DNA of 64,000 bases from an uncultured delta proteobacterium (GTDB lineage Bacteria > Desulfobacterota > Binatia > JACPRU01). The translations under genes were made by a program, and so were the position numbers. The DNA lies in assembly GCA_963745025.1 (NCBI GenBank), contig CAVUWD010000016.1:448001-512000 (forward strand), in the 5' to 3' direction. The notes under the pieces are model-generated. The model did not search any database. It had not been told where the DNA came from and saw only the letters and a list, made by a program, of their open reading frames with translations. Shown here in pieces: positions 1 through 64,000 of the stretch; the first letter of the stretch is position 1; every line of letters begins with the position of its first letter.

Positions 1-2
1 CG

Positions 3-2094
3 TCCGGGATCGTTCGAGAGCTCGAGCTGCCGCTGGTCGCTACGGCGGAGCTCGCAAGGCGAGAAAACGACGGCGTCGCCACCGTCGCTTTCGAAGCGAG
101 CGCGAAGGATGGAAGGCTGATGCCGGCCGGCTCGGCCGGAGCGCCGCTCCCGCTTCGGTCCTTCGTCGCCAAGGGAGCATTTTCTCCGGTATCGAGAACG
201 ATCGATCTTCGCGAGCTCCACGCGGCCATCGGTTCGGCCGAGATCGATTCGACGGCGAGCGTCTCCATCGACAATCCAACCGCGGGGCTGGTCCTTCGCG
301 GCGAGCTTCGCTCGCTGCCAATCGCCGAGCTCCACCGCTTGTGGCCGCCCGACGCCGCGACCTCGACCCGCGAGTGGATCGAGCGCAACATCCGCGACGG
401 CGCAGTATCGCGCTGCCTGTTCACGCTCCGCCTTCCGGCCGCGGACGCGCGTTCCAAAGGACTCGAGGCGAATGCCGTCGACGTCCGCTTCGACTTCCAA
501 GGTCTGACCGTCGACTATCTCCGCGATCTCGCACCGCTCATGGAGGCCCGCGGCTCGGGAACGCTCAACGCCGAGCGCTTCCAAGGTCGTGTAACCGACG
601 GCAAGGTCGGGGGCCTCGAGGTCGAGGAAGGGTTGGTGGAGATTCGCTTCGGAGGGGGCCCGGCACGCTTGAAGGTGAGCGCTGACGTCTCGGGTCCGAG
701 CCAAGAGGTGCTCACGATCCTCGACCAGCCGCCGCTCGGCATCCCGGAGCGGATCGGCATTCCTGCGGGCGGCCTCGGCGGCACGAGCCGAAGCCACGTG
801 GAGGTCGAGATGCCGCTCAAGGCCGGACTCCTCTCCACGGACGTCAAGGTCACGGCGAAAAGCGAGCTTCACGACGCGAGCCTGACGAACCTCCTGGCCG
901 GAGTTGGCATCGAGGGTGCGGATCTGACGGTCCGTGTCGACGATCGAAACGTGAACGTCGAAGGGGAAAGCGCCCTGACCGGCTTACCCATGCCAGCCGC
1001 ACGGGCACGGGTGGCGGTGGCTTACATACCGAGCGTGAGCGATTCGGACGACCGTCTGGACATCGTAATCGAGGGAAGCGATCTTCTCGCCAAGGCCGTC
1101 GCAACGCTCGACGGAAAGACGATCCGTGCGCTCAGCGTCGGGCGACTCCGCTACGGCGGCAACGACCTGGCAGCCGAGCTGACGCGACTGGAGAGCGGCA
1201 GCTACCGCCTCTCGGTCGACGCGGCGAGCGTCGACCTCGAGCCGTTTCTTCGCGAGCGTGGGCCCGTCGAGCGGCTGGCCGGCACGGTACGAGCGGCTTA
1301 CGACGTCGACTTTCGCGTCGGGCGCGTGAACATCGGCCGTGGCGTCGAATTGTCGGGGGCGCAGGGTGTCGCACGTGACGAAGACGGGCGGCTGGTCGCC
1401 TTCAACGGCACTGGGAACGTTGCGGGTGCCGGAGCGTTGCGGGTCAACCTCACCGAGCAGGGACCGGTCAAGCGACTCGACGTGTCGTCGGACCGAGCCG
1501 GAGAGCTGCTGAAGGCGGTTGGCATGTTCCGAGGCGCAGAAGGCGGTCAGCTCGCGCTCGCCGGGACGGTCGATGACCGGAGCGAGAAGATCCGCGTCGA
1601 TCGGCCGGCTCGACTTTAAGGACGTCCGCGTGACGCAGGCGCCCATCGTCGCGAGGGTTCTCAGCCTCGGCTCGCTCGACGGCATCGCCAGCCTCCTCGG
1701 GGGTGCAGGGATCCTGATCTCGCGCGCGCAGATTCCCCTCACCTGGTCACGCGATCGGCTCGACGTGCGGGAAGCGACCGCCGTCGGGGCCATCGGCATC
1801 ACGGTCGACGGCAGCGTCGATCAGACGAATCGAACCTTCGACCTTCGCGGCAGCGTCTTTCCCGCCTACACGCTCAACTCGGCGCTCGGAAAGATTCCAT
1901 TCATCGGCGACTTCCTCGTCGGCGAAAAGGGCGGAGGCGTGTTCGGAATCGCGTATCGGGTCAGCGGTGATCTCGACAATCCGAACGTCGAGGCCAACCC
2001 GCTCTCTGCGCTCGCACCCGGCATGCTTCGCCGGATGTTCGTCGACCCCTTCAAGCACGAGGACGATCGCCCAAAGGAGCCTCAACAACGTTGA
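3..2094 (+). CDS. AsmA-like/YhdP (DUF3971 + AsmA_2) envelope protein, 5'-partial, one apparent frameshift near 1600
   Basis: Frame open from nt 3 to 1619. A second frame ending at 2094 carries the typical AsmA_2 C-terminus (GSVFPAYTLNSALGKIPFIGDFL..GGGVFGIAYRVSGDLDNPNVEANPLSALAPG). Confidence 0.8.
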
Positions 2095-2218
2095 ACGCGG
2101 GAGACGTGGCCCACAGCGCGCGCGGAAAGCAGAGTTTGATTCGCTTCCCAGCTCCCGGTATAAACGGCGTTTCGACTGCCGACCCTCATCGCAAACAGGG
2201 TGAGCGCGCGCGAAATGG

Positions 2219-2291
2219 TCCCCGGTAGCTCAGTCGGTAGAGCGTCCGGCTGTTAACCGGATGGTCGCTGGTTCGAGTCCGGCCCGGGGAG
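2219..2291 (+). tRNA. tRNA-Asn (GTT), CCA not encoded
   Basis: Acceptor stem TCCCCGG/CCGGGGA, D arm TAGCTCAGTCGGTAGAGC, anticodon arm TCCGG-CTGTTAA-CCGGA, T loop GGTTCGAGTCC. Confidence 0.97.
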
Positions 2292-2298
2292 TAGGAAA

Positions 2299-2334
2299 AT
2301 CGAGGGGTTGCATCTCAGGGTGCAGCCCCTCGAT
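2299..2334 (+). terminator. Hairpin just downstream of tRNA-Asn
   Basis: ATCGAGGGGTTGCA-N8-TGCAGCCCCTCGAT inverted repeat followed by GCGTTTT. Confidence 0.6.
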
Positions 2335-3031
2335 GCGTTTTGGGCATACTTCGGGCATAGTCTACTCGAGTCCTGCGCCAAAAACGGCGAGTTCGCCCGA
2401 GCGTCTACACGGCGGGTTCCCGTAGGGGAGGAGCGGCGGCGGCAGCTCGACGCAACGGTTTCGGGAGGCGTGAACCGCTTGAACTCCTTTACATAAACCG
2501 CTCTTCGATTCCTCACGCCATCGGCAAGGGGCGCAGCGACCCCCGGTCGATCAACCCTCGGAAGCGACTCGACACGCTCGCGGCCAGCGGGCCGTCGCGA
2601 ACGAGGAGCCCCCTTCTATATTGCGGTCAAGGCGGCCTCCGTCCTGGAGCCAGATCCAGATCGACATCGCGTCGTGCGGTGAGTGCACCACCCGGTGGCC
2701 GAATGACGTGTGCCGACCGCTCGCGGTCGGGGAACCCGAGCCTCTACACCGCTCGCCACGCGGCGTACGCCAAGCTGCGCGGGAAAGCCCGCTCCCACGG
2801 TCGCGTGGAACGCCCGCCTTTACGGCGATGTGGCTGTTCCTGCAAAAGCTGACGGGGATTCCCGCGACCGAGAACCATGTGCTGAAGAGCCCGGGGAGGA
2901 GTAGGGCGCCTATCAGCGCTCGAGGAGGTCGTTCGTGCTGCGGTTTCCCAAGCAAGCTTGACGGACCGCGGCTTCGAACGTCTACTGCCGCAGGCGAACG
3001 TCCGCCCAGTACCGCCACGAGGAGGCCTGCG

Positions 3032-4216
3032 ATGAGTGACATACGCCCTTTTCGCTTCGAGATCCCCGACGGCGCCCTTCGCGACCTGAAGCGGCGCCTG
3101 AGCGAGACGCGCTGGCCCGATCGAGAGACACCGCAGGATTGGAGCCAGGGCGTGCCGCTCGCCTACACGCAGGAGGTGTGCGAGTACTGGCGCACGCGGT
3201 ACGATTGGCGGCGCTGCGAGGCAGCGCTGAACGCCTTGCCGCAGTTCATCACCAATATCGACGATCTCGACATCCAGTTCATCCACCTGCGCTCGAAGCA
3301 CGAGGATGCGCTGCCGATGATCGTCACCCACGGCTGGCCGGGCTCGGTGATCGAGTTCCTTAAGGTGCTGGGGCCGCTGACCGATCCGACCGCGCACGGC
3401 GGTGACGCCGCGGATGCCTTTCACGTGGTGTGCCCGACGCTGCCTGGCTTCGGGTTCTCTGGCAAGCCATCCGCGCCCGGCTGGGGCGTCGAACACGTCG
3501 GCCGTGCATGGGGGCAACTCATGGCGCGTCTCGGCTACGACCGCTACGTCGCGCAGGGCGGCGACTGGGGCTCGGCCGTAACGCACGCGATGGGCCTGTC
3601 GGAAACCGAGCACTGCATCGCCATGCACACCAACATGCCGCTGCTCTCGCCGAGCGAGGCAGTGATGAAGGATCTGACGGAGCAGGAGCAGTCGGCGCTC
3701 GCCGGCTTCCAGCATTACTGGGATTGGGACTCTGGCTACTCCAAGGAGCAGAGCACCCGCCCGCAGACAGTCGGCTACGGCCTGGTCGACTCGCCGGTCG
3801 CGCAGTGCGCGTGGATCCTGGAGAAGTTCTGGTGCTGGACCGATTGCGATGGCCATCCCGAGAACGCGCTCACGCGCGACGAGATGCTCGACAACATCAT
3901 GCTGTACTGGCTGCCGGGCGCGGGCGCCTCCTCGGCGCGCATCTACTGGGAGAGCTTCCGCCTGCTCCTCGAGCCGAAGCCGCAGATCCACATGCCGGCG
4001 GGCGCCAGCATCTTCCCGCACGAGATCTTCCGTGCGTCGAAGCGTTGGTGCGAGGAGCGTTACACCAAGCTCATCCACTACAACGTGCTCGACAAGGGTG
4101 GCCACTTCGCCGCGTTCGAGCAGCCGGCCACGTTCGTGAACGAGGTGCGCACTTGCTTCCGTCAGGTGCGACTGCCCGCCGAACCTCATGCCGCCGACGG
4201 AGCGGCGTCCGGGTGA
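3032..4216 (+). CDS. Epoxide hydrolase (EHN + alpha/beta hydrolase)
   Basis: HGWPGS, AQGGDWG nucleophile and GGHFAAFEQP motifs; GAGGAGG RBS before ATG 3032. Confidence 0.93.
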   Translation: MSDIRPFRFEIPDGALRDLKRRLSETRWPDRETPQDWSQGVPLAYTQEVCEYWRTRYDWRRCEAALNALPQFITNIDDLDIQFIHLRSKHEDALPMIVTHGWPGSVIEFLKVLGPLTDPTAHGGDAADAFHVVCPTLPGFGFSGKPSAPGWGVEHVGRAWGQLMARLGYDRYVAQGGDWGSAVTHAMGLSETEHCIAMHTNMPLLSPSEAVMKDLTEQEQSALAGFQHYWDWDSGYSKEQSTRPQTVGYGLVDSPVAQCAWILEKFWCWTDCDGHPENALTRDEMLDNIMLYWLPGAGASSARIYWESFRLLLEPKPQIHMPAGASIFPHEIFRASKRWCEERYTKLIHYNVLDKGGHFAAFEQPATFVNEVRTCFRQVRLPAEPHAADGAASG

Positions 4217-4250
4217 AACCGTTACCGTCGGCGAAGCCGCCGAGAGGTGA

Positions 4251-4508
4251 TACGCGGGACTCGAAGCGCAGCGCCGAAGAAGAAGTCTTCTCACGCAGAC
4301 CCGAAGCTACCTCGACGGCGTGATCCTGCCGTTCTGGAAGGACACGCTACTGGCGGACGTGAACGCCGGGGAGGTGAGGTTCCAGACCTCCGTGCTCGCG
4401 CGTAAGCGCACCCGCCGCGATCGCGATAGCGGCAAGATCGAGGAGGCGCCCATCCGCGTGAAGACCGCGCGCAACATCGTCGGCGGTCACTTCCGGGCGA
4501 CCTACTGA
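4251..4508 (+). pseudogene. Tyrosine integrase core-binding (SAM-like) domain remnant
   Basis: RSYLDGVILPFWKDTLLADVNAGEV...IRVKTARNIVGGHFRA matches the phage-integrase N-terminal pattern; no catalytic domain follows. Confidence 0.6.
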
Positions 4509-4534
4509 TTACGAATTCTCTCCAAGACCCAACG

Positions 4535-4643
4535 GAGAGCAACCAGGAGCAACCAACTCCGCCCACGGACGAGGATTCGGAGTGAGGCGAGGTGCTCCTG
4601 GTTCGGGCTGGTTGGTCCTGGTGTGGTAGCAGAGCGGTAGCAG
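4535..4643 (+). repeat. ~110 bp att-like element, copy 1
   Basis: AACCAGGAGCA...TGCTCCTGGTT 11-bp inverted repeat plus tandem GGTAGCAG x2; second copy at 6157-6264. Confidence 0.8.
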
Positions 4644-4767
4644 GCGCTGTTTTCGGGCGCGGAAGAACAGAGCCGTCGCGCACCGACGCGGGCGGCTCTA
4701 CGAATCACTCGACTGCTGTTGCGCTCCGCTCGGCGAGCACTATCGGCTGACGAGCCCCTTGTGCGCT

Positions 4768-4818
4768 CCGTAAAAACGGGCGTAGCGTGGAAGAAGTCGC
4801 AGAGGTGGTTAGCGTCCG
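4768..4818 (+). repeat. ~50 bp repeat, copy 1
   Basis: CCGTAAAAACGGGCGTAGCGTG..AGAAGTCG..G.GGTGG...GCGTCCG; second copy at 5923-5973. Confidence 0.75.
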
Positions 4819-4904
4819 AGATCGATCGTTATGGCAACGCAACTCGGCCGCTTCATCCCATCTATCCTCAAGCCGGCATGACGGAGGTTAGACGGCAGGA
4901 ATAC

Positions 4905-5333
4905 ATGCCCCATCCTTTCGCCATCAAGGCCATCGATCACGTCGTGCTCCGGGTCACCAATCTCGAGGCCGCGCTGCGGTTCTACACGAAAGTGCTGGGC
5001 GGTACGCTCGAGAAGGTGCAGGAGCAGATCGGCCTCTACCAGGTCAGGGCCGGCCAATCCCTGATCGACCTCGTGCCGATCAGCGGGAAGCTCGGCGCTC
5101 TGGGCGGAGCGGCGCCGGGCCCGGAGGGCCGCAACGTCGATCACTTCTGCCTGAGAGTGGAGCCGTTCGACGGTGATGCAATCCGGCAGCACCTCGCGTC
5201 CAAGGGCTTCGCGGCCGGCAAAGTGGAATCCCGCTATGGCGCGGACGGCCAGGGGCCTTCAATCTATGTGACCGATCCGGACGGCAACGTCGTTGAGCTC
5301 AAGGGACCGCCCTGGGAATCCGGCGGCGCGTGA
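4905..5333 (+). CDS. VOC/glyoxalase family protein
   Basis: IDHVVLRV..ALRFY, NVDHFCLRV and DPDGNVVELK motifs. Confidence 0.9.
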   Translation: MPHPFAIKAIDHVVLRVTNLEAALRFYTKVLGGTLEKVQEQIGLYQVRAGQSLIDLVPISGKLGALGGAAPGPEGRNVDHFCLRVEPFDGDAIRQHLASKGFAAGKVESRYGADGQGPSIYVTDPDGNVVELKGPPWESGGA

Positions 5334-5371
5334 GAATCGGTTTTTCGAGCAGCACACGCAAGGAAGTGACC

Positions 5372-5851
5372 ATGAAGATTCCGACGATCGAGCAAGTCAA
5401 GATACAAGCCAAAGTGCTGGTCCCGCTGGTCAAAGCCCTCCAGGCGGAACTGGGCGAGCAGCGGGCGAACGCCATCGTCCGAAAGGCGCTCGGCGACTTG
5501 TATCGCGGGTACGGCGAGAAGTGGTGGCGGGCGCAGCAAGCGGGCAACCTCGGCGAGAAGATAGCCGGGGTGTTCGAGGCATTCGCGGCTGGAGACGCTC
5601 TGGACTACGAGGTGGTCAAGCAGGGCCCGGATGCGTTCGACGTGAACGTCACCGGATGTCGCTATGCGAAGTTCTACAAAGAGATGGGTGCGCCCGAGCT
5701 GGGCTTTTTGCTCGTGTGCGGTTCGGACTTTCCCATGGCGGAGGGTTTTGGTCCCGGCGTACAGCTCAAGCGCACACAGACGATCATGCAGGGGGCCAGT
5801 CACTGTGACTTTCGCTATGCACTGAAGAAGACGGAGAAGCCGGCGCCCTGA
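5372..5851 (+). CDS. ATC-hydrolase (L-2-amino-thiazoline-4-carboxylate hydrolase-like) family protein
   Basis: VTGCRYAKFY...LLVC..D...RTQTIMQGASHCDFRY signature. Confidence 0.85.
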   Translation: MKIPTIEQVKIQAKVLVPLVKALQAELGEQRANAIVRKALGDLYRGYGEKWWRAQQAGNLGEKIAGVFEAFAAGDALDYEVVKQGPDAFDVNVTGCRYAKFYKEMGAPELGFLLVCGSDFPMAEGFGPGVQLKRTQTIMQGASHCDFRYALKKTEKPAP

Positions 5852-5922
5852 CATGCTGTTGGAGCCAGCGTCGGCAAACCGGCAAGGTTCAACGCGGGCG
5901 CTGGTTGATGGCAGACTCGAGG

Positions 5923-5973
5923 CCGTAAAAACGGGCGTAGCGTGCGAGAAGTCGGAGGGGTGGCTCGCGTCCG
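5923..5973 (+). repeat. ~50 bp repeat, copy 2
   Basis: Direct repeat of 4768-4818; first 22 nt identical. Confidence 0.75.
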
Positions 5974-6012
5974 GCATCCGGGCTTATGTCGACTTCGGGC
6001 GTTTATGCCGAC

Positions 6013-6087
6013 ATGGCCAAGGCAAACGACGAGATGGCGCACTGGCAGGAGTACGACTACATCGTGGTCAACCGCGACCTCGACGAC
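6013..6087 (+). pseudogene. Guanylate kinase C-terminal scrap
   Basis: MAKANDEMAHWQEYDYIVVNRDLDD resembles the Gmk C-terminal EYDYxxVNxDLD motif. Confidence 0.55.
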
Positions 6088-6156
6088 AGAACACGTACCG
6101 GAACCCGAAGACGCGGGGCTGCGGCGTGACTCACTGAGATACTGCAGGAACCGACC

Positions 6157-6264
6157 GAGAGCAACCAGGAGCACCAACCCGGCCTACGGATGAGGATCCG
6201 GAGTGATACGAGGTGCTCCTGGTTCGGGCTGGTTCGCAGTGGTTTGGTAGCAGCGCGGTAGCAG
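6157..6264 (+). repeat. ~110 bp att-like element, copy 2
   Basis: Direct repeat of 4535-4643 with the same inverted repeat and GGTAGCAG doublet. Confidence 0.8.
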
Positions 6265-6371
6265 AAACGGGGCTCGTTCGACCAAGAGCACATTAGTCGT
6301 CCGCCGCAAGGAAGCCGCCCTCCGGCTGGCTCACAATTGAACCCGAGCGCCGCCCGCCCGCGGCTGCGTGG

Positions 6372-7447
6372 CTAGAAGTCGAACTTGCCGAATGAGCCCA
6401 GATCCTTGCAGGCTTTCACCAGGCGGGCGGTGAAGCCCTTCTCGCCCAGGTGCATCCAGCCGCGCGGATCGATGTAGCGCTTGTTGGGCTTGTCGGGGCC
6501 TTCGGGGTTGCCGAGCTGCGCCTGCAGGTAGGCGCTCTTTTCGTCCATGAACTTCTTGATCGGCTGCGTGAACGCCCACTGCGTGTCGGTGTCGATGTTC
6601 ATCTTCACGACGCCGTAGGAGACCGCCTCGCGGATCTCCTCCTCGGTCGAGCCCGGAGCCGCCGTGGAACACGAAGCTCACCGGCTCGGCGCCGGTCTTG
6701 CGCTTCTCGGCGATGAACCTCTGCGAATCGCGCAGGATCGTCGGCTTGAGCTTCACGTTGCCGGGCGCGTAGACGCCGTGCGTGTTGCCGAACGCGGCGG
6801 CGACCGTGAAGCTGCCGACCGGGTTCAGCGCGTCGTACGCCTTGAGCACGTCTTCGGGCTGCGTGTAGAGGCTGCGAATGATCGGCGCCCGAGTGGTCGA
6901 CGCCGTCCTCCTCGCCGCCCGTGACGCCGAGCTCGATCTCCAGCGTCATGTTCATCTTGGCGATGCGCGCCAGCGTGCGCCGGCTGATCTCGATGTTCTC
7001 GTCGAGCGACTGCTCCGACAGGTCGAGCATGTGCGAGCTGAACAGCGGCTCGCCGTTCTTCGCGAAGTACTCCTCGCCGGCAGCGATCACGCCTTCGACC
7101 CACGGCAGCAGCTTCTTCGCGCAGTGATCGGTGTGCAGCACGGCGGGGACGCCGTAGACCTTGGCCAGCCTCCGCACGTGCAGCGCGCCCGCGATCGAGC
7201 CCGCGATCGACGCCTGCTGCTGGCCGTTGTCCAGCGTCTTGCCCGCGAAAAACTGCGAACCCGTGTGCGAGAGCTGGATGATGATCGGCGCCTTGGCCTC
7301 CTTCGCCGCGGCCAGCGCGGCGTTGGCTGAGCTGGAGCCGATCACGTTCACCGCGGGAAGCGCGCAGTCGACTTCCTTGCAGTAAGCGAAGAGCTCTCGG
7401 AGGGCATTGCCGGTGATGACTCCAGAGGACAGCTTGAGATTGGCCAT
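6372..7447 (-). CDS. fbaA: Class II fructose-bisphosphate aldolase, split by two frameshifts (~6870, ~6655)
   Basis: LPAVNV, LHTDHC, SSHMLDLS, EIELGVTGGEEDGVD, AFGNTHGVY, FVFHGGSG and KMNIDTDTQWA spread over three frames. Confidence 0.9.
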
Positions 7448-7534
7448 GGCGGTTGTTGGCGGGCAGTATAGTCGAGACGACTACCGACGACGATAGCGTC
7501 GCAACTGGGCGGGGAAAGCCCGCCAAGGAAAGAG

Positions 7535-7807
7535 ATGACGCCCGATCCGACCTGCACCCACCTCGAGGCGATCGAAACCGTGAAGCACGCCGATCGGCGC
7601 GAGTGCGAGGAGTGCGTCCGCATCAGCGCCCGCTGGGTACACCTCAGGACCTGTCAGGAGTGCGGCGGCACGCGCTGCTGCGACAGTTCTCCGAACCGGC
7701 ACGCCAGCAAGCACGCCGGCGCCAGCGGTCACTCGGTGATCGCCTCGGCCGAGCCCGGCGAGCGGTGGCTGTACTGCTATCCCGACGACGCCTTGGCCGA
7801 GTACTGA
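7535..7807 (+). CDS. UBP-type zinc finger protein
   Basis: CEEC..WVHLRTCQECG..CCDSSPNRHASKH...EPGERW. Confidence 0.9.
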   Translation: MTPDPTCTHLEAIETVKHADRRECEECVRISARWVHLRTCQECGGTRCCDSSPNRHASKHAGASGHSVIASAEPGERWLYCYPDDALAEY

Positions 7808-8004
7808 GCGCGCTGCGATGGCCCGACCAGGGGCCCCCGGAGGTAGTAGCTGCATGCCTTCAGCCAGACTCCGAACAGCGCGATGCCGACCAGGAGCGCG
7901 ATCCACAACGAAGATCCCGTGGCGGCGCTAGTGGGATAGGGTGGTCAGCGTCAGCGAACGAGGCGTTATGTAGCTTTCGGGCCTTTGTAGCGGCTATTCC
8001 CAGG

Positions 8005-8349
8005 CTACTTCGGCTGCGGCACGATCCGTAGATAGGGCTTCGGCGCCTTCCAGCCCGCGGGATACGTCTTCTTTGCGTCCTCGTCGGAGACGGCGGGGAC
8101 GATAATCACGTCCTGCCCCTGCTTCCAGTTCACGGGCGTGGCCACCTTGTGCTTGGCCGTCAGCTGGCAGGAGTCCAGCAGCCGCAGCACCTCGTCAAAG
8201 TTGCGGCCGGTCGACATCGGGTAGGTCAGCATCGCCTTCACCTTCTTGTCGGGTCCGATCACGAAGACCGAGCGCACGGTCGCATTGTCGGCGGCCGTCC
8301 GGCCCTGCGAGCTGGAGCCAGAGCCCTCCGGCTTCGGCTTCCCGATCAA
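8005..8349 (-). pseudogene. 1-Cys peroxiredoxin, C-terminal half only
   Basis: TVRSVFVIGPDKKVK..YPMSTGRNFDEVLR..ATPVNW..PYLR present; N-terminal peroxidatic Cys region absent. Confidence 0.8.
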
Positions 8350-8673
8350 TCACACGATCGGCGTATCCGCGGTCAACGTGTTGAGTCTCGTTCGCGTCGA
8401 AGCTCCCCGAAGAGGTCTTCAACGTCGATACGCTGGTCGAACGGGGACGCTAGCTCCGATCGAACTCTCGCCCCCTTGGCGTGCGGGGGCGGATAGCCGG
8501 CATTAGCGTCCGCGGACGTGAAACTCGACCTCGCACTCTAACCATCCCTCCCACGTCTCCAGCATACTCATGCTATGATCTTGCGGGTCTGAGACGCGGC
8601 CGCATGCCGCTGAGAAGATGTTTCTTGTGAGCAGTGGCGGCCGTTTCCAGGTCAACGCGAAAGAGCATCGCAG

Positions 8674-9522
8674 ATGAAGGCCCTTGCCAAACCCCTCGGT
8701 AACGTTCTCGCGGCGGTAGATCTCTCGGGGGCGTCGGCGGCCGTCATCGAGCGGGCTGCGCGGCTTTCCACCACCCGGGGCGCATCGATCACGCTGTTCC
8801 ACGTGGTCCCACAAGGGCGCGCGCTCTCCGCAGCGCCGGCGGAGCAAGAGATCCAGCGCACCTTGACGGCCGGTGCCGCGCGACTTTCGGAGCTTGCCGG
8901 CGAGGGAGTGGGGGTGTTCACCGCAATCGGACACGGCACTCCATTCGTCGAAATCATCCGGCGCGCACGCGACGAGCGGGCCGAGCTGGTGGTGCTCGGG
9001 CGTCACGGCCACAGGACCTTCGCCGAGGCGCTCATGGGCTCGACGGCCGAGCGGGTGTTTCGCCAGGGCGACGCTGCTACACTGATCGTCGGCCGCGCGC
9101 CCGAGGCAGGGTACAGGCGGCCGATGGTCGCAGTCGATCTGTCGGACACGTCACGGCGGGCCCTCGAGCTAGCTCTTCGGGTGGTTGATCCGCAAGCGGA
9201 CCCAATCGAGGTCGTGCATTCTTGGGACATGGCCGCCGTGGGCTACCCCGAGGAGCGGGACGGCAGCGCGCTCGGCAGATTCTTGGCCGAGTTCGGCACC
9301 GCGGCAGAGCGCTGGCACGTGACCGTGCGACCCGGCGATGCGCGGGCGGTCATCCTGGCCGAGGCCGCACGACGGAACGTCGATCTGCTCGTGCTGGGAA
9401 CCCACGGCCGTTCAGGTTTCATGCGTCTCCTCGTGGGCAGCGTGGCCGAGGCGGTCGTCCGCGCCGCAACGTGCGACGTCCTCGTTGCCCGCGCCTTGAA
9501 GCGTGACTTCCAGCCCCTCTGA
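8674..9522 (+). CDS. Tandem universal stress protein
   Basis: Two Usp domains (AVDLS...LVVLG..G...MGSTAERV; LLVLGTHG...VGSVAEAV). Confidence 0.9.
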   Translation: MKALAKPLGNVLAAVDLSGASAAVIERAARLSTTRGASITLFHVVPQGRALSAAPAEQEIQRTLTAGAARLSELAGEGVGVFTAIGHGTPFVEIIRRARDERAELVVLGRHGHRTFAEALMGSTAERVFRQGDAATLIVGRAPEAGYRRPMVAVDLSDTSRRALELALRVVDPQADPIEVVHSWDMAAVGYPEERDGSALGRFLAEFGTAAERWHVTVRPGDARAVILAEAARRNVDLLVLGTHGRSGFMRLLVGSVAEAVVRAATCDVLVARALKRDFQPL

Positions 9523-9720
9523 ACCGCCTCGTGCTCGTTCGCTCGCGCCACTCAGCATGCTTTTCGCCGCCGGCTGTCTGCGCGGGCACGCGGCGTCGCG
9601 GATAGGTTCCGCGGGGGCGGGCAATCGTCGACGAGGGGAGATGCGTCACTCGCGGCGCATCAAACGGTTGATCTCCGCATAGCCGCCCACGCCCGAATGC
9701 GTCCTGGATGGCCCGGCGTC

Positions 9721-10317
9721 TCACGAAGGAGTTGGCGCGCTGTCCGCAGGCTCCGGCTTCGCCCCCTCCCCCCGATCCTTCCGTCGCTGCGCCCCACTCC
9801 GCATGGTGACGAACGTCACCGTGTCCCAGGCATTGTGGATCCCGATGAACACGAGCAACAGGACCGCCGTGCCGATGGCCAGCATCGCGCCTCCTGCCCC
9901 GCGCCCCAGCGCCAGCCCAGCCACGAGCAGCACCAGGTAGGCCATCACCGGCAGGACCGCGTGCCACACCCAGTCCTCGAACACGGGCTGGTATTCCTGC
10001 TGCCGGCGCGCGCGCCTTGCCACGACCACCGAATAGATCTCGCCGATGGCCCCGTAGATCGCCACGGCGAGTCCCGCGGCCCCCAGGCCGCTCCACGGCA
10101 CCGACAGGATCGCCGCCACCAGCAGCGCCGCGCAGAAGTGCACCACGTTGGGCGTCCCGAACGCCGAGATGGACTCCCCGCGTCCGCGGGCCATGTCCGT
10201 CTGCGCAATCAGGGTCATCACCACGAACTGCAGCCCGGTCAGCGCCCCGGCCGACGAGCCAAGAATGACGTAGAAGTTCCCCCACGCTTCCAGTGAGGGG
10301 GCGAGACCTGGGGGCAT
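9721..10317 (-). CDS. Conserved membrane protein
   Basis: Several TM helices; W.NFY...GSSAGALTGLQFV and IGIHNAWD motifs. Confidence 0.7.
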   Translation of the reverse strand: MPPGLAPSLEAWGNFYVILGSSAGALTGLQFVVMTLIAQTDMARGRGESISAFGTPNVVHFCAALLVAAILSVPWSGLGAAGLAVAIYGAIGEIYSVVVARRARRQQEYQPVFEDWVWHAVLPVMAYLVLLVAGLALGRGAGGAMLAIGTAVLLLVFIGIHNAWDTVTFVTMRSGAQRRKDRGEGAKPEPADSAPTPS

Positions 10318-10351
10318 GGCAATCCTCCCCGGCGGGCGCCGGTTGGTGGTA

Positions 10352-10730
10352 TTACTCCGAAGGCTTGGATGGCTCCGTGTCGAGCGTCATCTCGACCATG
10401 GTATCGCGGAAGCCCAACTGCGCGAACAGACGCTGCGCGGACTCGTTGCCCGACTTGCTCCACAGCACGATCTGGGATCTCCCGTTCGAGCGAATCCAAT
10501 CGATCGCGGCGCGGAGCAGCGCTTTTCCCACGCCCTGCCGGCGCGCGCGCTCGAGGACATACACGTCGTGGACGAAGCCGCACGGGCCGCGAAGGTCCTT
10601 CCAGCTGATCGGCATGAGTTGCGCGAAGACGTAGCCGACGACCTGGCCTGCATCTTCGGCTACCAGGACGAGGCAGTCCGGCTCCGAGAGCTGCGAGACG
10701 AGGAAGCGACCGAGACAACCACTCAACTCC
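10352..10730 (-). CDS. GNAT N-acetyltransferase, N-terminus probably lost
   Basis: VHDVYV..RARRQGVGKALL and N..AQRLF..LGF motifs. Confidence 0.75.
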
Positions 10731-11309
10731 ACTCTTACACCGGCCCCTTGGAACGGGGAACTCAAAGAGATGGCCCCGGCCGTTTCTGGCCATTTCCTGC
10801 CGCTCGAAGCGTCCGCCGGAATGTTCCAGGTTTTCAATCCCTCCCGTAGCGTGGGTGCCATCGTCGCCACCTGCTCGAAACAGGATTTCCCGTTCGTCGC
10901 GGATGCGCCCGCGGCCAGGTCGTCGCCTGGGCCTCGAGAGTCGCCACTCGCTGGGCCAGGTCCTCAAGCCCAGCGGCCCGTCGTCTTGGGGTGGAGCGTC
11001 GATGTTGGGCCGTGGTAGCCTCTTGCGTGTCGCGTCCGGCGACGCAACCTAACGCTGGGATGTCGGGCGGTGCGACGACGACGAGAGGGGTGATGCCTTA
11101 AACTGGTCCTCGAGGAAATCGCGTAGGCGGGATTCCCGCGCACGAGGGGCACAGCGTCGTCGGCGCACCGCGTGGGTGCCAGACGCGTCAGACCGGGCAG
11201 CGCGGCCCGATGCGTGATTCACGAGAGCCGTGAGGTAGGCGACCGGCCGACGGCCGCGACATCACGGCGCGATGCTGCGCCAAACCGAACGACGGGAAAG
11301 GGGGCACAC

Positions 11310-12587
11310 ATGTTCGTACTGGAAAAGCTGGAGTTACCGAAGCTAGGCCTCGCCGGCCTCGAGGCCGCGCTGACCGCGGACGAGCTCGCCCTGCAACGTT
11401 CCGTCCATGAGTTTGCCGAGGCCGTGATGCGGCCCATCGGCCGGGACCTGGACAGAATGACGCCCGACGAGGTCGTTGCCTCCGGATCGCCGCTCTTCAC
11501 GTTTCTGCGGCGCTTCAAGGAGGCCGGCATCGTCGATCTCCCGACGCTCGCGACGCTGCCGAACGAACAGAAGGGGCGGCTGATGCCGATCGTCTTCGAG
11601 GAGCTCGGCTGGGGGGACGCTGGACTCGCGCTCCTGGGTCTGGTGTCGAGCTTCCCGGCCTTCGCCGCCTACACGACCGGCAACCCGGAACTGATCGAGC
11701 GTTTCGACAACGTGCCCGGATGTTGGCTGGGCACGCAGCCCGACCGTGGCGGCGACGTCGTCGATCTCGACGTCCAGGAGGTCCACCCAGGTGCCCGGCA
11801 GGACAAGGGCAACCTTGGTGCACGCGTGGAGGGCGATGAGGTTGTCATTACGGGGCAGTCGTCCGCGTGGGTGTCGGGCGCCCCGATCGCGCAGGCGGCC
11901 TTCGCGTACATCCCGTGCGACTACGGGGACGGCCTCTATCGCGGCGCCGGCCTGCAGCACATCGCGATCCTGATCCCTCTGGATCTCGCCGGTGTCAGCA
12001 AAGGCAAACCAGTGGACAAGCTCGGCCAGCGGACGCTGCCCCAGGGCGAACTCTTCTTCGACGACGTCCGCGTGCCGGGCAAGTACGTCGTCGCCGGCAA
12101 GGACACGGCGATAGCGAGCATGGTCGGCGCGCTGACCTTCGGAAACATGGAGATGGGGGCCACCTTCACCGGGGTCGCCCGGGCGGCCTTCGAGCACGCG
12201 CTTGCCTACGTGCACGAGCGGCATCAGGGCGGTGTCAAACTGGTGGCCCACCAAACCGTTCGGCATCGTCTGTTTACGATGTGGCAGAAGCTCGAGGCCG
12301 CCCGCGCCTTGTCGCGGCGGGTCTTCGCGTACAACTACGGCCCGCACGGGCCGCACGTGATGGCGTCGATTACCAGCAAGACGTTCGTGACGCAGACCGC
12401 GCTCGAGTTGGCGAACGAGGCGATTCAGCTCTTCGGGGGCAACGGGCTGACGAAAGAGTACCCCGTCGAGAAGCTGATGCGCGATGCACGCGCCGCGCTG
12501 ATCGAAGACGGCGAGAACACTCTCCTCGGCCTGAAGGCGGCGTCGTGGCTCAGCCGCTGGTACGAGGCGCAGCTCGGTGTGCACTGA
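11310..12587 (+). CDS. Acyl-CoA dehydrogenase family protein
   Basis: KLGQR..PQGELFFDDVRVP and AIQLFGGNGLTKEYPVEKLMRDA motifs. Confidence 0.92.
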   Translation: MFVLEKLELPKLGLAGLEAALTADELALQRSVHEFAEAVMRPIGRDLDRMTPDEVVASGSPLFTFLRRFKEAGIVDLPTLATLPNEQKGRLMPIVFEELGWGDAGLALLGLVSSFPAFAAYTTGNPELIERFDNVPGCWLGTQPDRGGDVVDLDVQEVHPGARQDKGNLGARVEGDEVVITGQSSAWVSGAPIAQAAFAYIPCDYGDGLYRGAGLQHIAILIPLDLAGVSKGKPVDKLGQRTLPQGELFFDDVRVPGKYVVAGKDTAIASMVGALTFGNMEMGATFTGVARAAFEHALAYVHERHQGGVKLVAHQTVRHRLFTMWQKLEAARALSRRVFAYNYGPHGPHVMASITSKTFVTQTALELANEAIQLFGGNGLTKEYPVEKLMRDARAALIEDGENTLLGLKAASWLSRWYEAQLGVH

Positions 12588-12710
12588 CGCCGGACATGGG
12601 AGGAAGTGAAATGAATGATCGTGCGGTCCTTGGCGGGCGTCGACCGAAGCCAGCGCTGACGCCACGTTGTCCGCCGTGATCCACGCGCGCCGCCGGAGAT
12701 CGATCGCTAT

Positions 12711-12811
12711 CTAGTGTAGTGTCTCCGAATCAACTTTACAGTTGATCTGCTGTTTCTGCTCCTGTTGCAGTGAGTTCTAAATGTAAAGCTCTTTGTGAGA
12801 CACTATACTAG
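12711..12811. mobile_element. IS630-type MITE, copy 1
   Basis: Ends CTAGTGTAGTGTCTC / GAGACACTATACTAG, AT-rich interior, no ORF; inverted copy at 35666-35765. Confidence 0.85.
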
Positions 12812-12851
12812 TCTTCAGGGCTCGCCTGCTTGACCACGGCGGGCGCTATCG

Positions 12852-15800
12852 ATGCGCTGCTCAAAGTGTGGCCGGGAGAATCGAGCCGGCCGAAGGTTCT
12901 GCGCCCATTGCGGCGCCAAGCTCACGCTCGTCTGCGCCTCCTGCAAAGCCGAGAACGAGTCGGGGGAGCAGTTCTGCGGAGAATGCGGCAAATCACTCGC
13001 GGGTCTGGCGGCGCCGGTTCGAACGCCGGACCCCCGCTCTTACCCCCCGGACCACCTCGCCGAGAAGATCCTGACTTCACGCAGCGTCCTCGAAGGCGAA
13101 CGCAAGCAGGTGACCGTGCTCTTCGCCGACGTGAAGGGCTCGATGGAGCTCGGCGAGAAGGTCGATCCGGAGGAGTGGTATCGGATCATGGACCGCTTCT
13201 TCCAGATCCTCTCCGATGGGGTCCACCGCTTCGAGGGGACGGTCGACAAGTTCACCGGCGACGGGATCATGGCGATATTCGGGGCGCCGATCGCCCACGA
13301 GGACCACGCACGGCGCGCCTGCTACACGGCGTTGCATCTGAGGGATGAACTTCGCCGATACGCCGAGGAGCTGAAACGTACACGGGGACTCAGCTTCTCC
13401 GTGCGTATGGGACTCAATTCGGGTGAGGTCGTCGTGGGAACGATCGGCGACGATCTCAAGATGGTCTACACGGCGCACGGCAACACCGTTGGACTCGGCC
13501 AGCGAATGGAGCAGCTCGCCACGCCCGATCAAGTCTATCTAACCGAGAACAGCGCGAAGCTCGTCTCGGGCTTCTTCTCCCTGCGCGACCTCGGCCCGTT
13601 CGAGCTCAAGGGGGTGAGCGCTCCGGTCCGGGTCTTCGAGTTAGAGGGCGTGGGCAGGCTCCACACTCCGCTCGAGGTCGCTCGCTCGCGCGGCTTCTCA
13701 CGGTTCGTCGGCCGTCAGGAAGAAACCGCGGCTCTGGAAGCCGCGCTCGCCCGGGCCATCGGCGGGAGCGCGCAGGTGGTCGGCGTCGTCGGCGAGCCAG
13801 GGGTCGGCAAGAGCCGGCTCTGCTTCGAGTTCCTCGAGCACTGCCGGGAACGGGGCCTCGCGATCTTCCAGGCGCACGGCGTTCCGCACGGGAAGGCGAT
13901 TCCCCTGCTGCCGATACTCGAGCTCTTTCGGAACTTCTTCGCCATCACGGACCAGGACTCCGATGAGGCCGCACGTGAAAAGATCGCCGAAAGGTTTGTG
14001 CTCCTCGACGAAAGCCTGCGCGAGTCTCTTCCGCTGATCTTCGATCTGCTTGGCGTTCCCGATCCGGAGCGTCCCGTGCCGCCGATGGACCCGGCGAAGC
14101 GTCAGCGCCAGCTTCACACCGTGGTGAAGCGCGTCACGCAGCTGTTCGGTCGGCAGCAGCCGGCGGTGGTGTTTCTAGAGGATCTGCACTGGTTCGACGG
14201 CGCGAGCGAGGGGTTTCTCGAGCCAATCATCGAAGCTCTGCCCGGTACGCAAGGGCTCGTGCTGGTGAACTTCCGCCCCGGGTATCACGCCGCGTGGATG
14301 CAGAAGTCCTACTACCAGCAGCTGCCACTGCTGCCGCTCGGGCCGGGGGCGATCGCGGAGCTGCTGCGGGAACTTCTCGGCACGGACCCTTCGCTGGCCA
14401 TACTTGCTGACCGCATCGGGGAGCAGGCGGGCGGGAACCCTTTCTTCATTGAAGAGGTGGTGCAGGCGCTGGCCGAGACCGGGAGCCTGGAGGGCGCAAA
14501 GGGGGCGTACCGGCTGGTGGGGCCCGCGGCCGATCTGCGGTTGCCGCCCACGGTCCAGGCCGTGCTCGCCGCTCGCATCGATCGGCTCGCGGAGCGGGAG
14601 AAGGGCGTGCTACAGACGGCGGCCGTGATCGGTAGGGAGTTCACCGAGCCGATCTTGCGCCGTGTCGTGGAGCTCCCTGAGGCGGAACTAACCGCCGCGC
14701 TCCAGAGGCTCACCGCGGCGGAGTTCATCTACGAGGAGGCTCTCGTTGCGGAGCCGGGGTACACGTTCAAGCATCCGCTGACGCAGGAGGTGGCGTACGG
14801 CTCGCAGCTCGGCGAGAGGCGCGCGCGTGTCCACGCCGAAGTGAAACGGGCGATCGCGGATCTACATCGCGACAGGCTCGACGAGAAAGCCGCGCTCCTT
14901 GCGCAACACTGGGAAGCGAGCGGCGACGCGCTGGAAGCTGCCGGCTGGCACGACCGGGCCGCACGATGGGCGGCCAGGAGCCAGGTCATGGAAGCTGTTC
15001 AGCACTATCGGAAGGTGCGCGAGCTCGTGCAAAAGGCCGCGGACTCCTGCGAGGCGGCCGATCTGGACCTTCGCGCTTGCTTGCGCCTCCTTGAAGTCGC
15101 ATATGCCGTCGGGCCTGCCGAGGAAGAAGCGCGGGTTCTTTATTCCGTCGGGAAGGACCTCGCCACTCGGAAAGGTGATCTTCGAATCCTCGCGCTCTTG
15201 AGCTCCGCCTACGCGGAGTTCCTGGCGGGTTACGGGTTGTCGGAGGAGTCGCTTCGCTATGGCGAGGAAGCTCTCGCGCTTGCTGAGCGCCGCGGTGACC
15301 CCTGGCTCAAGTTGATGACCCGCGTAGGCTTGCTTCGCGCGAGTCTCTACGGACGCCCCCAGAGGGGGCTCAACGTCGCCGAAGAGGGTCTCGAGCTGTC
15401 GGAAGCAGAACTCGAGCGGACACCGCCTCCGGCCGACACCCCGCCGTACGGTTGGTTCCGCGCCCATCTGTTTTTCTACAAGGGCGAGTTTCTCTGCCTT
15501 TTGGGACGGCCGAAGGAAGCGGAGGGGTGGTTTCTCCGCGCCATTGCGTTGGTCCGAGAAGCCGGCGATCTCGCTCTGCTTGCGAGTTTCCACTCGGCCG
15601 CAGCCGAGCCGCTTTACGGAATGCTCGGCGATGCCAGCGCAATGCTGACACATGCCCGGGAGGCCGTGCAGGGTGCGGAGAGACTCGAGGCGCCAGCCGT
15701 CATCGCGAACGCCTACAGGAGTCTCGGATCCGCGTTGCTGCACTCCGGAGCATTTGGAGACGCATTGGCGGCGTTCGAGAGGGCACTGGCCGTGCAGGAA

Positions 15801-16214
15801 GGCTTTCAGTGGAAGCCCTGGATTCTCGCCGGCCTCGCCTGGACGCATCTCGCTCTCGGAGACGGCGAGACGGCGCTGAAGAGGGCTCGCGAGGCGGCGA
15901 ACGTCACGCGGGGATTGCAGGGCAAGCTCACCGAGTTTGCCGTCCAAATTTGCGTCGCCCACGTTCTCCTCTCGACACGCGGCCGCGTGGCCCGAGAGGA
16001 GATCGAGTCTGCTCTACAAACCGCGGCAGAAGCGGTCGCAGCAATGGGCGCGAGGGGCTACGAGCCTGACGTGCTTATCGCGCGGGCGCGACTCGCCCGC
16101 CTGTTCGGTGACGAAGGCCGCTACCGCGGCGAGCTCTCCGAAGCCCACCGCCTCCTCACCGAAATGGGCGCAACGATCCGGGCGGAGCAGGTTGCGAAGG
16201 AGCTCGCCGGATGA
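12852..16214 (+). CDS. Double zinc ribbon - class III nucleotidyl cyclase - STAND (AAA_16) ATPase - TPR protein
   Basis: 4x CxxC; VTVLFADVKGS and FTGDGIMA cyclase aspartates; Walker A GEPGVGKS, Walker B FLEDLHW, GNPFF; helical-repeat C-terminus. Confidence 0.93.
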   Translation: MRCSKCGRENRAGRRFCAHCGAKLTLVCASCKAENESGEQFCGECGKSLAGLAAPVRTPDPRSYPPDHLAEKILTSRSVLEGERKQVTVLFADVKGSMELGEKVDPEEWYRIMDRFFQILSDGVHRFEGTVDKFTGDGIMAIFGAPIAHEDHARRACYTALHLRDELRRYAEELKRTRGLSFSVRMGLNSGEVVVGTIGDDLKMVYTAHGNTVGLGQRMEQLATPDQVYLTENSAKLVSGFFSLRDLGPFELKGVSAPVRVFELEGVGRLHTPLEVARSRGFSRFVGRQEETAALEAALARAIGGSAQVVGVVGEPGVGKSRLCFEFLEHCRERGLAIFQAHGVPHGKAIPLLPILELFRNFFAITDQDSDEAAREKIAERFVLLDESLRESLPLIFDLLGVPDPERPVPPMDPAKRQRQLHTVVKRVTQLFGRQQPAVVFLEDLHWFDGASEGFLEPIIEALPGTQGLVLVNFRPGYHAAWMQKSYYQQLPLLPLGPGAIAELLRELLGTDPSLAILADRIGEQAGGNPFFIEEVVQALAETGSLEGAKGAYRLVGPAADLRLPPTVQAVLAARIDRLAEREKGVLQTAAVIGREFTEPILRRVVELPEAELTAALQRLTAAEFIYEEALVAEPGYTFKHPLTQEVAYGSQLGERRARVHAEVKRAIADLHRDRLDEKAALLAQHWEASGDALEAAGWHDRAARWAARSQVMEAVQHYRKVRELVQKAADSCEAADLDLRACLRLLEVAYAVGPAEEEARVLYSVGKDLATRKGDLRILALLSSAYAEFLAGYGLSEESLRYGEEALALAERRGDPWLKLMTRVGLLRASLYGRPQRGLNVAEEGLELSEAELERTPPPADTPPYGWFRAHLFFYKGEFLCLLGRPKEAEGWFLRAIALVREAGDLALLASFHSAAAEPLYGMLGDASAMLTHAREAVQGAERLEAPAVIANAYRSLGSALLHSGAFGDALAAFERALAVQEGFQWKPWILAGLAWTHLALGDGETALKRAREAANVTRGLQGKLTEFAVQICVAHVLLSTRGRVAREEIESALQTAAEAVAAMGARGYEPDVLIARARLARLFGDEGRYRGELSEAHRLLTEMGATIRAEQVAKELAG

Positions 16215-19200
16215 AGTGCTCCGGATGCGGCCATGAGAACCGGGATGCCGCAAAGTTCTGCGAAGAATGTGCGGCTCCGCTCGGACGCAAGTGTGCAGGC
16301 TGCGGTGCCGAGCTTCGCCCCGTAGCCAAGTTCTGCGACGAGTGTGCGACGCCGGTAGCTAGCGGGCCCTCGACCCTCTCCGCCGACCCTCGCTCCTACA
16401 CGCCAAAGCACATTGCCGAGAAGATCCTCACCTCTCGCGCCGCGCTCGAAGGCGAGCGCAAGCAGGTGACGGTGCTCTTCGCCGACGTCAAGGGATCGCA
16501 GGAGCTCGCCCGCAGCGTCGGCGAAGAGGTCTGGCACCAGGTGCTCAACCGCTACTTCGAGATCCTCGCCGCCGGCGTCCACCGCTTCGAGGGAACGATC
16601 AACCAGTACACCGGCGACGGCATCATGGCTCTCTTCGGCGCCCCGATCGCACACGAGGACCACGCGCAGCGCGCCTGTTTCGCGGCGCTCGCGATCCGCG
16701 ACGAGCTGGCGGCGTTCTCGGCCGAGCTCCGCCGCACGCTCGGCCTCAACTTCTCGACGCGGATGGGGCTCAACTCGGGAGAGGTCGTGGTGGGACGCAT
16801 CGGCGACGATCTCCGGATGGACTACACCGCGCAAGGGCACACGGTCGGGCTCGCGGCCAGGATGCAGGCGCTCGCCGAGCCGGGGAAGATCTACCTGACC
16901 GAGATCACCGGGTCGCTGGTCTCGGGGTTCTTCGAGCTCAAGGATCTCGGCCGCTTCTCGATCAAGGGGGAGGAGCGGAACCTCCGCGTCTACGAGCTCC
17001 GCGGCGCGGGGCGCCTGCGGACGCGCTTCGACGTGGCGCGCGAGCGGGGACTCTCGCCGTTCGTCGGGCGCGATACCGAGATGGGCCTCCTCGAGGGCAG
17101 CCTCGCCGCCGCGCTCTCGGGGCAAGGGCACGCCGTCGGCGTGGTCTCCGAGGCAGGGATCGGCAAGAGCCGGCTCTGCTGGGAGTTCGCCGAGCGCTGT
17201 CGCTCTCGCGGTATCACCGTGTTCGAAGCGCGCGGCGTTCCGCAGGGGCAGACAACCTCGCTGCTGCCGATCCTCGAGATCTTCCGCGCCTACTTCGAGC
17301 TGCGTGAGGACGACGATCCGGGGACCGAGCGCGAGAAGGTCGCCGGGAAGCTCGTCCTCCTCGACGAACGTCTGCCGGAGGCGCTGCCGCGGATCTTCGA
17401 GCTCCTGCGGATGGGGGACAAGCGCGCATCCGCTCCCCGCGGCGATCCGGAAGCGCGCCGTCGCGAGCTCTCGCGCCTGCTCGCCGATCTCGTCCGCCTG
17501 CGCAGCGCCCGGGAGGCGCTGGTCATCGTCGGCGAGGACCTCCAATGGTGGGATGCCGCGAGCGAGCGGATGATCGAGAGCCTGGTCGAATCCGCGGCGA
17601 AGAGCCGCGCCCTCTTCGTCCTCAGCTGGCGGCCGGAGCACCGGCCGGACGTGCGGGATACCGCAGGCTATCGCGAGATCGTTCTCGGGCCGCTGGCCTC
17701 CGAGGCGACGCGTTCGCTGGTCACGCGGCTCCTCGGCGACCACCCGTCGGTCGCGAGCCTGGTCGAGCGGATCGTCGAGCGCAGCGAAGGGAATCCGTTC
17801 TTCGTCGAGGAGGTCATCCGGGCGATGACCGCGAGCGGTCAGCTGAAGGGAGAAGAAGGCGACTACCGCACGGTCCGGGCGGTCGACGAGATCGTGCTGC
17901 CGGCGACGGTCCAGGCCGTGATCGACGCGCGCATCGATGCGCTCAGCGAGCGGGACAAGACCGTTCTCCAGGCGGCAGCCGTCCTCGGCAAGGAGTTCTC
18001 GGCGGAGGTTCTCGAGCGTGTGGCGCAGCTGCCGGCGAAGGAGGTCAGGGAGGCGCTCGAGTCGCTCGCCGAAGGCGGCCTGATCGTGCATCTCCGAGCG
18101 GACGGGGGTGGGTGGGAGACGATCGCGCATTCGATCGTGGAGCTCTTCGAGCGCATCGTCAGCGGCGAGCGCCGATCCGAGGACCTCTACGCGTTTCGCC
18201 ATTCGCTCCTCCAGGAGGTGGCCTATCGCTCGCAGCTGGCCCAGCACAGGAACCGCCTCCACGCCGAGGTGGCGCACGCGCTCGAAGGGCTCGCTCCGGA
18301 GCACGCGGACGAGCGCGCGGCACTGATCGGGCATCACCTCGAAAGCGCCGGCGACCTACTTGCCGCGGCCCGCTGGTACACGCGAGCGGCGCGCTGGGAG
18401 GGCTCGCAGGACCCGGCGGAGGCGCTGCGGTGGTGGCAGAAGGTGCGTCTGCTCGTCGGCGAGATCGGCGACACTTCCGACGAGTCGCTCACGCTCTCGG
18501 TGATCTCCGGAATCCAGGTGCTGAATCTCAGCTGGCGGCTCGGCATCGCCGGCGACGAGGTCAAGGCGATCTTCGAGGAAACGCGCGCAGCGGCGGAGCG
18601 GACGGGACGCCCCGAGGCGCTGGCCGGAGCGTTCGCGACCTTCGGGTTGGTGCGCGGCATGGCCGGGCACGTGCGGGAATCGCTGCAGCATCTCCGCGAG
18701 GCGACGAAGCTCGTCGCGGGCTCGGAGAACGTCGGCCTCAGGCTCGCGATCGCCGGCGCGCGAGCCTACGCGGAGGCGGCGAGCGGCGAACTCGCCGCGG
18801 CGCTCGCGACCGCGGACGAAGCGCTCGAACAGGGCGGCGGAGATCTCGAGCTCGGGGCCGATCTGGCGGCGATGCGGCCGGTCCTGTTCTTGATCGCGCT
18901 ACGCGGCTTCGTGCTCACGCACGCCGGCCGTCTCGGCGAGGCCCGCGAGGCCCTCGAGCGTGCGCTCGCCGCCTCCGACGAAGAGCGCGACTCGGAAGTC
19001 GTCGGCTGGATCCACGGCTGGAAGGTGCAGCTCGCCGTCGTCAGTGGCGCCGACGAGCACGCGATGGAAGACGCCCGACGGGGCTCCGACATCGCGGAGA
19101 GGAACGGCAGCCAGTTCTCGCAGGTGATCGCGCTCTCTTACCTCGGACGCGCACACTTGCTCCGGGGCGAATGCGCCGAGGCTGCCTCGGCGCTGGAGAA

Positions 19201-19633
19201 GGCGCTCGCCCTGGCGCGGAGGCGAAGGACCGCGCTCGAGACCGAGCCGGAGATCGTCGCCAACCTCGCCCAGGCAGTCCTCATGTGCGGCGATCCGGAG
19301 AAGGCCGTGAGGCTGGCGGAGGAAGCGGTCGAGATCGCGCGGAGCCGCGGCGCGCGGCTCGGCGAAGTCATCGCGGGACGGATCCTGGGAAGCATTTTGG
19401 CGGGAGCAGGGCGGAGGCGGGCGGCGCGGCGAAGTCTCGAGCGCGCGCTCATGCTCGCGCGGGAGATCGGAGCGCGGTCGGTGGAGCCGTTCGCGCATCT
19501 CGGGCTCGCGGAGGTAGCGCGGCTGGCGGGGGATGAGAAGGTGAGGGCGGACGAGTTGGCGCGGGCTCGCGAGCTGTTCGGCGCGATCGGAGCCGAGGGG
19601 CATGCGGAGAGGGTTGAAGTGGTTCGCGGGTGA
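16211..19633 (+). CDS. Second tandem zinc ribbon-cyclase-STAND-TPR paralog
   Basis: Same architecture (SEAGIGKS, GEDLQW, GNPFF); ATGA overlap with the upstream paralog. Confidence 0.93.
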   Translation: MKCSGCGHENRDAAKFCEECAAPLGRKCAGCGAELRPVAKFCDECATPVASGPSTLSADPRSYTPKHIAEKILTSRAALEGERKQVTVLFADVKGSQELARSVGEEVWHQVLNRYFEILAAGVHRFEGTINQYTGDGIMALFGAPIAHEDHAQRACFAALAIRDELAAFSAELRRTLGLNFSTRMGLNSGEVVVGRIGDDLRMDYTAQGHTVGLAARMQALAEPGKIYLTEITGSLVSGFFELKDLGRFSIKGEERNLRVYELRGAGRLRTRFDVARERGLSPFVGRDTEMGLLEGSLAAALSGQGHAVGVVSEAGIGKSRLCWEFAERCRSRGITVFEARGVPQGQTTSLLPILEIFRAYFELREDDDPGTEREKVAGKLVLLDERLPEALPRIFELLRMGDKRASAPRGDPEARRRELSRLLADLVRLRSAREALVIVGEDLQWWDAASERMIESLVESAAKSRALFVLSWRPEHRPDVRDTAGYREIVLGPLASEATRSLVTRLLGDHPSVASLVERIVERSEGNPFFVEEVIRAMTASGQLKGEEGDYRTVRAVDEIVLPATVQAVIDARIDALSERDKTVLQAAAVLGKEFSAEVLERVAQLPAKEVREALESLAEGGLIVHLRADGGGWETIAHSIVELFERIVSGERRSEDLYAFRHSLLQEVAYRSQLAQHRNRLHAEVAHALEGLAPEHADERAALIGHHLESAGDLLAAARWYTRAARWEGSQDPAEALRWWQKVRLLVGEIGDTSDESLTLSVISGIQVLNLSWRLGIAGDEVKAIFEETRAAAERTGRPEALAGAFATFGLVRGMAGHVRESLQHLREATKLVAGSENVGLRLAIAGARAYAEAASGELAAALATADEALEQGGGDLELGADLAAMRPVLFLIALRGFVLTHAGRLGEAREALERALAASDEERDSEVVGWIHGWKVQLAVVSGADEHAMEDARRGSDIAERNGSQFSQVIALSYLGRAHLLRGECAEAASALEKALALARRRRTALETEPEIVANLAQAVLMCGDPEKAVRLAEEAVEIARSRGARLGEVIAGRILGSILAGAGRRRAARRSLERALMLAREIGARSVEPFAHLGLAEVARLAGDEKVRADELARARELFGAIGAEGHAERVEVVRG

Positions 19634-20070
19634 CGCTCTCGCGTAGAAGTAGTTCTTATGAGGCGAACGGCGATCGAGCGTCTGCAACGATGGAGAGCCG
19701 CCCACTTCGACGCCGACGGACAACCCGTCGAGCCACTCGAGCAGATCTCTTCGACGCTGGGGTGGAAAAGTCATCCCGACCAAACCCTCGCCGTCGCCCG
19801 CTCGACTTCATCATGGCCGCCAAGACCGACGCACTGGCCGCCACGGGAGGACACGGCGCGCACGCCGACACCCGAAGTAGGGCACCCGGCGAGCCGTCGC
19901 TGGGCTGCGGCGCGATACATGGCCACACTGCGCAGCCGCGGGTTGAAACGATCACCTTGACGCTCTCGTGCTTCGAGCGCTTGGGTCTTCAAGGCATCTG
20001 CGTCGCAATGAAGGAGCTCCTCAGCCAGCGCGGAGCCTCCGAATCACCAACACGAGGAAGGAGAAAAACC

Positions 20071-20826
20071 ATGAGCGATTCGAAGGGAAACTTCGTCTGG
20101 TACGAACTCGTCACGAGCAACATGGCCGCCGCCGAGGGGTTCTACGGGAAGGTCGTCGGCTGGGACGCGCAGGCGTTCGATGGCAGCGGCGGACCGTACA
20201 AGATCCTGAGCATGAAGGGGAAGGGCATCGGCGGGCTGATGGAGCTGCCCGCCGGCATGAGCGAGCCTTTCTGGTTGGGCTATGTCGGTACACCCGACGT
20301 CGACGCGGCGGTCGCGCGGCTGAAGGACGCCGGCGGGTCGGTCCACCGTGCGTTCGACATCACGAACGTCGGGCGGATCGCACTCGTCGCCGATCCGCAG
20401 GGCGTCGGCTTCGCGATGATCCAGGGCGCGAGCGACCGGCCGAGCGAAGCGTTCGACCAGAGCGCGCCGGGCCATGGCAACTGGCACGAACTGCACACGA
20501 CCGACTGGCGGGCGGCGTTCGATTTCTACGCGGGCCAGTTCGGCTGGACCAAGGGCGCCGCCTTGGACATGGGGCCGATGGGCACCTATCAGCTGTTCGA
20601 AGCCGACGGCGTCCAGATCGGCGGTATGATGAACAGCCCGAACTTCCCGCGGCCGATGTGGCTTTATTATTTCGGGACCGGCAACATCGACGACGCGGCC
20701 AGGCGCGTCACCAGCAATGGCGGCGCGATCCTGCACGGGCCGAGCGAGGTTCCGGGCGGCGGGTTCATCACCCAGGCGCGCGATCCGCAGGGTGCGATGT
20801 TCGCACTCGTCGGGCGGCGCGGTTGA
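20071..20826 (+). CDS. Two-domain VOC family protein
   Basis: FVWYEL and WHEL repeats, DPQG twice; strong RBS. Confidence 0.9.
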   Translation: MSDSKGNFVWYELVTSNMAAAEGFYGKVVGWDAQAFDGSGGPYKILSMKGKGIGGLMELPAGMSEPFWLGYVGTPDVDAAVARLKDAGGSVHRAFDITNVGRIALVADPQGVGFAMIQGASDRPSEAFDQSAPGHGNWHELHTTDWRAAFDFYAGQFGWTKGAALDMGPMGTYQLFEADGVQIGGMMNSPNFPRPMWLYYFGTGNIDDAARRVTSNGGAILHGPSEVPGGGFITQARDPQGAMFALVGRRG

Positions 20827-20840
20827 GCAAGGAGAGGACA

Positions 20841-21320
20841 ATGGCGAAAATCATCCCCCATCTCTGGTACAGCAGCGAGGCCGAGGAAGCCGCGAACTTC
20901 TATGCGTCGATCTTTCCGGATTCGAGCGTCGACCGGGTGACTACGCTTCCCAATGAGAGCCCCAGCGGCCCGGCGGGGTCGGTCAAGATCGTCGAGTTCA
21001 CCTTGTTCGGCCAACCATTCCAGGCGATCAGCGCTGGGCCGCTCGACCCGTTCAACCATGCCGTCTCGTTCATCGTGAACTGCGGCGACCAGGCCGAGGT
21101 CGATCGCTATTGGAACGCGCTGCTCGACGGCGGCAAGGCCGAGCAATGCGGCTGGCTGAAGGACAGATACGGCCTGTCGTGGCAGATCGTGCCGACCGCG
21201 CTCGGAAAGTTGATGACCGATCCCGACAGGGCGAAGGCCAAGCGCGTCGGCGACGCGATGCTGAAGATGGTCAAGCTCGACATCGCTAAGCTCGAGGCGG
21301 CGGCCGAGGGCGGGAAATGA
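20841..21320 (+). CDS. PhnB/3-demethylubiquinone-9 methyltransferase-like VOC protein
   Basis: KIIPHLW..AEEAANFY..QCGWLKDRYGLSWQIVP. Confidence 0.9.
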   Translation: MAKIIPHLWYSSEAEEAANFYASIFPDSSVDRVTTLPNESPSGPAGSVKIVEFTLFGQPFQAISAGPLDPFNHAVSFIVNCGDQAEVDRYWNALLDGGKAEQCGWLKDRYGLSWQIVPTALGKLMTDPDRAKAKRVGDAMLKMVKLDIAKLEAAAEGGK

Positions 21321-21790
21321 CGGCCGCCGCGCTGTTTGAGTTGGCGATCGAGCGTCATATCGATGCGCCGCCCGAAACCGTGTTCAAGGTGTGGACCGAA
21401 CGGCTCGAGGAATGGTGGGCGCCGAAGCCATGGACGACCCGGATCATCGAGCAGGATCTGCGCCCCGGCGGGCGGTCGGCGATGGTGATGAGCGGGCCCG
21501 CAGGCGAAACGTCGCCGATGGAGGGCGTGATCCTCGAGGTCGTTCCCAACGAGCGGATCGTCTTCACCAACGCCTTCACCGCGGGTTGGATTCCGCAGAC
21601 GCCGTTCATGGTCGGCTTCTTCGAGTTCGCGCCCGAAGGCGGTGGCACGCGCTATCGCGCGGGCGCGCGGCACTGGGACGAGACGACGATGAAGCAGCAT
21701 GAGGCGATGGGCTTCCAGCAGGGCTGGACACAGGTCGCGCGGCAGCTGGCGGAATTGGCCGAGGCAGAGCACAAGTCGCAGTCATCTTGA
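21317..21790 (+). CDS. SRPBCC/AHSA1 domain protein
   Basis: ERHIDAPPETVFKVWT..WWAP..DLRPGG..HEAMGF..GW. Confidence 0.9.
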   Translation: MTAAALFELAIERHIDAPPETVFKVWTERLEEWWAPKPWTTRIIEQDLRPGGRSAMVMSGPAGETSPMEGVILEVVPNERIVFTNAFTAGWIPQTPFMVGFFEFAPEGGGTRYRAGARHWDETTMKQHEAMGFQQGWTQVARQLAELAEAEHKSQSS

Positions 21791-21938
21791 CGAAAGTCAG
21801 GATCCATTGCCGCAACGAAGCGCGAATCGGCGGGAGATCACGCGGTGGCAGAAGCGGGCTGAGCGGGCGGAGGCGTCGGTCGATGTCCAAAAACAAACGG
21901 AAGTTGATCCCCCTCCGCCCCGACTGGAAGACACATCG

Positions 21939-23693
21939 TCACTCCTCGATCGCGGTTTCGGGAGTCTCCTTCTTCCCCTTGGCGAAAGGCCCGTCGCCGG
22001 TGAGAATCACGCCGTTCGTCTTCACGTATTGGTCCCACAGCGCGAGCAGCGCCTTCCGCTTGTCGGGATTCGCCTTGGAAAGGTCGCGCAACTCTGCCGC
22101 ATCGTCGCGTAGGTTGAAAAGCTGCCACTCGCCAGTGCCGCCCGCACTCTTCATGAGATAGAGCAGCTTCCAGTCACCTTGCCGCACGGCGCGATTGCCG
22201 AACAGCTCCCAACCGAGCCAGTCCTGGTCCGTGCGCACGGCCGCGGCGTTCCCGGCGAGGAGCGGCACCATCGACTTGCCGGTGATAGGCGCCAACTTGC
22301 TCTCCGCTTGCTTCGATGGATGCTCCGCGCCGGCGACTTCGAGGAAGGTCGGCACGAGGTCGGTTACGTGAAGCACCGCGTCGCTGACATCCCCGCTGTG
22401 CTTCACGCCCCGCCCGGCGACGATGAGCGGTGAGCGTATCCCGCCCTCGGCAGCGTAACTCTTGAACATTCGGAACGGCCCGCTTCCCACCTGCGCCCAC
22501 GCCGGACCGTAGCCCACAAGCGAGCCCTTGCGGCCCCAATTCTCGGGCTTGAGATCGAAGTGCTCCTCCGTCCATTTCCTGAGGCCGGGACCGAGCGTGT
22601 CGACCAGCGCGAGCGGTTCCGTGAACTCCGCGCCGTTGTCCGAGAGGAAGACCACTAGCGTGTTGTCCAGCTTGCCGATGGTTTCGAGATGATCGAGCAC
22701 TCGGCCGATGTGGTAGTCCATGTTCGCCAGCATCGCGGCATAGATTTCCATCTTCCGGGCCGAAAGTTTCTGCTGCTCCTTAGTCAGCTTCTCCCACGCG
22801 GGGATGTTGGGCAGTCGCGGGAACGCCTGCACGTCTTTGCCAATGATCTCGATTTCCTTCATCCGCGCGAGACGTTCGGCGCGCACGGCATCATAGCCTT
22901 TGTCATACCGGCCCTTGTATTTGTCGAGCCAGTCGTCGGGCGCGGCAAAGGGACTGTGCACGGCCTGGAACGAGAGATAGGCGAAGAAGGGTTTGCCGTC
23001 GTCCTTGTGCTCGTCCACGGACTGCATGATGAAATCGCTGAACGCCGCTGACGAGAAGTGATCGTCGGGCAGCTTGTCGATGAGCTTTCCGTTACGCGTG
23101 AAGATGAGGTGAGGATGCGCGGGGTTAGGGTACATCATGTCCGACCAGTTGCTGCCGCCGCCTTGCATCAGCGTGAAGTCGCGTTCGAAGCCCTTGGCGG
23201 CCGGCCAGCTCCCCGGTTCCTCGCCGAGGTGCCACTTGCCGGCCATGTAGGTGTGATAGCCTGCGTCGCGGAGCACGCTCGCGACGCTCACCATACGGTC
23301 GTTCAAGTGCCCCTCGTAGCCCGGTTTGCCCTTCTGCTCAGGGCCGAGATACTCGGCCATGTTACCGAGGCCGGCGACGTGGTTGTCGACTCCGCTGAGG
23401 AGCATCGAGCGCGTCGGCGAGCATGTCGGGCCGACGTAAAAGCTCGTCGCCCGTAGGCCGCTCTTGGCGAGCGCATCGAGATTCGGCGTCTTGATCTCAC
23501 CGCCGAAGCTACCCATGTCCGAATATCCCATGTCGTCCGCGACGATCAGAAGGATGTTCGGTTTCTTGTTCTCCTCGCCGGGGTCCGCTGCGTGCACGCG
23601 CTCGCACACGATGAACGCGACGGCCGCCAGAACGCCGACCAGTGCCGCGACGTGGTAGTTCTGCTTGCGCCTGGTTTTCACGCGCGACTTCAC
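21939..23693 (-). CDS. Arylsulfatase (Cys-type, exported)
   Basis: PNILLIVADDMG, CSPTR formylglycine motif and GKWHLG; N-terminal signal peptide. Start codon uncertain. Confidence 0.92.
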   Translation of the reverse strand: MKSRVKTRRKQNYHVAALVGVLAAVAFIVCERVHAADPGEENKKPNILLIVADDMGYSDMGSFGGEIKTPNLDALAKSGLRATSFYVGPTCSPTRSMLLSGVDNHVAGLGNMAEYLGPEQKGKPGYEGHLNDRMVSVASVLRDAGYHTYMAGKWHLGEEPGSWPAAKGFERDFTLMQGGGSNWSDMMYPNPAHPHLIFTRNGKLIDKLPDDHFSSAAFSDFIMQSVDEHKDDGKPFFAYLSFQAVHSPFAAPDDWLDKYKGRYDKGYDAVRAERLARMKEIEIIGKDVQAFPRLPNIPAWEKLTKEQQKLSARKMEIYAAMLANMDYHIGRVLDHLETIGKLDNTLVVFLSDNGAEFTEPLALVDTLGPGLRKWTEEHFDLKPENWGRKGSLVGYGPAWAQVGSGPFRMFKSYAAEGGIRSPLIVAGRGVKHSGDVSDAVLHVTDLVPTFLEVAGAEHPSKQAESKLAPITGKSMVPLLAGNAAAVRTDQDWLGWELFGNRAVRQGDWKLLYLMKSAGGTGEWQLFNLRDDAAELRDLSKANPDKRKALLALWDQYVKTNGVILTGDGPFAKGKKETPETAIEE

Positions 23694-24020
23694 TTTGAGC
23701 GATTCTTCGGGCTCAGGTTTTCCGCCGCTGCTCTCTACACCAGCGACCCGACAGCACTCATGGCCCCACGCGTAGATCTGCGCAAGCGGTATGCCGGCTT
23801 CCGGCTCGACAACTACCAAGCCGCGGCAGGCGCTCGGCGTCGGTCACCCAGGGCCGCGTGCCGAGATGCGTCGGTCCTGCCGGTCGGGCTGAGCGGCGAA
23901 CCTCGAAAGCGCTCCGGTGACCGATGCAGATAGACTGCCAACACGGTGCCACGTTTCCGATGCCGACCCTCGGTGCTATCCTACCCGCCTGCCTATGTGC
24001 CCGATCCCATGGTCACGCAC

Positions 24021-24296
24021 ATGACCGTTAAGCTCCTCGTCCCCTCCCCCCTGCGCCACCGCTGCGGCGGGGCGAAGGAGATCCCGCTGTCGGCCCCGAC
24101 CGTTCGCGCCGCCCTCGGGCAGCTCGAGAGCATCCATACAGCGCTGTACCAGGGCATCTGCGACGAGACGGGCAAGGTCAGAACCCACGTCAACGTGTTC
24201 GTCAACCAGACCCATGTGCGCGACCGGGAAGGGCTCGATACCACGCTCCGGCCGGGTGACGTCATCTGGATCCTTCCCGCGGTCTCAGGAGGCTGA
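24021..24296 (+). CDS. MoaD/ThiS ubiquitin-like protein
   Basis: HVNVFVN motif and C-terminal LPAVSGG. Confidence 0.9.
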   Translation: MTVKLLVPSPLRHRCGGAKEIPLSAPTVRAALGQLESIHTALYQGICDETGKVRTHVNVFVNQTHVRDREGLDTTLRPGDVIWILPAVSGG

Positions 24297-24299
24297 GCA

Positions 24300-25412
24300 A
24301 TGCCTGAAGGCGTCGTTCTCTGCGTCGGTACCAAGAAGGGGCTGTTCGTCGCCGAGGGGTCGAAGACTCGGGGGCGCTTCGCGCTGCGTGGGCCGTTCGG
24401 TCCGGGGGTGGGGGTCAACGCGGCGCTCATCGACACACGCGGCACGCCGCGGCTCTACGCCTCGTCCTGCAACCCCTTCTTCGGCATGAAAGTACTGCGC
24501 TCGACCGACCTCGGGAAGAGCTTCAAGGAGACCGAGTCGGCCCCCGCCTTCCCCAAGGACGACGGTCGGGCGCTGGCCAACATCTGGTCGCTCCAGGCGG
24601 GCGCGGGCAAGAAAGACCTGCTGGCAGGGGCCGAGCCGGCGGCGCTCTTCAGCAGTCCCGACGGCGGCGACACGTGGGAGATGGTGCCGGGCATCAGCAA
24701 CCACGAGCACTCGCGCAAGTGGCAGCCGGGCGCCGGCGGGATGTGCATGCACACGATCCTGTGCGACGGGAACCGGGTGCACCTGGGCATCTCGACCGGC
24801 GGCCACTACCTCAGCGAAGACGGCGGCGTGACCTTCAGGGCGGCCAACAACGGGGTCGGCGCGGGGTTCAACCCCGACCCCTATCCCGAGTTCGGCCAGT
24901 GCGTCCACAAGATCGCCGGCCATCCGAAAGCGCCCGGCCGGCTCTACATGCAGAACCACGGCGGCTGGGCCGGATGGGATGGGCCCGGGGGGTCGCGTCC
25001 GGACATCGGCGTGCTGCGCAGCGACGACCACGGTCACACCTGGCGGTCGATCGCCAAGGGGCTGCCGTCAGACTTCGGGTTTCCGATCGTCGTGCACCCG
25101 CACGACCCCGACACCGCCTACGTCGCGCCGCTCGTCCCGATGACGCGTACCTGCCCGGACGGTGCGCCCGCGGTCTGGCGCACGGCGGACGGCGGCGGAT
25201 CGTGGAAGCGGCTCGCGAAGGGGTTCCCGAAGAAGGACTCGTACTTCACCATCCTGCGCGACGCGATGGACATCGACGACCTCAAGTCGCCGGCGCTCTA
25301 CCTGGGCACCACGACGGGACAGCTCTGGATCGGCCGCGACGGCGGCGAGAAGTGGGACTGCCTCTTCGCCTCGCTGCCGCCGATTCACTGCGTGAAGGTG
25401 GCGGTGGTCTGA
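24300..25412 (+). CDS. BNR/Asp-box beta-propeller (sialidase-like) protein
   Basis: VGTKKGLF start; repeated SxDxGxTW/F boxes; GQCVHK. Confidence 0.85.
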   Translation: MPEGVVLCVGTKKGLFVAEGSKTRGRFALRGPFGPGVGVNAALIDTRGTPRLYASSCNPFFGMKVLRSTDLGKSFKETESAPAFPKDDGRALANIWSLQAGAGKKDLLAGAEPAALFSSPDGGDTWEMVPGISNHEHSRKWQPGAGGMCMHTILCDGNRVHLGISTGGHYLSEDGGVTFRAANNGVGAGFNPDPYPEFGQCVHKIAGHPKAPGRLYMQNHGGWAGWDGPGGSRPDIGVLRSDDHGHTWRSIAKGLPSDFGFPIVVHPHDPDTAYVAPLVPMTRTCPDGAPAVWRTADGGGSWKRLAKGFPKKDSYFTILRDAMDIDDLKSPALYLGTTTGQLWIGRDGGEKWDCLFASLPPIHCVKVAVV

Positions 25413-25504
25413 CTGTTCATGGCGCCGACGCTTTGCGAGCGAACGGCGTCCGACCGATGCATCCGCGTCGCGGCAGCGTCCCGGGCTGTGTCAACACGGT
25501 GGAA

Positions 25505-26251
25505 TCAGGCAAAGAAGTCTACCGTCGCCGTCTCGAGGTCGTACATGGCTCCGGCGATCTTGATGGTGCGCTGCGACTCGAGCTCGCGCAGCACGGCGCT
25601 CCGGTCTCGAATCTGCGCCATCGTCAACTCGACGTTCTTCCGCGCCACGGCATCGACGAAGCCGTAGTTGTTCGCGCTGCGTTCGCCACTATAGATGGTC
25701 GCCTGCACCGCCGGCTTGATCTTGGCGAGCAAACCGGTGAGGTTGCCCAGCTCCGCGTTGTCGACGGCGCCCTTGACGGCGCCGCAGGAGGTGTGCCCCA
25801 TCACCAAAGCGACCTTGGCGCCCGCCAGCTTACAGGCAAACTCCAAGCTCCCCAAGATGTCCTCACTTGCGATGTTTCCGGCGACTCGCGCGTTGAAGAT
25901 CTCCCCGATGCCCTGGTCCATGATTAACTCGGCAGGCACCCGCGAGTCGACGCAACTGAGGATGACCGCCGCGGGATACTGCCCCTTGGCACTGGCCCGC
26001 TGTTCCCTGAGGTAGTTGCGTGTCTTCGGCTCGCCCTTGCGGAAGCGTTCATTGCCGCGCTTCATCTCCGCCAGGATCTCGTCGGGCGTCATCCTGTCGC
26101 GCTGTTCTTTGGTCAGCGCATCCGCGTACGCCAGGCGATTGTCCAAACTCCCTCCGACTAGCCCGGCAGCGGCAATGGACGCCGAAAGCCGCAGGAAACC
26201 GCGACGGTCGACACGGCCGCATCCGTGCATTGCGTGGCTCCTTGAGTTCAT
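25505..26251 (-). CDS. Beta-class carbonic anhydrase with Tat signal
   Basis: DRRGFL twin-arginine signal; CVDSRV and HTSCGAV zinc ligands. Confidence 0.92.
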   Translation of the reverse strand: MNSRSHAMHGCGRVDRRGFLRLSASIAAAGLVGGSLDNRLAYADALTKEQRDRMTPDEILAEMKRGNERFRKGEPKTRNYLREQRASAKGQYPAAVILSCVDSRVPAELIMDQGIGEIFNARVAGNIASEDILGSLEFACKLAGAKVALVMGHTSCGAVKGAVDNAELGNLTGLLAKIKPAVQATIYSGERSANNYGFVDAVARKNVELTMAQIRDRSAVLRELESQRTIKIAGAMYDLETATVDFFA

Positions 26252-26340
26252 CGCTCTCCTCCTCGTGTCGTGCGGATCACGTCTCTGTCGTGGTTACTTT
26301 GGGAGCTGCGCCTTGGCGACATGGACGAAGTGAAGTTTCC

Positions 26341-26436
26341 AGGGAGAATCGAAAAATCGTCTTCATCGATGAAAGCGGGCGGAGCGAGCGACCGCATCGC
26401 GCCCGCACCTGGGTACCGCGCGGCGAGATACCCGTG
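26341..26436 (+). mobile_element. IS630 transposase fragment
   Basis: KIVFIDESG.SERPHRARTWVPRGEIPV is the first catalytic Asp motif of IS630 DDE domains. Confidence 0.75.
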
Positions 26437-26443
26437 CCGTGTC

Positions 26444-27616
26444 TCATTGTCGTTGACCGGCTCCCGTTGTGCTCTCTGCCCGCTCGGGCCGCGGCAGATA
26501 CGGCATGACCTTGGTGGCGAACAACTCGATGTTGCGCATCACCTTCGCGTGCGGCATGTCGCCGACCTGGAACGCGCCCATGAAGATTCCCGCTCCGGCG
26601 CGCTCCATGTTGCGCACCAACCGCTCGCCGACCTCCTCGGGAGTGCCGATCAGCGTCTCGTCGCTGGCGAGCGTCTCCTCGACATCGAAGGTCAGCCCGC
26701 CGCCGCGCGCCTCGATGAAGCCGCGGAGCGACTTCGAGGTGGTGTAGCCCGGGGGCAATAGCATCTGCGGCGGGATCACCAGGCAGCGCTCGGCGAAATA
26801 CTTGACGTGCGGGCGCGCCTCCTCCTTCGCCTTCTTCGAATCTTCGGCCAGGTAGACCATCGACGTCCAGCCGAAGCACTCCGGGCCGGCTTCATAGCCG
26901 TGTTTCTTCGACGCCTCCTCGCGGTACTGATCGTAGTAGCGGACGATCAGATCCATCGGCGTGAACGTGCAGATGTACGGGTAGCGTCGCGCGGCGGCCC
27001 AGGCGATCGTTTCGCTCGAGCCCTGCGACGGGCAAAAGATCGGCGGGTGCGGCTTCTGGAGCGGACGCGGCCAGACGTTGACGTAGCGGAATTGGTAATG
27101 CTCGCCGTCCCACAGGAACGGACCGGGTTCGGTCCACGCCTTCACGATCAAATCGTGCGCCTCGTAGAAGCGCTCGCGCGACACGGTCGGATCGAGGTTC
27201 AACGAGTAGTACTCGCAGCCGATCCCGCGGACGAACCCGGAGATCACCCGCCCCCCCGAGATCACGTCGATCATCGCCACCTCCTCCGCGACACGCAGAG
27301 GATTGTCTCGCAGGCAGATGCCGTTGCCGAGGATCGCGATCTTCGCGTGCTTCGTGCGCTCGCAGAGGATCGAGGCGATGACGTTCGGCGACGGCATCGT
27401 GCCGTAGCCGTTCTGATGATGCTCGTTCACGCACACGGCATCGAAGCCGAGCCCGTCGGCCGCCGCGAGCTGGTCGAGATACTCGCGGTAGATGCGATGG
27501 CCGGCCACGGGGTCATAGCAAGAATTCGGCAGCACGACCCACGAGCTCCGATAGTGGCTCTTGAAGTCTTCGGGGATGTACGGCCAGGGCATCAGATGAA
27601 AGAAGAAGATCTCCAT
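26444..27616 (-). CDS. LLM class flavin-dependent oxidoreductase
   Basis: LGFDAVCVNEHH, PLRVAEEVAMIDVISGGR and PRPLQKPHPP motifs. Confidence 0.92.
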   Translation of the reverse strand: MEIFFFHLMPWPYIPEDFKSHYRSSWVVLPNSCYDPVAGHRIYREYLDQLAAADGLGFDAVCVNEHHQNGYGTMPSPNVIASILCERTKHAKIAILGNGICLRDNPLRVAEEVAMIDVISGGRVISGFVRGIGCEYYSLNLDPTVSRERFYEAHDLIVKAWTEPGPFLWDGEHYQFRYVNVWPRPLQKPHPPIFCPSQGSSETIAWAAARRYPYICTFTPMDLIVRYYDQYREEASKKHGYEAGPECFGWTSMVYLAEDSKKAKEEARPHVKYFAERCLVIPPQMLLPPGYTTSKSLRGFIEARGGGLTFDVEETLASDETLIGTPEEVGERLVRNMERAGAGIFMGAFQVGDMPHAKVMRNIELFATKVMPYLPRPERAESTTGAGQRQ

Positions 27617-27618
27617 GC

Positions 27619-28410
27619 CTATCCCTCCCCCCGATCGGCCGCGAACGCGACGATCTTCTGCGCGAGCTCGGCGGGCTTCTCGATCGCCACGGCGTGACCG
27701 GCCCCGGGGATGACCTCGAGGCGCGCGCCGGAGATCTCGCGCACGAGCATTTCGCCGTGGGCGGGCGAGACGAACCGATCCTCGCCGCCCCACACGAGCA
27801 GCGTCGGGCACTCGATCATGTGCAGGCGCCGGTGAAGGCTCGGATTGTAAGGCCGATGCCAGGCGAGTCGGGCAACAGCGGCTTGCTCCTCCCACATCCG
27901 GACGACCACGTCCGGTGTCGGCGCGGCCGGCATGAGCGCCATGGCCTTCGAGAGATCGGCGAAGAGATAGGGGAGGGCTTCGAGGGGCTCCATGATGAAC
28001 AGATCCGGGAGCGGCTTCTCGGTCTTGACGCCGATCGGCGCGACCAGCACCAGACGCCGGATGCTCTCCGGGCGAAAGACCGCCATCTCGGTGGCAATCC
28101 ATCCACCGAGCGAGAGCCCGACGACGACCGGCGATTCGAGCCCGAGCACGCGTACGAGGTCCAGCGTGTGCAGCGCGACGTCGTCGGCGCCACGCACCCA
28201 TCCCGGCAGCGGCGTTCCCGCGAAGCCGGGCTGCACCGGAGCGAACACGGTGAAGCGCTCCGCAAGACGCGCGTGAAGATCGAGCCACATGCCCGCGCCG
28301 CCCGCGCCGTGGAGGAGAAGCAGCGGAGGGCCGCTTCCCGCGCTCTGCAGCAAAACGTCGTAGTCGCGAACCCGGACTTGGGTCGTCTGCGCCGCGTTCA
28401 CTCGCCCCAC
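27619..28410 (-). CDS. Alpha/beta hydrolase
   Basis: LLHGAGG, GLSLGG nucleophile elbow and AGH motifs. Confidence 0.9.
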   Translation of the reverse strand: MGRVNAAQTTQVRVRDYDVLLQSAGSGPPLLLLHGAGGAGMWLDLHARLAERFTVFAPVQPGFAGTPLPGWVRGADDVALHTLDLVRVLGLESPVVVGLSLGGWIATEMAVFRPESIRRLVLVAPIGVKTEKPLPDLFIMEPLEALPYLFADLSKAMALMPAAPTPDVVVRMWEEQAAVARLAWHRPYNPSLHRRLHMIECPTLLVWGGEDRFVSPAHGEMLVREISGARLEVIPGAGHAVAIEKPAELAQKIVAFAADRGEG

Positions 28411-28720
28411 CTCACTCGGCGGACCATCGATCCGCCCGCTTTGCCGCCGCCTCGAAATGCAACACGAGGCTCCGCCATGCCTCGATGCGCTCGTTCGCTT
28501 CTCCGCAACAGGTGGTATCCCAGGTGCAAGATCGCGGCAATCACATGCGCCGCACTCTCGTCGGAACGTCTTTCGACACGGCGATGCCGATGGCCGCGGG
28601 GAAGAGCTCGCGGATGTCTCCGCGCGGGGAGCACGAGGCGCGGCAGGCCGCGCGGGCCCTCTCCGATCAACTTCGGGGGAATCACCGGCCGTTCTCCGTC
28701 ATCGATCGATCCGCCCTCGC

Positions 28721-29386
28721 TCACGCTCGCTCCTGGTGCACGATCTGCAGCGCCACCAGCCGCGCCACGAGGACGGCGAGGTAGAGCTGTCCGGCGATCG
28801 CCTGCACGGTCGCCAGCGACCGTGCAGGAGGCGTGGCAGGCGTGATGTCGCCGTAGCCCATCGTCGTCTGCGTCACGTAGCTGAAGTAGAGCAGGGCGCG
28901 GCGAAGGCCCTGGGCGTCGTGCGGGCGCGTGCTCATCGCGAACGAGCCGGGATGGATCGTCTCCAGCACGACGTAGGCGGCGCCGAACACGAACCCGAAG
29001 AGGAGATAGACGCAGAGCGCGCCAGTGACGACTTCCGAGGTCACCTCCGCCGCGGCCAACACGGCACGGAGCACGCCGATCGTAACGAACAGCAGGAAGC
29101 TGCCGAACAAGACGTCGGCCACCAGCCGCACGTTCGGCGCGTCGGAGAGCATCTCGAGTACGGTGGCGCCGACGGTAGGTACGCCGAGAGCCAAGGCGAG
29201 CCAGCGCAGGCGGCGGCCCCGGGTCACCGAGAACAGAGCCGACAGGAGTACCGCTAGCGAAAAGGGACCGAGGAGCGTCCTGGCCATGCTGGCGCTTTCG
29301 AGCAACGGATACGCCAGCCAGTCGAGCAGAATGGCCACGAAGAGGATGAGGAAACGCCGCTCGGCGATGACGGACGCGAAGCGCAT
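28721..29386 (-). CDS. Potassium channel family (Ion_trans_2) protein
   Basis: YFSYVTQTTMGYGDITP selectivity filter. Confidence 0.9.
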   Translation of the reverse strand: MRFASVIAERRFLILFVAILLDWLAYPLLESASMARTLLGPFSLAVLLSALFSVTRGRRLRWLALALGVPTVGATVLEMLSDAPNVRLVADVLFGSFLLFVTIGVLRAVLAAAEVTSEVVTGALCVYLLFGFVFGAAYVVLETIHPGSFAMSTRPHDAQGLRRALLYFSYVTQTTMGYGDITPATPPARSLATVQAIAGQLYLAVLVARLVALQIVHQERA

Positions 29387-29594
29387 GTCGTCACGCCGAC
29401 ACGATCAAGCCCGTGGTGAGGAGGTACTCACGAGGTGGCTGAATGGGGCGAGGGACAAAATCGGTCCGCCGTCACGTCTTGCGGCAGCTCCGTGACTCAC
29501 GCCCCACGGCGATGATCTTGGCTGCGCATTCCCGTGCGCGGCTACTCCAGAAGTTGCCGGGGCTGAACATTGCTTCGGTCTCAGGGGCGAATTC

Positions 29595-30569
29595 TTACGC
29601 GTCTCGATCCAGCACGATTTTCAGAAGATGGGCTGCGGCGGCATCAACGTCGATTTCTCCCCTGTTGACTCGGTCGCACAGCGCCATGATGGCAGGATCG
29701 CGAGTGGTGCGGATGTGGTGGCGCACATGATCGGCGGCGATTTCGGCAATGATGTCGCGTACCCGCAGGCGTGGGTCCTGTCTCCGGTCCGCATCGTTGC
29801 GATTCGCGGCATGTCCCGTCAGAGTATCCGCAAGCAATGGGATTCCCTGACCGGTGGTCGCGGTCGTCGACACGATTACGGCCGATCCTAGCATCGGGTC
29901 GCGCAAGTCCAGCATAGCCCGCAATTGTCGCACGGTGTTTTCCGCCAGGGGCTGGTCGCTCTTGTTCACGACCAGGATATCGGCGATCTCGAGCACTCCG
30001 GCCTTGATCGCCTGAATCTCATCTCCAAGCCCTGGAGCGCAAACCACGATCCTGGTCTTGGCGAAGTCGGCGATTTCGACCTCGGACTGCCCGGCGCCGA
30101 CGGTCTCGATGATGATCAAATCCGGACCGGCCGCGTCCATCACTTGGATGACTCCCCAAGCGGTGCGGAAAAGACCTCCGAGATGCCCTCGCGAGGCCAG
30201 TGACCGCACGAACACGCCCTTGTCACCGCTGTGACTTGCCATGCGGATTCGGTCGCCCAGGATTGCGCCACCGGTCAGCGGGCTCGTCGGGTCCACGGCC
30301 AGGACGCCTACGGTCTTTCCCCTGCGCCTGAGTTCGGTGATCAAGGCATCAATCAGTGTCGACTTACCGACCCCGGGCGGACCGGTGACGCCGACGACGG
30401 TTGCCTTTCCCAAGTGCGGCTGGATGGCGGAGAGAATCGCCGCGGCACCCTCCAAGCCGTTTTCCACGACGGTAATGGCCCTGGCCACTGCCATGGGTTC
30501 GCCCTGCAACAGACCCTCCAGCAGCTTGCTGTAGCTGCCTGCTCCCACAGCAGGATGCGCGCGGCTCAT
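29595..30569 (-). CDS. meaB: MeaB/ArgK G-protein chaperone
   Basis: GPPGVGKST, AVDPTSP..GGAILGDRIRM, ETVGAGQSE and VNKSD motifs. Confidence 0.93.
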   Translation of the reverse strand: MSRAHPAVGAGSYSKLLEGLLQGEPMAVARAITVVENGLEGAAAILSAIQPHLGKATVVGVTGPPGVGKSTLIDALITELRRRGKTVGVLAVDPTSPLTGGAILGDRIRMASHSGDKGVFVRSLASRGHLGGLFRTAWGVIQVMDAAGPDLIIIETVGAGQSEVEIADFAKTRIVVCAPGLGDEIQAIKAGVLEIADILVVNKSDQPLAENTVRQLRAMLDLRDPMLGSAVIVSTTATTGQGIPLLADTLTGHAANRNDADRRQDPRLRVRDIIAEIAADHVRHHIRTTRDPAIMALCDRVNRGEIDVDAAAAHLLKIVLDRDA

Positions 30570-32263
30570 ACGACGACAAGCGGTTCGCCAAAACCGACCA
30601 CTTCCCTGACGCGCCGGCAAATTTCGCCATGGGTTACGCTTGCATCCAGCGCATTCACCACCGCCTCGTAGGTGTTTTCGGTCTCGCTTTCGAAGGCGCG
30701 CGCAATGTCGTCCAGGGCTTGATCGACCCGATGCTGATCGCGGTTGGCCCGAAAACGGCCGAGCCTGGCCAGACACGCATCGATCTTCGCCGGATCCGGT
30801 CGCTCTGGCGGCGGCGCTTGCTCATGCCCACCATTCAGTGCGTACTTGTTTACGCCGACGATCGTCTGTTCCTTGCTTTCCACTTTCTGCTGGAAGTCAA
30901 AGGCGGATTTGCCGATCATCTTCTGCACGAACCCCGTCTGGACAGCGGCGTACATGCCTCCCTGGTCGTCAATCGCCCGGATGATGGAGAGCATTTCCTC
31001 CTCCATCCGGCTGGTCAGCGCCTCGATATAGTAAGAGCCGCCTAGCGGGTCGATCACGTCGTCGAGATTCGCCTCTTCGCGCAGAATATTTTGGGTCGCT
31101 ACCGCGATACGAACAGATGCCTCGGTGGGACTACAGATGGCCTCGTCGAAACTGTCCGTGTGAAGAGATTGGAGGCCGCCAAAGATTCCCGCCATGGCCT
31201 GGATGGTGACCCGTGCGATGTTATTCAGCGGTTGCTGTCGGGTCAGGTCGGCACCCGAGGTCTGAGCGTGAAAGCGGAACCGTTGCGACCGCGGATCCCG
31301 GGCTTTGAGTCGCTCCCGCGTGATGCGATTCCAGATGCGCCGCCCTGCGCGGAATTTCGCGATCTCCTCGAAGAAGCTGATGGAGATGTCAAAAAAGAAG
31401 CTGAAGCGCGGTAAAAAGGAATCCGACGCATTGCCGCGCGCGATCAAATCCTCCGCATACTGAATCGCCGAGGAGATGGCGAAGGCCATCGCTTCCACCG
31501 GCGTCGCCCCGGCTTGCTGCGTATGCTGGCCGATCACGGATAGAGGATTCCACTTGGGAACGTTTCGGTTCATCCACTCGATATGATCCAGGAGCACCCG
31601 TTTCTGGCCGGGAAGCGCGATGCGATAAAACATGTGCAGGGCGGCGTAGTGAGAGAGGTAGTCCGACTGGTTGGTAGTGCCGCCCAGGGAACGCCAGGGA
31701 ATTGATCGATCCTTGGCCGCCTTGAGGTACAGGGCCGACAGCGTGTAGGGCGCAGTGTCGCCAAGACTAACCGACTCCTTCTCGAGGGGAAGTCCTTCGA
31801 GACAGATCGACATATCCTCGGACGTGGAAATCACCGTGCCGCACGTACCGAGCAACTCGCGCTCCACCTCGTCCGCGTCATAACCCCGCATGTGGCTGTT
31901 GCAAGGTGACACGTACAGCCCTGTCAGGCCCAGAGCATAGAGTTCGCGCATTCGTTTGTTGTAGTCCTCGGGGACGCCTAGGCCGACCACCATGCGGGGA
32001 CTCCAGGGGCGCCCACGATGCATGCTGGCATAGATTCCGCGCGTGGTGGGGGCTTGGCCGGGAACTCCCAGATCTTCCATATAGCGCGCGGAATCCCAAT
32101 CCTCGGGTCCGTAGAGCGGTTTGATCGGCAAACCCGAGCGGTTGACGCGCTCCGCACCCGCGCCCAAATGGGTCCCTAGCTCTTGCTCCCATTCGGCCTT
32201 CGCCTCTTCATAGGGGCGAGACACAATGGCCTTCGGCTGTGGACTCCTCGCTCGATTTTTCAT
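30566..32263 (-). CDS. B12-dependent acyl-CoA mutase, large subunit (divergent)
   Basis: FFEEIAKFRAGRRIW, RFHAQTSG..LTRQQPLNNIARVTIQA and DPLGGSYYIE; active-site motifs non-canonical. Confidence 0.9.
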   Translation of the reverse strand: MKNRARSPQPKAIVSRPYEEAKAEWEQELGTHLGAGAERVNRSGLPIKPLYGPEDWDSARYMEDLGVPGQAPTTRGIYASMHRGRPWSPRMVVGLGVPEDYNKRMRELYALGLTGLYVSPCNSHMRGYDADEVERELLGTCGTVISTSEDMSICLEGLPLEKESVSLGDTAPYTLSALYLKAAKDRSIPWRSLGGTTNQSDYLSHYAALHMFYRIALPGQKRVLLDHIEWMNRNVPKWNPLSVIGQHTQQAGATPVEAMAFAISSAIQYAEDLIARGNASDSFLPRFSFFFDISISFFEEIAKFRAGRRIWNRITRERLKARDPRSQRFRFHAQTSGADLTRQQPLNNIARVTIQAMAGIFGGLQSLHTDSFDEAICSPTEASVRIAVATQNILREEANLDDVIDPLGGSYYIEALTSRMEEEMLSIIRAIDDQGGMYAAVQTGFVQKMIGKSAFDFQQKVESKEQTIVGVNKYALNGGHEQAPPPERPDPAKIDACLARLGRFRANRDQHRVDQALDDIARAFESETENTYEAVVNALDASVTHGEICRRVREVVGFGEPLVVV

Positions 32264-32267
32264 CGGA

Positions 32268-32708
32268 CTAATCCCATTTTCTTGCATTAGTACGCGCGGC
32301 AACGGCCAATTCGGTTACCTTGTTGACGATCTCACTTCGTGTCGCGCCCGGGTGAAAGACATGGGCGACGCCTGCCGCTATCAGCTGGTCCACCTCGCCG
32401 TCCGGAATGATCCCCCCGACGACAACCGCAATATGCCCCAGCCCGGCGCTCTTCAGGGCGTCCATGAGCTTGGGCAAGATGAGATGGTCGGCGGCGAGAC
32501 TCGACACCCCGATCACATCGACGTCTTCCTGCATGGCAAGATTCACCACGTTCGGCGCCTTCTGCCATGGGCCAGTATAGACGACCTCCATTCCGGCATC
32601 GCGCAGAAACGCCGCAACGATCCGGCTCCCGCGGTCATGCGCATCAAAGCCTATTTTGGTGATCAGCACCTTGGGCGGGCGCCCTTTTGCGATCGCGTCA
32701 ACGTTCAT
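32268..32708 (-). CDS. Cobalamin-binding small subunit of acyl-CoA mutase
   Basis: KIGFDAHDRG (DxHxxG), GVSSL and VGGIIP motifs. Confidence 0.92.
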   Translation of the reverse strand: MNVDAIAKGRPPKVLITKIGFDAHDRGSRIVAAFLRDAGMEVVYTGPWQKAPNVVNLAMQEDVDVIGVSSLAADHLILPKLMDALKSAGLGHIAVVVGGIIPDGEVDQLIAAGVAHVFHPGATRSEIVNKVTELAVAARTNARKWD

Positions 32709-33330
32709 CGATTCGCCCTGTTCATATGGTCGCAAGCCCGGTTTGTCGCAACGACGGCCGTCTTCTGCTGCCGTGCATGCGAGCATGTCCGGCGGCGTGA
32801 AATTGCTCTCGGCGATCTGACCTCGGCGCGCCGGCAGGATCCGGCTGAAATCACCACCACCGCTTTTCCTTTCATCGACTGAGTGGGTCAAGAAACTCGG
32901 TTGCGCAGTCTCAACCGAATGGGTCACGTGGCAACTATGGGGAAAGTTCCGGAGGGGTGCTTCCCTATTTCACCTATCCAGGCCCCGCGTTCCCTCGGGC
33001 CCGGTTTCTACAACCACGCCGGATGCCGTCAGTCAAACCTCGCGTCGGTGACGCCTCGGGACGTGAGGCCGAGACACCCGCCAGGTGGACGTTGGCCGAG
33101 GGTAACCGCGTCCGTGCAAAGATGTGCGCGGGACCTACGCTAGGGATACCGCGCCGTGCTCGACTTCGAGAAGGACTACGACTTGCGCTGGCTCGCGGAG
33201 CTGCTGGCGAGGATGGGAACCACCTGGAGTCAGGTTTCGAGACCGTCCTGCCGCGGGCGTGCCGATTCCGGTCTCCCGGACGTCGCCTCCCGCCGTTGCG
33301 CGTCCACGTCGAACGGCGCTAAACGACGCC

Positions 33331-34569
33331 ATGGCCATCGACTTCAGCTTCCCCCCCGAGATCGAGCGCGCTCCGCCTGCAAGGTGCGCGACTTCATCGA
33401 CGCAGGTCGTGCGCCCCGCCGAGGAGAAGATCGCCGCCCGCGAGGGCGACCGCGCGCTTCCTCGTCCAGTCGATCATCGAGATGCGCGACGCCGCGCAGC
33501 GAGTGGGGCCTCTGGCTGCCGCACATGCCGAAGGAGTACGGCGGCATGGGGCTCGGCCACGTCGCGATGGCGGCCGTCTCGGCCGAGGCCGCGAAGTCCG
33601 CGCTTCGGCCCGTTCGCGCTGAACGCCCAGGCGCCCGACGAGGGCAACATGCACACGCTGCTCCACTGGGCGACCGCCGAGCAGAAGGAGAAGTACCTGC
33701 GGCCGCTCTGCGACGGGCGTCGTGCGCTCGTGCTTCGCGATGACCGAGCCCGAGGTCGCCGGCTCCGACCCGACGCTGATCCAGACGCGCGCCGTGCGCG
33801 ACGGCGACGACTGGGTCGTCAACGGCCACAAGTGGTTCATCTCGGGCGCGCGCGGCGCGCAAGTTCGCGATCCTGATCGCGCGCACCGAGGACGACCCCG
33901 AGATCCCGCAGGCCGGCGAACACGCGCGTTCATCGTCGACCTCCCGTCGCAGGGCTGGAAGGTCGTGCGCGACGTCGACACCATGGCCGGCAGCCACAAC
34001 CACTGCGAGATCCGCATCGCGAACCTGCGCGTGCCGAACGAGAACATGCTCGGCGGGCGCGGCCAGGGCCACCTGCTCGGCCAGGCGCGGCTCGGCCCGG
34101 CGCGCCTCGCGCACTGCATGCGCTGGATCGGCCAGGCCGAGATGGCGCTCGACATGATGGTCGACCGCGCGCTCAAGCGCTTCGCCCACGGCTCGCTGCT
34201 CGCCGAGAAGCAGGGCATCCAGTGGATGATCGCCGACTCGACGATGGAGCTCTACCAGTGCAAGCTGATGGTGCTGCACGCCGCCTACAAGATCGACCGC
34301 GGCGAGGACTTCCGGAGCGAGGTGTCGATGGCGAAGCACTTCGTCGCGAACGCGCTCGAACCGCATCATCGACCGCGCGATCCAGGTGCACGGCGCGCTC
34401 GGCTACTCGACGCGACACGCCGCTCGCGCACATGGCGCAGCAGGCGCGCTGGGCGCGCTTCGCCGACGGCGCCGACGAGGTGCACCAGTGGCGCATCGCG
34501 CAGCGCACGATCGAGGCCTACAAGCGCGACCGCTCGACGCGCACGGCGACGGGGAACCTGCCTCTCTAG
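33331..34569 (+). pseudogene. Acyl-CoA dehydrogenase with many single-base indels
   Basis: APDEGNMHTL, CFAMTEPEVAGSD, GQARLGPARLAHCMRW and DGADEVH scattered over three frames. Confidence 0.85.
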
Positions 34570-34958
34570 GTTACCGCGGCGTCCGGTGATCTGCTCTCGC
34601 CCCGCGCTCCTTCGTCGTCGAGCTCTCCGAGCTACGCGACGGTCTCCTGCACCACCTTGTCGCCGCGGCGCACCGAACGCACCAGACGCCGCCACTAAAG
34701 CCGCCAGGCAAAGGCATCGGCCCGATCTGAGCGCTGAGGTCTCCTCCTTCCTTCCTCCTGCCCCCGCCATCACTCAAGCCAGCGGGCCCTGAGCGCGTCT
34801 ACACGCTTCTCGGCGCGTCGGGAAGCGCGGCTTCGATCCGAGCGGCCGTTCCCCTCCTGGGCCGCACGAAGGCAGGGTACGCGCGGATCGCGCCTCTCGC
34901 GTCACGCCATAACTTCCGCAACTTCCGCCGTCATTCGCCCGTGCTATACGACGGGCAC

Positions 34959-35669
34959 ATGACTCTTGCGGTGAAGCCTCTCGTCCTCTTCGACGTCGAC
35001 GGCACGCTGTTGCTCACGAAAGGCGCGGGGATGCGGGCGATGAAGGCGGCCGCTGCGGAGCTCTTCGGCGCCGACTTTCGCTGGGATGGCATCGTCGTGT
35101 CCGGCCATCTCGATCCCTTGATCTTCGCCGAAGCCGCCGCTCTCAACAGCCTCGACGGCGCTCCGGCACATCACGAGTCGTTTCGGCGGCGCTATCTCGA
35201 GGTGCTGGTGCTGGAACTCGCACGGAATCCGGAGCGCGTGCAGATCATGCCCGGCATCCGCGAGAGCTTGAGCCAGCTGCGTGAAGGCGGGGCCGCGACC
35301 CTCGGCTTGCTCACGGGGAACTACGCGGAAGCGATTCCGCTCAAGCTCTCGGCGATCGGTCTCGACCCCGCATGGTTCGAGATCACCGCCTTCGGCGACG
35401 AGGCGGCGACGCGACGCGACCTCGCGGCGCTGGCGCTCGCGAAATACGCGCAACGCCTCGGCGCGCCGGTCGACCCGCGACGCGTGGTGATCGTCGGCGA
35501 CACGCCGCGCGACATCGACTGTGCCCACGCGCATGGCTGCTTCGCCTTTGCGGTCGCCACCGGCGGGTACGACGCTCTGGCGCTCGCGGAGGCAGGAGCC
35601 GATCTGGTGGTCTCCGACCTCGGCGACCCGACGCCGCTGCTCGACGTCGTCGAGCGCCTCGGCCGCTAG
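34959..35669 (+). CDS. HAD family hydrolase
   Basis: FDVDGTL, LTGN and VGDTPRD motifs; its stop codon lies within the CTAG at the MITE boundary. Confidence 0.9.
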   Translation: MTLAVKPLVLFDVDGTLLLTKGAGMRAMKAAAAELFGADFRWDGIVVSGHLDPLIFAEAAALNSLDGAPAHHESFRRRYLEVLVLELARNPERVQIMPGIRESLSQLREGGAATLGLLTGNYAEAIPLKLSAIGLDPAWFEITAFGDEAATRRDLAALALAKYAQRLGAPVDPRRVVIVGDTPRDIDCAHAHGCFAFAVATGGYDALALAEAGADLVVSDLGDPTPLLDVVERLGR

Positions 35670-35765
35670 TGTAGTGTCTCACAAAGAGCCTTGCATTTAA
35701 AACTGACTGCAACAGAAGCAGAACAGCAGATCAACTGTACAGTTGATTCGGAGACACTACGCTAG
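35666..35765. mobile_element. IS630-type MITE, copy 2 (inverted)
   Basis: Reverse complement of 12711-12811 with about 10 differences; CTAG at both ends. Confidence 0.85.
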
Positions 35766-35826
35766 CACCGTCGTCGGCTGGTTACTTGCCGGCTGCCGGG
35801 AGAGGCCGGTATAGTCCCGCGCGGCC

Positions 35827-38608
35827 ATGATTTCCTTCGCGCGCTGGATGGTTCGCCACCCGATTCTCTGCTTGGCGGCGAACCTCGCGATCACCGTGGT
35901 GCTCGGATACTTCGCCCTCGGAATCCGCATCGAGAGCTCGCTCTCGAGCGTGCTTCCCGCTGGCGATCCGCAGATCGCGTACTACGCCAAGGTCCGCGAG
36001 ACCTTCGGCAGCGACGACGTCGCCATGGTCGGCGTGCGCGCCGACAACATCTTCGCGCCTTCGACGATCGCCATGATCGCCAGGGTCACCGATAAAATTG
36101 CCAAGGTGAAGGGCGTTCAGAGCGTCATCAGCATCACCAACGCGCCGGATCTCGCCGAGGACGTCATCAACAAGCCGCGCTTGCTGCCGCACATCCCGCC
36201 CTCGGCGGCGGAAGTCGAAACGCTCAGGAAGAAGCTCAAGGCCATCCCGCTCTACGGCAAGAACCTCGTCGCGGAAGATTTCAAGGGGGTGGCGATCAAC
36301 GTCTTTCTGCAAAACCTCACCGACGTTCAGTACTACGATTTCGGCGTCGACCGCGAAATCCAGAAGATCCTCGATGCGGAGCACGGGTCCGCGACATTCT
36401 ACTTCACCGGCGCAGCCCACCTCACGCAATCGGCGCTCGAGCTCATGCAACGCGACCTCGCGCTGTTCACCCCGATCGCGCTCGCCCTCGTCCTGATCGC
36501 GTTCGGGCTCTCGTTCTGGAGCGTCCGCGGCGTCGTGCTTCCCGCGGTCTCCGTGCTGATGGCGCTGTCGTGGACGCTCGGCGTGATGGTGCTGGTGCAC
36601 AAGCCGATCACGCTCGGCACGTTCGTCCTGCCGCCGCTCTTGCTGGTGATCGGCAGCTCCTACGCGATCCACGTGATGGCGCGGTACTACGAACAGGTCG
36701 ACGCCGGCGCGCCGCGCGAAGACCTCGTGGTGCGGGCCTTCGAGCGGGTATGGCTCCCGCTCACGATCTCGGCGTTCACCAACATCATCGGCTTCGGCTC
36801 GTTGATGGTGAATCGGATCACCGCGATCTGGGACCTCGGCGTCTTCGCCGTGGTGGGCATCGTTTTCCTAGTGATCACGTCGCTCACCTTCATTCCCGCG
36901 GGCCTGGAGCTGCTCCCGGTGGAGCGCCGAACGCAACGCTCCGGCAAGATCTCGCCCGTGCTGTCAGACGCGCTGACGCGTCTCGGCAAGCGCGACTACG
37001 TGTTCCGCACCCCGATCCTGTGGGTATCGGCAGCCATAGCGGTGGTCGCGATCGTCGGCAGCTTCTTCATTCGCGTCGATTCGAACTTCCTCTACTACTT
37101 CAAGCCGACGTCGCCGATCCGCTACGACAACGAGATGATCAACCAGACCATCGCCGGCAGCAATCCATTCTACCTCGTGATCGAAGGGGACGAGGACGGC
37201 GTGTTGAAGCGCTGGGAAGTTTTGAAAGATGTCAAGGACCTGCAGAACTTCCTGCTCACTCTCCCGGGTATCACGTCATCGCTGTCTTTGGTCGACTATC
37301 TGGAGCTCTTCGAGGCGGGTCTCGCTCCGAAAGGGCAAGAGGAAGTCTCGCGTGGACGAGCAGGGCAACCCTCTCCCGGCGGAGGAGAAGGGGAAGTCGT
37401 TCTGGCAGGAGCCGAAGAATCTTCCGGGGCTACTGCAGTTCATCGAGAACAACGCCAAAGGGGTCGTCAAGAGCGTAGTGACACCCGACTACCGATCGGG
37501 CTCTGTCTTGGTGCGCACCAAGCTCTCCGGTTCGCGCGAAATCGAGGCGACCCTCGCTAGTATTCGCAGATACGTGAGCCAGCAGTTTCCGCCCAAGCTC
37601 AAAGTGACGGCGACCGGCAACCTCGTGTTGCTGACCGGCACCGCCTCGGACATCGTCGCCGGTCAGATCAAGAGCCTGTCGATCGCCCTCGGCGTCATCT
37701 TCATCGTGATGTCGATGATGTTCCTCTCGCTGAAGGTGGGCCTGCTCGCCATCCTACCGAACGTGCTGCCGATCCTGATCTTCTTCGGCGTGATGGGGTG
37801 GTTGGGCATCCTCTTGAATCTCGGCACCAGCCTGATCGCGGCGATCGCGCTCGGCATCGCCGTCGATTCGACGATCCACTACATGTCCCGCCTGAACCTC
37901 GAGCTGAAGGGTGCCGTCGATCAGGTGTCGGCGCTGGTCGGGACGCTGCGCATCGTCGGCGCGCCGATCATCTACGCGACCGTCGCGCTGTTTCTCGGCT
38001 TCCTGACCTTCGCCTTCTCGAGCTTCGTCCCGATCCAGCAGTTCGGCGTACTCACGGGCATCACCATGGCGACCGCGCTCGTCGCCAACCTCGTCCTTCT
38101 GCCCGGGGTGTTGGCCACCACCAAGATCATCACGGTCTGGGATCTCCTCGCGGTGAAGATCGGCAAGGATCCGTCCCGCACGATTCCGCTGTTTGCCGGG
38201 CTGCGCCCCGCGCAAGCTCGGATCGTCGTGCTGATGGGCGAGATCAAGCGCTTCGCGCCCGGCGAGGCGATCATCCGGCGAGGCGAGGCCGGCGAAGAGA
38301 TGTACGTGATCATGCAGGGAACGGTCGACGTCTTGGCCGGTACCGGCGCCGAGCGGCGGAAAATCGCCGAGCACAAGCGCGGCGACGTATTCGGCGAGAT
38401 GGCCTTCGTGCGCAGGCACGTGCGAAGCGCGGACGTCGTGGCGGTCGAGCCCGTCGAAGTCTTGGCCGTGAACGAGCGGTTCCTGCAGCGGATTCAATTG
38501 CGCTACCCGCGCATCGCCTCGAAGGTGTTCTTGAACCTGACGCGCATCGTCAGCGACCGGCTGCACCGCATGACCGATCAATTCGTCGCAGTACGGACCG
38601 CCGGCTGA
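35827..38608 (+). CDS. MMPL/RND transporter with C-terminal cNMP-binding domain, one frameshift near 37350
   Basis: Two MMPL halves (GSSYAIHV; GIAVDSTIHY); C-terminal IIRRGE.GEEMYVI..G..FGEMA...RSADV. Confidence 0.88.
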
Positions 38609-38614
38609 CGCGTC

Positions 38615-39100
38615 GTGCCTGGGGGTGTCGATCTGTCCGCTGACGACCGGTTGCGCGACAGGACTCGGGCGATGCTCGAGCTTGGACCGGATGCGGTCAT
38701 CTCCGCCGCTTTCGGCGACCGGGTGCGGCTGATCGTCGGCGGGCTTCCGTGCCTTCCGTTCGGCCACCGTCAATTCGACGCGTGCATCTCGAACGGTCTC
38801 CTCCACCACCTGCGACGCCCCGAGGCGCTGTGGAGCGAGACCCGCCGCATCGGCCGGCACGGAGCTTCGCCGTTCGTCATGGACCTCCACCGGCCGGCCA
38901 GCAGGCGAGAGGCGCGCGAGCTCGTCGAGCGAGCGGCGGGCGACGAGAGCCCGACCCTGAAGCAGGGCTTCTGCAACTCGCTTCTCGCAGCATTCACGGT
39001 GGAGGAAGTCCGCGGCCAGCTCGACGCGGCGGGGCTCGACAGCTGTTCTTGTGCCAACGTCAGCGAACGGCACTGGCTGGCCGCCGCCCGCATGCGGTAG
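38615..39100 (+). pseudogene. SAM-dependent methyltransferase, C-terminal part
   Basis: FDACISNGLLHHL..MDLHRP..NSLLAAFT.EEVR.QL; motif I missing. Confidence 0.6.
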
Positions 39101-39109
39101 AAGAAGGCG

Positions 39110-39520
39110 ATGCTCTTCGAGATCGACACGACTCGCAAGCGCGAGACGATCGACATCACCGACCGGGTGCGCGAGATCGTTCGTCGATCGAAGCTCGAGC
39201 GTGGGCTCTGTCACGTAATGGTTCTGCACGCCACGGCGGCGATCGTCGTCAACGAGAACGACGATCCCAACATCGGCACCGACCTGCTCACGGCGCTCGA
39301 CGGCGCCGTTCCCGAGCACGCCGGCTGGCTTCACGACCGGATCGACAACAACGCCCAAGCGCACATTCTCGCCTCGATCCTCGGCCCTTCGGAGATCGTC
39401 CCCGTCGAGAACGGGGACCTCCGGCTCGGTCGCTGGCAGGGTCTGATCCTCGTCGAGCTCGACGGGCCGCGGCGCTCGCGGCGGGTGGTGGTCACGCTTA
39501 CGCCGGCGGCGACGATCTAG
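39110..39520 (+). CDS. yjbQ: YjbQ (UPF0047) family protein
   Basis: HATAAIVVNEN.DP, NAQAHI and LGRWQG...ELDGPR motifs. Confidence 0.9.
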   Translation: MLFEIDTTRKRETIDITDRVREIVRRSKLERGLCHVMVLHATAAIVVNENDDPNIGTDLLTALDGAVPEHAGWLHDRIDNNAQAHILASILGPSEIVPVENGDLRLGRWQGLILVELDGPRRSRRVVVTLTPAATI

Positions 39521-39646
39521 TGGTAGAACGAGCGTAGACGACGGGACGTGAGCCTGCTTCCGGGGCGGGTGGTGCTGGAGCGTCCCGATGCGCTCTGTTG
39601 CCGCGAGCCCGCCGACTCGCTCGACAGCGGCACCGCGCGATGCCGA

Positions 39647-40354
39647 TCAGAATCTCTCTTTGAACGGGCGGACCTCGAGTTCCATCGTCCACGCGCTCGG
39701 ATCCTGATGTGCGAGATGCCAATACGTCTCGGCGATCGCATCCGGATTCAGCATATCTTCCGGCTCGAGCCCCGGGATGCGCCGGCCCGGGATGTCGATC
39801 GAGCCATCGACGTTGATCCACGCGACGTGAATTCCCCTGGGACCAAGATCGCGTGCGAGCGATTGCGCCAATCCGCGCATCGCAAACTTCGCTGGCCCGA
39901 ACGCCACCGACCTCGCCCCCGCCTTCACACCTGCCGTCGCGCCCGTGAAGAGTATCGTCCCGCGGCCGCGCGCGATCATGTCCGGCACCACTTGCTTCGC
40001 GCTCACGAACGCGCCGAACGCGTTGACTCGCCATGAGCTTTCGTACTGCTCGGGCGTGATGTCCGCGATAGTGCCGAACGCGCCGCTACCCGCATTGTAG
40101 ATCAGCACGCCAATCGGCCCGAGCCGCTCGCGAATCGACTGGAATGCCGACTCGACCTGCGCGCGGTCGCCGACATCGGCCGGCACCTCGACCGCGTCGC
40201 CGCCTGCCGCTTTGATTTCAGCGCCTAGCGTTCGCAGATAGTCAGCGCTGCGTGCGCTGATCGCGACGGAGTATTCCTTTGCGAATCGACGCGCGAGCGC
40301 CGCCCCCAATCCTGGACCGACTCCGACCACCGCTGCGACTTTGGGCTGCTTCAT
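39647..40354 (-). CDS. SDR oxidoreductase
   Basis: GVGPGLG, YNAG and FTGATA..AKFAMRGLAQSLAR motifs. Confidence 0.9.
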   Translation of the reverse strand: MKQPKVAAVVGVGPGLGAALARRFAKEYSVAISARSADYLRTLGAEIKAAGGDAVEVPADVGDRAQVESAFQSIRERLGPIGVLIYNAGSGAFGTIADITPEQYESSWRVNAFGAFVSAKQVVPDMIARGRGTILFTGATAGVKAGARSVAFGPAKFAMRGLAQSLARDLGPRGIHVAWINVDGSIDIPGRRIPGLEPEDMLNPDAIAETYWHLAHQDPSAWTMELEVRPFKERF

Positions 40355-40497
40355 TGTTGCCGTGGCGATTCGCTCCCTTGGTTATGACGGCGCGGCCGGA
40401 TGCGCAAGCGGCTCGGACTCGGCACGAAGCATAGATTCTTTTCCGTGGCGTCTTTGCGTTCTGACGAAGATGTTGTGTTTCCCGCGCGCATGGCGCG

Positions 40498-40527
40498 TTG
40501 ACACTGGTAGCTACACGGGGCTACTTT
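40498..40527 (+). promoter_or_regulatory. Promoter/operator of phd-vapC
   Basis: TTGACA-N18-TACTTT containing a GTAGC/GCTAC inverted repeat. Confidence 0.55.
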
Positions 40528-40535
40528 CAGACGCC

Positions 40536-40826
40536 ATGAAGGCAGTGGCAGTCAAGGAGCTCAAGAATCGCCTCAGCAGCTACCTGCGCGAGGTCAAGAA
40601 CGGGGAGGTCGTGCTGGTGACGGATCGCGGTCGGGTCGTTGCCGAGCTGCGCCGGCCGAGCACGGGAGCAGCGCTCAGCGCGCACGACCAGGTCCTGGAG
40701 CGGCTCTGCGCCGAAGGCGTCCTGGTTGCGGGGCTGCCGCAGGATCCCCGCGCCTACCGACCGTCGCCGCTCCGTCGCGCCGTCGCGAGTGGCGACCTGC
40801 TCGCCGCGGAGCGTGGGGAGCGGTGA
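40536..40826 (+). CDS. Phd/YefM antitoxin
   Basis: AVKELKNRLSSYLREVKNGEVVLVTDRGRVVAEL. Confidence 0.9.
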   Translation: MKAVAVKELKNRLSSYLREVKNGEVVLVTDRGRVVAELRRPSTGAALSAHDQVLERLCAEGVLVAGLPQDPRAYRPSPLRRAVASGDLLAAERGER

Positions 40827-41254
40827 CGGTCTACGCCGAGACGAGCGCGGTACTGCGCTGGCTCTTTGCCGAGGAGGGAGGCGAGGCGCTGCGGGCGGCG
40901 CTGGCGGCGGCGGGGAAGGTCACCTCGTCGCGCTTGACGCTGATCGAAACCCGCCGGGTCGTGCGCCGCGCCGAGCGCGATGGACGCATCACGGCGGCGC
41001 AGAGCGCCGACGTGTTGGCCGTCTTTGCCCAGGCGGTCTCCACCTGGGCGATTCTCGAGATCACCGAGGAGATCGCACGGCGGGCTGAAGACGGCTTCCC
41101 GAATGAGCCCGTGCGTACGCTCGATGCCATCCACCTGGCGAGCGCGCTCTTCCTCCGCCAGTCGTTCCCCGACCTCGTCGTCGTCACCGCCGACGAGCGC
41201 GTACGCGCCAACGCGGCGCTCTTGGGCTTCCAAGCGGAGGCCCACCAGCCATGA
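40823..41254 (+). CDS. VapC/PIN toxin
   Basis: YAETSAV, E, RTLDAIHLASA and TAD motifs; overlaps the antitoxin stop. Confidence 0.9.
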   Translation: MTVYAETSAVLRWLFAEEGGEALRAALAAAGKVTSSRLTLIETRRVVRRAERDGRITAAQSADVLAVFAQAVSTWAILEITEEIARRAEDGFPNEPVRTLDAIHLASALFLRQSFPDLVVVTADERVRANAALLGFQAEAHQP

Positions 41255-41394
41255 AGAGTCCCCGCGCGCGGTGGATCTCCGTCAGGGGCGCCGGCCGCAC
41301 GGTTCGGACAAGTCGCCTCGTAACGCTGTGGAAGGCACGGTAGTCGGACGCGCTACGCCGTCGCCGTGAAGCCGACGACTCCTCCCAACGATCA

Positions 41395-41438
41395 CCTCGC
41401 GCCTACACGCCCGACACCTCGCCGACAAGATCCTGACT
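41395..41438 (+). pseudogene. Scrap of the cyclase-STAND gene linker
   Basis: CCTCGCGCCTACACGCCC..CACCTCGCCGACAAGATCCTGAC encodes PRAYTP-HLADKILT, as at 16388-16435. Confidence 0.7.
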
Positions 41439-41446
41439 CGCGTCGA

Positions 41447-41776
41447 TCAACCGCCGAGGCCGAGAAACATCAGGATCGCACGGTTGAGGCGTACCATGTC
41501 TGCGTAGGCCAGACTCCCCACGCGGTTGCCGAGCTTCTCCTTGGCGACCGTCGCGATCTTGTCGACCATCAGCCGGGACGTGGTCCGCAGACCATTCAGT
41601 TCGCTCGGTGCCACGATCAGACGAAGCAACGGCGCATCCGTCGTATCGCTCGTGAACGGACAGGTCGTGATGGATGCGGTTGCGGCGAAGCGATCGTCCT
41701 GGACGATCACCACGGGGCGCGGTTTGCCCGCGTAGTCTTTGCCGCCGGCCGCCGTCCAGACTTCGCCGCGCTTCAC
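41447..41776 (-). CDS. MazF/PemK toxin
   Basis: MKRGEVW..GKPRPVVIVQDD..MVDKI.TV...G..VG.L. Confidence 0.9.
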   Translation of the reverse strand: MKRGEVWTAAGGKDYAGKPRPVVIVQDDRFAATASITTCPFTSDTTDAPLLRLIVAPSELNGLRTTSRLMVDKIATVAKEKLGNRVGSLAYADMVRLNRAILMFLGLGG

Positions 41777-41835
41777 TCGTCGAGTCCGATCGCGATCGCG
41801 TCGACGAACGCCTGGTCCTTGGCCGCGTGGCGACT
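41773..41835 (-). pseudogene. 3' remnant of a DUF3018-like antitoxin
   Basis: HAAKDQAFVDAIAIGLDE* overlaps the mazF start (GTGA). Confidence 0.55.
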
Positions 41836-41844
41836 GCACGCGTC

Positions 41845-42496
41845 GGCGCGTCGCGAGCTGGAAATGGCGCTCACGATGCAGCCCGACTTGGCTACCGCTC
41901 ATGAATGGAACGGCATCTATTTGGTCATCGCCGGCCAGGCCGATGAGGGACTCGCCGAGTCGCGGCGCGCGGTCGAGCTGGATCCGCTGTCGCCCGAGAC
42001 GAACACCTTCTTGGGCCTCAACCTCTACTTCGTCCGCCGCTACGATGAAGCAATCAAACAGCTGCGCACCGCGATCGCCACTGACCCGGGCTATTGGTAT
42101 GCGCATCTGTGGATCGGGCGTGCGTACGCCCGCGCGGGCAGGTCTTCCGAGGCGATCGCCGAGCTGAGGAGCGCGCAGCGCTTGGAGGGATCAGGGAGCC
42201 CGGAAATCGAGTCGGCCCTCGGGCGTGCGTATGCGGACGGAGGGGACAGGGCCGAAGCGACCAAGGTGCTCGACCATTTGCGCAACCGGATGCGCGACGA
42301 GTTCATCGCCGCTACCTTCATGGCGACGATGCATGCCGGGCTGGGCGAGGTGGACGAGGCCTTCGCGGCGCTGGGGCAGGCCGAGGCGCAGCACTCGTAC
42401 TACGTGCCATGGTGGAAGGTCGATCCCGAGCTCGACCCGTTGCGCTCCGACCCGCGGTTCACCGTGCTGCTGAAGAAGGTGGGGTTGGACAACTGA
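41845..42496 (+). pseudogene. TPR C-terminus of a TolB-like/TPR cyclase or kinase
   Basis: RRAVELDPLS repeats ending in KVDPELDPLRSDPRF; no 5' part. Confidence 0.75.
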
Positions 42497-42681
42497 ACGC
42501 CCGGATGACACGTGCTGCACAACGCGGTCAATCTGCTCGGTGCGCCCGTTGGGCTGGTTGTCGTCAGCCCCTGACCCCCGATGCGAAATTACCCGCCGCG
42601 TTCAGGTCACGGAAGAAATTTGGGATCGCGGCGAATCGTGGCTATCCTATGTCCAAACGGCACGCGTCGAGGAGGAAGGAA

Positions 42682-43124
42682 ATGAAGATCAAATCATTGG
42701 GTCATGTGGTGCTGCGGGTGACCGACTGCGAACGGGCGAACGGCCTTCTACAACGGCGTGCTCGGGCTGCCGGTCTGTGCCCGTTTAGACCAGGACGGCA
42801 TGAAGATGGCGTTCTTCTCGCTCGGCAATCATCACGACTTTGCGGTGATGGAGGTGAAGCGGCGAGGGCAGCAGCCGGGCCGAATCCGCAGTGGGGTTGC
42901 ATCATGTCGCCTTCAACATCGGCACCACCTTGGACGAACTGCGCGAAGCCAAGGCGAAGCTGGACGCCGCGGGCATCGCGACCGATCCCGTCGACCACGA
43001 GGTGACGAAGTCGCTGTACTTCAAGGATCCCGACGGCAACGGCGTCGAGCTGTACGTCGATGCGTCCGATGTCTGGCGCCAACACCCGCAGCGGGTCGCA
43101 CAGTTGAGGCCGCTCAAGTTGTAG
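42682..43124 (+). pseudogene. VOC family protein, frameshifted
   Basis: LGHVVLRV / HHDFAV / GLHHVAF..SLYFKDPDGNGVELY over three frames. Confidence 0.8.
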
Positions 43125-43198
43125 CGCTAATTCCGAGCCAGTTCGGTAGCGATCTTCGCCGCGATCATCGATGCCGTGAGGTACGCGAGCTCTCGCAG

Positions 43199-43689
43199 CT
43201 ATTTCTTGTGCTCCCCCTTGTGCTCGTGCTTCTTCGCTGCCCCGGGAGGAGGCAGGCCGATCGAGGCATGATCGAGCACGTAGCGCCAGCCGGAGCCGGT
43301 CTTCGCAATGACTTCCGTAGCGCGGATCTGCGAGGTCGTTGTCTTACCGTCGGGGTCGGTCTGTGTCACTTCCCAGTGACCAACGATCAAGATGTGAGAA
43401 TCGCCGAGCGGCATCCCCTCGAGCGACTTGATGACGGCCTTGGTATTGCTCTTTGCGTCGCAGAGACCGGGGATGAGCTTCTCGATCGCAGCCTTCCCCT
43501 TGGCCTCTTCCCCTGCTCCCGGCCACACGACGACCGCGTCATCCGCATATAGGGCGAGGACAGCGTTCACGTCGCCCGCCTCGCCGCTTTGGAAAAGGCT
43601 TCGTCATGCGCTCTGGCATCCGCCGTGGGGTCCGCGAAGGCCGGGGCTGCAAGCGCAAGTACCAGTGCTACCGCACTCCAGTTCCGCAT
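43199..43689 (-). CDS. Secreted NTF2/SnoaL-like (DUF4440) protein, frameshift near 43575
   Basis: Signal peptide [19 protein letters not shown]; [16 protein letters not shown]. Confidence 0.7.
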
Positions 43690-43789
43690 GTTCGTCTCCT
43701 CCTCGGAGGTTTCTCCCACGACCGCGCCGACACGGTCAAGCAACGACCGAGAGCTGCGGAGCGAAGGCACGGGATGTCTTGGATCCACG

Positions 43790-44311
43790 GCAGCACCACG
43801 CGGTAGACGTCGATCGGCACGCGAATGTTCTTCAGCTCCGGCTGCCCGAGTCGAACGAGTGGCTCCTCGATCTTGTTGCGAATCTGATCGAACACAGGAC
43901 CGGAGATGCAGATTCCCCCGGCTCCGCCAGGGGTTCGGGGCGGGCGGCGATGTTCACGCCGTCGCCGAAGACGTCGCCGTCGCGCACCTCCACGTCACCG
44001 AGATGGAGGCCGATGCGCACCTGGATGCGCCGCTCGGCTGCCTCGGATGAATTGCGCTGGACGAGCGCCTTCTGAATCCCGATGGCGCAGCGCGCCGCCT
44101 GCAAGGCGCTGGCGAACACCACCAGGAACCCGTCGCCGGTCTCCTTGACTTCGCGACCTCCGTACTGCGCAAAGATCGGCCGCAGCAGTTGGCGTTGCTC
44201 GCGGAGGAGAGCCAGCGCCAGCGCTTCGTCGCGCTGGGTCAGCGCGCTGTAGCCGACCATGTCGGTGAACATGATTGCGGCCAGCTTCCGGTGTTCCTCT
44301 TCGTCGGACAT
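43790..44311 (-). pseudogene. Class III adenylate cyclase domain, truncated and frameshifted
   Basis: [33 protein letters not shown], then [13 protein letters not shown]. Confidence 0.85.
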
Positions 44312-44439
44312 GCGGTGGCTCGTGTTCCTACCACTTGCCCGTGCCCGGTGTCGAAACCGGTGCGTAGGCGCGGGGCGCAGTCGGAGTGTCGACGAGTCGA
44401 AAACCGGGTTGGGGACTTCGACTTTCGACTAGACTGTGG

Positions 44440-44514
44440 TCAAAACGCCTTCTGCACCTCGGGTGGTGCAGCGTCGTAGTCGCGTTGAAAGTGGCTCGTC
44501 AGGCGGTAGCGCAC
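44440..44514 (-). pseudogene. Truncated RelE/ParE-like toxin
   Basis: VRYRLTSHFQRDYDAAPPEVQKAF* directly after the RHH gene. Confidence 0.55.
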
Positions 44515-44523
44515 GGCGGCGCA

Positions 44524-44811
44524 TTATGAGCGCGAGCGGCGCGCCTTGCGGCGCTGCCCGGCCATCCAGCGCTGCCCTTCCTCGACGGTCTCGAAAGTAG
44601 GGGACAGGCCCTTGCCGGCTTTGGCGTCGAGGTACGCTTGCCGGCCGGCTTCCTCGATGTCGGGTTGTGCCTGGAGGTAGAAGCGCAGGGCGTCGCGCAC
44701 CAGCTCACTCCGGCTGCGGTGGGCGGCTTTGCTGCGGCGATCGACCTGCTTCATCATCGGCACGGGCAGCGAGACGGTGACAACGGCGGTGGTTTGAGGA
44801 TTGCGTGGCAT
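44524..44811 (-). CDS. CopG/RHH antitoxin
   Basis: VTVSLP...VD......SRSELVRDALRFYL. Confidence 0.8.
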   Translation of the reverse strand: MPRNPQTTAVVTVSLPVPMMKQVDRRSKAAHRSRSELVRDALRFYLQAQPDIEEAGRQAYLDAKAGKGLSPTFETVEEGQRWMAGQRRKARRSRS

Positions 44812-45081
44812 AGGGTTATGAACCTTTATTAAGTGAGCTTACCACGGTCGGCTGGGGGCGTCAACTTTGAGAGATGGGGCGACAGACGCGTACACCGATT
44901 TTGAATTGACACGCGTTGCGCGAGCTGCGCAACCTCATCGGGCGGCTGGTGATGATGACGCGCAGCGAGACGATCGGCGTCGCTTCGAAGCGAGTGATGA
45001 TCGACGAGGAGTCGTTGGCGCCGAACGGCGCGGTCCGCATGGTCCTCTGACCCGACGCGGCCGCCGCCTTTGAGGGAGCCC

Positions 45082-45879
45082 ATGTACGAAACTCTCGACG
45101 TTCACGGCGAAGACCGCGTGCTCTGGGTCGCGCTCAACCGCCCGGAGCGGCTGAACGCGCTGAATGCGCGGATGATCGAGGAGCTCGGGTCGTTGTTCGA
45201 CGCCTTGCCGGACGACCGCGAGACGCGCGTGGTGATCCTGCGCGGCGCCGGCAGGGCGTTCTGCTCCGGCTGGGACCTGCGGGACGAGTCGGCCGGGGGC
45301 GGCCTCACCGGTCCGGTCGACGCGGCGCTGGGCCTCCAGCGCCGCTTCAGCAGCGTGATCGTGCGCATGCGGCGAGTGCCGCAGCCGATCCTCGCGTGCG
45401 TGCACGGCGCGGCGACAGGCGGCGGGCTTTCGGTCGCGCTCGGCGCGGACGTGCGCATCGCGGGCGAGTCCGCGCGCATGAACTGCGCGTACATCCGCGT
45501 CGGCTTGGGCGGCTGCGACGCGGGATCGAGCTACTTCCTGCCGCGCATCGTCGGCGCCTCCGTGGCGGCCGAGCTCATTCTCACCGGCAACTTCATCGAC
45601 GCGGCGCGCGCGGAGCGGGTCGGGTTGGTGTCCCGGGTCGTTCCCGACGCGGAGCTCGAACCGGCGGCTCGAGCGCTCGCCCAAGACATCGTGCGGAACT
45701 CCCCGCTCGGCGTTCGACTCACCAAGGAATGCCTGAACGTCTCGATCGACGCGCCGAGCCTCGAAGCCGTGGTGGCGATGGAAGACCGCAATCAGATCCT
45801 CGCCGCCCAGTCGGGAGACTTTCGCGAGGGCCTGGCGGCATTCATGGAGAAGCGCCCGCCTCGCTACCGCGACGGCTGA
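45082..45879 (+). CDS. Enoyl-CoA hydratase/isomerase
   Basis: LNRPERLNAL, AFCSGWDL, GGGLSVAL and AFMEKRPP motifs. Confidence 0.92.
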   Translation: MYETLDVHGEDRVLWVALNRPERLNALNARMIEELGSLFDALPDDRETRVVILRGAGRAFCSGWDLRDESAGGGLTGPVDAALGLQRRFSSVIVRMRRVPQPILACVHGAATGGGLSVALGADVRIAGESARMNCAYIRVGLGGCDAGSSYFLPRIVGASVAAELILTGNFIDAARAERVGLVSRVVPDAELEPAARALAQDIVRNSPLGVRLTKECLNVSIDAPSLEAVVAMEDRNQILAAQSGDFREGLAAFMEKRPPRYRDG

Positions 45880-45969
45880 ACGCGGAGCTGAGCCCGAGGA
45901 GGCAGTTCGCATCCTCGAGGAGCTCGCCAGGGCGAGGAATCAGGAGTAGACGAGGGGCAAGGCGGAGTG

Positions 45970-46377
45970 ATGACCGAGGCGGAGATTGCGACCTTCCACG
46001 ACAGTTTTCAACGGTGCATGGCGACGGGCCGGCGCTTCTTCGACGTTTTCTACGATCATTTCCTGAAATCATCGCCAGAGATTGCTGCGAAGTTTCAAAG
46101 AACCGATCTCAAGCGGCAGAAGCAGAAGCTAAAACTCTCACTCCACATGATGGTGGGCGCGTTGGTGCTCCACTCTGCGGATTACTCGATGTTAGCGTAC
46201 GTCGCGGAGCGCCACGCCCACACCAACTGGGATATCCCGCCAAATCTCTATCAGTTCTGGCTCGATTCGTTGATCTTCGCCGCGAAGATCTGCGATCCGT
46301 CCTTCGATGCCGAGACGGAGAAGAACTGGAGAACGGCGATGCAGCCGGGAATCGACTACATCGTATCGCTCTACTAA
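45970..46377 (+). CDS. Single-domain globin
   Basis: FFDVFYDHFL..SPEI..KF..TD..RQ, proximal H in AERH, Y..W..SL. Confidence 0.8.
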   Translation: MTEAEIATFHDSFQRCMATGRRFFDVFYDHFLKSSPEIAAKFQRTDLKRQKQKLKLSLHMMVGALVLHSADYSMLAYVAERHAHTNWDIPPNLYQFWLDSLIFAAKICDPSFDAETEKNWRTAMQPGIDYIVSLY

Positions 46378-46489
46378 CGGCGTCTCTTTTCAAAGAGACC
46401 CAATACCTGCCGCGACTTCGGCCTTGCAATCGGGTGCCATGCATTGATGCGGGAAAACTCTTTGGACACTGGGCGAAAGGAGGCCACAG

Positions 46490-46858
46490 ATGGCACTAGG
46501 TAAAGAGATCGGCGATTTTACGTTCAAACAGACATCCGCGACCTACGCGGAAGACGGTGGTAGCGTAAGCGTCAACTTCGATGGCACCGCCACGCGTTTC
46601 GGAACCGTCTTGGGCACACTGATCGCCCGTGGCGAGCCCGGGGCAAAGCAGGGCACATGCAGCTGGCGGGGACAGGGTTTTCTGGAGAACGGCGACAACG
46701 TGGTCGGCTTGGGCGAAGGGACGTGGCAGGAGACCGGAAAGCACCAATGGCGGATTCGGATGATCAACCAAACTTCGGACGGCCAGATTTTCGCCGCAGA
46801 TAGGCGGCTGGACCTCGCGACGCGCTCGTTCTCCGGCAAGCTCATTGAGTGGAGTTAG
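46490..46858 (+). CDS. Hypothetical beta-rich protein
   Basis: AAAGGAGG RBS; 122 aa ORF with no recognised motif. Confidence 0.6.
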   Translation: MALGKEIGDFTFKQTSATYAEDGGSVSVNFDGTATRFGTVLGTLIARGEPGAKQGTCSWRGQGFLENGDNVVGLGEGTWQETGKHQWRIRMINQTSDGQIFAADRRLDLATRSFSGKLIEWS

Positions 46859-46874
46859 ACCCGGGTTTTTGACT

Positions 46875-47145
46875 CTCGCGGGCCGCGCACTGTCGCCGCA
46901 GATTCTGGAGCTGCGCGGACGTCTGGCCGCCGCGCTCGGTGACGCGCCGGCTTCCGACCTGACGCTGCGACGGGCGCTGGATCTCCACCGCGCCATCGGC
47001 GCCATGGGGCACGCCGAGCGGCTGGCGCGGGAGATCGGCGCATGAAGTGCGCGAGGAGCGGTAGCCAGAGCCCCGAGCGCGCGAAGTTCTGCCTCGAATG
47101 CGGCGCCTCCTTCGCCTCGCGCTGCGCCAGCTGCGGGAGGGCCAC
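46875..47145 (+). pseudogene. Cyclase-STAND junction scrap 1 (3' end plus next 5' zinc ribbon)
   Basis: ..GHAERLAREIGA* overlapping MKCARSG..AKFCLECGA..RCASCG. Confidence 0.85.
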
Positions 47146-47208
47146 TGACCGCAACTTGTGGTACCATACTTCCTCGCTGTTTTACCGACTGGGCCGAAGG
47201 AGCAGTGA

Positions 47209-47448
47209 ATGAGAACGTACAACATGACGGCCGTGATCTGGAAGGAAGCGAGCGCCTACGTCTCGAAATGCCCGGAGACCGGTGTCGCAAGCTGCGGCGA
47301 GACGCCTGAAGAGGCCCTGCGAAATCTCAAGGAGGCCGTCGAGCTGTACCTGGAAAACGCGAAACGCCTAGGGATGCTGCGAGACATCCACGATACCCTC
47401 GCCGCTCCTGGAAAATTCACCACCTCCTTTGCGGCTTCCGTGCGATGA
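47209..47448 (+). CDS. hicB: HicB antitoxin
   Basis: YVSKCPE.GVASCGETPEEALRNLKEAVELYLE. Confidence 0.9.
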   Translation: MRTYNMTAVIWKEASAYVSKCPETGVASCGETPEEALRNLKEAVELYLENAKRLGMLRDIHDTLAAPGKFTTSFAASVR

Positions 47449-47609
47449 GCAAGCTCCCGGGCCTCTCGTCCGACGAGGTCCTCAGGGCGCTGCGGAAGAT
47501 CGGATTCGTCTACGCTCCCAAGCGAGGGAAAGGCAGCCATGCGGCGTTGTATCGAACTGACGCAAGCGGCAAGACGTGGCTGGTGATCGTGCCGAAGCGA
47601 CAGAGCTGA
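47445..47609 (+). pseudogene. hicA: HicA toxin, 3' truncated
   Basis: MSKLPGLSSDEVLRALRKIGF..GKGSH..VIVP, then a frameshift and fusion to a cyclase scrap. Confidence 0.8.
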
Positions 47610-47654
47610 AGCCTGGGAGCGTCGGGACGCCAAGCCCCGCTGGGCCAAGATCCT

Positions 47655-48798
47655 CAGCTCCCGACCCGCGCGCCTACACTCCCAAGCACCTCGCCGAAAA
47701 GATCCTGCAGTCGAAGTCCGCTCTCGAAGGCGAGCGGAAGCAGGTGACGGTGCTGTTCGCCGACGTGAAGGGCTCGATGGATCTGGCCGAGCAGCTCGAC
47801 CCGGAAGATTGGCACGAGATCCTCGACCGCTTCTTCCAGATCCTCACCGACGGGGTGCATCGCTTCGAGGGCACGGTCAACCAGTACACCGGCGACGGCA
47901 TCATGGCGCTGTTCGGCGCGCCGATCGCCCACGAGGATCATGCGCAGCGGGCCTGCTATGCGGCGCTGCATTTGCGGGACGCCGTGCGCGAATACGCCAA
48001 CGAGGTGCGCGCGCGCCACGGCATCCCGTTCGGCGTGCGCATCGGCCTGAACTCGGGCGAGGTGGTGGTCGGCCGGATCGGCGACGATCTGCGCATGGAC
48101 TACACGGCGCAGGGGCATCGGCCTGGCGCAGCGGATGGAGGCGCTCGCCGAATCGGGGCACATCTGTCTCTCGGAGCACACGGCGCGGCTGGTCGAGGGC
48201 TACTTCCAGGTGAAGGACCTGGGACGCACCAGGGTCAAGGGCGTGGACGAGCCGGTCGGGCTCTACGACGGAGTGCCTCGCGAGCGGCGGCGGGCCGCGC
48301 GTCGTTGCCCCGATCCAACCTCCTCCAGGACCCGCGCCGACCACTCCAGCGTCGCCCGGCCGTCGCCTGCGTGGAGGTGTCCAAAGCCTGGGGACGTCCC
48401 AAGCGCCGCGCGCGGTGCCGTGAGAGTGCCGCGATCTCTCGTGATCGCCGCACGGGCCTCGTGATCCTTCCCCAGGTGCTGGCCTTACTTGCGGAGGCAC
48501 ACCTGGCACTCGGGGAGGAGGCCGCACGCATCGCGGCGGAGTGCGACGATCCGAGGGCACAGTACGCCATCACTCGGGACGACTCGTTGTCGAGCTTTTC
48601 GAACGTGCCGAGCACCTGGTCGAGTCGATCGAGGGCCGCTCGCTGTCGCCGCGGATCCTGGAGATGCGCGGGCGCCTGGCCGCCGCGCTCGGCGACGCGC
48701 CGGCTTCCGGCCGGGCGCTGCTACAAGCGCTCGAGCTCTACCGAGCCATCGGTGCAACGGGGCACGCCGAGCGGCTGGCGCGGGAGCTCGGGAGTTAG
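47655..48798 (+). pseudogene. Internally deleted cyclase-STAND gene (cyclase domain plus 3' end copy 2)
   Basis: PDPRAYTPKHLAEKIL..MDYTAQGH near-identical to the 16211 paralog; ATPase missing; ends GHAERLARELGS*. Confidence 0.88.
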
Positions 48799-49037
48799 GC
48801 GGTCGGGTTCAGAGGCCTCGAGGCGACGCGGCGACCCGCCGGTTACAGGCGCGTATCTACATAACGTATGTACGGAGAGAAGGGGAGGCGATGAGCGGAC
48901 GGGCCAAGCAGCGCCGATGGAGCCGGGCCTTCATCGAGCTGGCTGGCGCAACGCCCGACTTCCAACGCGGTACGATCATCAGCCCCAACGACCTCAAGAT
49001 CGCGGCGCATGTGCTGTCCTTGGACCTCGTGCTGGTA
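48799..49037 (+). pseudogene. Doubly deleted copy of the vapBC operon at 51288-52022
   Basis: Same leader and operator; vapB start joined to RRWS.AFIELAGATPDF, then joined to vapC DL.IAAH.LSLDLVLV. Confidence 0.85.
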
Positions 49038-49174
49038 CTGGCACCACACCCCAGCGTCGCTTCGCTCCGATCATGATCACTCGGCATGACTGATCACGAT
49101 CCCCGGAACAGATGATCACGATGGGCGGAATGCGCACGTCGTGCACCCGACGCTTCCCAAGTCGATCGACGGCC

Positions 49175-49489
49175 TCAGGCCGCCTTCGTCTTCGCTAGCG
49201 GCCGGATCTCTTGCTCGATGCGATCGAGGAGCGCGTCTTCGGCGCTCTCGAGATCGTAGGCCGCCTGCGCGTTCATCCAAAACTCCGGGGTCGTGCCGAA
49301 ATAGCGCGCGAGCCGAAGCGCCGTGTCGGACGTGATGCCGCGCCGGCCGTGCACGATATCGCCGATCCGCGTAACCGGCACGTGCAGATCCATCGCGAGC
49401 CTGTTCATCGTGATCCCCAGAGGCTTCAAAAACTCCTCCAGCAGGATCTCGCCGGGATGGATCGGGGCAAGCTTCCTTCTCTTGGCCAT
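49175..49489 (-). CDS. higA: HigA antitoxin
   Basis: PIHPGEILLEEFL..TALRLARYFGTTPEFWMN.Q..YDL. Confidence 0.95.
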   Translation of the reverse strand: MAKRRKLAPIHPGEILLEEFLKPLGITMNRLAMDLHVPVTRIGDIVHGRRGITSDTALRLARYFGTTPEFWMNAQAAYDLESAEDALLDRIEQEIRPLAKTKAA

Positions 49490-49504
49490 GCGCTGTTCCT
49501 CCTT

Positions 49505-49783
49505 CTAGTGATAGTCGACGATCTCGACGTCGTAGGCGTCTCCATCGCGCCACACGAAGCAGAGTCTCCATTGGTCGTTCACCCGGATGCTATGCTGCCC
49601 TCGTCGATCGCCCTTTAACGCTTCGAGTCGATTAGCGGGCGGTGCCGCCAGGTCCTTCAATTCCTTCGCGATATGAAGCAGCCGAAGCTTTCGCAGAGCA
49701 ACCCGCTCGATCGCAGCGAATTGTCGGCTCCGCTCGCGGTGGAAGAAACTCTCGGTTTTTCCATCGCCGAAGCTCTTGATCAC
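49505..49783 (-). CDS. higB: HigB toxin
   Basis: MIKSF..NRLEALKGDRRGQHSIRVNDQWRLCF..EIVDYH. Confidence 0.95.
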   Translation of the reverse strand: MIKSFGDGKTESFFHRERSRQFAAIERVALRKLRLLHIAKELKDLAAPPANRLEALKGDRRGQHSIRVNDQWRLCFVWRDGDAYDVEIVDYH

Positions 49784-49795
49784 TACTGAGGTTCA

Positions 49796-49820
49796 TATAC
49801 TGTAATCCAGTATACGTCAA
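49796..49820 (-). promoter_or_regulatory. higBA promoter/operator
   Basis: TATACTG-N5-CAGTATA palindrome adjacent to a minus-strand TTGACG. Confidence 0.6.
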
Positions 49821-49915
49821 CCAGGGGATCCGCGCAGGAGGTCCGCGGCCGGGACGGCCGGCGGTTCCCAACCTCAGAGCGGAAGAGATAGGTTCGTAGG
49901 CTCGGAGGCAGGACG

Positions 49916-50152
49916 GTGCGGTGTGCGGCGTGCGGGTCTGAGAACCCAGCGGAAGCGAACTTCTGCAACGGCTGCGGCGCGGCCCTATCCGCTCACTGCG
50001 TCGCGCGCGGAGCGGACAACCCGGCCGGATCGCGCTTCTGCAACCACTGCGGGGGTTCGCTGGTCGGCGGAGGCAGCGATGCGGTCCTCGAGGTCCTGGT
50101 CGACACGGCAGATTTGAAGGACGCGAACGCCCTGCTCAAAGGGCTTTCGTGA
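49916..50152 (+). pseudogene. Zinc ribbon fused directly to a cyclase-STAND C-terminal tail
   Basis: MRCAACGSENP..FCNGCG..FCNHCG, then DTADLKDANALL. Confidence 0.75.
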
Positions 50153-50176
50153 CAACGTTCGACAACGATGTTCGGG

Positions 50177-50560
50177 TCATCTTGCTTCCCCGGCAAAGAG
50201 AACGAGATCCGGGATGTCACGATAGTGGCGCCAGTTTCGCGTAACCAAGGGAAGGCGCTTGACCAGCGCCGCGGCCGCAATCAGGGCATCTTCTTTGGGT
50301 AGGTTGCGATGCGCGCTCCGCAGCGACGAATAGCGCTCCGCGATTCGCCCGTCGAGCCGCACCAGCCGATGCCGTCTGAGCACCTCAAGGATGGCCTCTC
50401 GCTCTCGAGATCGGAGTCCCCGTTTGGCGAGCAACTCCCTACGAGTCACCGCCGTATAGTAGATGACGAAGCGGCTGGCCTCCATGATCGAAGCGAAGCG
50501 TCCGCTATTGAGATAGTCGATGAGGACATCGGTATCTACGAGGAGCCCGATTTTTGCCAC
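50177..50560 (-). CDS. VapC/PIN toxin
   Basis: VDTDVLIDYL, E, DALIAAAA and VTRN.RHY motifs. Confidence 0.9.
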   Translation of the reverse strand: MAKIGLLVDTDVLIDYLNSGRFASIMEASRFVIYYTAVTRRELLAKRGLRSREREAILEVLRRHRLVRLDGRIAERYSSLRSAHRNLPKEDALIAAAALVKRLPLVTRNWRHYRDIPDLVLFAGEAR

Positions 50561-50805
50561 CGCCGGATCTCCTCGAGAAAAGCTTCGTCGGTTTTCTTGT
50601 CGGAGCTCCGCCGGAGCGCTCGAACGTAAGCCACGCTATCGAGGACATCCGTGTGGCCATAAGGATTGAACTTCTCGCGCACCATCTCTTCGAGGATCGC
50701 CACGGGATACACCCCGCGCCTTCTCGCGGCGCGGATCACGAGTCGCTTGAGGTTCGAGTCGAACGACAGCGTCCACTTGTCCTTCGTGAGAGACGTCTTA
50801 GGCAT
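50536..50805 (-). CDS. Putative antitoxin (RHH-like)
   Basis: Small ORF overlapping the PIN start; beta-alpha-alpha N-terminus (KWTLSFD..LKR..IRAA). Confidence 0.65.
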   Translation of the reverse strand: MPKTSLTKDKWTLSFDSNLKRLVIRAARRRGVYPVAILEEMVREKFNPYGHTDVLDSVAYVRALRRSSDKKTDEAFLEEIRRWQKSGSS

Positions 50806-50859
50806 CGCGTGGCTCCGTACGTGTGAAATACGTATCATGAGAGCGGCGGAACTTCTACG

Positions 50860-51287
50860 ATGAAGTGCTCACGGGGCGCGCATACCTTCCCCAGGTGCTG
50901 GCCGTACTCGCGGAGGCGTATCTGGCATTTGGCGAACGGACCGAGGCCTTGGCGACGGCGCGCGAGGCCGTCGATCTGGGACGCGGCGGCGGTTGCCGCT
51001 ACTTCGAAGCGCACGCGCAGCTCGCGCTGGCCGGGGCCCTGCTGGCAACGGACGGCGTCGTGCCACGAACGGAAATCGAGGCCGCCCTCGAACGCGCCGA
51101 GTACCTGGTCGAGTCGATCGAAGACCGCTCGCTGTCGCCGCGGATCCTGGAGATGCGCGGGCGCCTAGCTTCCGCGCTCGGTGACGCGCCGGCTTCCGAC
51201 CGGGCGCTGCGGCAAGCGCTGGATCTCTACCGCACCATCGGCGCCACCGGGCACGCCGAGCGGCTGGCGCGGGAGATCGAGTGTTAG
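50860..51287 (+). pseudogene. Cyclase-STAND scrap (MKCS start fused to 3' end copy 3)
   Basis: ATGAAGTGCTC start identical to 16211, then the last ~135 codons ending GHAERLAREIEC*. Confidence 0.85.
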
Positions 51288-51340
51288 GCTGCCGGGTTCA
51301 GAGGATCGAGGCGACCCTGCGACCCGCCGGTTGCAGGCAC

Positions 51341-51361
51341 GTATCTACATAACGTATATAC
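51341..51361 (+). promoter_or_regulatory. vapBC operator
   Basis: GTATCTAC-N5-GTATATAC imperfect palindrome; a variant also occurs near 48852-48872. Confidence 0.55.
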
Positions 51362-51381
51362 GGAGCAGAAGGAGGAGGGAG

Positions 51382-51618
51382 ATGAGCGAACGGGCCAAGC
51401 TTTTCATGAGCGGCGGGAGTCAGGCGGTTCGCCTCCCGAGAGCCTACCGCTTCGAGAACCAGAAAGAAGTGTTGATCTCACGAAAGGGTCAGCAAGTGAT
51501 CTTGGAACCAAAGCGGCGCCGATGGAGCCCGGCCTTCATCGAGTTGGCTGGCGCAACGCCCGACTTCCCGTATCCGGACGAACCACCCCCAAGCGACCAC
51601 GGCCCTGACTTTGAATGA
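51382..51618 (+). CDS. vapB: AbrB-type VapB antitoxin
   Basis: AKLFMSGGSQAVRLPRAYRF. Confidence 0.93.
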   Translation: MSERAKLFMSGGSQAVRLPRAYRFENQKEVLISRKGQQVILEPKRRRWSPAFIELAGATPDFPYPDEPPPSDHGPDFE

Positions 51619-52022
51619 AGTACCTCCTCGATACGAATGCGTGCGTCGACTATCTGAACGGCCGCTTTCCGAGATTGACGGAGCGAATTCAGCAATCGGC
51701 GCCGAGCGATCTGGCTGTCAGCTCCGTCGCCGTTGCCGAGTTGAGATACGGTGCCGAGAAGAGCAGTCAGCGACAGCGGAATCACGAGCGACTCGACGTG
51801 TTTTTTGGCGACGTTCCCTGCGTCGACTTCGACAGCGGCGCCGCGTTGGTCTACGGCCGCGTCCGCGCGGTCTTGGAACGACGCGGTGTGGTCATCGGCC
51901 CCTACGACCTCCAGATCGCGGCGCATGCGCTGTCCTTGGACCTCGTGCTGGTCAGCGACAACGTCCGCGAGTTCCGGCGGGTTGAAGGCCTGAAGGTCGA
52001 GAACTGGCGGCGCCGGCGGTGA
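51615..52022 (+). CDS. vapC: VapC toxin
   Basis: YLLDTN, AELRYGAEKS, GPYDLQIAAHA and DNVREF.RV.GLKVENW motifs. Confidence 0.95.
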   Translation: MKYLLDTNACVDYLNGRFPRLTERIQQSAPSDLAVSSVAVAELRYGAEKSSQRQRNHERLDVFFGDVPCVDFDSGAALVYGRVRAVLERRGVVIGPYDLQIAAHALSLDLVLVSDNVREFRRVEGLKVENWRRRR

Positions 52023-52051
52023 GCGAAGCCTCGCTCGCAAACCGAGCGCGA

Positions 52052-52760
52052 ATGGATTGCGGTAGTTGTGGAGTAGAGATCCTACCGGATTCGCTTTTCT
52101 GCACGGCATGCGGTGCGAAGATCGAGATCCAGTGCAGCGCTTGCTCGGCCCGTAACCCGCCTGGCGCGAGGTTCTGCCGAAAATGCGGCAGCACCCTGGG
52201 CGCCGACGTTCAGGTCGCAGATAGGCACCCCGAGCCGCGACCCCCGAGCCGCGGAGCTACACCCCCAAGCACCTCGCCGAGAAGCGGCGGTGATCGGCAA
52301 GGACTTCACCGAGCCGATTCTGCAGCGTGTCGTCAGTGAGGTCGGCCGGTCGCCCCTCCCGAGCGCAGCTCGCACTGGAAGCGGCCCTGCTGGCGACGGA
52401 CGGCGTCGTGCCCCGCGCGAAGATCGAGTCCGCCCTCGAGCGCGCCGAGTACCTGGTCGAGTCGGTCGCGGGCCGCTCGCTGTCGCCGCGGATTCTGGAG
52501 ATGCGCGGGCGCCTGGCAGCCGCGCTCGGCGACGTGCCGGCTTCCGACCGGGCGCTGCGGCAGGCGCTGGAGCTCTACTGCGCCATCGGCGCCACCGGAA
52601 ACGCCGAGCGGCTGGCGCGGGAGCTCGGCGCATGAAGTGCGCGAACAGCGGTAGCCGGAGCCCCGAACCGCGCGAAAGATTCTGCCGCCGGCAAACGCCT
52701 GAACGGGTAGAGTGCGGAGAAGCATTCGCCGTGCGCTCGCCCTCGCTGCAGCCCGGAGCC
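52052..52760 (+). pseudogene. Collapsed cyclase-STAND gene (zinc ribbon / YTPKHLAEK / AAVIGKDFTEPIL / 3' end copy 4) plus the next MKCA start
   Basis: Four collinear pieces of a ~3.4 kb gene within ~580 bp, then GCATGAAGTGCGCG as at 47040. Confidence 0.85.
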
Positions 52761-52879
52761 CCGGCAGGCGCGAGTTTGCCTTCCCTGACGTCTTTCGTTC
52801 CGCTGCGCGGGCCGGTGCAAGCGAACCTGTGCGAACCTGTGCGAGATTGACATGCAGAGCCATGAGCCCTTAGGAGATC

Positions 52880-52895
52880 TGGTCAAGGTTGACCA
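52880..52895. promoter_or_regulatory. Operator palindrome upstream of phd
   Basis: TGGTCAA-GG-TTGACCA; TTGACA at 52847. Confidence 0.55.
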
Positions 52896-52908
52896 ACTGG
52901 AGGCTGCG

Positions 52909-53154
52909 ATGCCGGAAACAATTCTGAATCTTTATGAGGCAAAGTCGTCTCTGTCGCGGCTCGTCGATCGTGCCGCCGCGGGAGAAGAGATCATCATCGC
53001 CAAGGCGGGGAAGCCGATGGCAAAGTTGGTCGCCGTTTCGCGGCGGGCACGCCGCCGCAAGCCGGGCGGTTGGAAGGGACGGGTCGTCATCGCCAAGAAC
53101 TTCGACGCGCCGCTGCCCGCGGCGATCCGCGCGGCGTTCGCAGGCCGACGGTGA
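52909..53154 (+). CDS. Phd/YefM antitoxin
   Basis: NLYEAKSSLSRLVDRAAAGEEIIIAKAGKPMAKLV..NFDAPLP. Confidence 0.93.
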   Translation: MPETILNLYEAKSSLSRLVDRAAAGEEIIIAKAGKPMAKLVAVSRRARRRKPGGWKGRVVIAKNFDAPLPAAIRAAFAGRR

Positions 53155-53162
53155 GCGTGGCG

Positions 53163-53537
53163 ATGCGGTTGTTGCTGGACACCCATGTGTTCCTCTGGTG
53201 GCGGGATGACAGCCGCAGGCTGAAAACAAGCGCGCGGCGTGCCATCGCCGAAGCGCAGATCGTGTTCGTCAGCGCCGCCACCGCATGGGAAGCCGCCATC
53301 AAGGCCGCCCTCGGACGGCTGCAAATTCCGGATACCGTCGAGGCGGGCGTGATCGACAGTGGCTTTGAGAAGCTGCCGATCGGCTTCTCCCACGCCGAGT
53401 CGGCGGCCCGCTTGCTACCGCACCACGCGGATCCGTTCGATCGGATGCTGGTCGCGCAGGCGAAGGCGGAAGGGTTGACGCTGGTGACCCACGATCGGCG
53501 GCTCGCACCATACGAGATCGAGATCTTGTGGACCTGA
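53163..53537 (+). CDS. VapC/PIN toxin
   Basis: MRLLLDTHVFLW, SAATAWE, HHADPFDRMLVAQA and VTHD motifs. Confidence 0.93.
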   Translation: MRLLLDTHVFLWWRDDSRRLKTSARRAIAEAQIVFVSAATAWEAAIKAALGRLQIPDTVEAGVIDSGFEKLPIGFSHAESAARLLPHHADPFDRMLVAQAKAEGLTLVTHDRRLAPYEIEILWT

Positions 53538-53591
53538 CACGCACGGAGTTCCTCAACCTGCTCTAAGGGTAGGCGCCGGATCGACCGCGAT

Positions 53592-54449
53592 ATGCGCGGC
53601 TCTGCATGTGGCCGAGAAAATCGCAGTGACTCCAGGTTCTGCCTGGGCTGTGGAGTTACACTGGCTCCCACGTGCCCGCATTGCAGCCGCGAGGTCCCGA
53701 GCGATGCTGCGTTCTGCGATGGCTGCGGGCTACCCGGAGAGGGCCGGCCTCCCGGCAATCGGTGGATAGGGCCGAAGACGGTTTGGCTGGAACTGCCCTT
53801 TCCCCAATGATCACCCCGCAACTACACACCCAAGCACGGCGCGCCGATCGCGCATGAGGATCATGCGCAGCGGGCTTGCTACGCGGCGCTCTCGCTGCGC
53901 GATCGCCTGCGCGTATGGGCCGAGACCTACGATCGCGAGATCACGGACGTGTTTGCCCTCCAGGACGAGATCAGCGCGACCATAGCGGCGTCGCTGGTGG
54001 GCGACCTCACGCGGGCGGAGGGGGAGCGCGCGCGACAGAAGGGCACCGAGAACCTCGAGGCGTGGAGCCTCTACCAGCTCGGCTTGCAGCGTGCCGACCG
54101 CATGACGCCTGCCGACATGGCCGAGGCACGTCGGCTCTTCGAACGAGCGGTCGCGCTCGACCCGCGCTTCGCGACCGCGCTGGCACAGCTGGCTTTTGCA
54201 GATCTCTGGGAAGTGGTGTTCGGCTCGGGCGATGCCCCCGAAAAGAAAGTGGCCGATGCGCTCGGGAACGCCCGGCGAGCGGTCGAGCTCGACTGGCGAG
54301 ATCCCATCGCCCAGGCCGCGCTCAGCTGGGCCCAGCTCTCCGGAGGCGATCTCCGGAACGGGTTCGACTCGGCGCGGCGCGCCGTGGAGTTGAACCCGAG
54401 CATCGGTTGGCTCACTGCTGACAATCTGCCGTCAGGGCTTGGCTCCTAA
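53592..54449 (+). pseudogene. Chimeric scrap: zinc ribbon plus STAND-cyclase pieces plus TolB-like/TPR segment
   Basis: FCLGCG..CPHC..FCDGCG; NYTPKH|GAPIAHEDHAQRACYAAL|VWAETYDREITDVFALQDEIS..TPR. Confidence 0.8.
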
Positions 54450-54562
54450 TGATCTAGCGCTCAGACGCTCGTGCACATCGCCTCCAGCCGGCTTCGTCGA
54501 CGACGCGAACGATTCTCGCACGGAGCGGTGGGTGAGAGTATGATCGGGAAGGCGCGAGGACA

Positions 54563-54958
54563 ATGGCTCAGTACGAGATCGAGGTGATCTTGCTCCGGCA
54601 GCTCGCGAGCTACCTCGCGATGCCCATCTTCATCGTCGATCCGCGCGGTACCCTCGTTTTCTACAACGAGCCGGCGGAGATCATTCTCGGCAAGCGGTTC
54701 GAAGAGACGGGCGAGATGAGCCCCGAGGAATGGTCGACGGCCTTCCGGCCTACAGACGAACAGGGCCGCCCGTTGGAGCCGGAGGCGATGCCGCTGATGA
54801 TCGCTTTCAACGACCGCCGTCCCACGCACGGGAGCCTCTGGATCCAGGGCTTCGACGGCGTTCGCCGCCACATCGAAGCGACGGCGTTTCCGCTCGTCGG
54901 CCAGTCGGATCGATTCCTCGGGGCGGTCGTCCTCTTCTGGCTGAAGGCGGCTCCATGA
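54563..54958 (+). CDS. Stand-alone PAS domain protein
   Basis: PIFIVDPRGTLVFYNEPAEIILG. Confidence 0.85.
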   Translation: MAQYEIEVILLRQLASYLAMPIFIVDPRGTLVFYNEPAEIILGKRFEETGEMSPEEWSTAFRPTDEQGRPLEPEAMPLMIAFNDRRPTHGSLWIQGFDGVRRHIEATAFPLVGQSDRFLGAVVLFWLKAAP

Positions 54959-55794
54959 ACGTTCGCTTTTGGGGAACGCGCGGATCGCTGGCGTCGCCGG
55001 GTGCGGAAACAGCGAGATACGGCGGCAACACCGCGTGTGTGGAAGTGCGCGGTCGCGATGGCACGCTCCTCGTCCTCGACGCCGGAACCGGCATTCGCCG
55101 CCTCGGAGCTACGCTGCCGAAGACACTCGTTCGCGTGAACGTCCTTCTCACCCATCTGCACATGGACCACATTCAAGGCCTCGGCTTCTTCGCGCCGCTT
55201 CACGATCCAAAGATGGAGATCCACATTTGGGGGCCGGCGAGCACTACGCTCACGCTTGCGGAGCGGCTCAAGCGATACCTATCGCCGCCGCTTTTTCCCG
55301 TGCGCTTGAGGGACCTTGCCTGCCGGTTGCGACTTCACGAAGTGCCTTGCAGCGAAGTCGAGATCGGAGAATTTCGCATTGCCTCCATGCTCGTTTGCCA
55401 TCCCGGGCCAACGGTCGGATATCGAATCGCGAGTCGCGACGGAGTGGTCGCATATCTACCGGACCACGAGCCGGCGCTCGGCGCGCCGAACTTTCCGATC
55501 GCCGCCGAGTGGACGTCGGGTTACGAGCTCGCGGCGGGAGCCGATCTCCTCATCCACGACGCTCAGTACAGCGCCGAGGAGTACGGCGATCACGTCGGCT
55601 GGGGGCACAGCGCCTTCGAGGACGTCGTCCGCTTCGCAGAACTCGCCGGAGCGAGGCGCCTCGTCCCATTTCACCACGACCCGGCGCACACCGACGCCGA
55701 TCTTGACCGTATGCTCTCGAGCCGTGGGGGCGCGACGTCGTCGCTCGAGATCACGCCGGCAACGGAGGGGGCGTCGCTCGAGCTCGAGTCGTGA
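54955..55794 (+). CDS. MBL-fold metallohydrolase (cyclic-nucleotide phosphodiesterase-like)
   Basis: FWGTRGS..YGGNT.CVEV, THLHMDHIQG, GWGHS and FHHDP motifs. Confidence 0.9.
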   Translation: MNVRFWGTRGSLASPGAETARYGGNTACVEVRGRDGTLLVLDAGTGIRRLGATLPKTLVRVNVLLTHLHMDHIQGLGFFAPLHDPKMEIHIWGPASTTLTLAERLKRYLSPPLFPVRLRDLACRLRLHEVPCSEVEIGEFRIASMLVCHPGPTVGYRIASRDGVVAYLPDHEPALGAPNFPIAAEWTSGYELAAGADLLIHDAQYSAEEYGDHVGWGHSAFEDVVRFAELAGARRLVPFHHDPAHTDADLDRMLSSRGGATSSLEITPATEGASLELES

Positions 55795-56077
55795 CCGGCC
55801 TCGAATTACCTTCCGGCGCTCATGCGGTCACGGATGAAGCGCTGTGCGTCGGGCGAGAGGTTTCGACACGAGTCGATTGTCTGCCGCCGATCCGCGAAAT
55901 CAGCATTGACGAGCTGGCTGCTTGACGTCGACCTGCCGAACGGCCTTCTGCCGCCCCTACGCAAGCGGGCGATCGTTGGCGAGACCGTGATCGATGCCCC
56001 AGGCCTCGGAAGCTAGTCCACACAACCCTGTCGAGACTCGCTTTCCTGCTAGCCGACGCTGATATAGCAGAAATGCC

Positions 56078-57157
56078 ATGACGCGAGCCATCGAGGATCG
56101 CAACAAGGCCGTCGCGCTCGCGCAGCAGGTCGGGGTCGACTTCGGCGCCGCAATGACCGTGGCGCTCGCCTACATCGGCGATCGACTGGGAATCTTCAAG
56201 GCGATGGCCGGGGGCGCGTCGATGACCAGCTTGGAGATCGCGCAGCGCACGCGCCTCGATGAACGATACGTGCGCGAGTGGGCATCGACGATGGCCGCTG
56301 CCGGATATCTCGACTACAGCTCCACCGACGCCACCTTTCGGGTGAACGCCGAGCAGGCGATGGTGCTCGCCGATGAGGACAACACCTTCTTCACGGGCGG
56401 CGCCTTCCAATACGCTGTCACCTGCTACCGGCAGATTCCGAAATTGATGGAAGCGTTCCGCCACGGCGGCGGTGTTCCATTTGCAGACTTCGGTCCCGAG
56501 ATCGTGGAAGCGATCGCGCGGCTCTTTCGGGTGGGCTACGAGACCTGGGTAGCGGGGCAATGGATTCCGGCGGTTCCTGACGTTCACGAACGGCTTACGA
56601 GGGGAGGGGAGGTCGCCGAGATCGGCTGCGGAACGGGTCAATGCATCATTCCCGTCGCCTCGGCGTACGCAAATTCCCGGTTCTTCGGTTGTGACCTCGA
56701 CCTCCACTCGATCGAGCAGGCCCGGGACAAGGCCGTTCGAGCTGGAATCGCGGACCGGATCTCATTCGAGCAGATTGCGGCGGAAGATCTTCCGTTCGTC
56801 GATCGTTTCGACCTCGTGATGGCCTTCAACTGCATCCACGACATGGCGCGCCCACGAGCCGCGCTGGCCGCCATACGCCGCGTACTCAAGCCGGGTGGTG
56901 CCCTGCTGTGGTCCGAAGCGGACGCGTCGGACCACCTCGAAGAGAACCTGAACCCCGTGGGACGTATGCTCTACGGCGCGAGCACGATGCATTGCATGAC
57001 CGTGTCGCTGGCCGACGACGGCGAGGGCCTCGGCGTGGTGGTCGGGGAGAACAAGGCTCGGAGCATGGCCCTGGAGGCCGGATTCGCCAGTTTCGAGAGG
57101 CTCGAGATCAAGAATCCGTATCACCAGATCTTCCTCGCTCGCCGATCGCTTCTCTAA
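56078..57157 (+). CDS. HTH plus class I SAM-dependent methyltransferase
   Basis: IGDRLGIF..ERYVREW; EIGCGTG; FNCIHDM. Confidence 0.9.
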   Translation: MTRAIEDRNKAVALAQQVGVDFGAAMTVALAYIGDRLGIFKAMAGGASMTSLEIAQRTRLDERYVREWASTMAAAGYLDYSSTDATFRVNAEQAMVLADEDNTFFTGGAFQYAVTCYRQIPKLMEAFRHGGGVPFADFGPEIVEAIARLFRVGYETWVAGQWIPAVPDVHERLTRGGEVAEIGCGTGQCIIPVASAYANSRFFGCDLDLHSIEQARDKAVRAGIADRISFEQIAAEDLPFVDRFDLVMAFNCIHDMARPRAALAAIRRVLKPGGALLWSEADASDHLEENLNPVGRMLYGASTMHCMTVSLADDGEGLGVVVGENKARSMALEAGFASFERLEIKNPYHQIFLARRSLL

Positions 57158-57273
57158 CGACCCGCGGGAACGGTGCACGCGTCGTCCCGACCGGCCCACG
57201 AGCCATGTAGCAACCGCCCATGAAAGGCGACTGTCACAAGCGTTGCGTGGTCAAGCGGGTGCAGCCGAACGAG

Positions 57274-57573
57274 CTAGCGACGAGAGCCGCCGGCGACCAG
57301 CTTTCGTCGCGCTTGGCCAGAGTGCCGTCGCTGGAGCCACTGTAGGATGTCGGTGCGAGGCAGGAACGGACCGCGGCAACGAATCGCTTCGCGGTAGACG
57401 ATGTCGGCCTCGATGAGCTCTTCGATATAACGCTGCAGCGGGTAGGTGCCGCCGTTCGTTTCCATGTTGTGCAGCACCAACTTCAGACGATCGAGCCAGG
57501 CGCCTTCGAGAGTGACCTCAACCCGCAGCGGTCGGCCCACGGTGGTCACGCGCGCCTGAATCTCCTTCGCCAT
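57274..57573 (-). CDS. Hypothetical protein
   Basis: ~99 aa ORF divergent from dgt; no recognised motif. Confidence 0.55.
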   Translation of the reverse strand: MAKEIQARVTTVGRPLRVEVTLEGAWLDRLKLVLHNMETNGGTYPLQRYIEELIEADIVYREAIRCRGPFLPRTDILQWLQRRHSGQARRKLVAGGSRR

Positions 57574-57680
57574 CAGCCTCGACTCATATCCCAACGAGCG
57601 GGGTCCCCACAAGAGAAGTTCTGGTGAAGGCCGCGCGCGGACGGAATTTTGGGTCCGCTTCTGGTATACGGAGCAGTGGT

Positions 57681-58835
57681 ATGCTGACGCGCGAGGAGTT
57701 CGCAGCGCTCGAGGACCAGCGGCTCGCTGGCTATGCGATGCGCAACCGGCACACGCGCGGACGCGTGCATGCCGAGCCGGAGCATCCGTTTCGTCTGCCG
57801 TTCCAGCGGGATCGAGATCGCATCATCCATTGCTCGGCGTTTCGCCGCCTCGAGTACAAGACGCAGGTCTTCGTGAACCACGAAGGCGACTACTACCGCA
57901 CGCGCCTCACCCACACGATGGAGGCGGCGCAGATCACGCGCACGATCGCCCGCGCCCTTCGCTTGAACGAAGACCTCGCCGAGGCGATCGCCCTGGCGCA
58001 CGATCTCGGGCACACGCCCTTCGGCCATGCCGGCGAGCGGATTCTCGACCGGCTGATGCAGCCGCACGGCGGCTTCGAGCACAACGCCCAGAGCCTGCGT
58101 ATCGTCGACGTGCTCGAGGAGCGCTACCCTCGGTTTGCCGGCCTGAATCTCTCGTGGGAGGTGAGGGAAGGGATCGTCAAGCACTCCACGCGCTACGACC
58201 GCCCTCAGGTCGTCGAGTTCGACGCCAACAAGGCGCCGACGCTCGAAGCGCAGATCGTCGATTACGCCGACGAGATCGCCTACAACGCGCACGACATCGA
58301 CGACGGGTTGAAGTCCGAGATGTTGACGCTCGACGATCTGGAAGGCGCGGCGATCTGGCGCGAGCATCATCGGGACGTGTGCAACGCCTATCCATCCGCC
58401 GATCGATCGATCGTGCGTTACCAGACCACGCGGCGGATCATCGACGCCTTCGTCGCGGATCTCATCGAGACCACCGAGCGGCGTCTCCACGAGCGCGGCG
58501 TGGAGCGCACCGAGGAGGTCTGGGCGATCAAGCCGAAGCTCGTCGACTTCAGCGCCGCGATGGCCGAGAAGGTGAGCGAGCTGAAGGGGCTGCTCTTCGA
58601 GAGGCTCTACAGTCACTATCGCGTCAAGCGAATGGCGGTGAAGGCCGACCGCATCATGAGCGATCTCTTCCAGACGTACATGAGCGAGCCTCGGCAGATG
58701 CCGCCGCACGTCCACGGGAAGATCGTCGGCGGCGAGCCGACTGCTCGCGTGGTCGCGGACTACATCGCCGGCATGACCGATCGCTTCGCTCTCGACGAGT
58801 TCAAGAAGCTCTTCGACCCGTACGAGAAGGTATAG
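57681..58835 (+). CDS. dgt: dNTP triphosphohydrolase (dGTPase)
   Basis: FRRLEYKTQVF, RTRLTH, AHDLGHTPFGH, YNAHDIDD and DYIAGMTD motifs. Confidence 0.95.
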   Translation: MLTREEFAALEDQRLAGYAMRNRHTRGRVHAEPEHPFRLPFQRDRDRIIHCSAFRRLEYKTQVFVNHEGDYYRTRLTHTMEAAQITRTIARALRLNEDLAEAIALAHDLGHTPFGHAGERILDRLMQPHGGFEHNAQSLRIVDVLEERYPRFAGLNLSWEVREGIVKHSTRYDRPQVVEFDANKAPTLEAQIVDYADEIAYNAHDIDDGLKSEMLTLDDLEGAAIWREHHRDVCNAYPSADRSIVRYQTTRRIIDAFVADLIETTERRLHERGVERTEEVWAIKPKLVDFSAAMAEKVSELKGLLFERLYSHYRVKRMAVKADRIMSDLFQTYMSEPRQMPPHVHGKIVGGEPTARVVADYIAGMTDRFALDEFKKLFDPYEKV

Positions 58836-58864
58836 CGCCGGTCTTCCGGCTCCCGGGAACGTCG

Positions 58865-59473
58865 ATGCCACGCCCGCAACACGTTCTGATCCTCCGCCGC
58901 GGCGATCACAAGCGCGACGCGCTCGGCGCCGTGTTTCTCGGCGCCGTCGCCGACGAGCGAGAGATCCGGCTCTACGTCGAGCGCTACCTCGGGCCGCCGT
59001 TCCTGGTGCGTTCGGTCGAGATGGAAGGCCCGGCACTGCGGGTCGTGGTCGAATGCTCTCGCTTTCAGATGGAGAGCCACAACCTCACGCGCCTCGCCAA
59101 GTCGCTCGCCGATCGCGGCCGACAGCGAGCCGCCGCGGACAGCTTCGCCGAGGCCCTGAAGCTCGATCCCTTGAACGCCGAAGCCCTGAAGGGCCGGGCG
59201 GCGCTCCACGCGCTCGCCGGCGAGCTGACCGACGCCGAGGACAAGTGGATCCGCTCCGGGGAGATCCGCGGCTACGACGGCGAGATCCTGCGCGGTCTGG
59301 CCGACATCGCGCTGCGCGAAGACCGCCGCCCGACGGCAATGCAGTACCTGGAAGAGGCGCTCATCGTGCATCCCGACGACGCCGAGGCGCGCGCCATGCT
59401 CGACGAGCTCAACCGTCAGGCCGAACTACGGTTCAACGCCGAAGCCCCTCGGGATCCCGCCCGGAAAGATTGA
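58865..59473 (+). CDS. TPR-containing protein
   Basis: FAEALKLDPLNAEAL and LEEALIVHPDDAEA repeats. Confidence 0.75.
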   Translation: MPRPQHVLILRRGDHKRDALGAVFLGAVADEREIRLYVERYLGPPFLVRSVEMEGPALRVVVECSRFQMESHNLTRLAKSLADRGRQRAAADSFAEALKLDPLNAEALKGRAALHALAGELTDAEDKWIRSGEIRGYDGEILRGLADIALREDRRPTAMQYLEEALIVHPDDAEARAMLDELNRQAELRFNAEAPRDPARKD

Positions 59474-59607
59474 ATCTCCCCGGACAGCCTACTCGAGTAG
59501 GCGCTTGCCATCGCGTGTTGAGCCTCGCGCGCGAGTCGCCCGCACCGACGACCAATCATGTGATGTCAAGTAAGCCCGGGCCCAGCCGGGAGCGAGGGCT
59601 CCCGTTT

Positions 59608-59635
59608 AGTTTACATAATATATCTTATCGGACGT
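59608..59635 (-). other. dif site (XerC/XerD chromosome dimer resolution)
   Basis: Minus strand ACGTCCGATAA-GATATA-TTATGTAAACT has the 11-6-11 layout with a conserved XerD arm; intergenic between convergent genes. Confidence 0.88.
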
Positions 59636-59670
59636 ACGATCCCAGGGGTGATTTCGAGCCGACGAACGCG

Positions 59671-60333
59671 CTACTGCTTGGCCGGCGCCTTCGCCCGAGT
59701 CGCGATCATCGCTTCGACGTAGTCACGGGTCTCGGGGCTGAGCTCGCCGATCGCCTGCATCCCCGCGTCCACGGCCTCGACGAACTGCTGCTCGGTGCTG
59801 AGGCGCGCGAACCACGCGACGCCCCGTAGCGGACCGTCCGCTGTGGCGGCGGCACCGAGCTCGGTGGCGGCGCCCGTCTTGTCGCCCGCCTTGATCTTGA
59901 GAAGGCCCAAATTGTAATGCGCGATCTGACGCAGGAGATCGTCGGAACCCTGCTGCAGCACCCGCTGAAAGGCATCCTCGGCTTCCCTCGTCTTGCCGAG
60001 CTCTGCGTACGTGTTGCCGAGATAGACGAGCGCGAGCCGACCATGGGACGTCCGAGGCCAGTCGCTGGTGACGCGACGGAATCCCTGAGCGGCCGCATCG
60101 AGCTTCTGCGCCGTGAAGTCGCGTCGTGCCGCTCCGAACGCGGCCTCCGCGTGGCTTTCCTCCCACGAGCGGTACTCGCGCACCCCCAGCGCGAGGGCAA
60201 CCACGGCAACGAGGCCGAGGGCGGCTAGCGTCACTTGCCGCTCGTGCTGCCGCGCGTACGCGAGAAACCGCCGGCTGAGCGTGAGGAACTCGTCAGGCTC
60301 CTTGAGCTGCCGGCGCTGGATACCCTTGGCCAT
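59671..60333 (-). CDS. YfgM-like membrane-anchored TPR protein
   Basis: RRQLKEPDEF, a single TM helix, then TPRs. Confidence 0.75.
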   Translation of the reverse strand: MAKGIQRRQLKEPDEFLTLSRRFLAYARQHERQVTLAALGLVAVVALALGVREYRSWEESHAEAAFGAARRDFTAQKLDAAAQGFRRVTSDWPRTSHGRLALVYLGNTYAELGKTREAEDAFQRVLQQGSDDLLRQIAHYNLGLLKIKAGDKTGAATELGAAATADGPLRGVAWFARLSTEQQFVEAVDAGMQAIGELSPETRDYVEAMIATRAKAPAKQ

Positions 60334-60374
60334 GAATTGGGCGGCGGCGGATGAGGAGCCGCCGGTGCGCGACT

Positions 60375-60890
60375 TCACATCTTGTACTTGAAATCGTCGG
60401 GAGCCATCTTCTCGAGGATCTCGGCCCATTTGTCCCGCGACACGTTCGAGAGGTTCTGGTCCTTGTCGTCCTCCATCTGCTGGAGCACGCTGGAGCTCTC
60501 GAGCACCTTCTTCGCGACGTAGATCGGGCTCTTGGTGCGAAGCGCGAGGGAGATCGCGTCACTCGGCCGACAATCGATCGCCAGCCGTCGCCCGTTGACC
60601 TCGAGGTGAACGAGCGCGAAGTAGGTGTTGTCGCGGAGATCGGTCACCTCGATGGCCTCGACCGCGGCGCCGAGCTCGCCGAGGACGTTGCGCAGAAGAT
60701 CGTGTGTCATCGGTCGCGCCATCTTGATGCCCTCGAGCTCGGTCGCCATCGCAGTCGCTTCGAGAAGACCGATCCAGATCGGCAGGTTCAGCTTGTTCTC
60801 GGAGTCCTTGAGGATCACGATCGGGGTCTTCGTCACGGGGTCGAGCGTGAGTCCGCCGACCGTCATGAGAATGAACTGTTCGCGCCCCAT
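60375..60890 (-). CDS. Bifunctional nuclease (DUF151)
   Basis: LPIWIG..EA..RPMTHDL..IDCRPSDAI.LALR. Confidence 0.92.
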   Translation of the reverse strand: MGREQFILMTVGGLTLDPVTKTPIVILKDSENKLNLPIWIGLLEATAMATELEGIKMARPMTHDLLRNVLGELGAAVEAIEVTDLRDNTYFALVHLEVNGRRLAIDCRPSDAISLALRTKSPIYVAKKVLESSSVLQQMEDDKDQNLSNVSRDKWAEILEKMAPDDFKYKM

Positions 60891-60973
60891 GAAAGGACTC
60901 CCTCCTCGATTCGCTTCATTCTACGGAAGGTCGCTGCATTTGCAATCGCGATCTCGGATCCGACGTTCGCGCG

Positions 60974-62386
60974 CTACTGCGCGACGAGCCGGTCGATTAC
61001 GCGGTAGAGCTGATTCAGATTGCGACACTCTTCGACGACGTCGCAGTACGGTCGGTAGCGCTCCATCTCGCTGTCGCCGAATCCCCACGTCATCTTGCTT
61101 TCCGGGTTCAGCCAGATGAGCTGCTTGGCCCGCAAACGAATGTCGCGCAGCGTCCACTCGTTCGGCAGATTGTAGTTGTTGCGCGCATCGCCGAGCACGA
61201 TGACGGTCGTACGCTTGTTGACGGCCGTGATGTAATCCCGGTGGAACATCCTGAACGCCCGTCCAAAATCGGAGTGCGCGAACACGTTGATGATGTCGCT
61301 GCGGAGCGCGAGTTCGATCGCGTCGTGAATGTCGTTCTCCTCGAAGAGCCGCGTGATCTCGCCGGTGTCGGCGACGAAGATGAAGCTCCGCACCCGCGAG
61401 TAGAGATCCTGCAGGCTGTACACGAACTGAAGCATGAAGCGCGAGACGTTGCGGACCGAATCCGAGACGTCGCAGAGAATCACGATCTGCGGCTTGTCCT
61501 TGCGCTTGTCGTCGAATTGGATGCGGAACGGCACGCCGCCGTACTGGAGGTTCTTGCGAAAGGTGTCCTTGACGTCAAACTTGCCCCGCTTGGCGCGCTT
61601 GCGCTTGATCGCGATGACGTTCTTCAAGCGCTGGGCGAGCTTCGTCACCGCTTCCTTCATGCGCCGAATCTCGTCTTCGCTCAGATAGAAAAAGCTCTTC
61701 TCGCTGAGGGCTTCCAGGCGCTGGCTCTCGCGGCGCGTCACATCGCGCTTTTCCAGCTCCTGACGGACCACCTGCTTCATTAGCTGGGCGAGGTCGCGCA
61801 GCCGACTCTCCAGGTAGCGCTGCAACCGCTCCGCCGTTTCCGGATCGAGACCGAGCGCGCCTAACCGATCGCGAAATTCCTCGATCTGGCGCAGCACGTC
61901 GGCGAGGCCGAAGGCGCTCGCCATGCCATGGGTGAACTGACCTTCCTGGGATGGGCGCTCGAACTCCCCCGCCCTCGCCTGCTCCAGCGCCTCGCGAACT
62001 CGTTGTTCGATGCGTGCATTGTCGTTCCGCAGCCACTCTTTGGCGAGCTCCGAGAGATCCTTGCCCTGCTCCGCGAGTAGCTTCTCGAGCTTCTCGAGGA
62101 GTCGTTGGAACTCTGCCGGATCGAGTCCCGTCGCCTCCTGCGAACGCTCCTCGGCTGCTTTGAGTAGCTGCTGAACGCCGCTGAAGTAGAGATCGAAGAG
62201 CTCGTCGAACACGGGAACGTCGACCGCGCGTTTGACCATCGTGGCGCGGAGCCCGCTCTTCAACGCCTCTCGGCTACGAAGACCAAGCACGCGCACGGCA
62301 GCGAACGAATCGATATCTTCCGCGACCGATACCCGCACGCCATTCTGGCGAAGCAGGTTCGAGAACTCGATCAGCCTTTCGTCCAC
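60974..62386 (-). CDS. VWA domain CoxE-like protein
   Basis: LCDVSDSV MIDAS-like motif, LGDARNNY and WLNPE..WG.GDS. Confidence 0.9.
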   Translation of the reverse strand: MDERLIEFSNLLRQNGVRVSVAEDIDSFAAVRVLGLRSREALKSGLRATMVKRAVDVPVFDELFDLYFSGVQQLLKAAEERSQEATGLDPAEFQRLLEKLEKLLAEQGKDLSELAKEWLRNDNARIEQRVREALEQARAGEFERPSQEGQFTHGMASAFGLADVLRQIEEFRDRLGALGLDPETAERLQRYLESRLRDLAQLMKQVVRQELEKRDVTRRESQRLEALSEKSFFYLSEDEIRRMKEAVTKLAQRLKNVIAIKRKRAKRGKFDVKDTFRKNLQYGGVPFRIQFDDKRKDKPQIVILCDVSDSVRNVSRFMLQFVYSLQDLYSRVRSFIFVADTGEITRLFEENDIHDAIELALRSDIINVFAHSDFGRAFRMFHRDYITAVNKRTTVIVLGDARNNYNLPNEWTLRDIRLRAKQLIWLNPESKMTWGFGDSEMERYRPYCDVVEECRNLNQLYRVIDRLVAQ

Positions 62387-62407
62387 GCGGATCTCCCGCG
62401 CTCGATC

Positions 62408-63376
62408 TCAGTGCAGCAGCTCTTCGTCGGACTCGACCGGCGGTGTCTTCGTCTTCGCCTTGGCTTTCTGCTTGGCGACGAAGTCGCGGAGCTCGTCCTG
62501 CCCCTTGCGGATGTCGCCCTCGTACTTGAGAATCGTCGAAAGCGTTTCCTGCACGAGGGGCTCTTCGAGGCTCTGCACGTTGAGAAGCAGCAGTGCTCGA
62601 GCCCAGTCAAGCGTTTCACTGATCGAGGGAAGCTTCTTGAGATCGAGCTTGCGCACCGCTTGGACGGCCGCCACGACCTCTTCGGCCAGCTCTTGCTGAA
62701 TGCCGGGAACCTTCAGCCGCACGATACGCAGCTCCTGCTCGAGCGGAGGAAAATCGATGTAGAGATGGAGGCAGCGCCGCTTGAGCGCATCCGACATCTC
62801 GCGCGCGTTGTTGCTGGTGAGGACGACTCCCGGAATATGCTTGGCGCGGATCGTTCCGAGCTCCGGGACGCTCACCTGGAAATCGGACAGGACTTCGAGC
62901 AAGAACGCCTCGAATTCGGCATCCGACTTGTCGATCTCGTCGATCAAGAGCACCGAAGGCCTGTCCGAGGTGATGGCCTCGAGCAGCGGCCGAGACAGGA
63001 TGAAACGATCCGAGAAAAATACGTCTTCCTCGGCCGAGATCCGTTCCACCGCGTCCTTGAGCGTCGCCGCCCCGCGGAGGGTCTCCCCAATCTTGTCCTT
63101 CAGGATCTGAGTGTAGAGCATCTGCTTCGCGTACTCCCACTCGTAGAGAGCCTTGGCCTCGTCCAGACCCTCGTAGCACTGCAGGCGCAGCAGCTTGTGT
63201 CCAAGGGCGGCCGCCAGCACCTTGGCGAGCTCCGTCTTCCCCACCCCTGCGGGCCCTTCCACGAGAATTGGCTTCTTCAGGTGAACCGAGAGAAAGACGA
63301 CGGTCGCAATCGCCCGGCTGCAGACGTAGTTCTGCTCGCCGAATCGCTCGATGACCTCGTCGATGGATTGGAACAT
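62408..63376 (-). CDS. MoxR/CoxD-type AAA+ ATPase
   Basis: GPAGVGKT, RLQCYEGLDE, LLIDEIDK and DALKRRCL motifs. Confidence 0.93.
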   Translation of the reverse strand: MFQSIDEVIERFGEQNYVCSRAIATVVFLSVHLKKPILVEGPAGVGKTELAKVLAAALGHKLLRLQCYEGLDEAKALYEWEYAKQMLYTQILKDKIGETLRGAATLKDAVERISAEEDVFFSDRFILSRPLLEAITSDRPSVLLIDEIDKSDAEFEAFLLEVLSDFQVSVPELGTIRAKHIPGVVLTSNNAREMSDALKRRCLHLYIDFPPLEQELRIVRLKVPGIQQELAEEVVAAVQAVRKLDLKKLPSISETLDWARALLLLNVQSLEEPLVQETLSTILKYEGDIRKGQDELRDFVAKQKAKAKTKTPPVESDEELLH

Positions 63377-63551
63377 GCAAAGCGCCGGGTGCGGTGACCG
63401 AACGACCGCAACCACGAGACGATCATTGCTACCACAGGGCGACAATGAACACAATTTGGGCAGGTTCCGCAGCATCAAAGCGGCGCCAAAAAACGGCGCC
63501 AACCTTGCGCCGGGGGCTCGGGAAAGTCTAATAGGCGGGACGTATCTCCCC

Positions 63552-64000
63552 GTGTGCACGCTCGCCGTCTACGTCCGCACCTTTCCCGAATTCCCGGTCA
63601 TCGTCGCGGCCAATCGCGACGAGTTCTTCTCCCGCCCCACGTCTCCACCGCTGCTGCTCGACAGTGAGAGCGGGATCTTCGGCGGACGAGACGACGTTGC
63701 GGGCGGCACCTGGCTGGCGGTCAATCGTCTCGGCGTCGTCGCCGCGCTGCTCAATCGGCGGACCGAGCAACCCCCGGACCCAACGCGACAGTCGCGGGGA
63801 CAGCTCTGTCTGGCGATGCTGCGCGAGCCTTCGGCAGAAGCGGCTCGGGCCGCGATCACCGAGCAAACGCCGGAGCGCTACAATCCCTTCAACCTTCTCG
63901 TCGCCGATGGGCGCCATGCCTGGATCGCTACGAACCACGGAGCGGCGATGACGGTGGCTGACCTCGATCCGGGTCTGCATTTGATCACCAATCTCGACCT
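63552..64000 (+). CDS. NRDE/TANGO2 family protein, 3'-partial
   Basis: GTG-CTLAV..VAANRDEF..RPT..GGTWL..YNPFNL; not in the ORF track because it runs off the window edge. Confidence 0.9.
   Translation, partial: MCTLAVYVRTFPEFPVIVAANRDEFFSRPTSPPLLLDSESGIFGGRDDVAGGTWLAVNRLGVVAALLNRRTEQPPDPTRQSRGQLCLAMLREPSAEAARAAITEQTPERYNPFNLLVADGRHAWIATNHGAAMTVADLDPGLHLITNLD

Follow-up and report, generated by a model that had tools for sequence, protein, structure and literature searches.

The locus analysed here raises the question of why nine type II toxin–antitoxin (TA) modules are crowded into ~14 kb (40498-54449) among scraps of large cyclase-STAND genes. It lies in a window of 64,000 nucleotides, the whole stretch of DNA that was analysed, from a metagenome-assembled genome (G000). 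Seven of the 37 toxin-family matches in the genome fall within these 14 kb, which make up 0.25% of its length and would be expected to hold 0.09 (Poisson P ~1e-11). In the reading that we favour, and to which we give about an even chance, TA modules had settled at the junctions of a tandem STAND array, and deletions then trimmed the array but left the addictive modules in place. The locus has the look of ordinary decay around such modules and not of a new gene-capture device.

The original prediction had placed nine TA modules here, eight of which are backed by Pfam. The exception is on the minus strand at 44440-44811, where the antitoxin (44524-44811) matches RHH_1 and the 27-aa RelE/ParE-looking stub (44440-44523) lacks any Pfam match; the relE' call was therefore made by eye alone. 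Five pairs are intact. Three of them are matched in full by Pfam, namely phd-vapC module 1 (40536-41254, plus strand; Phd 40536-40826, PIN 40823-41254), higBA (49175-49783, minus strand; HigA 49175-49489, HigB 49505-49783) and phd-vapC module 4 (52852-53537, plus strand; Phd 52852-53154, PIN 53163-53537). The vapBC module 3 (51382-52022, plus strand) comprises VapB (51382-51618, NCBIfam VapB) and PIN (51615-52022, Pfam). The fifth (50146-50869, minus strand) pairs a PIN toxin (50177-50560, Pfam) with a 100-aa partner (50536-50838) that matched no Pfam or NCBIfam family and is placed near RHH-like clusters in the Atlas. Four modules are decayed, three of them with a broken toxin (hicA', relE' and vapC'). 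The fourth (41447-41889, minus strand) consists of a PemK/MazF toxin (41447-41830, Pfam) and an N-terminally truncated MazE-like antitoxin (41776-41889), the DUF3018' of the original prediction, which was detected by tblastn with a G006 MazE-like protein (residues 46-83 covered, E 8e-5) and retains the toxin-binding half. The overlapping hicB and hicA reading frames (47209-47609, plus strand; HicB 47209-47448, HicA 47445-47609, Pfam) end in a truncated HicA that covers profile positions 2-38 of 58; a deletion removed the hicA 3' end, and the break fuses hicA to STAND residue 43 (47615). The vapBC remnant (48799-49093, plus strand) is an internally deleted copy of 51288-52022 (repeats D4-D6), 90-95% identical to vapBC 51382-52022 in three pieces. 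To the right of 46.9 kb, TA pairs are the sole intact genes of the locus.

From 46.9 kb on, the spacer DNA consists, much as predicted, mostly of 5' zinc-ribbon starts and 3' ends of one STAND family with the domain order zinc ribbon/cyclase/AAA_16/TPR. The family is intact at 12852-19633, where a 1120-aa paralog (12852-16214, plus strand; zinc ribbon, class III cyclase, AAA_16 and TPR by Pfam) is followed on the same strand by one of 1140 aa (16211-19633) whose start overlaps the preceding stop by 4 nt. Intact tandem pairs with a 4-nt overlap also occur on C17 and C11. As a rule, ATGA holds both the stop and the start where two STAND genes adjoin, which gives a four-base overlap, and the junction would therefore be the sole point at which foreign DNA could land without breaking a gene. 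The pieces in the array were mapped by tblastn with nine full-length paralogs, including the one at 12852-16214, and residue numbers refer to a protein of ~1118 aa. The TPR and cyclase scraps at 41864-44311 belong to a different cyclase/TPR family (27% identity).

Junction copy A (46875-47137) links a 3' end (46896-47042, residues 1070-1118) through ATGA to a start (47042-47137, residues 1-32) and is 89-91% identical to G000:C7:123434-123918. Then come the cyclase part of STAND gene B (47615-48269, residues 43 to ~263, 78% to paralog C20a by tblastn), a 104-nt piece (48310-48413) and junction copy B, a 3' end (48451-48798, with residues 1057-1118 at 48598-48795) that is 96% identical to G006:C11. 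The zinc-ribbon start of gene C (49916-50086, residues 1-57) precedes junction copy C, again a 3' end (50865-51287, with residues 989-1116 at 50865-51281). The zinc-ribbon start and linker of gene D (52052-52306, residues 1-80) precede junction copy D (52363-52760, right limit approximate), in which a 3' end (52399-52632, residues 1041-1118) runs through ATGA into a degraded zinc-ribbon stub. The 5' pieces of gene E (53592-54005, residues 1-68 and 144-200) complete the series. All these pieces are on the plus strand except the 104-nt one, which is inverted, being 95% identical to the opposite strand of G000:C7:122919-123022, so the uniform orientation claimed earlier does not hold. Nor are the TA modules strictly intergenic, as had been thought, since hicBA and the PIN gene at 50177 sit inside gene skeletons.

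What is new is the nature of the repeated piece: it is the junction between two tandem genes of one STAND subfamily, running from the 3' end of the first through the ATGA overlap to the zinc-ribbon start of the second. The array holds four copies in direct orientation, and among nine aligned copies the ancestral junction layout can still be read in five. The four 3' ends of the array share 83-93% nucleotide identity (clade support 0.979) and, as direct repeats, have variable left limits; the zinc-ribbon starts share 50-65% mutual identity, the same as random paralogs. The array 3' scraps end in long terminal branches (0.06-0.13), those of the long copies C7 and G006:C11 being 0.002-0.008, and this fits neutral decay. 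The array has undergone deletions, a single inversion and one or more segmental duplications, among them that of a '3' end + vapBC' unit.

Fragmentation of STAND genes in this genome is genome-wide and mostly TA-free. Truncation affects 46 of the 61 zinc-ribbon-start matches, the other 15 continuing into STAND homology of 1000 residues or more, and ~45 scraps have no toxin nearby. Outside the array a toxin lies within 1 kb at 1 of 57 zinc-ribbon-start matches and at one 3'-end locus; the sole scrap locus concerned is C6:4961-5726, a zinc-ribbon-plus-3'-end minigene adjoining PIN. Scraps often adjoin integrase or rve fragments (C4:29.5k, C19:368k and 381k, C11:246k and 257k, C16:831k and C20:3.8k), and a tRNA-Asn fragment occurs among them at C16:842707. 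In the window itself no integrase or transposase was found, as had been stated: profile searches placed in it 0 of the 22 Phage_integrase, 0 of the 6 rve and 0 of the 6 DDE_Tnp_1 matches of the genome. Rfam gave no match within 39000-56000, no recurring inverted repeat was found, and the window holds no tRNA fragment repeat; the tRNA nearest the array (Asn, 2219-2291) is 38 kb off.

Sixteen copies of the subfamily 3' end, drawn from four bacterial families (genomes G000, G001, G003, G006 and G114), were examined, and 8 have a TA module within ~250 nt, six module types being represented. The cargo that follows is AbrB-type vapBC (twice), phd-vapC and hicBA in G000, another phd-vapC in G003 and G006, RHH-PIN_3 in G001 and BrnT-RHH in G114. 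The 3' ends flanking differing cargo are 83-94% identical in nucleotides, which bears out the expectation of variable cargo at a fixed flank. Between G003 and G000 the 3' end is 88-89% identical and higBA with the zinc-ribbon start 97% (49082-50070 against G003:C51), and between the 3' end and higBA lies the AbrB-type vapBC remnant in G000 and an intact phd-vapC in G003. The PIN module at 50146-50869 occurs in two genera; it is 95% identical to G006:C24, with sharp edges and unrelated flanks on both sides, and TA modules therefore move by some route. Homology between 3'-end copies gives out close to the STAND stop codon, a few bases away at most, and the breakpoints to its right are scattered (-8, 0, +19, ~+70 and ~+105). 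A mosaic identity profile was sought along the STAND gene across families and not seen, identity being evenly 70-89%. The predicted enrichment of TA genes beside STAND ends is present for PIN matches in relatives, 4 of 78 having a STAND 3' end no more than 1 kb away against 0.31 expected under uniform placement, but the other 74 lie elsewhere, and the TA-STAND link in relatives is a minority one. Among 160 loci elsewhere with relatives of PIN 50177-50560, none carries any STAND homolog.

The original prediction had explained the locus by STAND ends acting as homology arms. TA cargo lying between one 3' end and the following zinc-ribbon start would be taken up, replaced and reshuffled by RecA-type exchange, either among copies in the genome or with DNA arriving from relatives, and no integrase would be needed. 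The model is partly supported, in that cargo varies at a fixed left flank. The presence, between matching flanks, of a vapBC remnant in G000 and of phd-vapC in G003, the six TA types at half of the subfamily 3' ends, identical runs in the 3' ends long enough for homologous exchange, the duplicated '3' end + vapBC' unit, the direct orientation of every scrap but one and the PIN excess in relatives all speak for it. RecA exchange has an identity threshold, however, and the right-hand arms, the zinc-ribbon starts at 50-65% identity, were judged too divergent for it. The PIN module shares no flank with its 95% twin in G006, homology stops near the stop codon and not inside the arm, the identity profile is not mosaic, and the counts given above (1/57 zinc-ribbon starts plus one 3'-end locus, 74/78 and 0/160) run against the model, which we consider rather unlikely. 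Less likely still is serial Campbell-type integration, in which circular island DNA with a STAND 3' end copy and cargo repeatedly entered a STAND junction, through single homologous crossovers or the action of a tyrosine integrase that has since disappeared. A direct 3'-end repeat and then cargo would be left behind each time, with TA modules as surviving island stabilisers. The direct repeats with variable left limits agree with this, and so does G006:C11, in which a 500-aa tyrosine integrase begins 19 nt into a zinc-ribbon start, right after a subfamily 3' end, and the STAND pair has an intact tRNA-Asn on one side and a 61-nt fragment of tRNA-Asn on the other, which is how a tRNA-integrated island is laid out. 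The integrase and rve fragments beside STAND scraps in G000 and the tRNA-Asn fragment among them point the same way. Yet the window holds neither integrase nor tRNA fragment repeat, no STAND end of G000 has a homolog of the G006 integrase in its vicinity, the breakpoints do not fall at one core, and the other STAND 5' parts in the array are left unexplained.

It is very improbable that TA modules and STAND cyclases function together, the former for instance as the abortive-infection effectors of a defence island, with the array as a fast-turnover defence locus. Stop/start overlaps do join a STAND gene and a downstream antitoxin reading frame in G003, in G000 a vapC stop lies 30 nt upstream of the next zinc-ribbon start, and the cyclase domain matches Pycsar cyclase models (PADLOC, E 2e-20). 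These PycC matches, however, cover the generic cyclase domain alone, and PADLOC found no Avs or other STAND defence model, which leaves the Avs link proposed earlier unsupported. TA type is not conserved, the modules point either way and frequently converge with the STAND gene, and it is the STAND genes that are wrecked here while TA modules are intact. An equally slim chance attaches to false junctions made from collapsed or chimeric paralogs, the misassembly that the original prediction had considered: the genome has 20 contigs and 7.6% contamination, the family has dozens of similar copies in it, and among matching metagenome records no single one spans the whole array. Against this, short exact contigs (151-297 nt) from four other metagenome runs bridge 48798/48799, 49082, 52019 and 53837. 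The separately assembled G003 repeats the order 3' end, vapC-type module, higBA and zinc-ribbon start, and G006, also separately assembled, that of STAND 5' piece and PIN module.

The favoured history, erosion spared around TA modules, would start from five or more cyclase-STAND paralogs in tandem, with type II TA modules lodged in the gene-to-gene junctions. The 3.4-kb gene bodies were later lost by deletion, a step that is shown. Judging from known TA addiction behaviour, a deletion that removed an active module would kill the cell or its offspring, and survivors would therefore keep the TA module with the adjoining 3' end and zinc-ribbon start. Recombination between repeated STAND ends probably drove the duplications and deletions, and no dedicated capture machinery would be involved. 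All stages of such erosion are represented in relatives, by a long STAND 3' part, PIN module and long STAND gene start (G001:C10), a PIN gene followed after 76 nt by the start of a STAND gene with an internal deletion (G001:C2) and a 3' scrap, PIN and zinc-ribbon scrap (G006:C6), together with the minigene G000:C6:4961-5726. Beside the PIN module common to both genomes, G006 retains STAND residues 1-121 and 222-262 and G000 residues 1-57, which counts for erosion. So do the intact tandem pairs, the readable junctions, the survival of TA pairs alone right of 46.9 kb, the pattern of damage in the decayed modules, the long branches of the 3' scraps and the mostly TA-free fragmentation of STAND genes across the genome. 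Against it, 3' ends of one subfamily with mismatched zinc-ribbon starts are not predicted by a simple array of distinct paralogs and need extra '3' end + TA' duplications or 3'-end exchange, and passive lodging explains the six module types and the PIN excess at STAND 3' ends weakly. The sharp-edged PIN module found in unrelated contexts in two genera also weighs against it. Since four of the nine modules are decayed, protection by addiction is incomplete.

An array-stabilising role of TA modules is already published. The section concerned of PMC7167474 (citing Szekeres 2007) states that in the Vibrio superintegron and sedentary chromosomal integrons they are thought to block large deletions, and presents TA modules as common island stabilisers. 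The locus shares with the superintegron, as described there, many type II TA modules scattered through long, mostly silent or dispensable DNA. Unlike in integron arrays, the window has no IntI-type integrase or attC-like repeat family, the modules stand in both orientations, and what repeats is part of a protein-coding gene and not a recombination site. The G006 STAND genes, bracketed together with a tyrosine integrase by tRNA-Asn and its 61-nt 3' repeat, resemble tRNA-integrated islands with TA stabilisers; the window differs in its distant tRNA-Asn (38 kb) and in lacking integrase and tRNA fragment repeat. A conserved gene marks genome-variable cargo here much as in core-gene-flanked hotspots of defence and accessory cargo, such as the Pseudomonas aeruginosa core defence hotspots (PMC10250203). 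In contrast to these, the conserved flank is the left one only (the STAND 3' end), it belongs to a multi-copy island-borne paralog and not to a single-copy core gene, and the cargo is almost only TA modules. Cargo exchange at hotspots is usually explained by homologous recombination in the conserved flanks. The Rhs, CDI and MafB polymorphic toxins have orphan-module arrays (PMC4287609). There, as here, a conserved 3' fragment of a large gene is directly repeated, and the small toxin/antidote pair behind it differs from copy to copy. Growth of the Rhs, CDI and MafB arrays is usually attributed to recombination in the conserved fragment, to which the variable toxin is fused in frame for delivery to other cells, whereas the TA genes here stand apart under their own promoters and the repeated fragment stops at its stop codon.

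The array contains nine modules of adjacent small genes that can be assigned by fold to toxin–antitoxin (TA) systems of type II, with toxin and antitoxin action predicted. Components were identified by Pfam matches, and the decayed modules additionally by tblastn and repeat comparison. Five modules are intact pairs: Phd 40536–40826 with PIN 40823–41254 (+ strand), HigA 49175–49489 with HigB 49505–49783 (−), PIN 50177–50560 with a 100-residue partner at 50536–50838 (−), VapB 51382–51618 with PIN 51615–52022 (+), and Phd 52852–53154 with PIN 53163–53537 (+). The four decayed modules are PemK (MazF) at 41447–41830 (−) with an N-terminally truncated MazE-like antitoxin remnant, RHH at 44524–44811 (−), HicB 47209–47448 with a truncated HicA 47445–47609 (+), and a vapBC remnant at 48799–49093 (+), an internally deleted copy of the module 51288–52022. 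The original prediction had listed all nine, and its places hold, except that the relE′ partner of the RHH gene is only a 27-residue stub with no Pfam match. The toxin is mostly the part lost from the broken modules. Overall, the type II layout is seen in the toxins PIN (four), PemK, HigB and HicA beside antitoxins of the Phd (two), RHH, HicB, HTH and MazE/AbrB folds (Pfam and NCBIfam), 50536–50838 alone having no family. The modules occur on both strands and their upstream spacers carry operator-like palindromes. The array accounts for 7 of the 37 toxin-family matches of the source genome in 0.25% of its length, a TA density far above chance.

The PIN partner 50536–50838 (−) has no Pfam, NCBIfam or PADLOC match. 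Feature-based placement in the Atlas puts it near unnamed clusters of ~89 residues that are commonest in Nitrospirota (score 0.95) and near a cluster in which 55% of the members carry RHH_1 (0.92). It may represent an unnamed RHH-like antitoxin family.

From 46.9 kb on, the spacers between the modules are zinc-ribbon starts and 3′ ends of the STAND family (zinc ribbon, class III cyclase, AAA_16 and TPR), as predicted and as confirmed by tblastn with nine full-length paralogs. The pieces do not all lie on the + strand as had been claimed, since one of 104 nt is inverted. Four 3′ ends (copies A–D at 46875–47045, 48451–48798, 50865–51287 and 52363–52635) form one clade with a copy at 123434 on contig C7 of the same genome (support 0.979, 83–93% identity), and are about 55–60% identical to the 3′ ends of other paralogs. 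Nine copies were aligned from 75 nt before to 130 nt after the stop codon. An ATGA overlap of this stop with the start of the next zinc-ribbon gene, the ancestral junction, is readable in five of them: window copies A and D, the C7 copy, and one copy each in the relatives G001 (contig C3) and G006 (contig C11, where only the first 19 nt of the start are left). The recurring unit is therefore a tandem-gene junction, trimmed on either side to a varying extent. Elsewhere in the array, the zinc-ribbon starts share a mutual identity of only 50–65%.

The pieces can be arranged as skeletons of successive STAND genes. Gene 0 is represented by its 3′ end alone, followed by a zinc-ribbon stub and hicBA; hicA has lost its 3′ end to a deletion that joins it to gene B at residue 43. 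Gene B retains a cyclase part, the inverted piece and the 3′ end, followed by the vapBC remnant and higBA. Gene C consists of residues 1–57, the PIN module 50146–50869 and residues 989–1116, and is followed by vapBC. Residues 1–80 of gene D are fused out of frame to residues 1041–1118, after which come a zinc-ribbon stub and phd-vapC, and gene E is reduced to 5′ pieces. The 3′ scraps of the array lie on long branches in a tree with support mostly of 21–59 and fewer than 200 sites, with which in-situ duplication and separate acquisition are both compatible. The subfamily STAND gene is 70–89% identical across families, evenly along the gene. A specially conserved 3′ end travelling with the cargo was considered and dropped, the identity to orthologs of other families being even over the last 1700 nt.

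The closest long relative of the array 3′ ends, C7:120396–123826 of the same genome, lacks the zinc ribbon; a different N-terminal region of ~90 residues precedes its cyclase. It reads in three frames, through either frameshifts or sequencing errors.

The source genome (G000) is a 5.65-Mb MAG of 20 contigs with ~65% G+C, 92.65% completeness and 7.6% contamination, in which the window occupies C16:448001–512000. Metagenomes containing parts of the window come from wetland, soil and sediment, the share of each being small (at most 0.18), and no RNA run is listed among the sequencing runs that match it. Short contigs of four further metagenome runs match exactly across four joints of the array, although no single record covers the whole array, and its key adjacencies are common to two separately assembled relatives. 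Gross misassembly is therefore unlikely. Two alternative joins (49983 to 52257 and 48094 to 48787), each suggested by one low-depth contig with short sides, were set aside. Contigs of other metagenomes stack over the cyclase-domain stretch 47568–48101 to a summed depth of up to 360, compared with 0–7 elsewhere, presumably because this conserved domain comes from many organisms.

A profile HMM search of the source genome yielded 61 matches to the zinc-ribbon start and 32 to the 3′ end, and at least 1000 residues of STAND homology follow only 15 of the 61 starts; the family is hugely fragmented. Outside the array, a toxin lies within 1 kb of a STAND scrap at one locus (C6:4961–5726), which accounts for 1 of 57 start matches and 2 of 28 3′-end matches (both halves of one scrap). 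Only 1 of the 30 toxin matches outside the array is within 5 kb of a STAND match, compared with 7.9% of the genome within that range. Thus, STAND ends in this genome do not generally carry TA cargo. Many of its STAND scraps adjoin integrase or rve fragments (C4:29.5k; C19:368k and 381k; C11:246k and 257k; C16:831k; C20:3.8k). Fragments of tRNA-Asn occur away from the gene at C19:23318–23375 (58 nt) and C16:842707–842743 (37 nt), the latter among STAND scraps and an rve match at C16:825–857 kb.

The seven remaining genomes of the family have 78 PIN matches, of which 4 are no further than 1 kb from a STAND 3′ end, where uniform placement predicts 0.31 (Poisson P about 3e-4); this null is naive, because PIN and STAND genes both favour accessory DNA, and the related genomes are not independent. 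Against this null, the enrichment expected on the original prediction is seen in the relatives but not in the remainder of the source genome; the association is not a one-off. In the same-genus G001, contig C10 carries a long STAND 3′ part, an opposite-strand PIN module and the start of a long STAND gene in succession, C2 a PIN gene 76 nt upstream of a STAND start, and C27 a full STAND gene with a convergent PIN gene; contig C6 of G006 has a 3′ scrap, PIN and a zinc-ribbon scrap in that order. Collinearity of the window with G001 is restricted to 1.3 kb (54477–55817), its flanks mapping to other contigs. A survey of the subfamily 3′ end covered 16 copies (six in G000, two in G006, one each in G001 and G003, and the other six from three further families; matches in G067, G269 and G116 were left out). 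For eight of them a TA module is no more than about 250 nt away: hicBA′, vapBC′, vapBC and phd-vapC in G000, RHH-PIN_3 in G001, another phd-vapC in G003 and in truncated form in G006, and, in G114 from another family, BrnT with a frameshift and an RHH partner. Seven copies have no TA module nearby, and at one further copy, in G050, a convergent GNAT gene, of uncertain kind, abuts the 3′ end. None of the conclusions draws on genomes flagged as unpublished. A DNA search of the seven family MAGs did not find vapBC 51288–52022, phd-vapC 52640–53590 or hicBA 47150–47620; as these MAGs are 65–84% complete, this is no proof of absence. Relatives of PIN 50177 in public genomes and metagenomes reach best identities of 44% and 63%, with no near-strain context.

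In two other families of the class a tRNA-Leu gene (2335–2417 in locus L195 of G114 and 1993–2077 in L194 of G229) is convergent to the orthologous STAND gene and 300–650 nt downstream; the G114 remnant of BrnT, with its RHH partner, lies between the two. The window ORF 46490–46858 (+, 122 residues) has no family match and is 84–91% conserved in G001 and G006, with different neighbours in each genome. Its G006 homolog lies beside an integrase in locus L012 (C11:244000–262000), where positions 4553–15682 hold two tandem STAND genes, a 500-residue tyrosine integrase and this homolog between an intact tRNA-Asn (15608–15682) and a repeat, 61 nt long, of its 3′ part (4553–4613). The arrangement is that of a tRNA-integrated island with STAND genes as its cargo.

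The locus was compared with known systems. Tyrosine recombinases (PF00589) give 22 matches in G000 and none in the window, so the IntI of an integron is lacking, and rve and DDE_Tnp_1 matches are likewise absent from the window, in agreement with the original prediction. No recurring inverted-repeat family was found in 46400–54600, nor any Rfam match in 39000–56000. Integron and superintegron cassettes are mostly co-oriented and promoterless, whereas the TA modules here lie on both strands with upstream spacers of their own. The combination of tRNA, direct repeat of its 3′ part and integrase is found for the G006 STAND pair but not in the window, and a generic scan of the window for tRNA T-arm/CCA motifs gave a single match, at chance level. 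A junction-specific integrase was rejected, as no homolog of the G006 enzyme occurs near STAND ends in G000. In Rhs/CDI-type orphan arrays the toxin tip is fused in frame to the repeated fragment; here the TA genes are separate ORFs, and homology among the junction copies stops at, or no more than 8 nt from, the STAND stop codon. Conserved-flank hotspots keep both flanks around different cargo, which is seen for one pair only, G000 and G003; the left flank is kept in 16 copies, and the right flanks of the array otherwise differ. The zinc ribbon, cyclase, AAA_16 and TPR domains (Pfam) correspond to the tripartite Avs layout of effector, STAND NTPase and repeat sensor, which also occurs in non-defence signalling STANDs. 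The suggested link to Avs was not upheld: with the two intact proteins (12852–16214 and 16211–19633), PADLOC returned no Avs or other STAND defence model, only cyclase-domain matches to PycC (E 2e-20 at best) and a single weak match to TPR. The closest NCBIfam model, a TOMM kinase/cyclase fusion, is below its cut-off (285 vs 706 bits). The locus is a variant of TA-stabilised arrays, conserved-flank hotspots and orphan-cassette arrays and not a new category. Searches of an open-access literature collection by terms other than the family's name returned no description of TA modules at tandem STAND/cyclase paralog junctions.

Our preferred reading, held with about even confidence, is an eroded tandem STAND array with TA modules lodged in its junctions and spared by deletions. 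Because stop and start codons overlap, only at the junction would an insertion leave both genes whole, which would explain why the start of different modules falls only a few bases from the stop codon. Decay would have followed, and deletions, an inversion and a segmental duplication are seen in the array; loss of an active TA module would be counter-selected, so that TA modules would survive together with the gene ends next to them. A precedent, TA modules limiting deletions in Vibrio arrays, is given in a passage of PMC7167474. Erosion fits the mostly toxin-less broken modules and the long branches of the scraps, the presence in relatives of every stage from long genes to scraps, and the state of G006, which retains more STAND sequence than G000 beside the shared PIN module. 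Its weak points are alike 3′ ends next to unlike 5′ starts, the enrichment in relatives, and the mobility of sharp-edged TA blocks, which it leaves unexplained. The original prediction instead had STAND ends serve as homology arms for RecA-type exchange of TA cargo, which we regard as unlikely. Its expectation of differing cargo at fixed flanks is realised in G000 and G003, where different vapBC-type modules lie between a left flank of 88–89% identity and a right flank (higBA and a zinc-ribbon start) of 97%, and the unit of 3′ end and vapBC′ is duplicated within the array. However, the right arms are very divergent (50–65%), and, relative to the stop codon, junction homology ends at −8, 0, +19, ~+70 or ~+105, with no fading within the arm. 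Moreover, the PIN module 50146–50869 is 95% identical to its G006 copy, with sharp edges and both flanks unrelated, and STAND homologs occur at none of 160 loci (1.2 Mb of flanks) with relatives of PIN 50177 (28–63% identity).

Slightly less probable again is a broader proposal in which STAND junctions act as integrase-free landing pads. With a conserved 3′ end on one side of every junction and a zinc-ribbon start on the other, TA modules, and perhaps small cargo of other kinds, would be swapped between junctions and related genomes by homologous or homology-facilitated recombination, and the addictive cargo would then guard the array from deletion. Serial Campbell-type integration at the junction is more doubtful still: in G006 an integrase comes after the same 3′ end, and tRNA-Asn and its 61-nt repeat enclose the STAND pair, but the window has no integrase and its breakpoints no common core. 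Functional coupling of STAND and TA genes seems very improbable, as does, given the bridged joints, an artefact of assembly. If erosion holds, the array is a clear natural case of addictive TA modules shaping which DNA outlasts gene decay, the remaining DNA otherwise being only gene ends that touch TA modules; this is useful for MAG annotation, in which scraps of this kind are readily mistaken for genes. The landing-pad proposal, if true, would describe a paralog-based functional analogue of the integron in several families of one class. Multi-copy paralogs would then offer a second, integrase-free route to build and exchange cassette arrays, with a bearing on the movement of accessory and defence genes in uncultured soil and wetland bacteria. 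On either account, that one conserved STAND gene has TA modules of six types at its stop codon, across several families, is a testable regularity.

Two further genes of the window carry glyoxalase-type domains. A glyoxalase-domain gene at 19630–20826 shares 4 nt with the intact STAND gene, whose stop it overlaps at 19630, and a VOC/glyoxalase gene at 42702–43124 reads in two frames.
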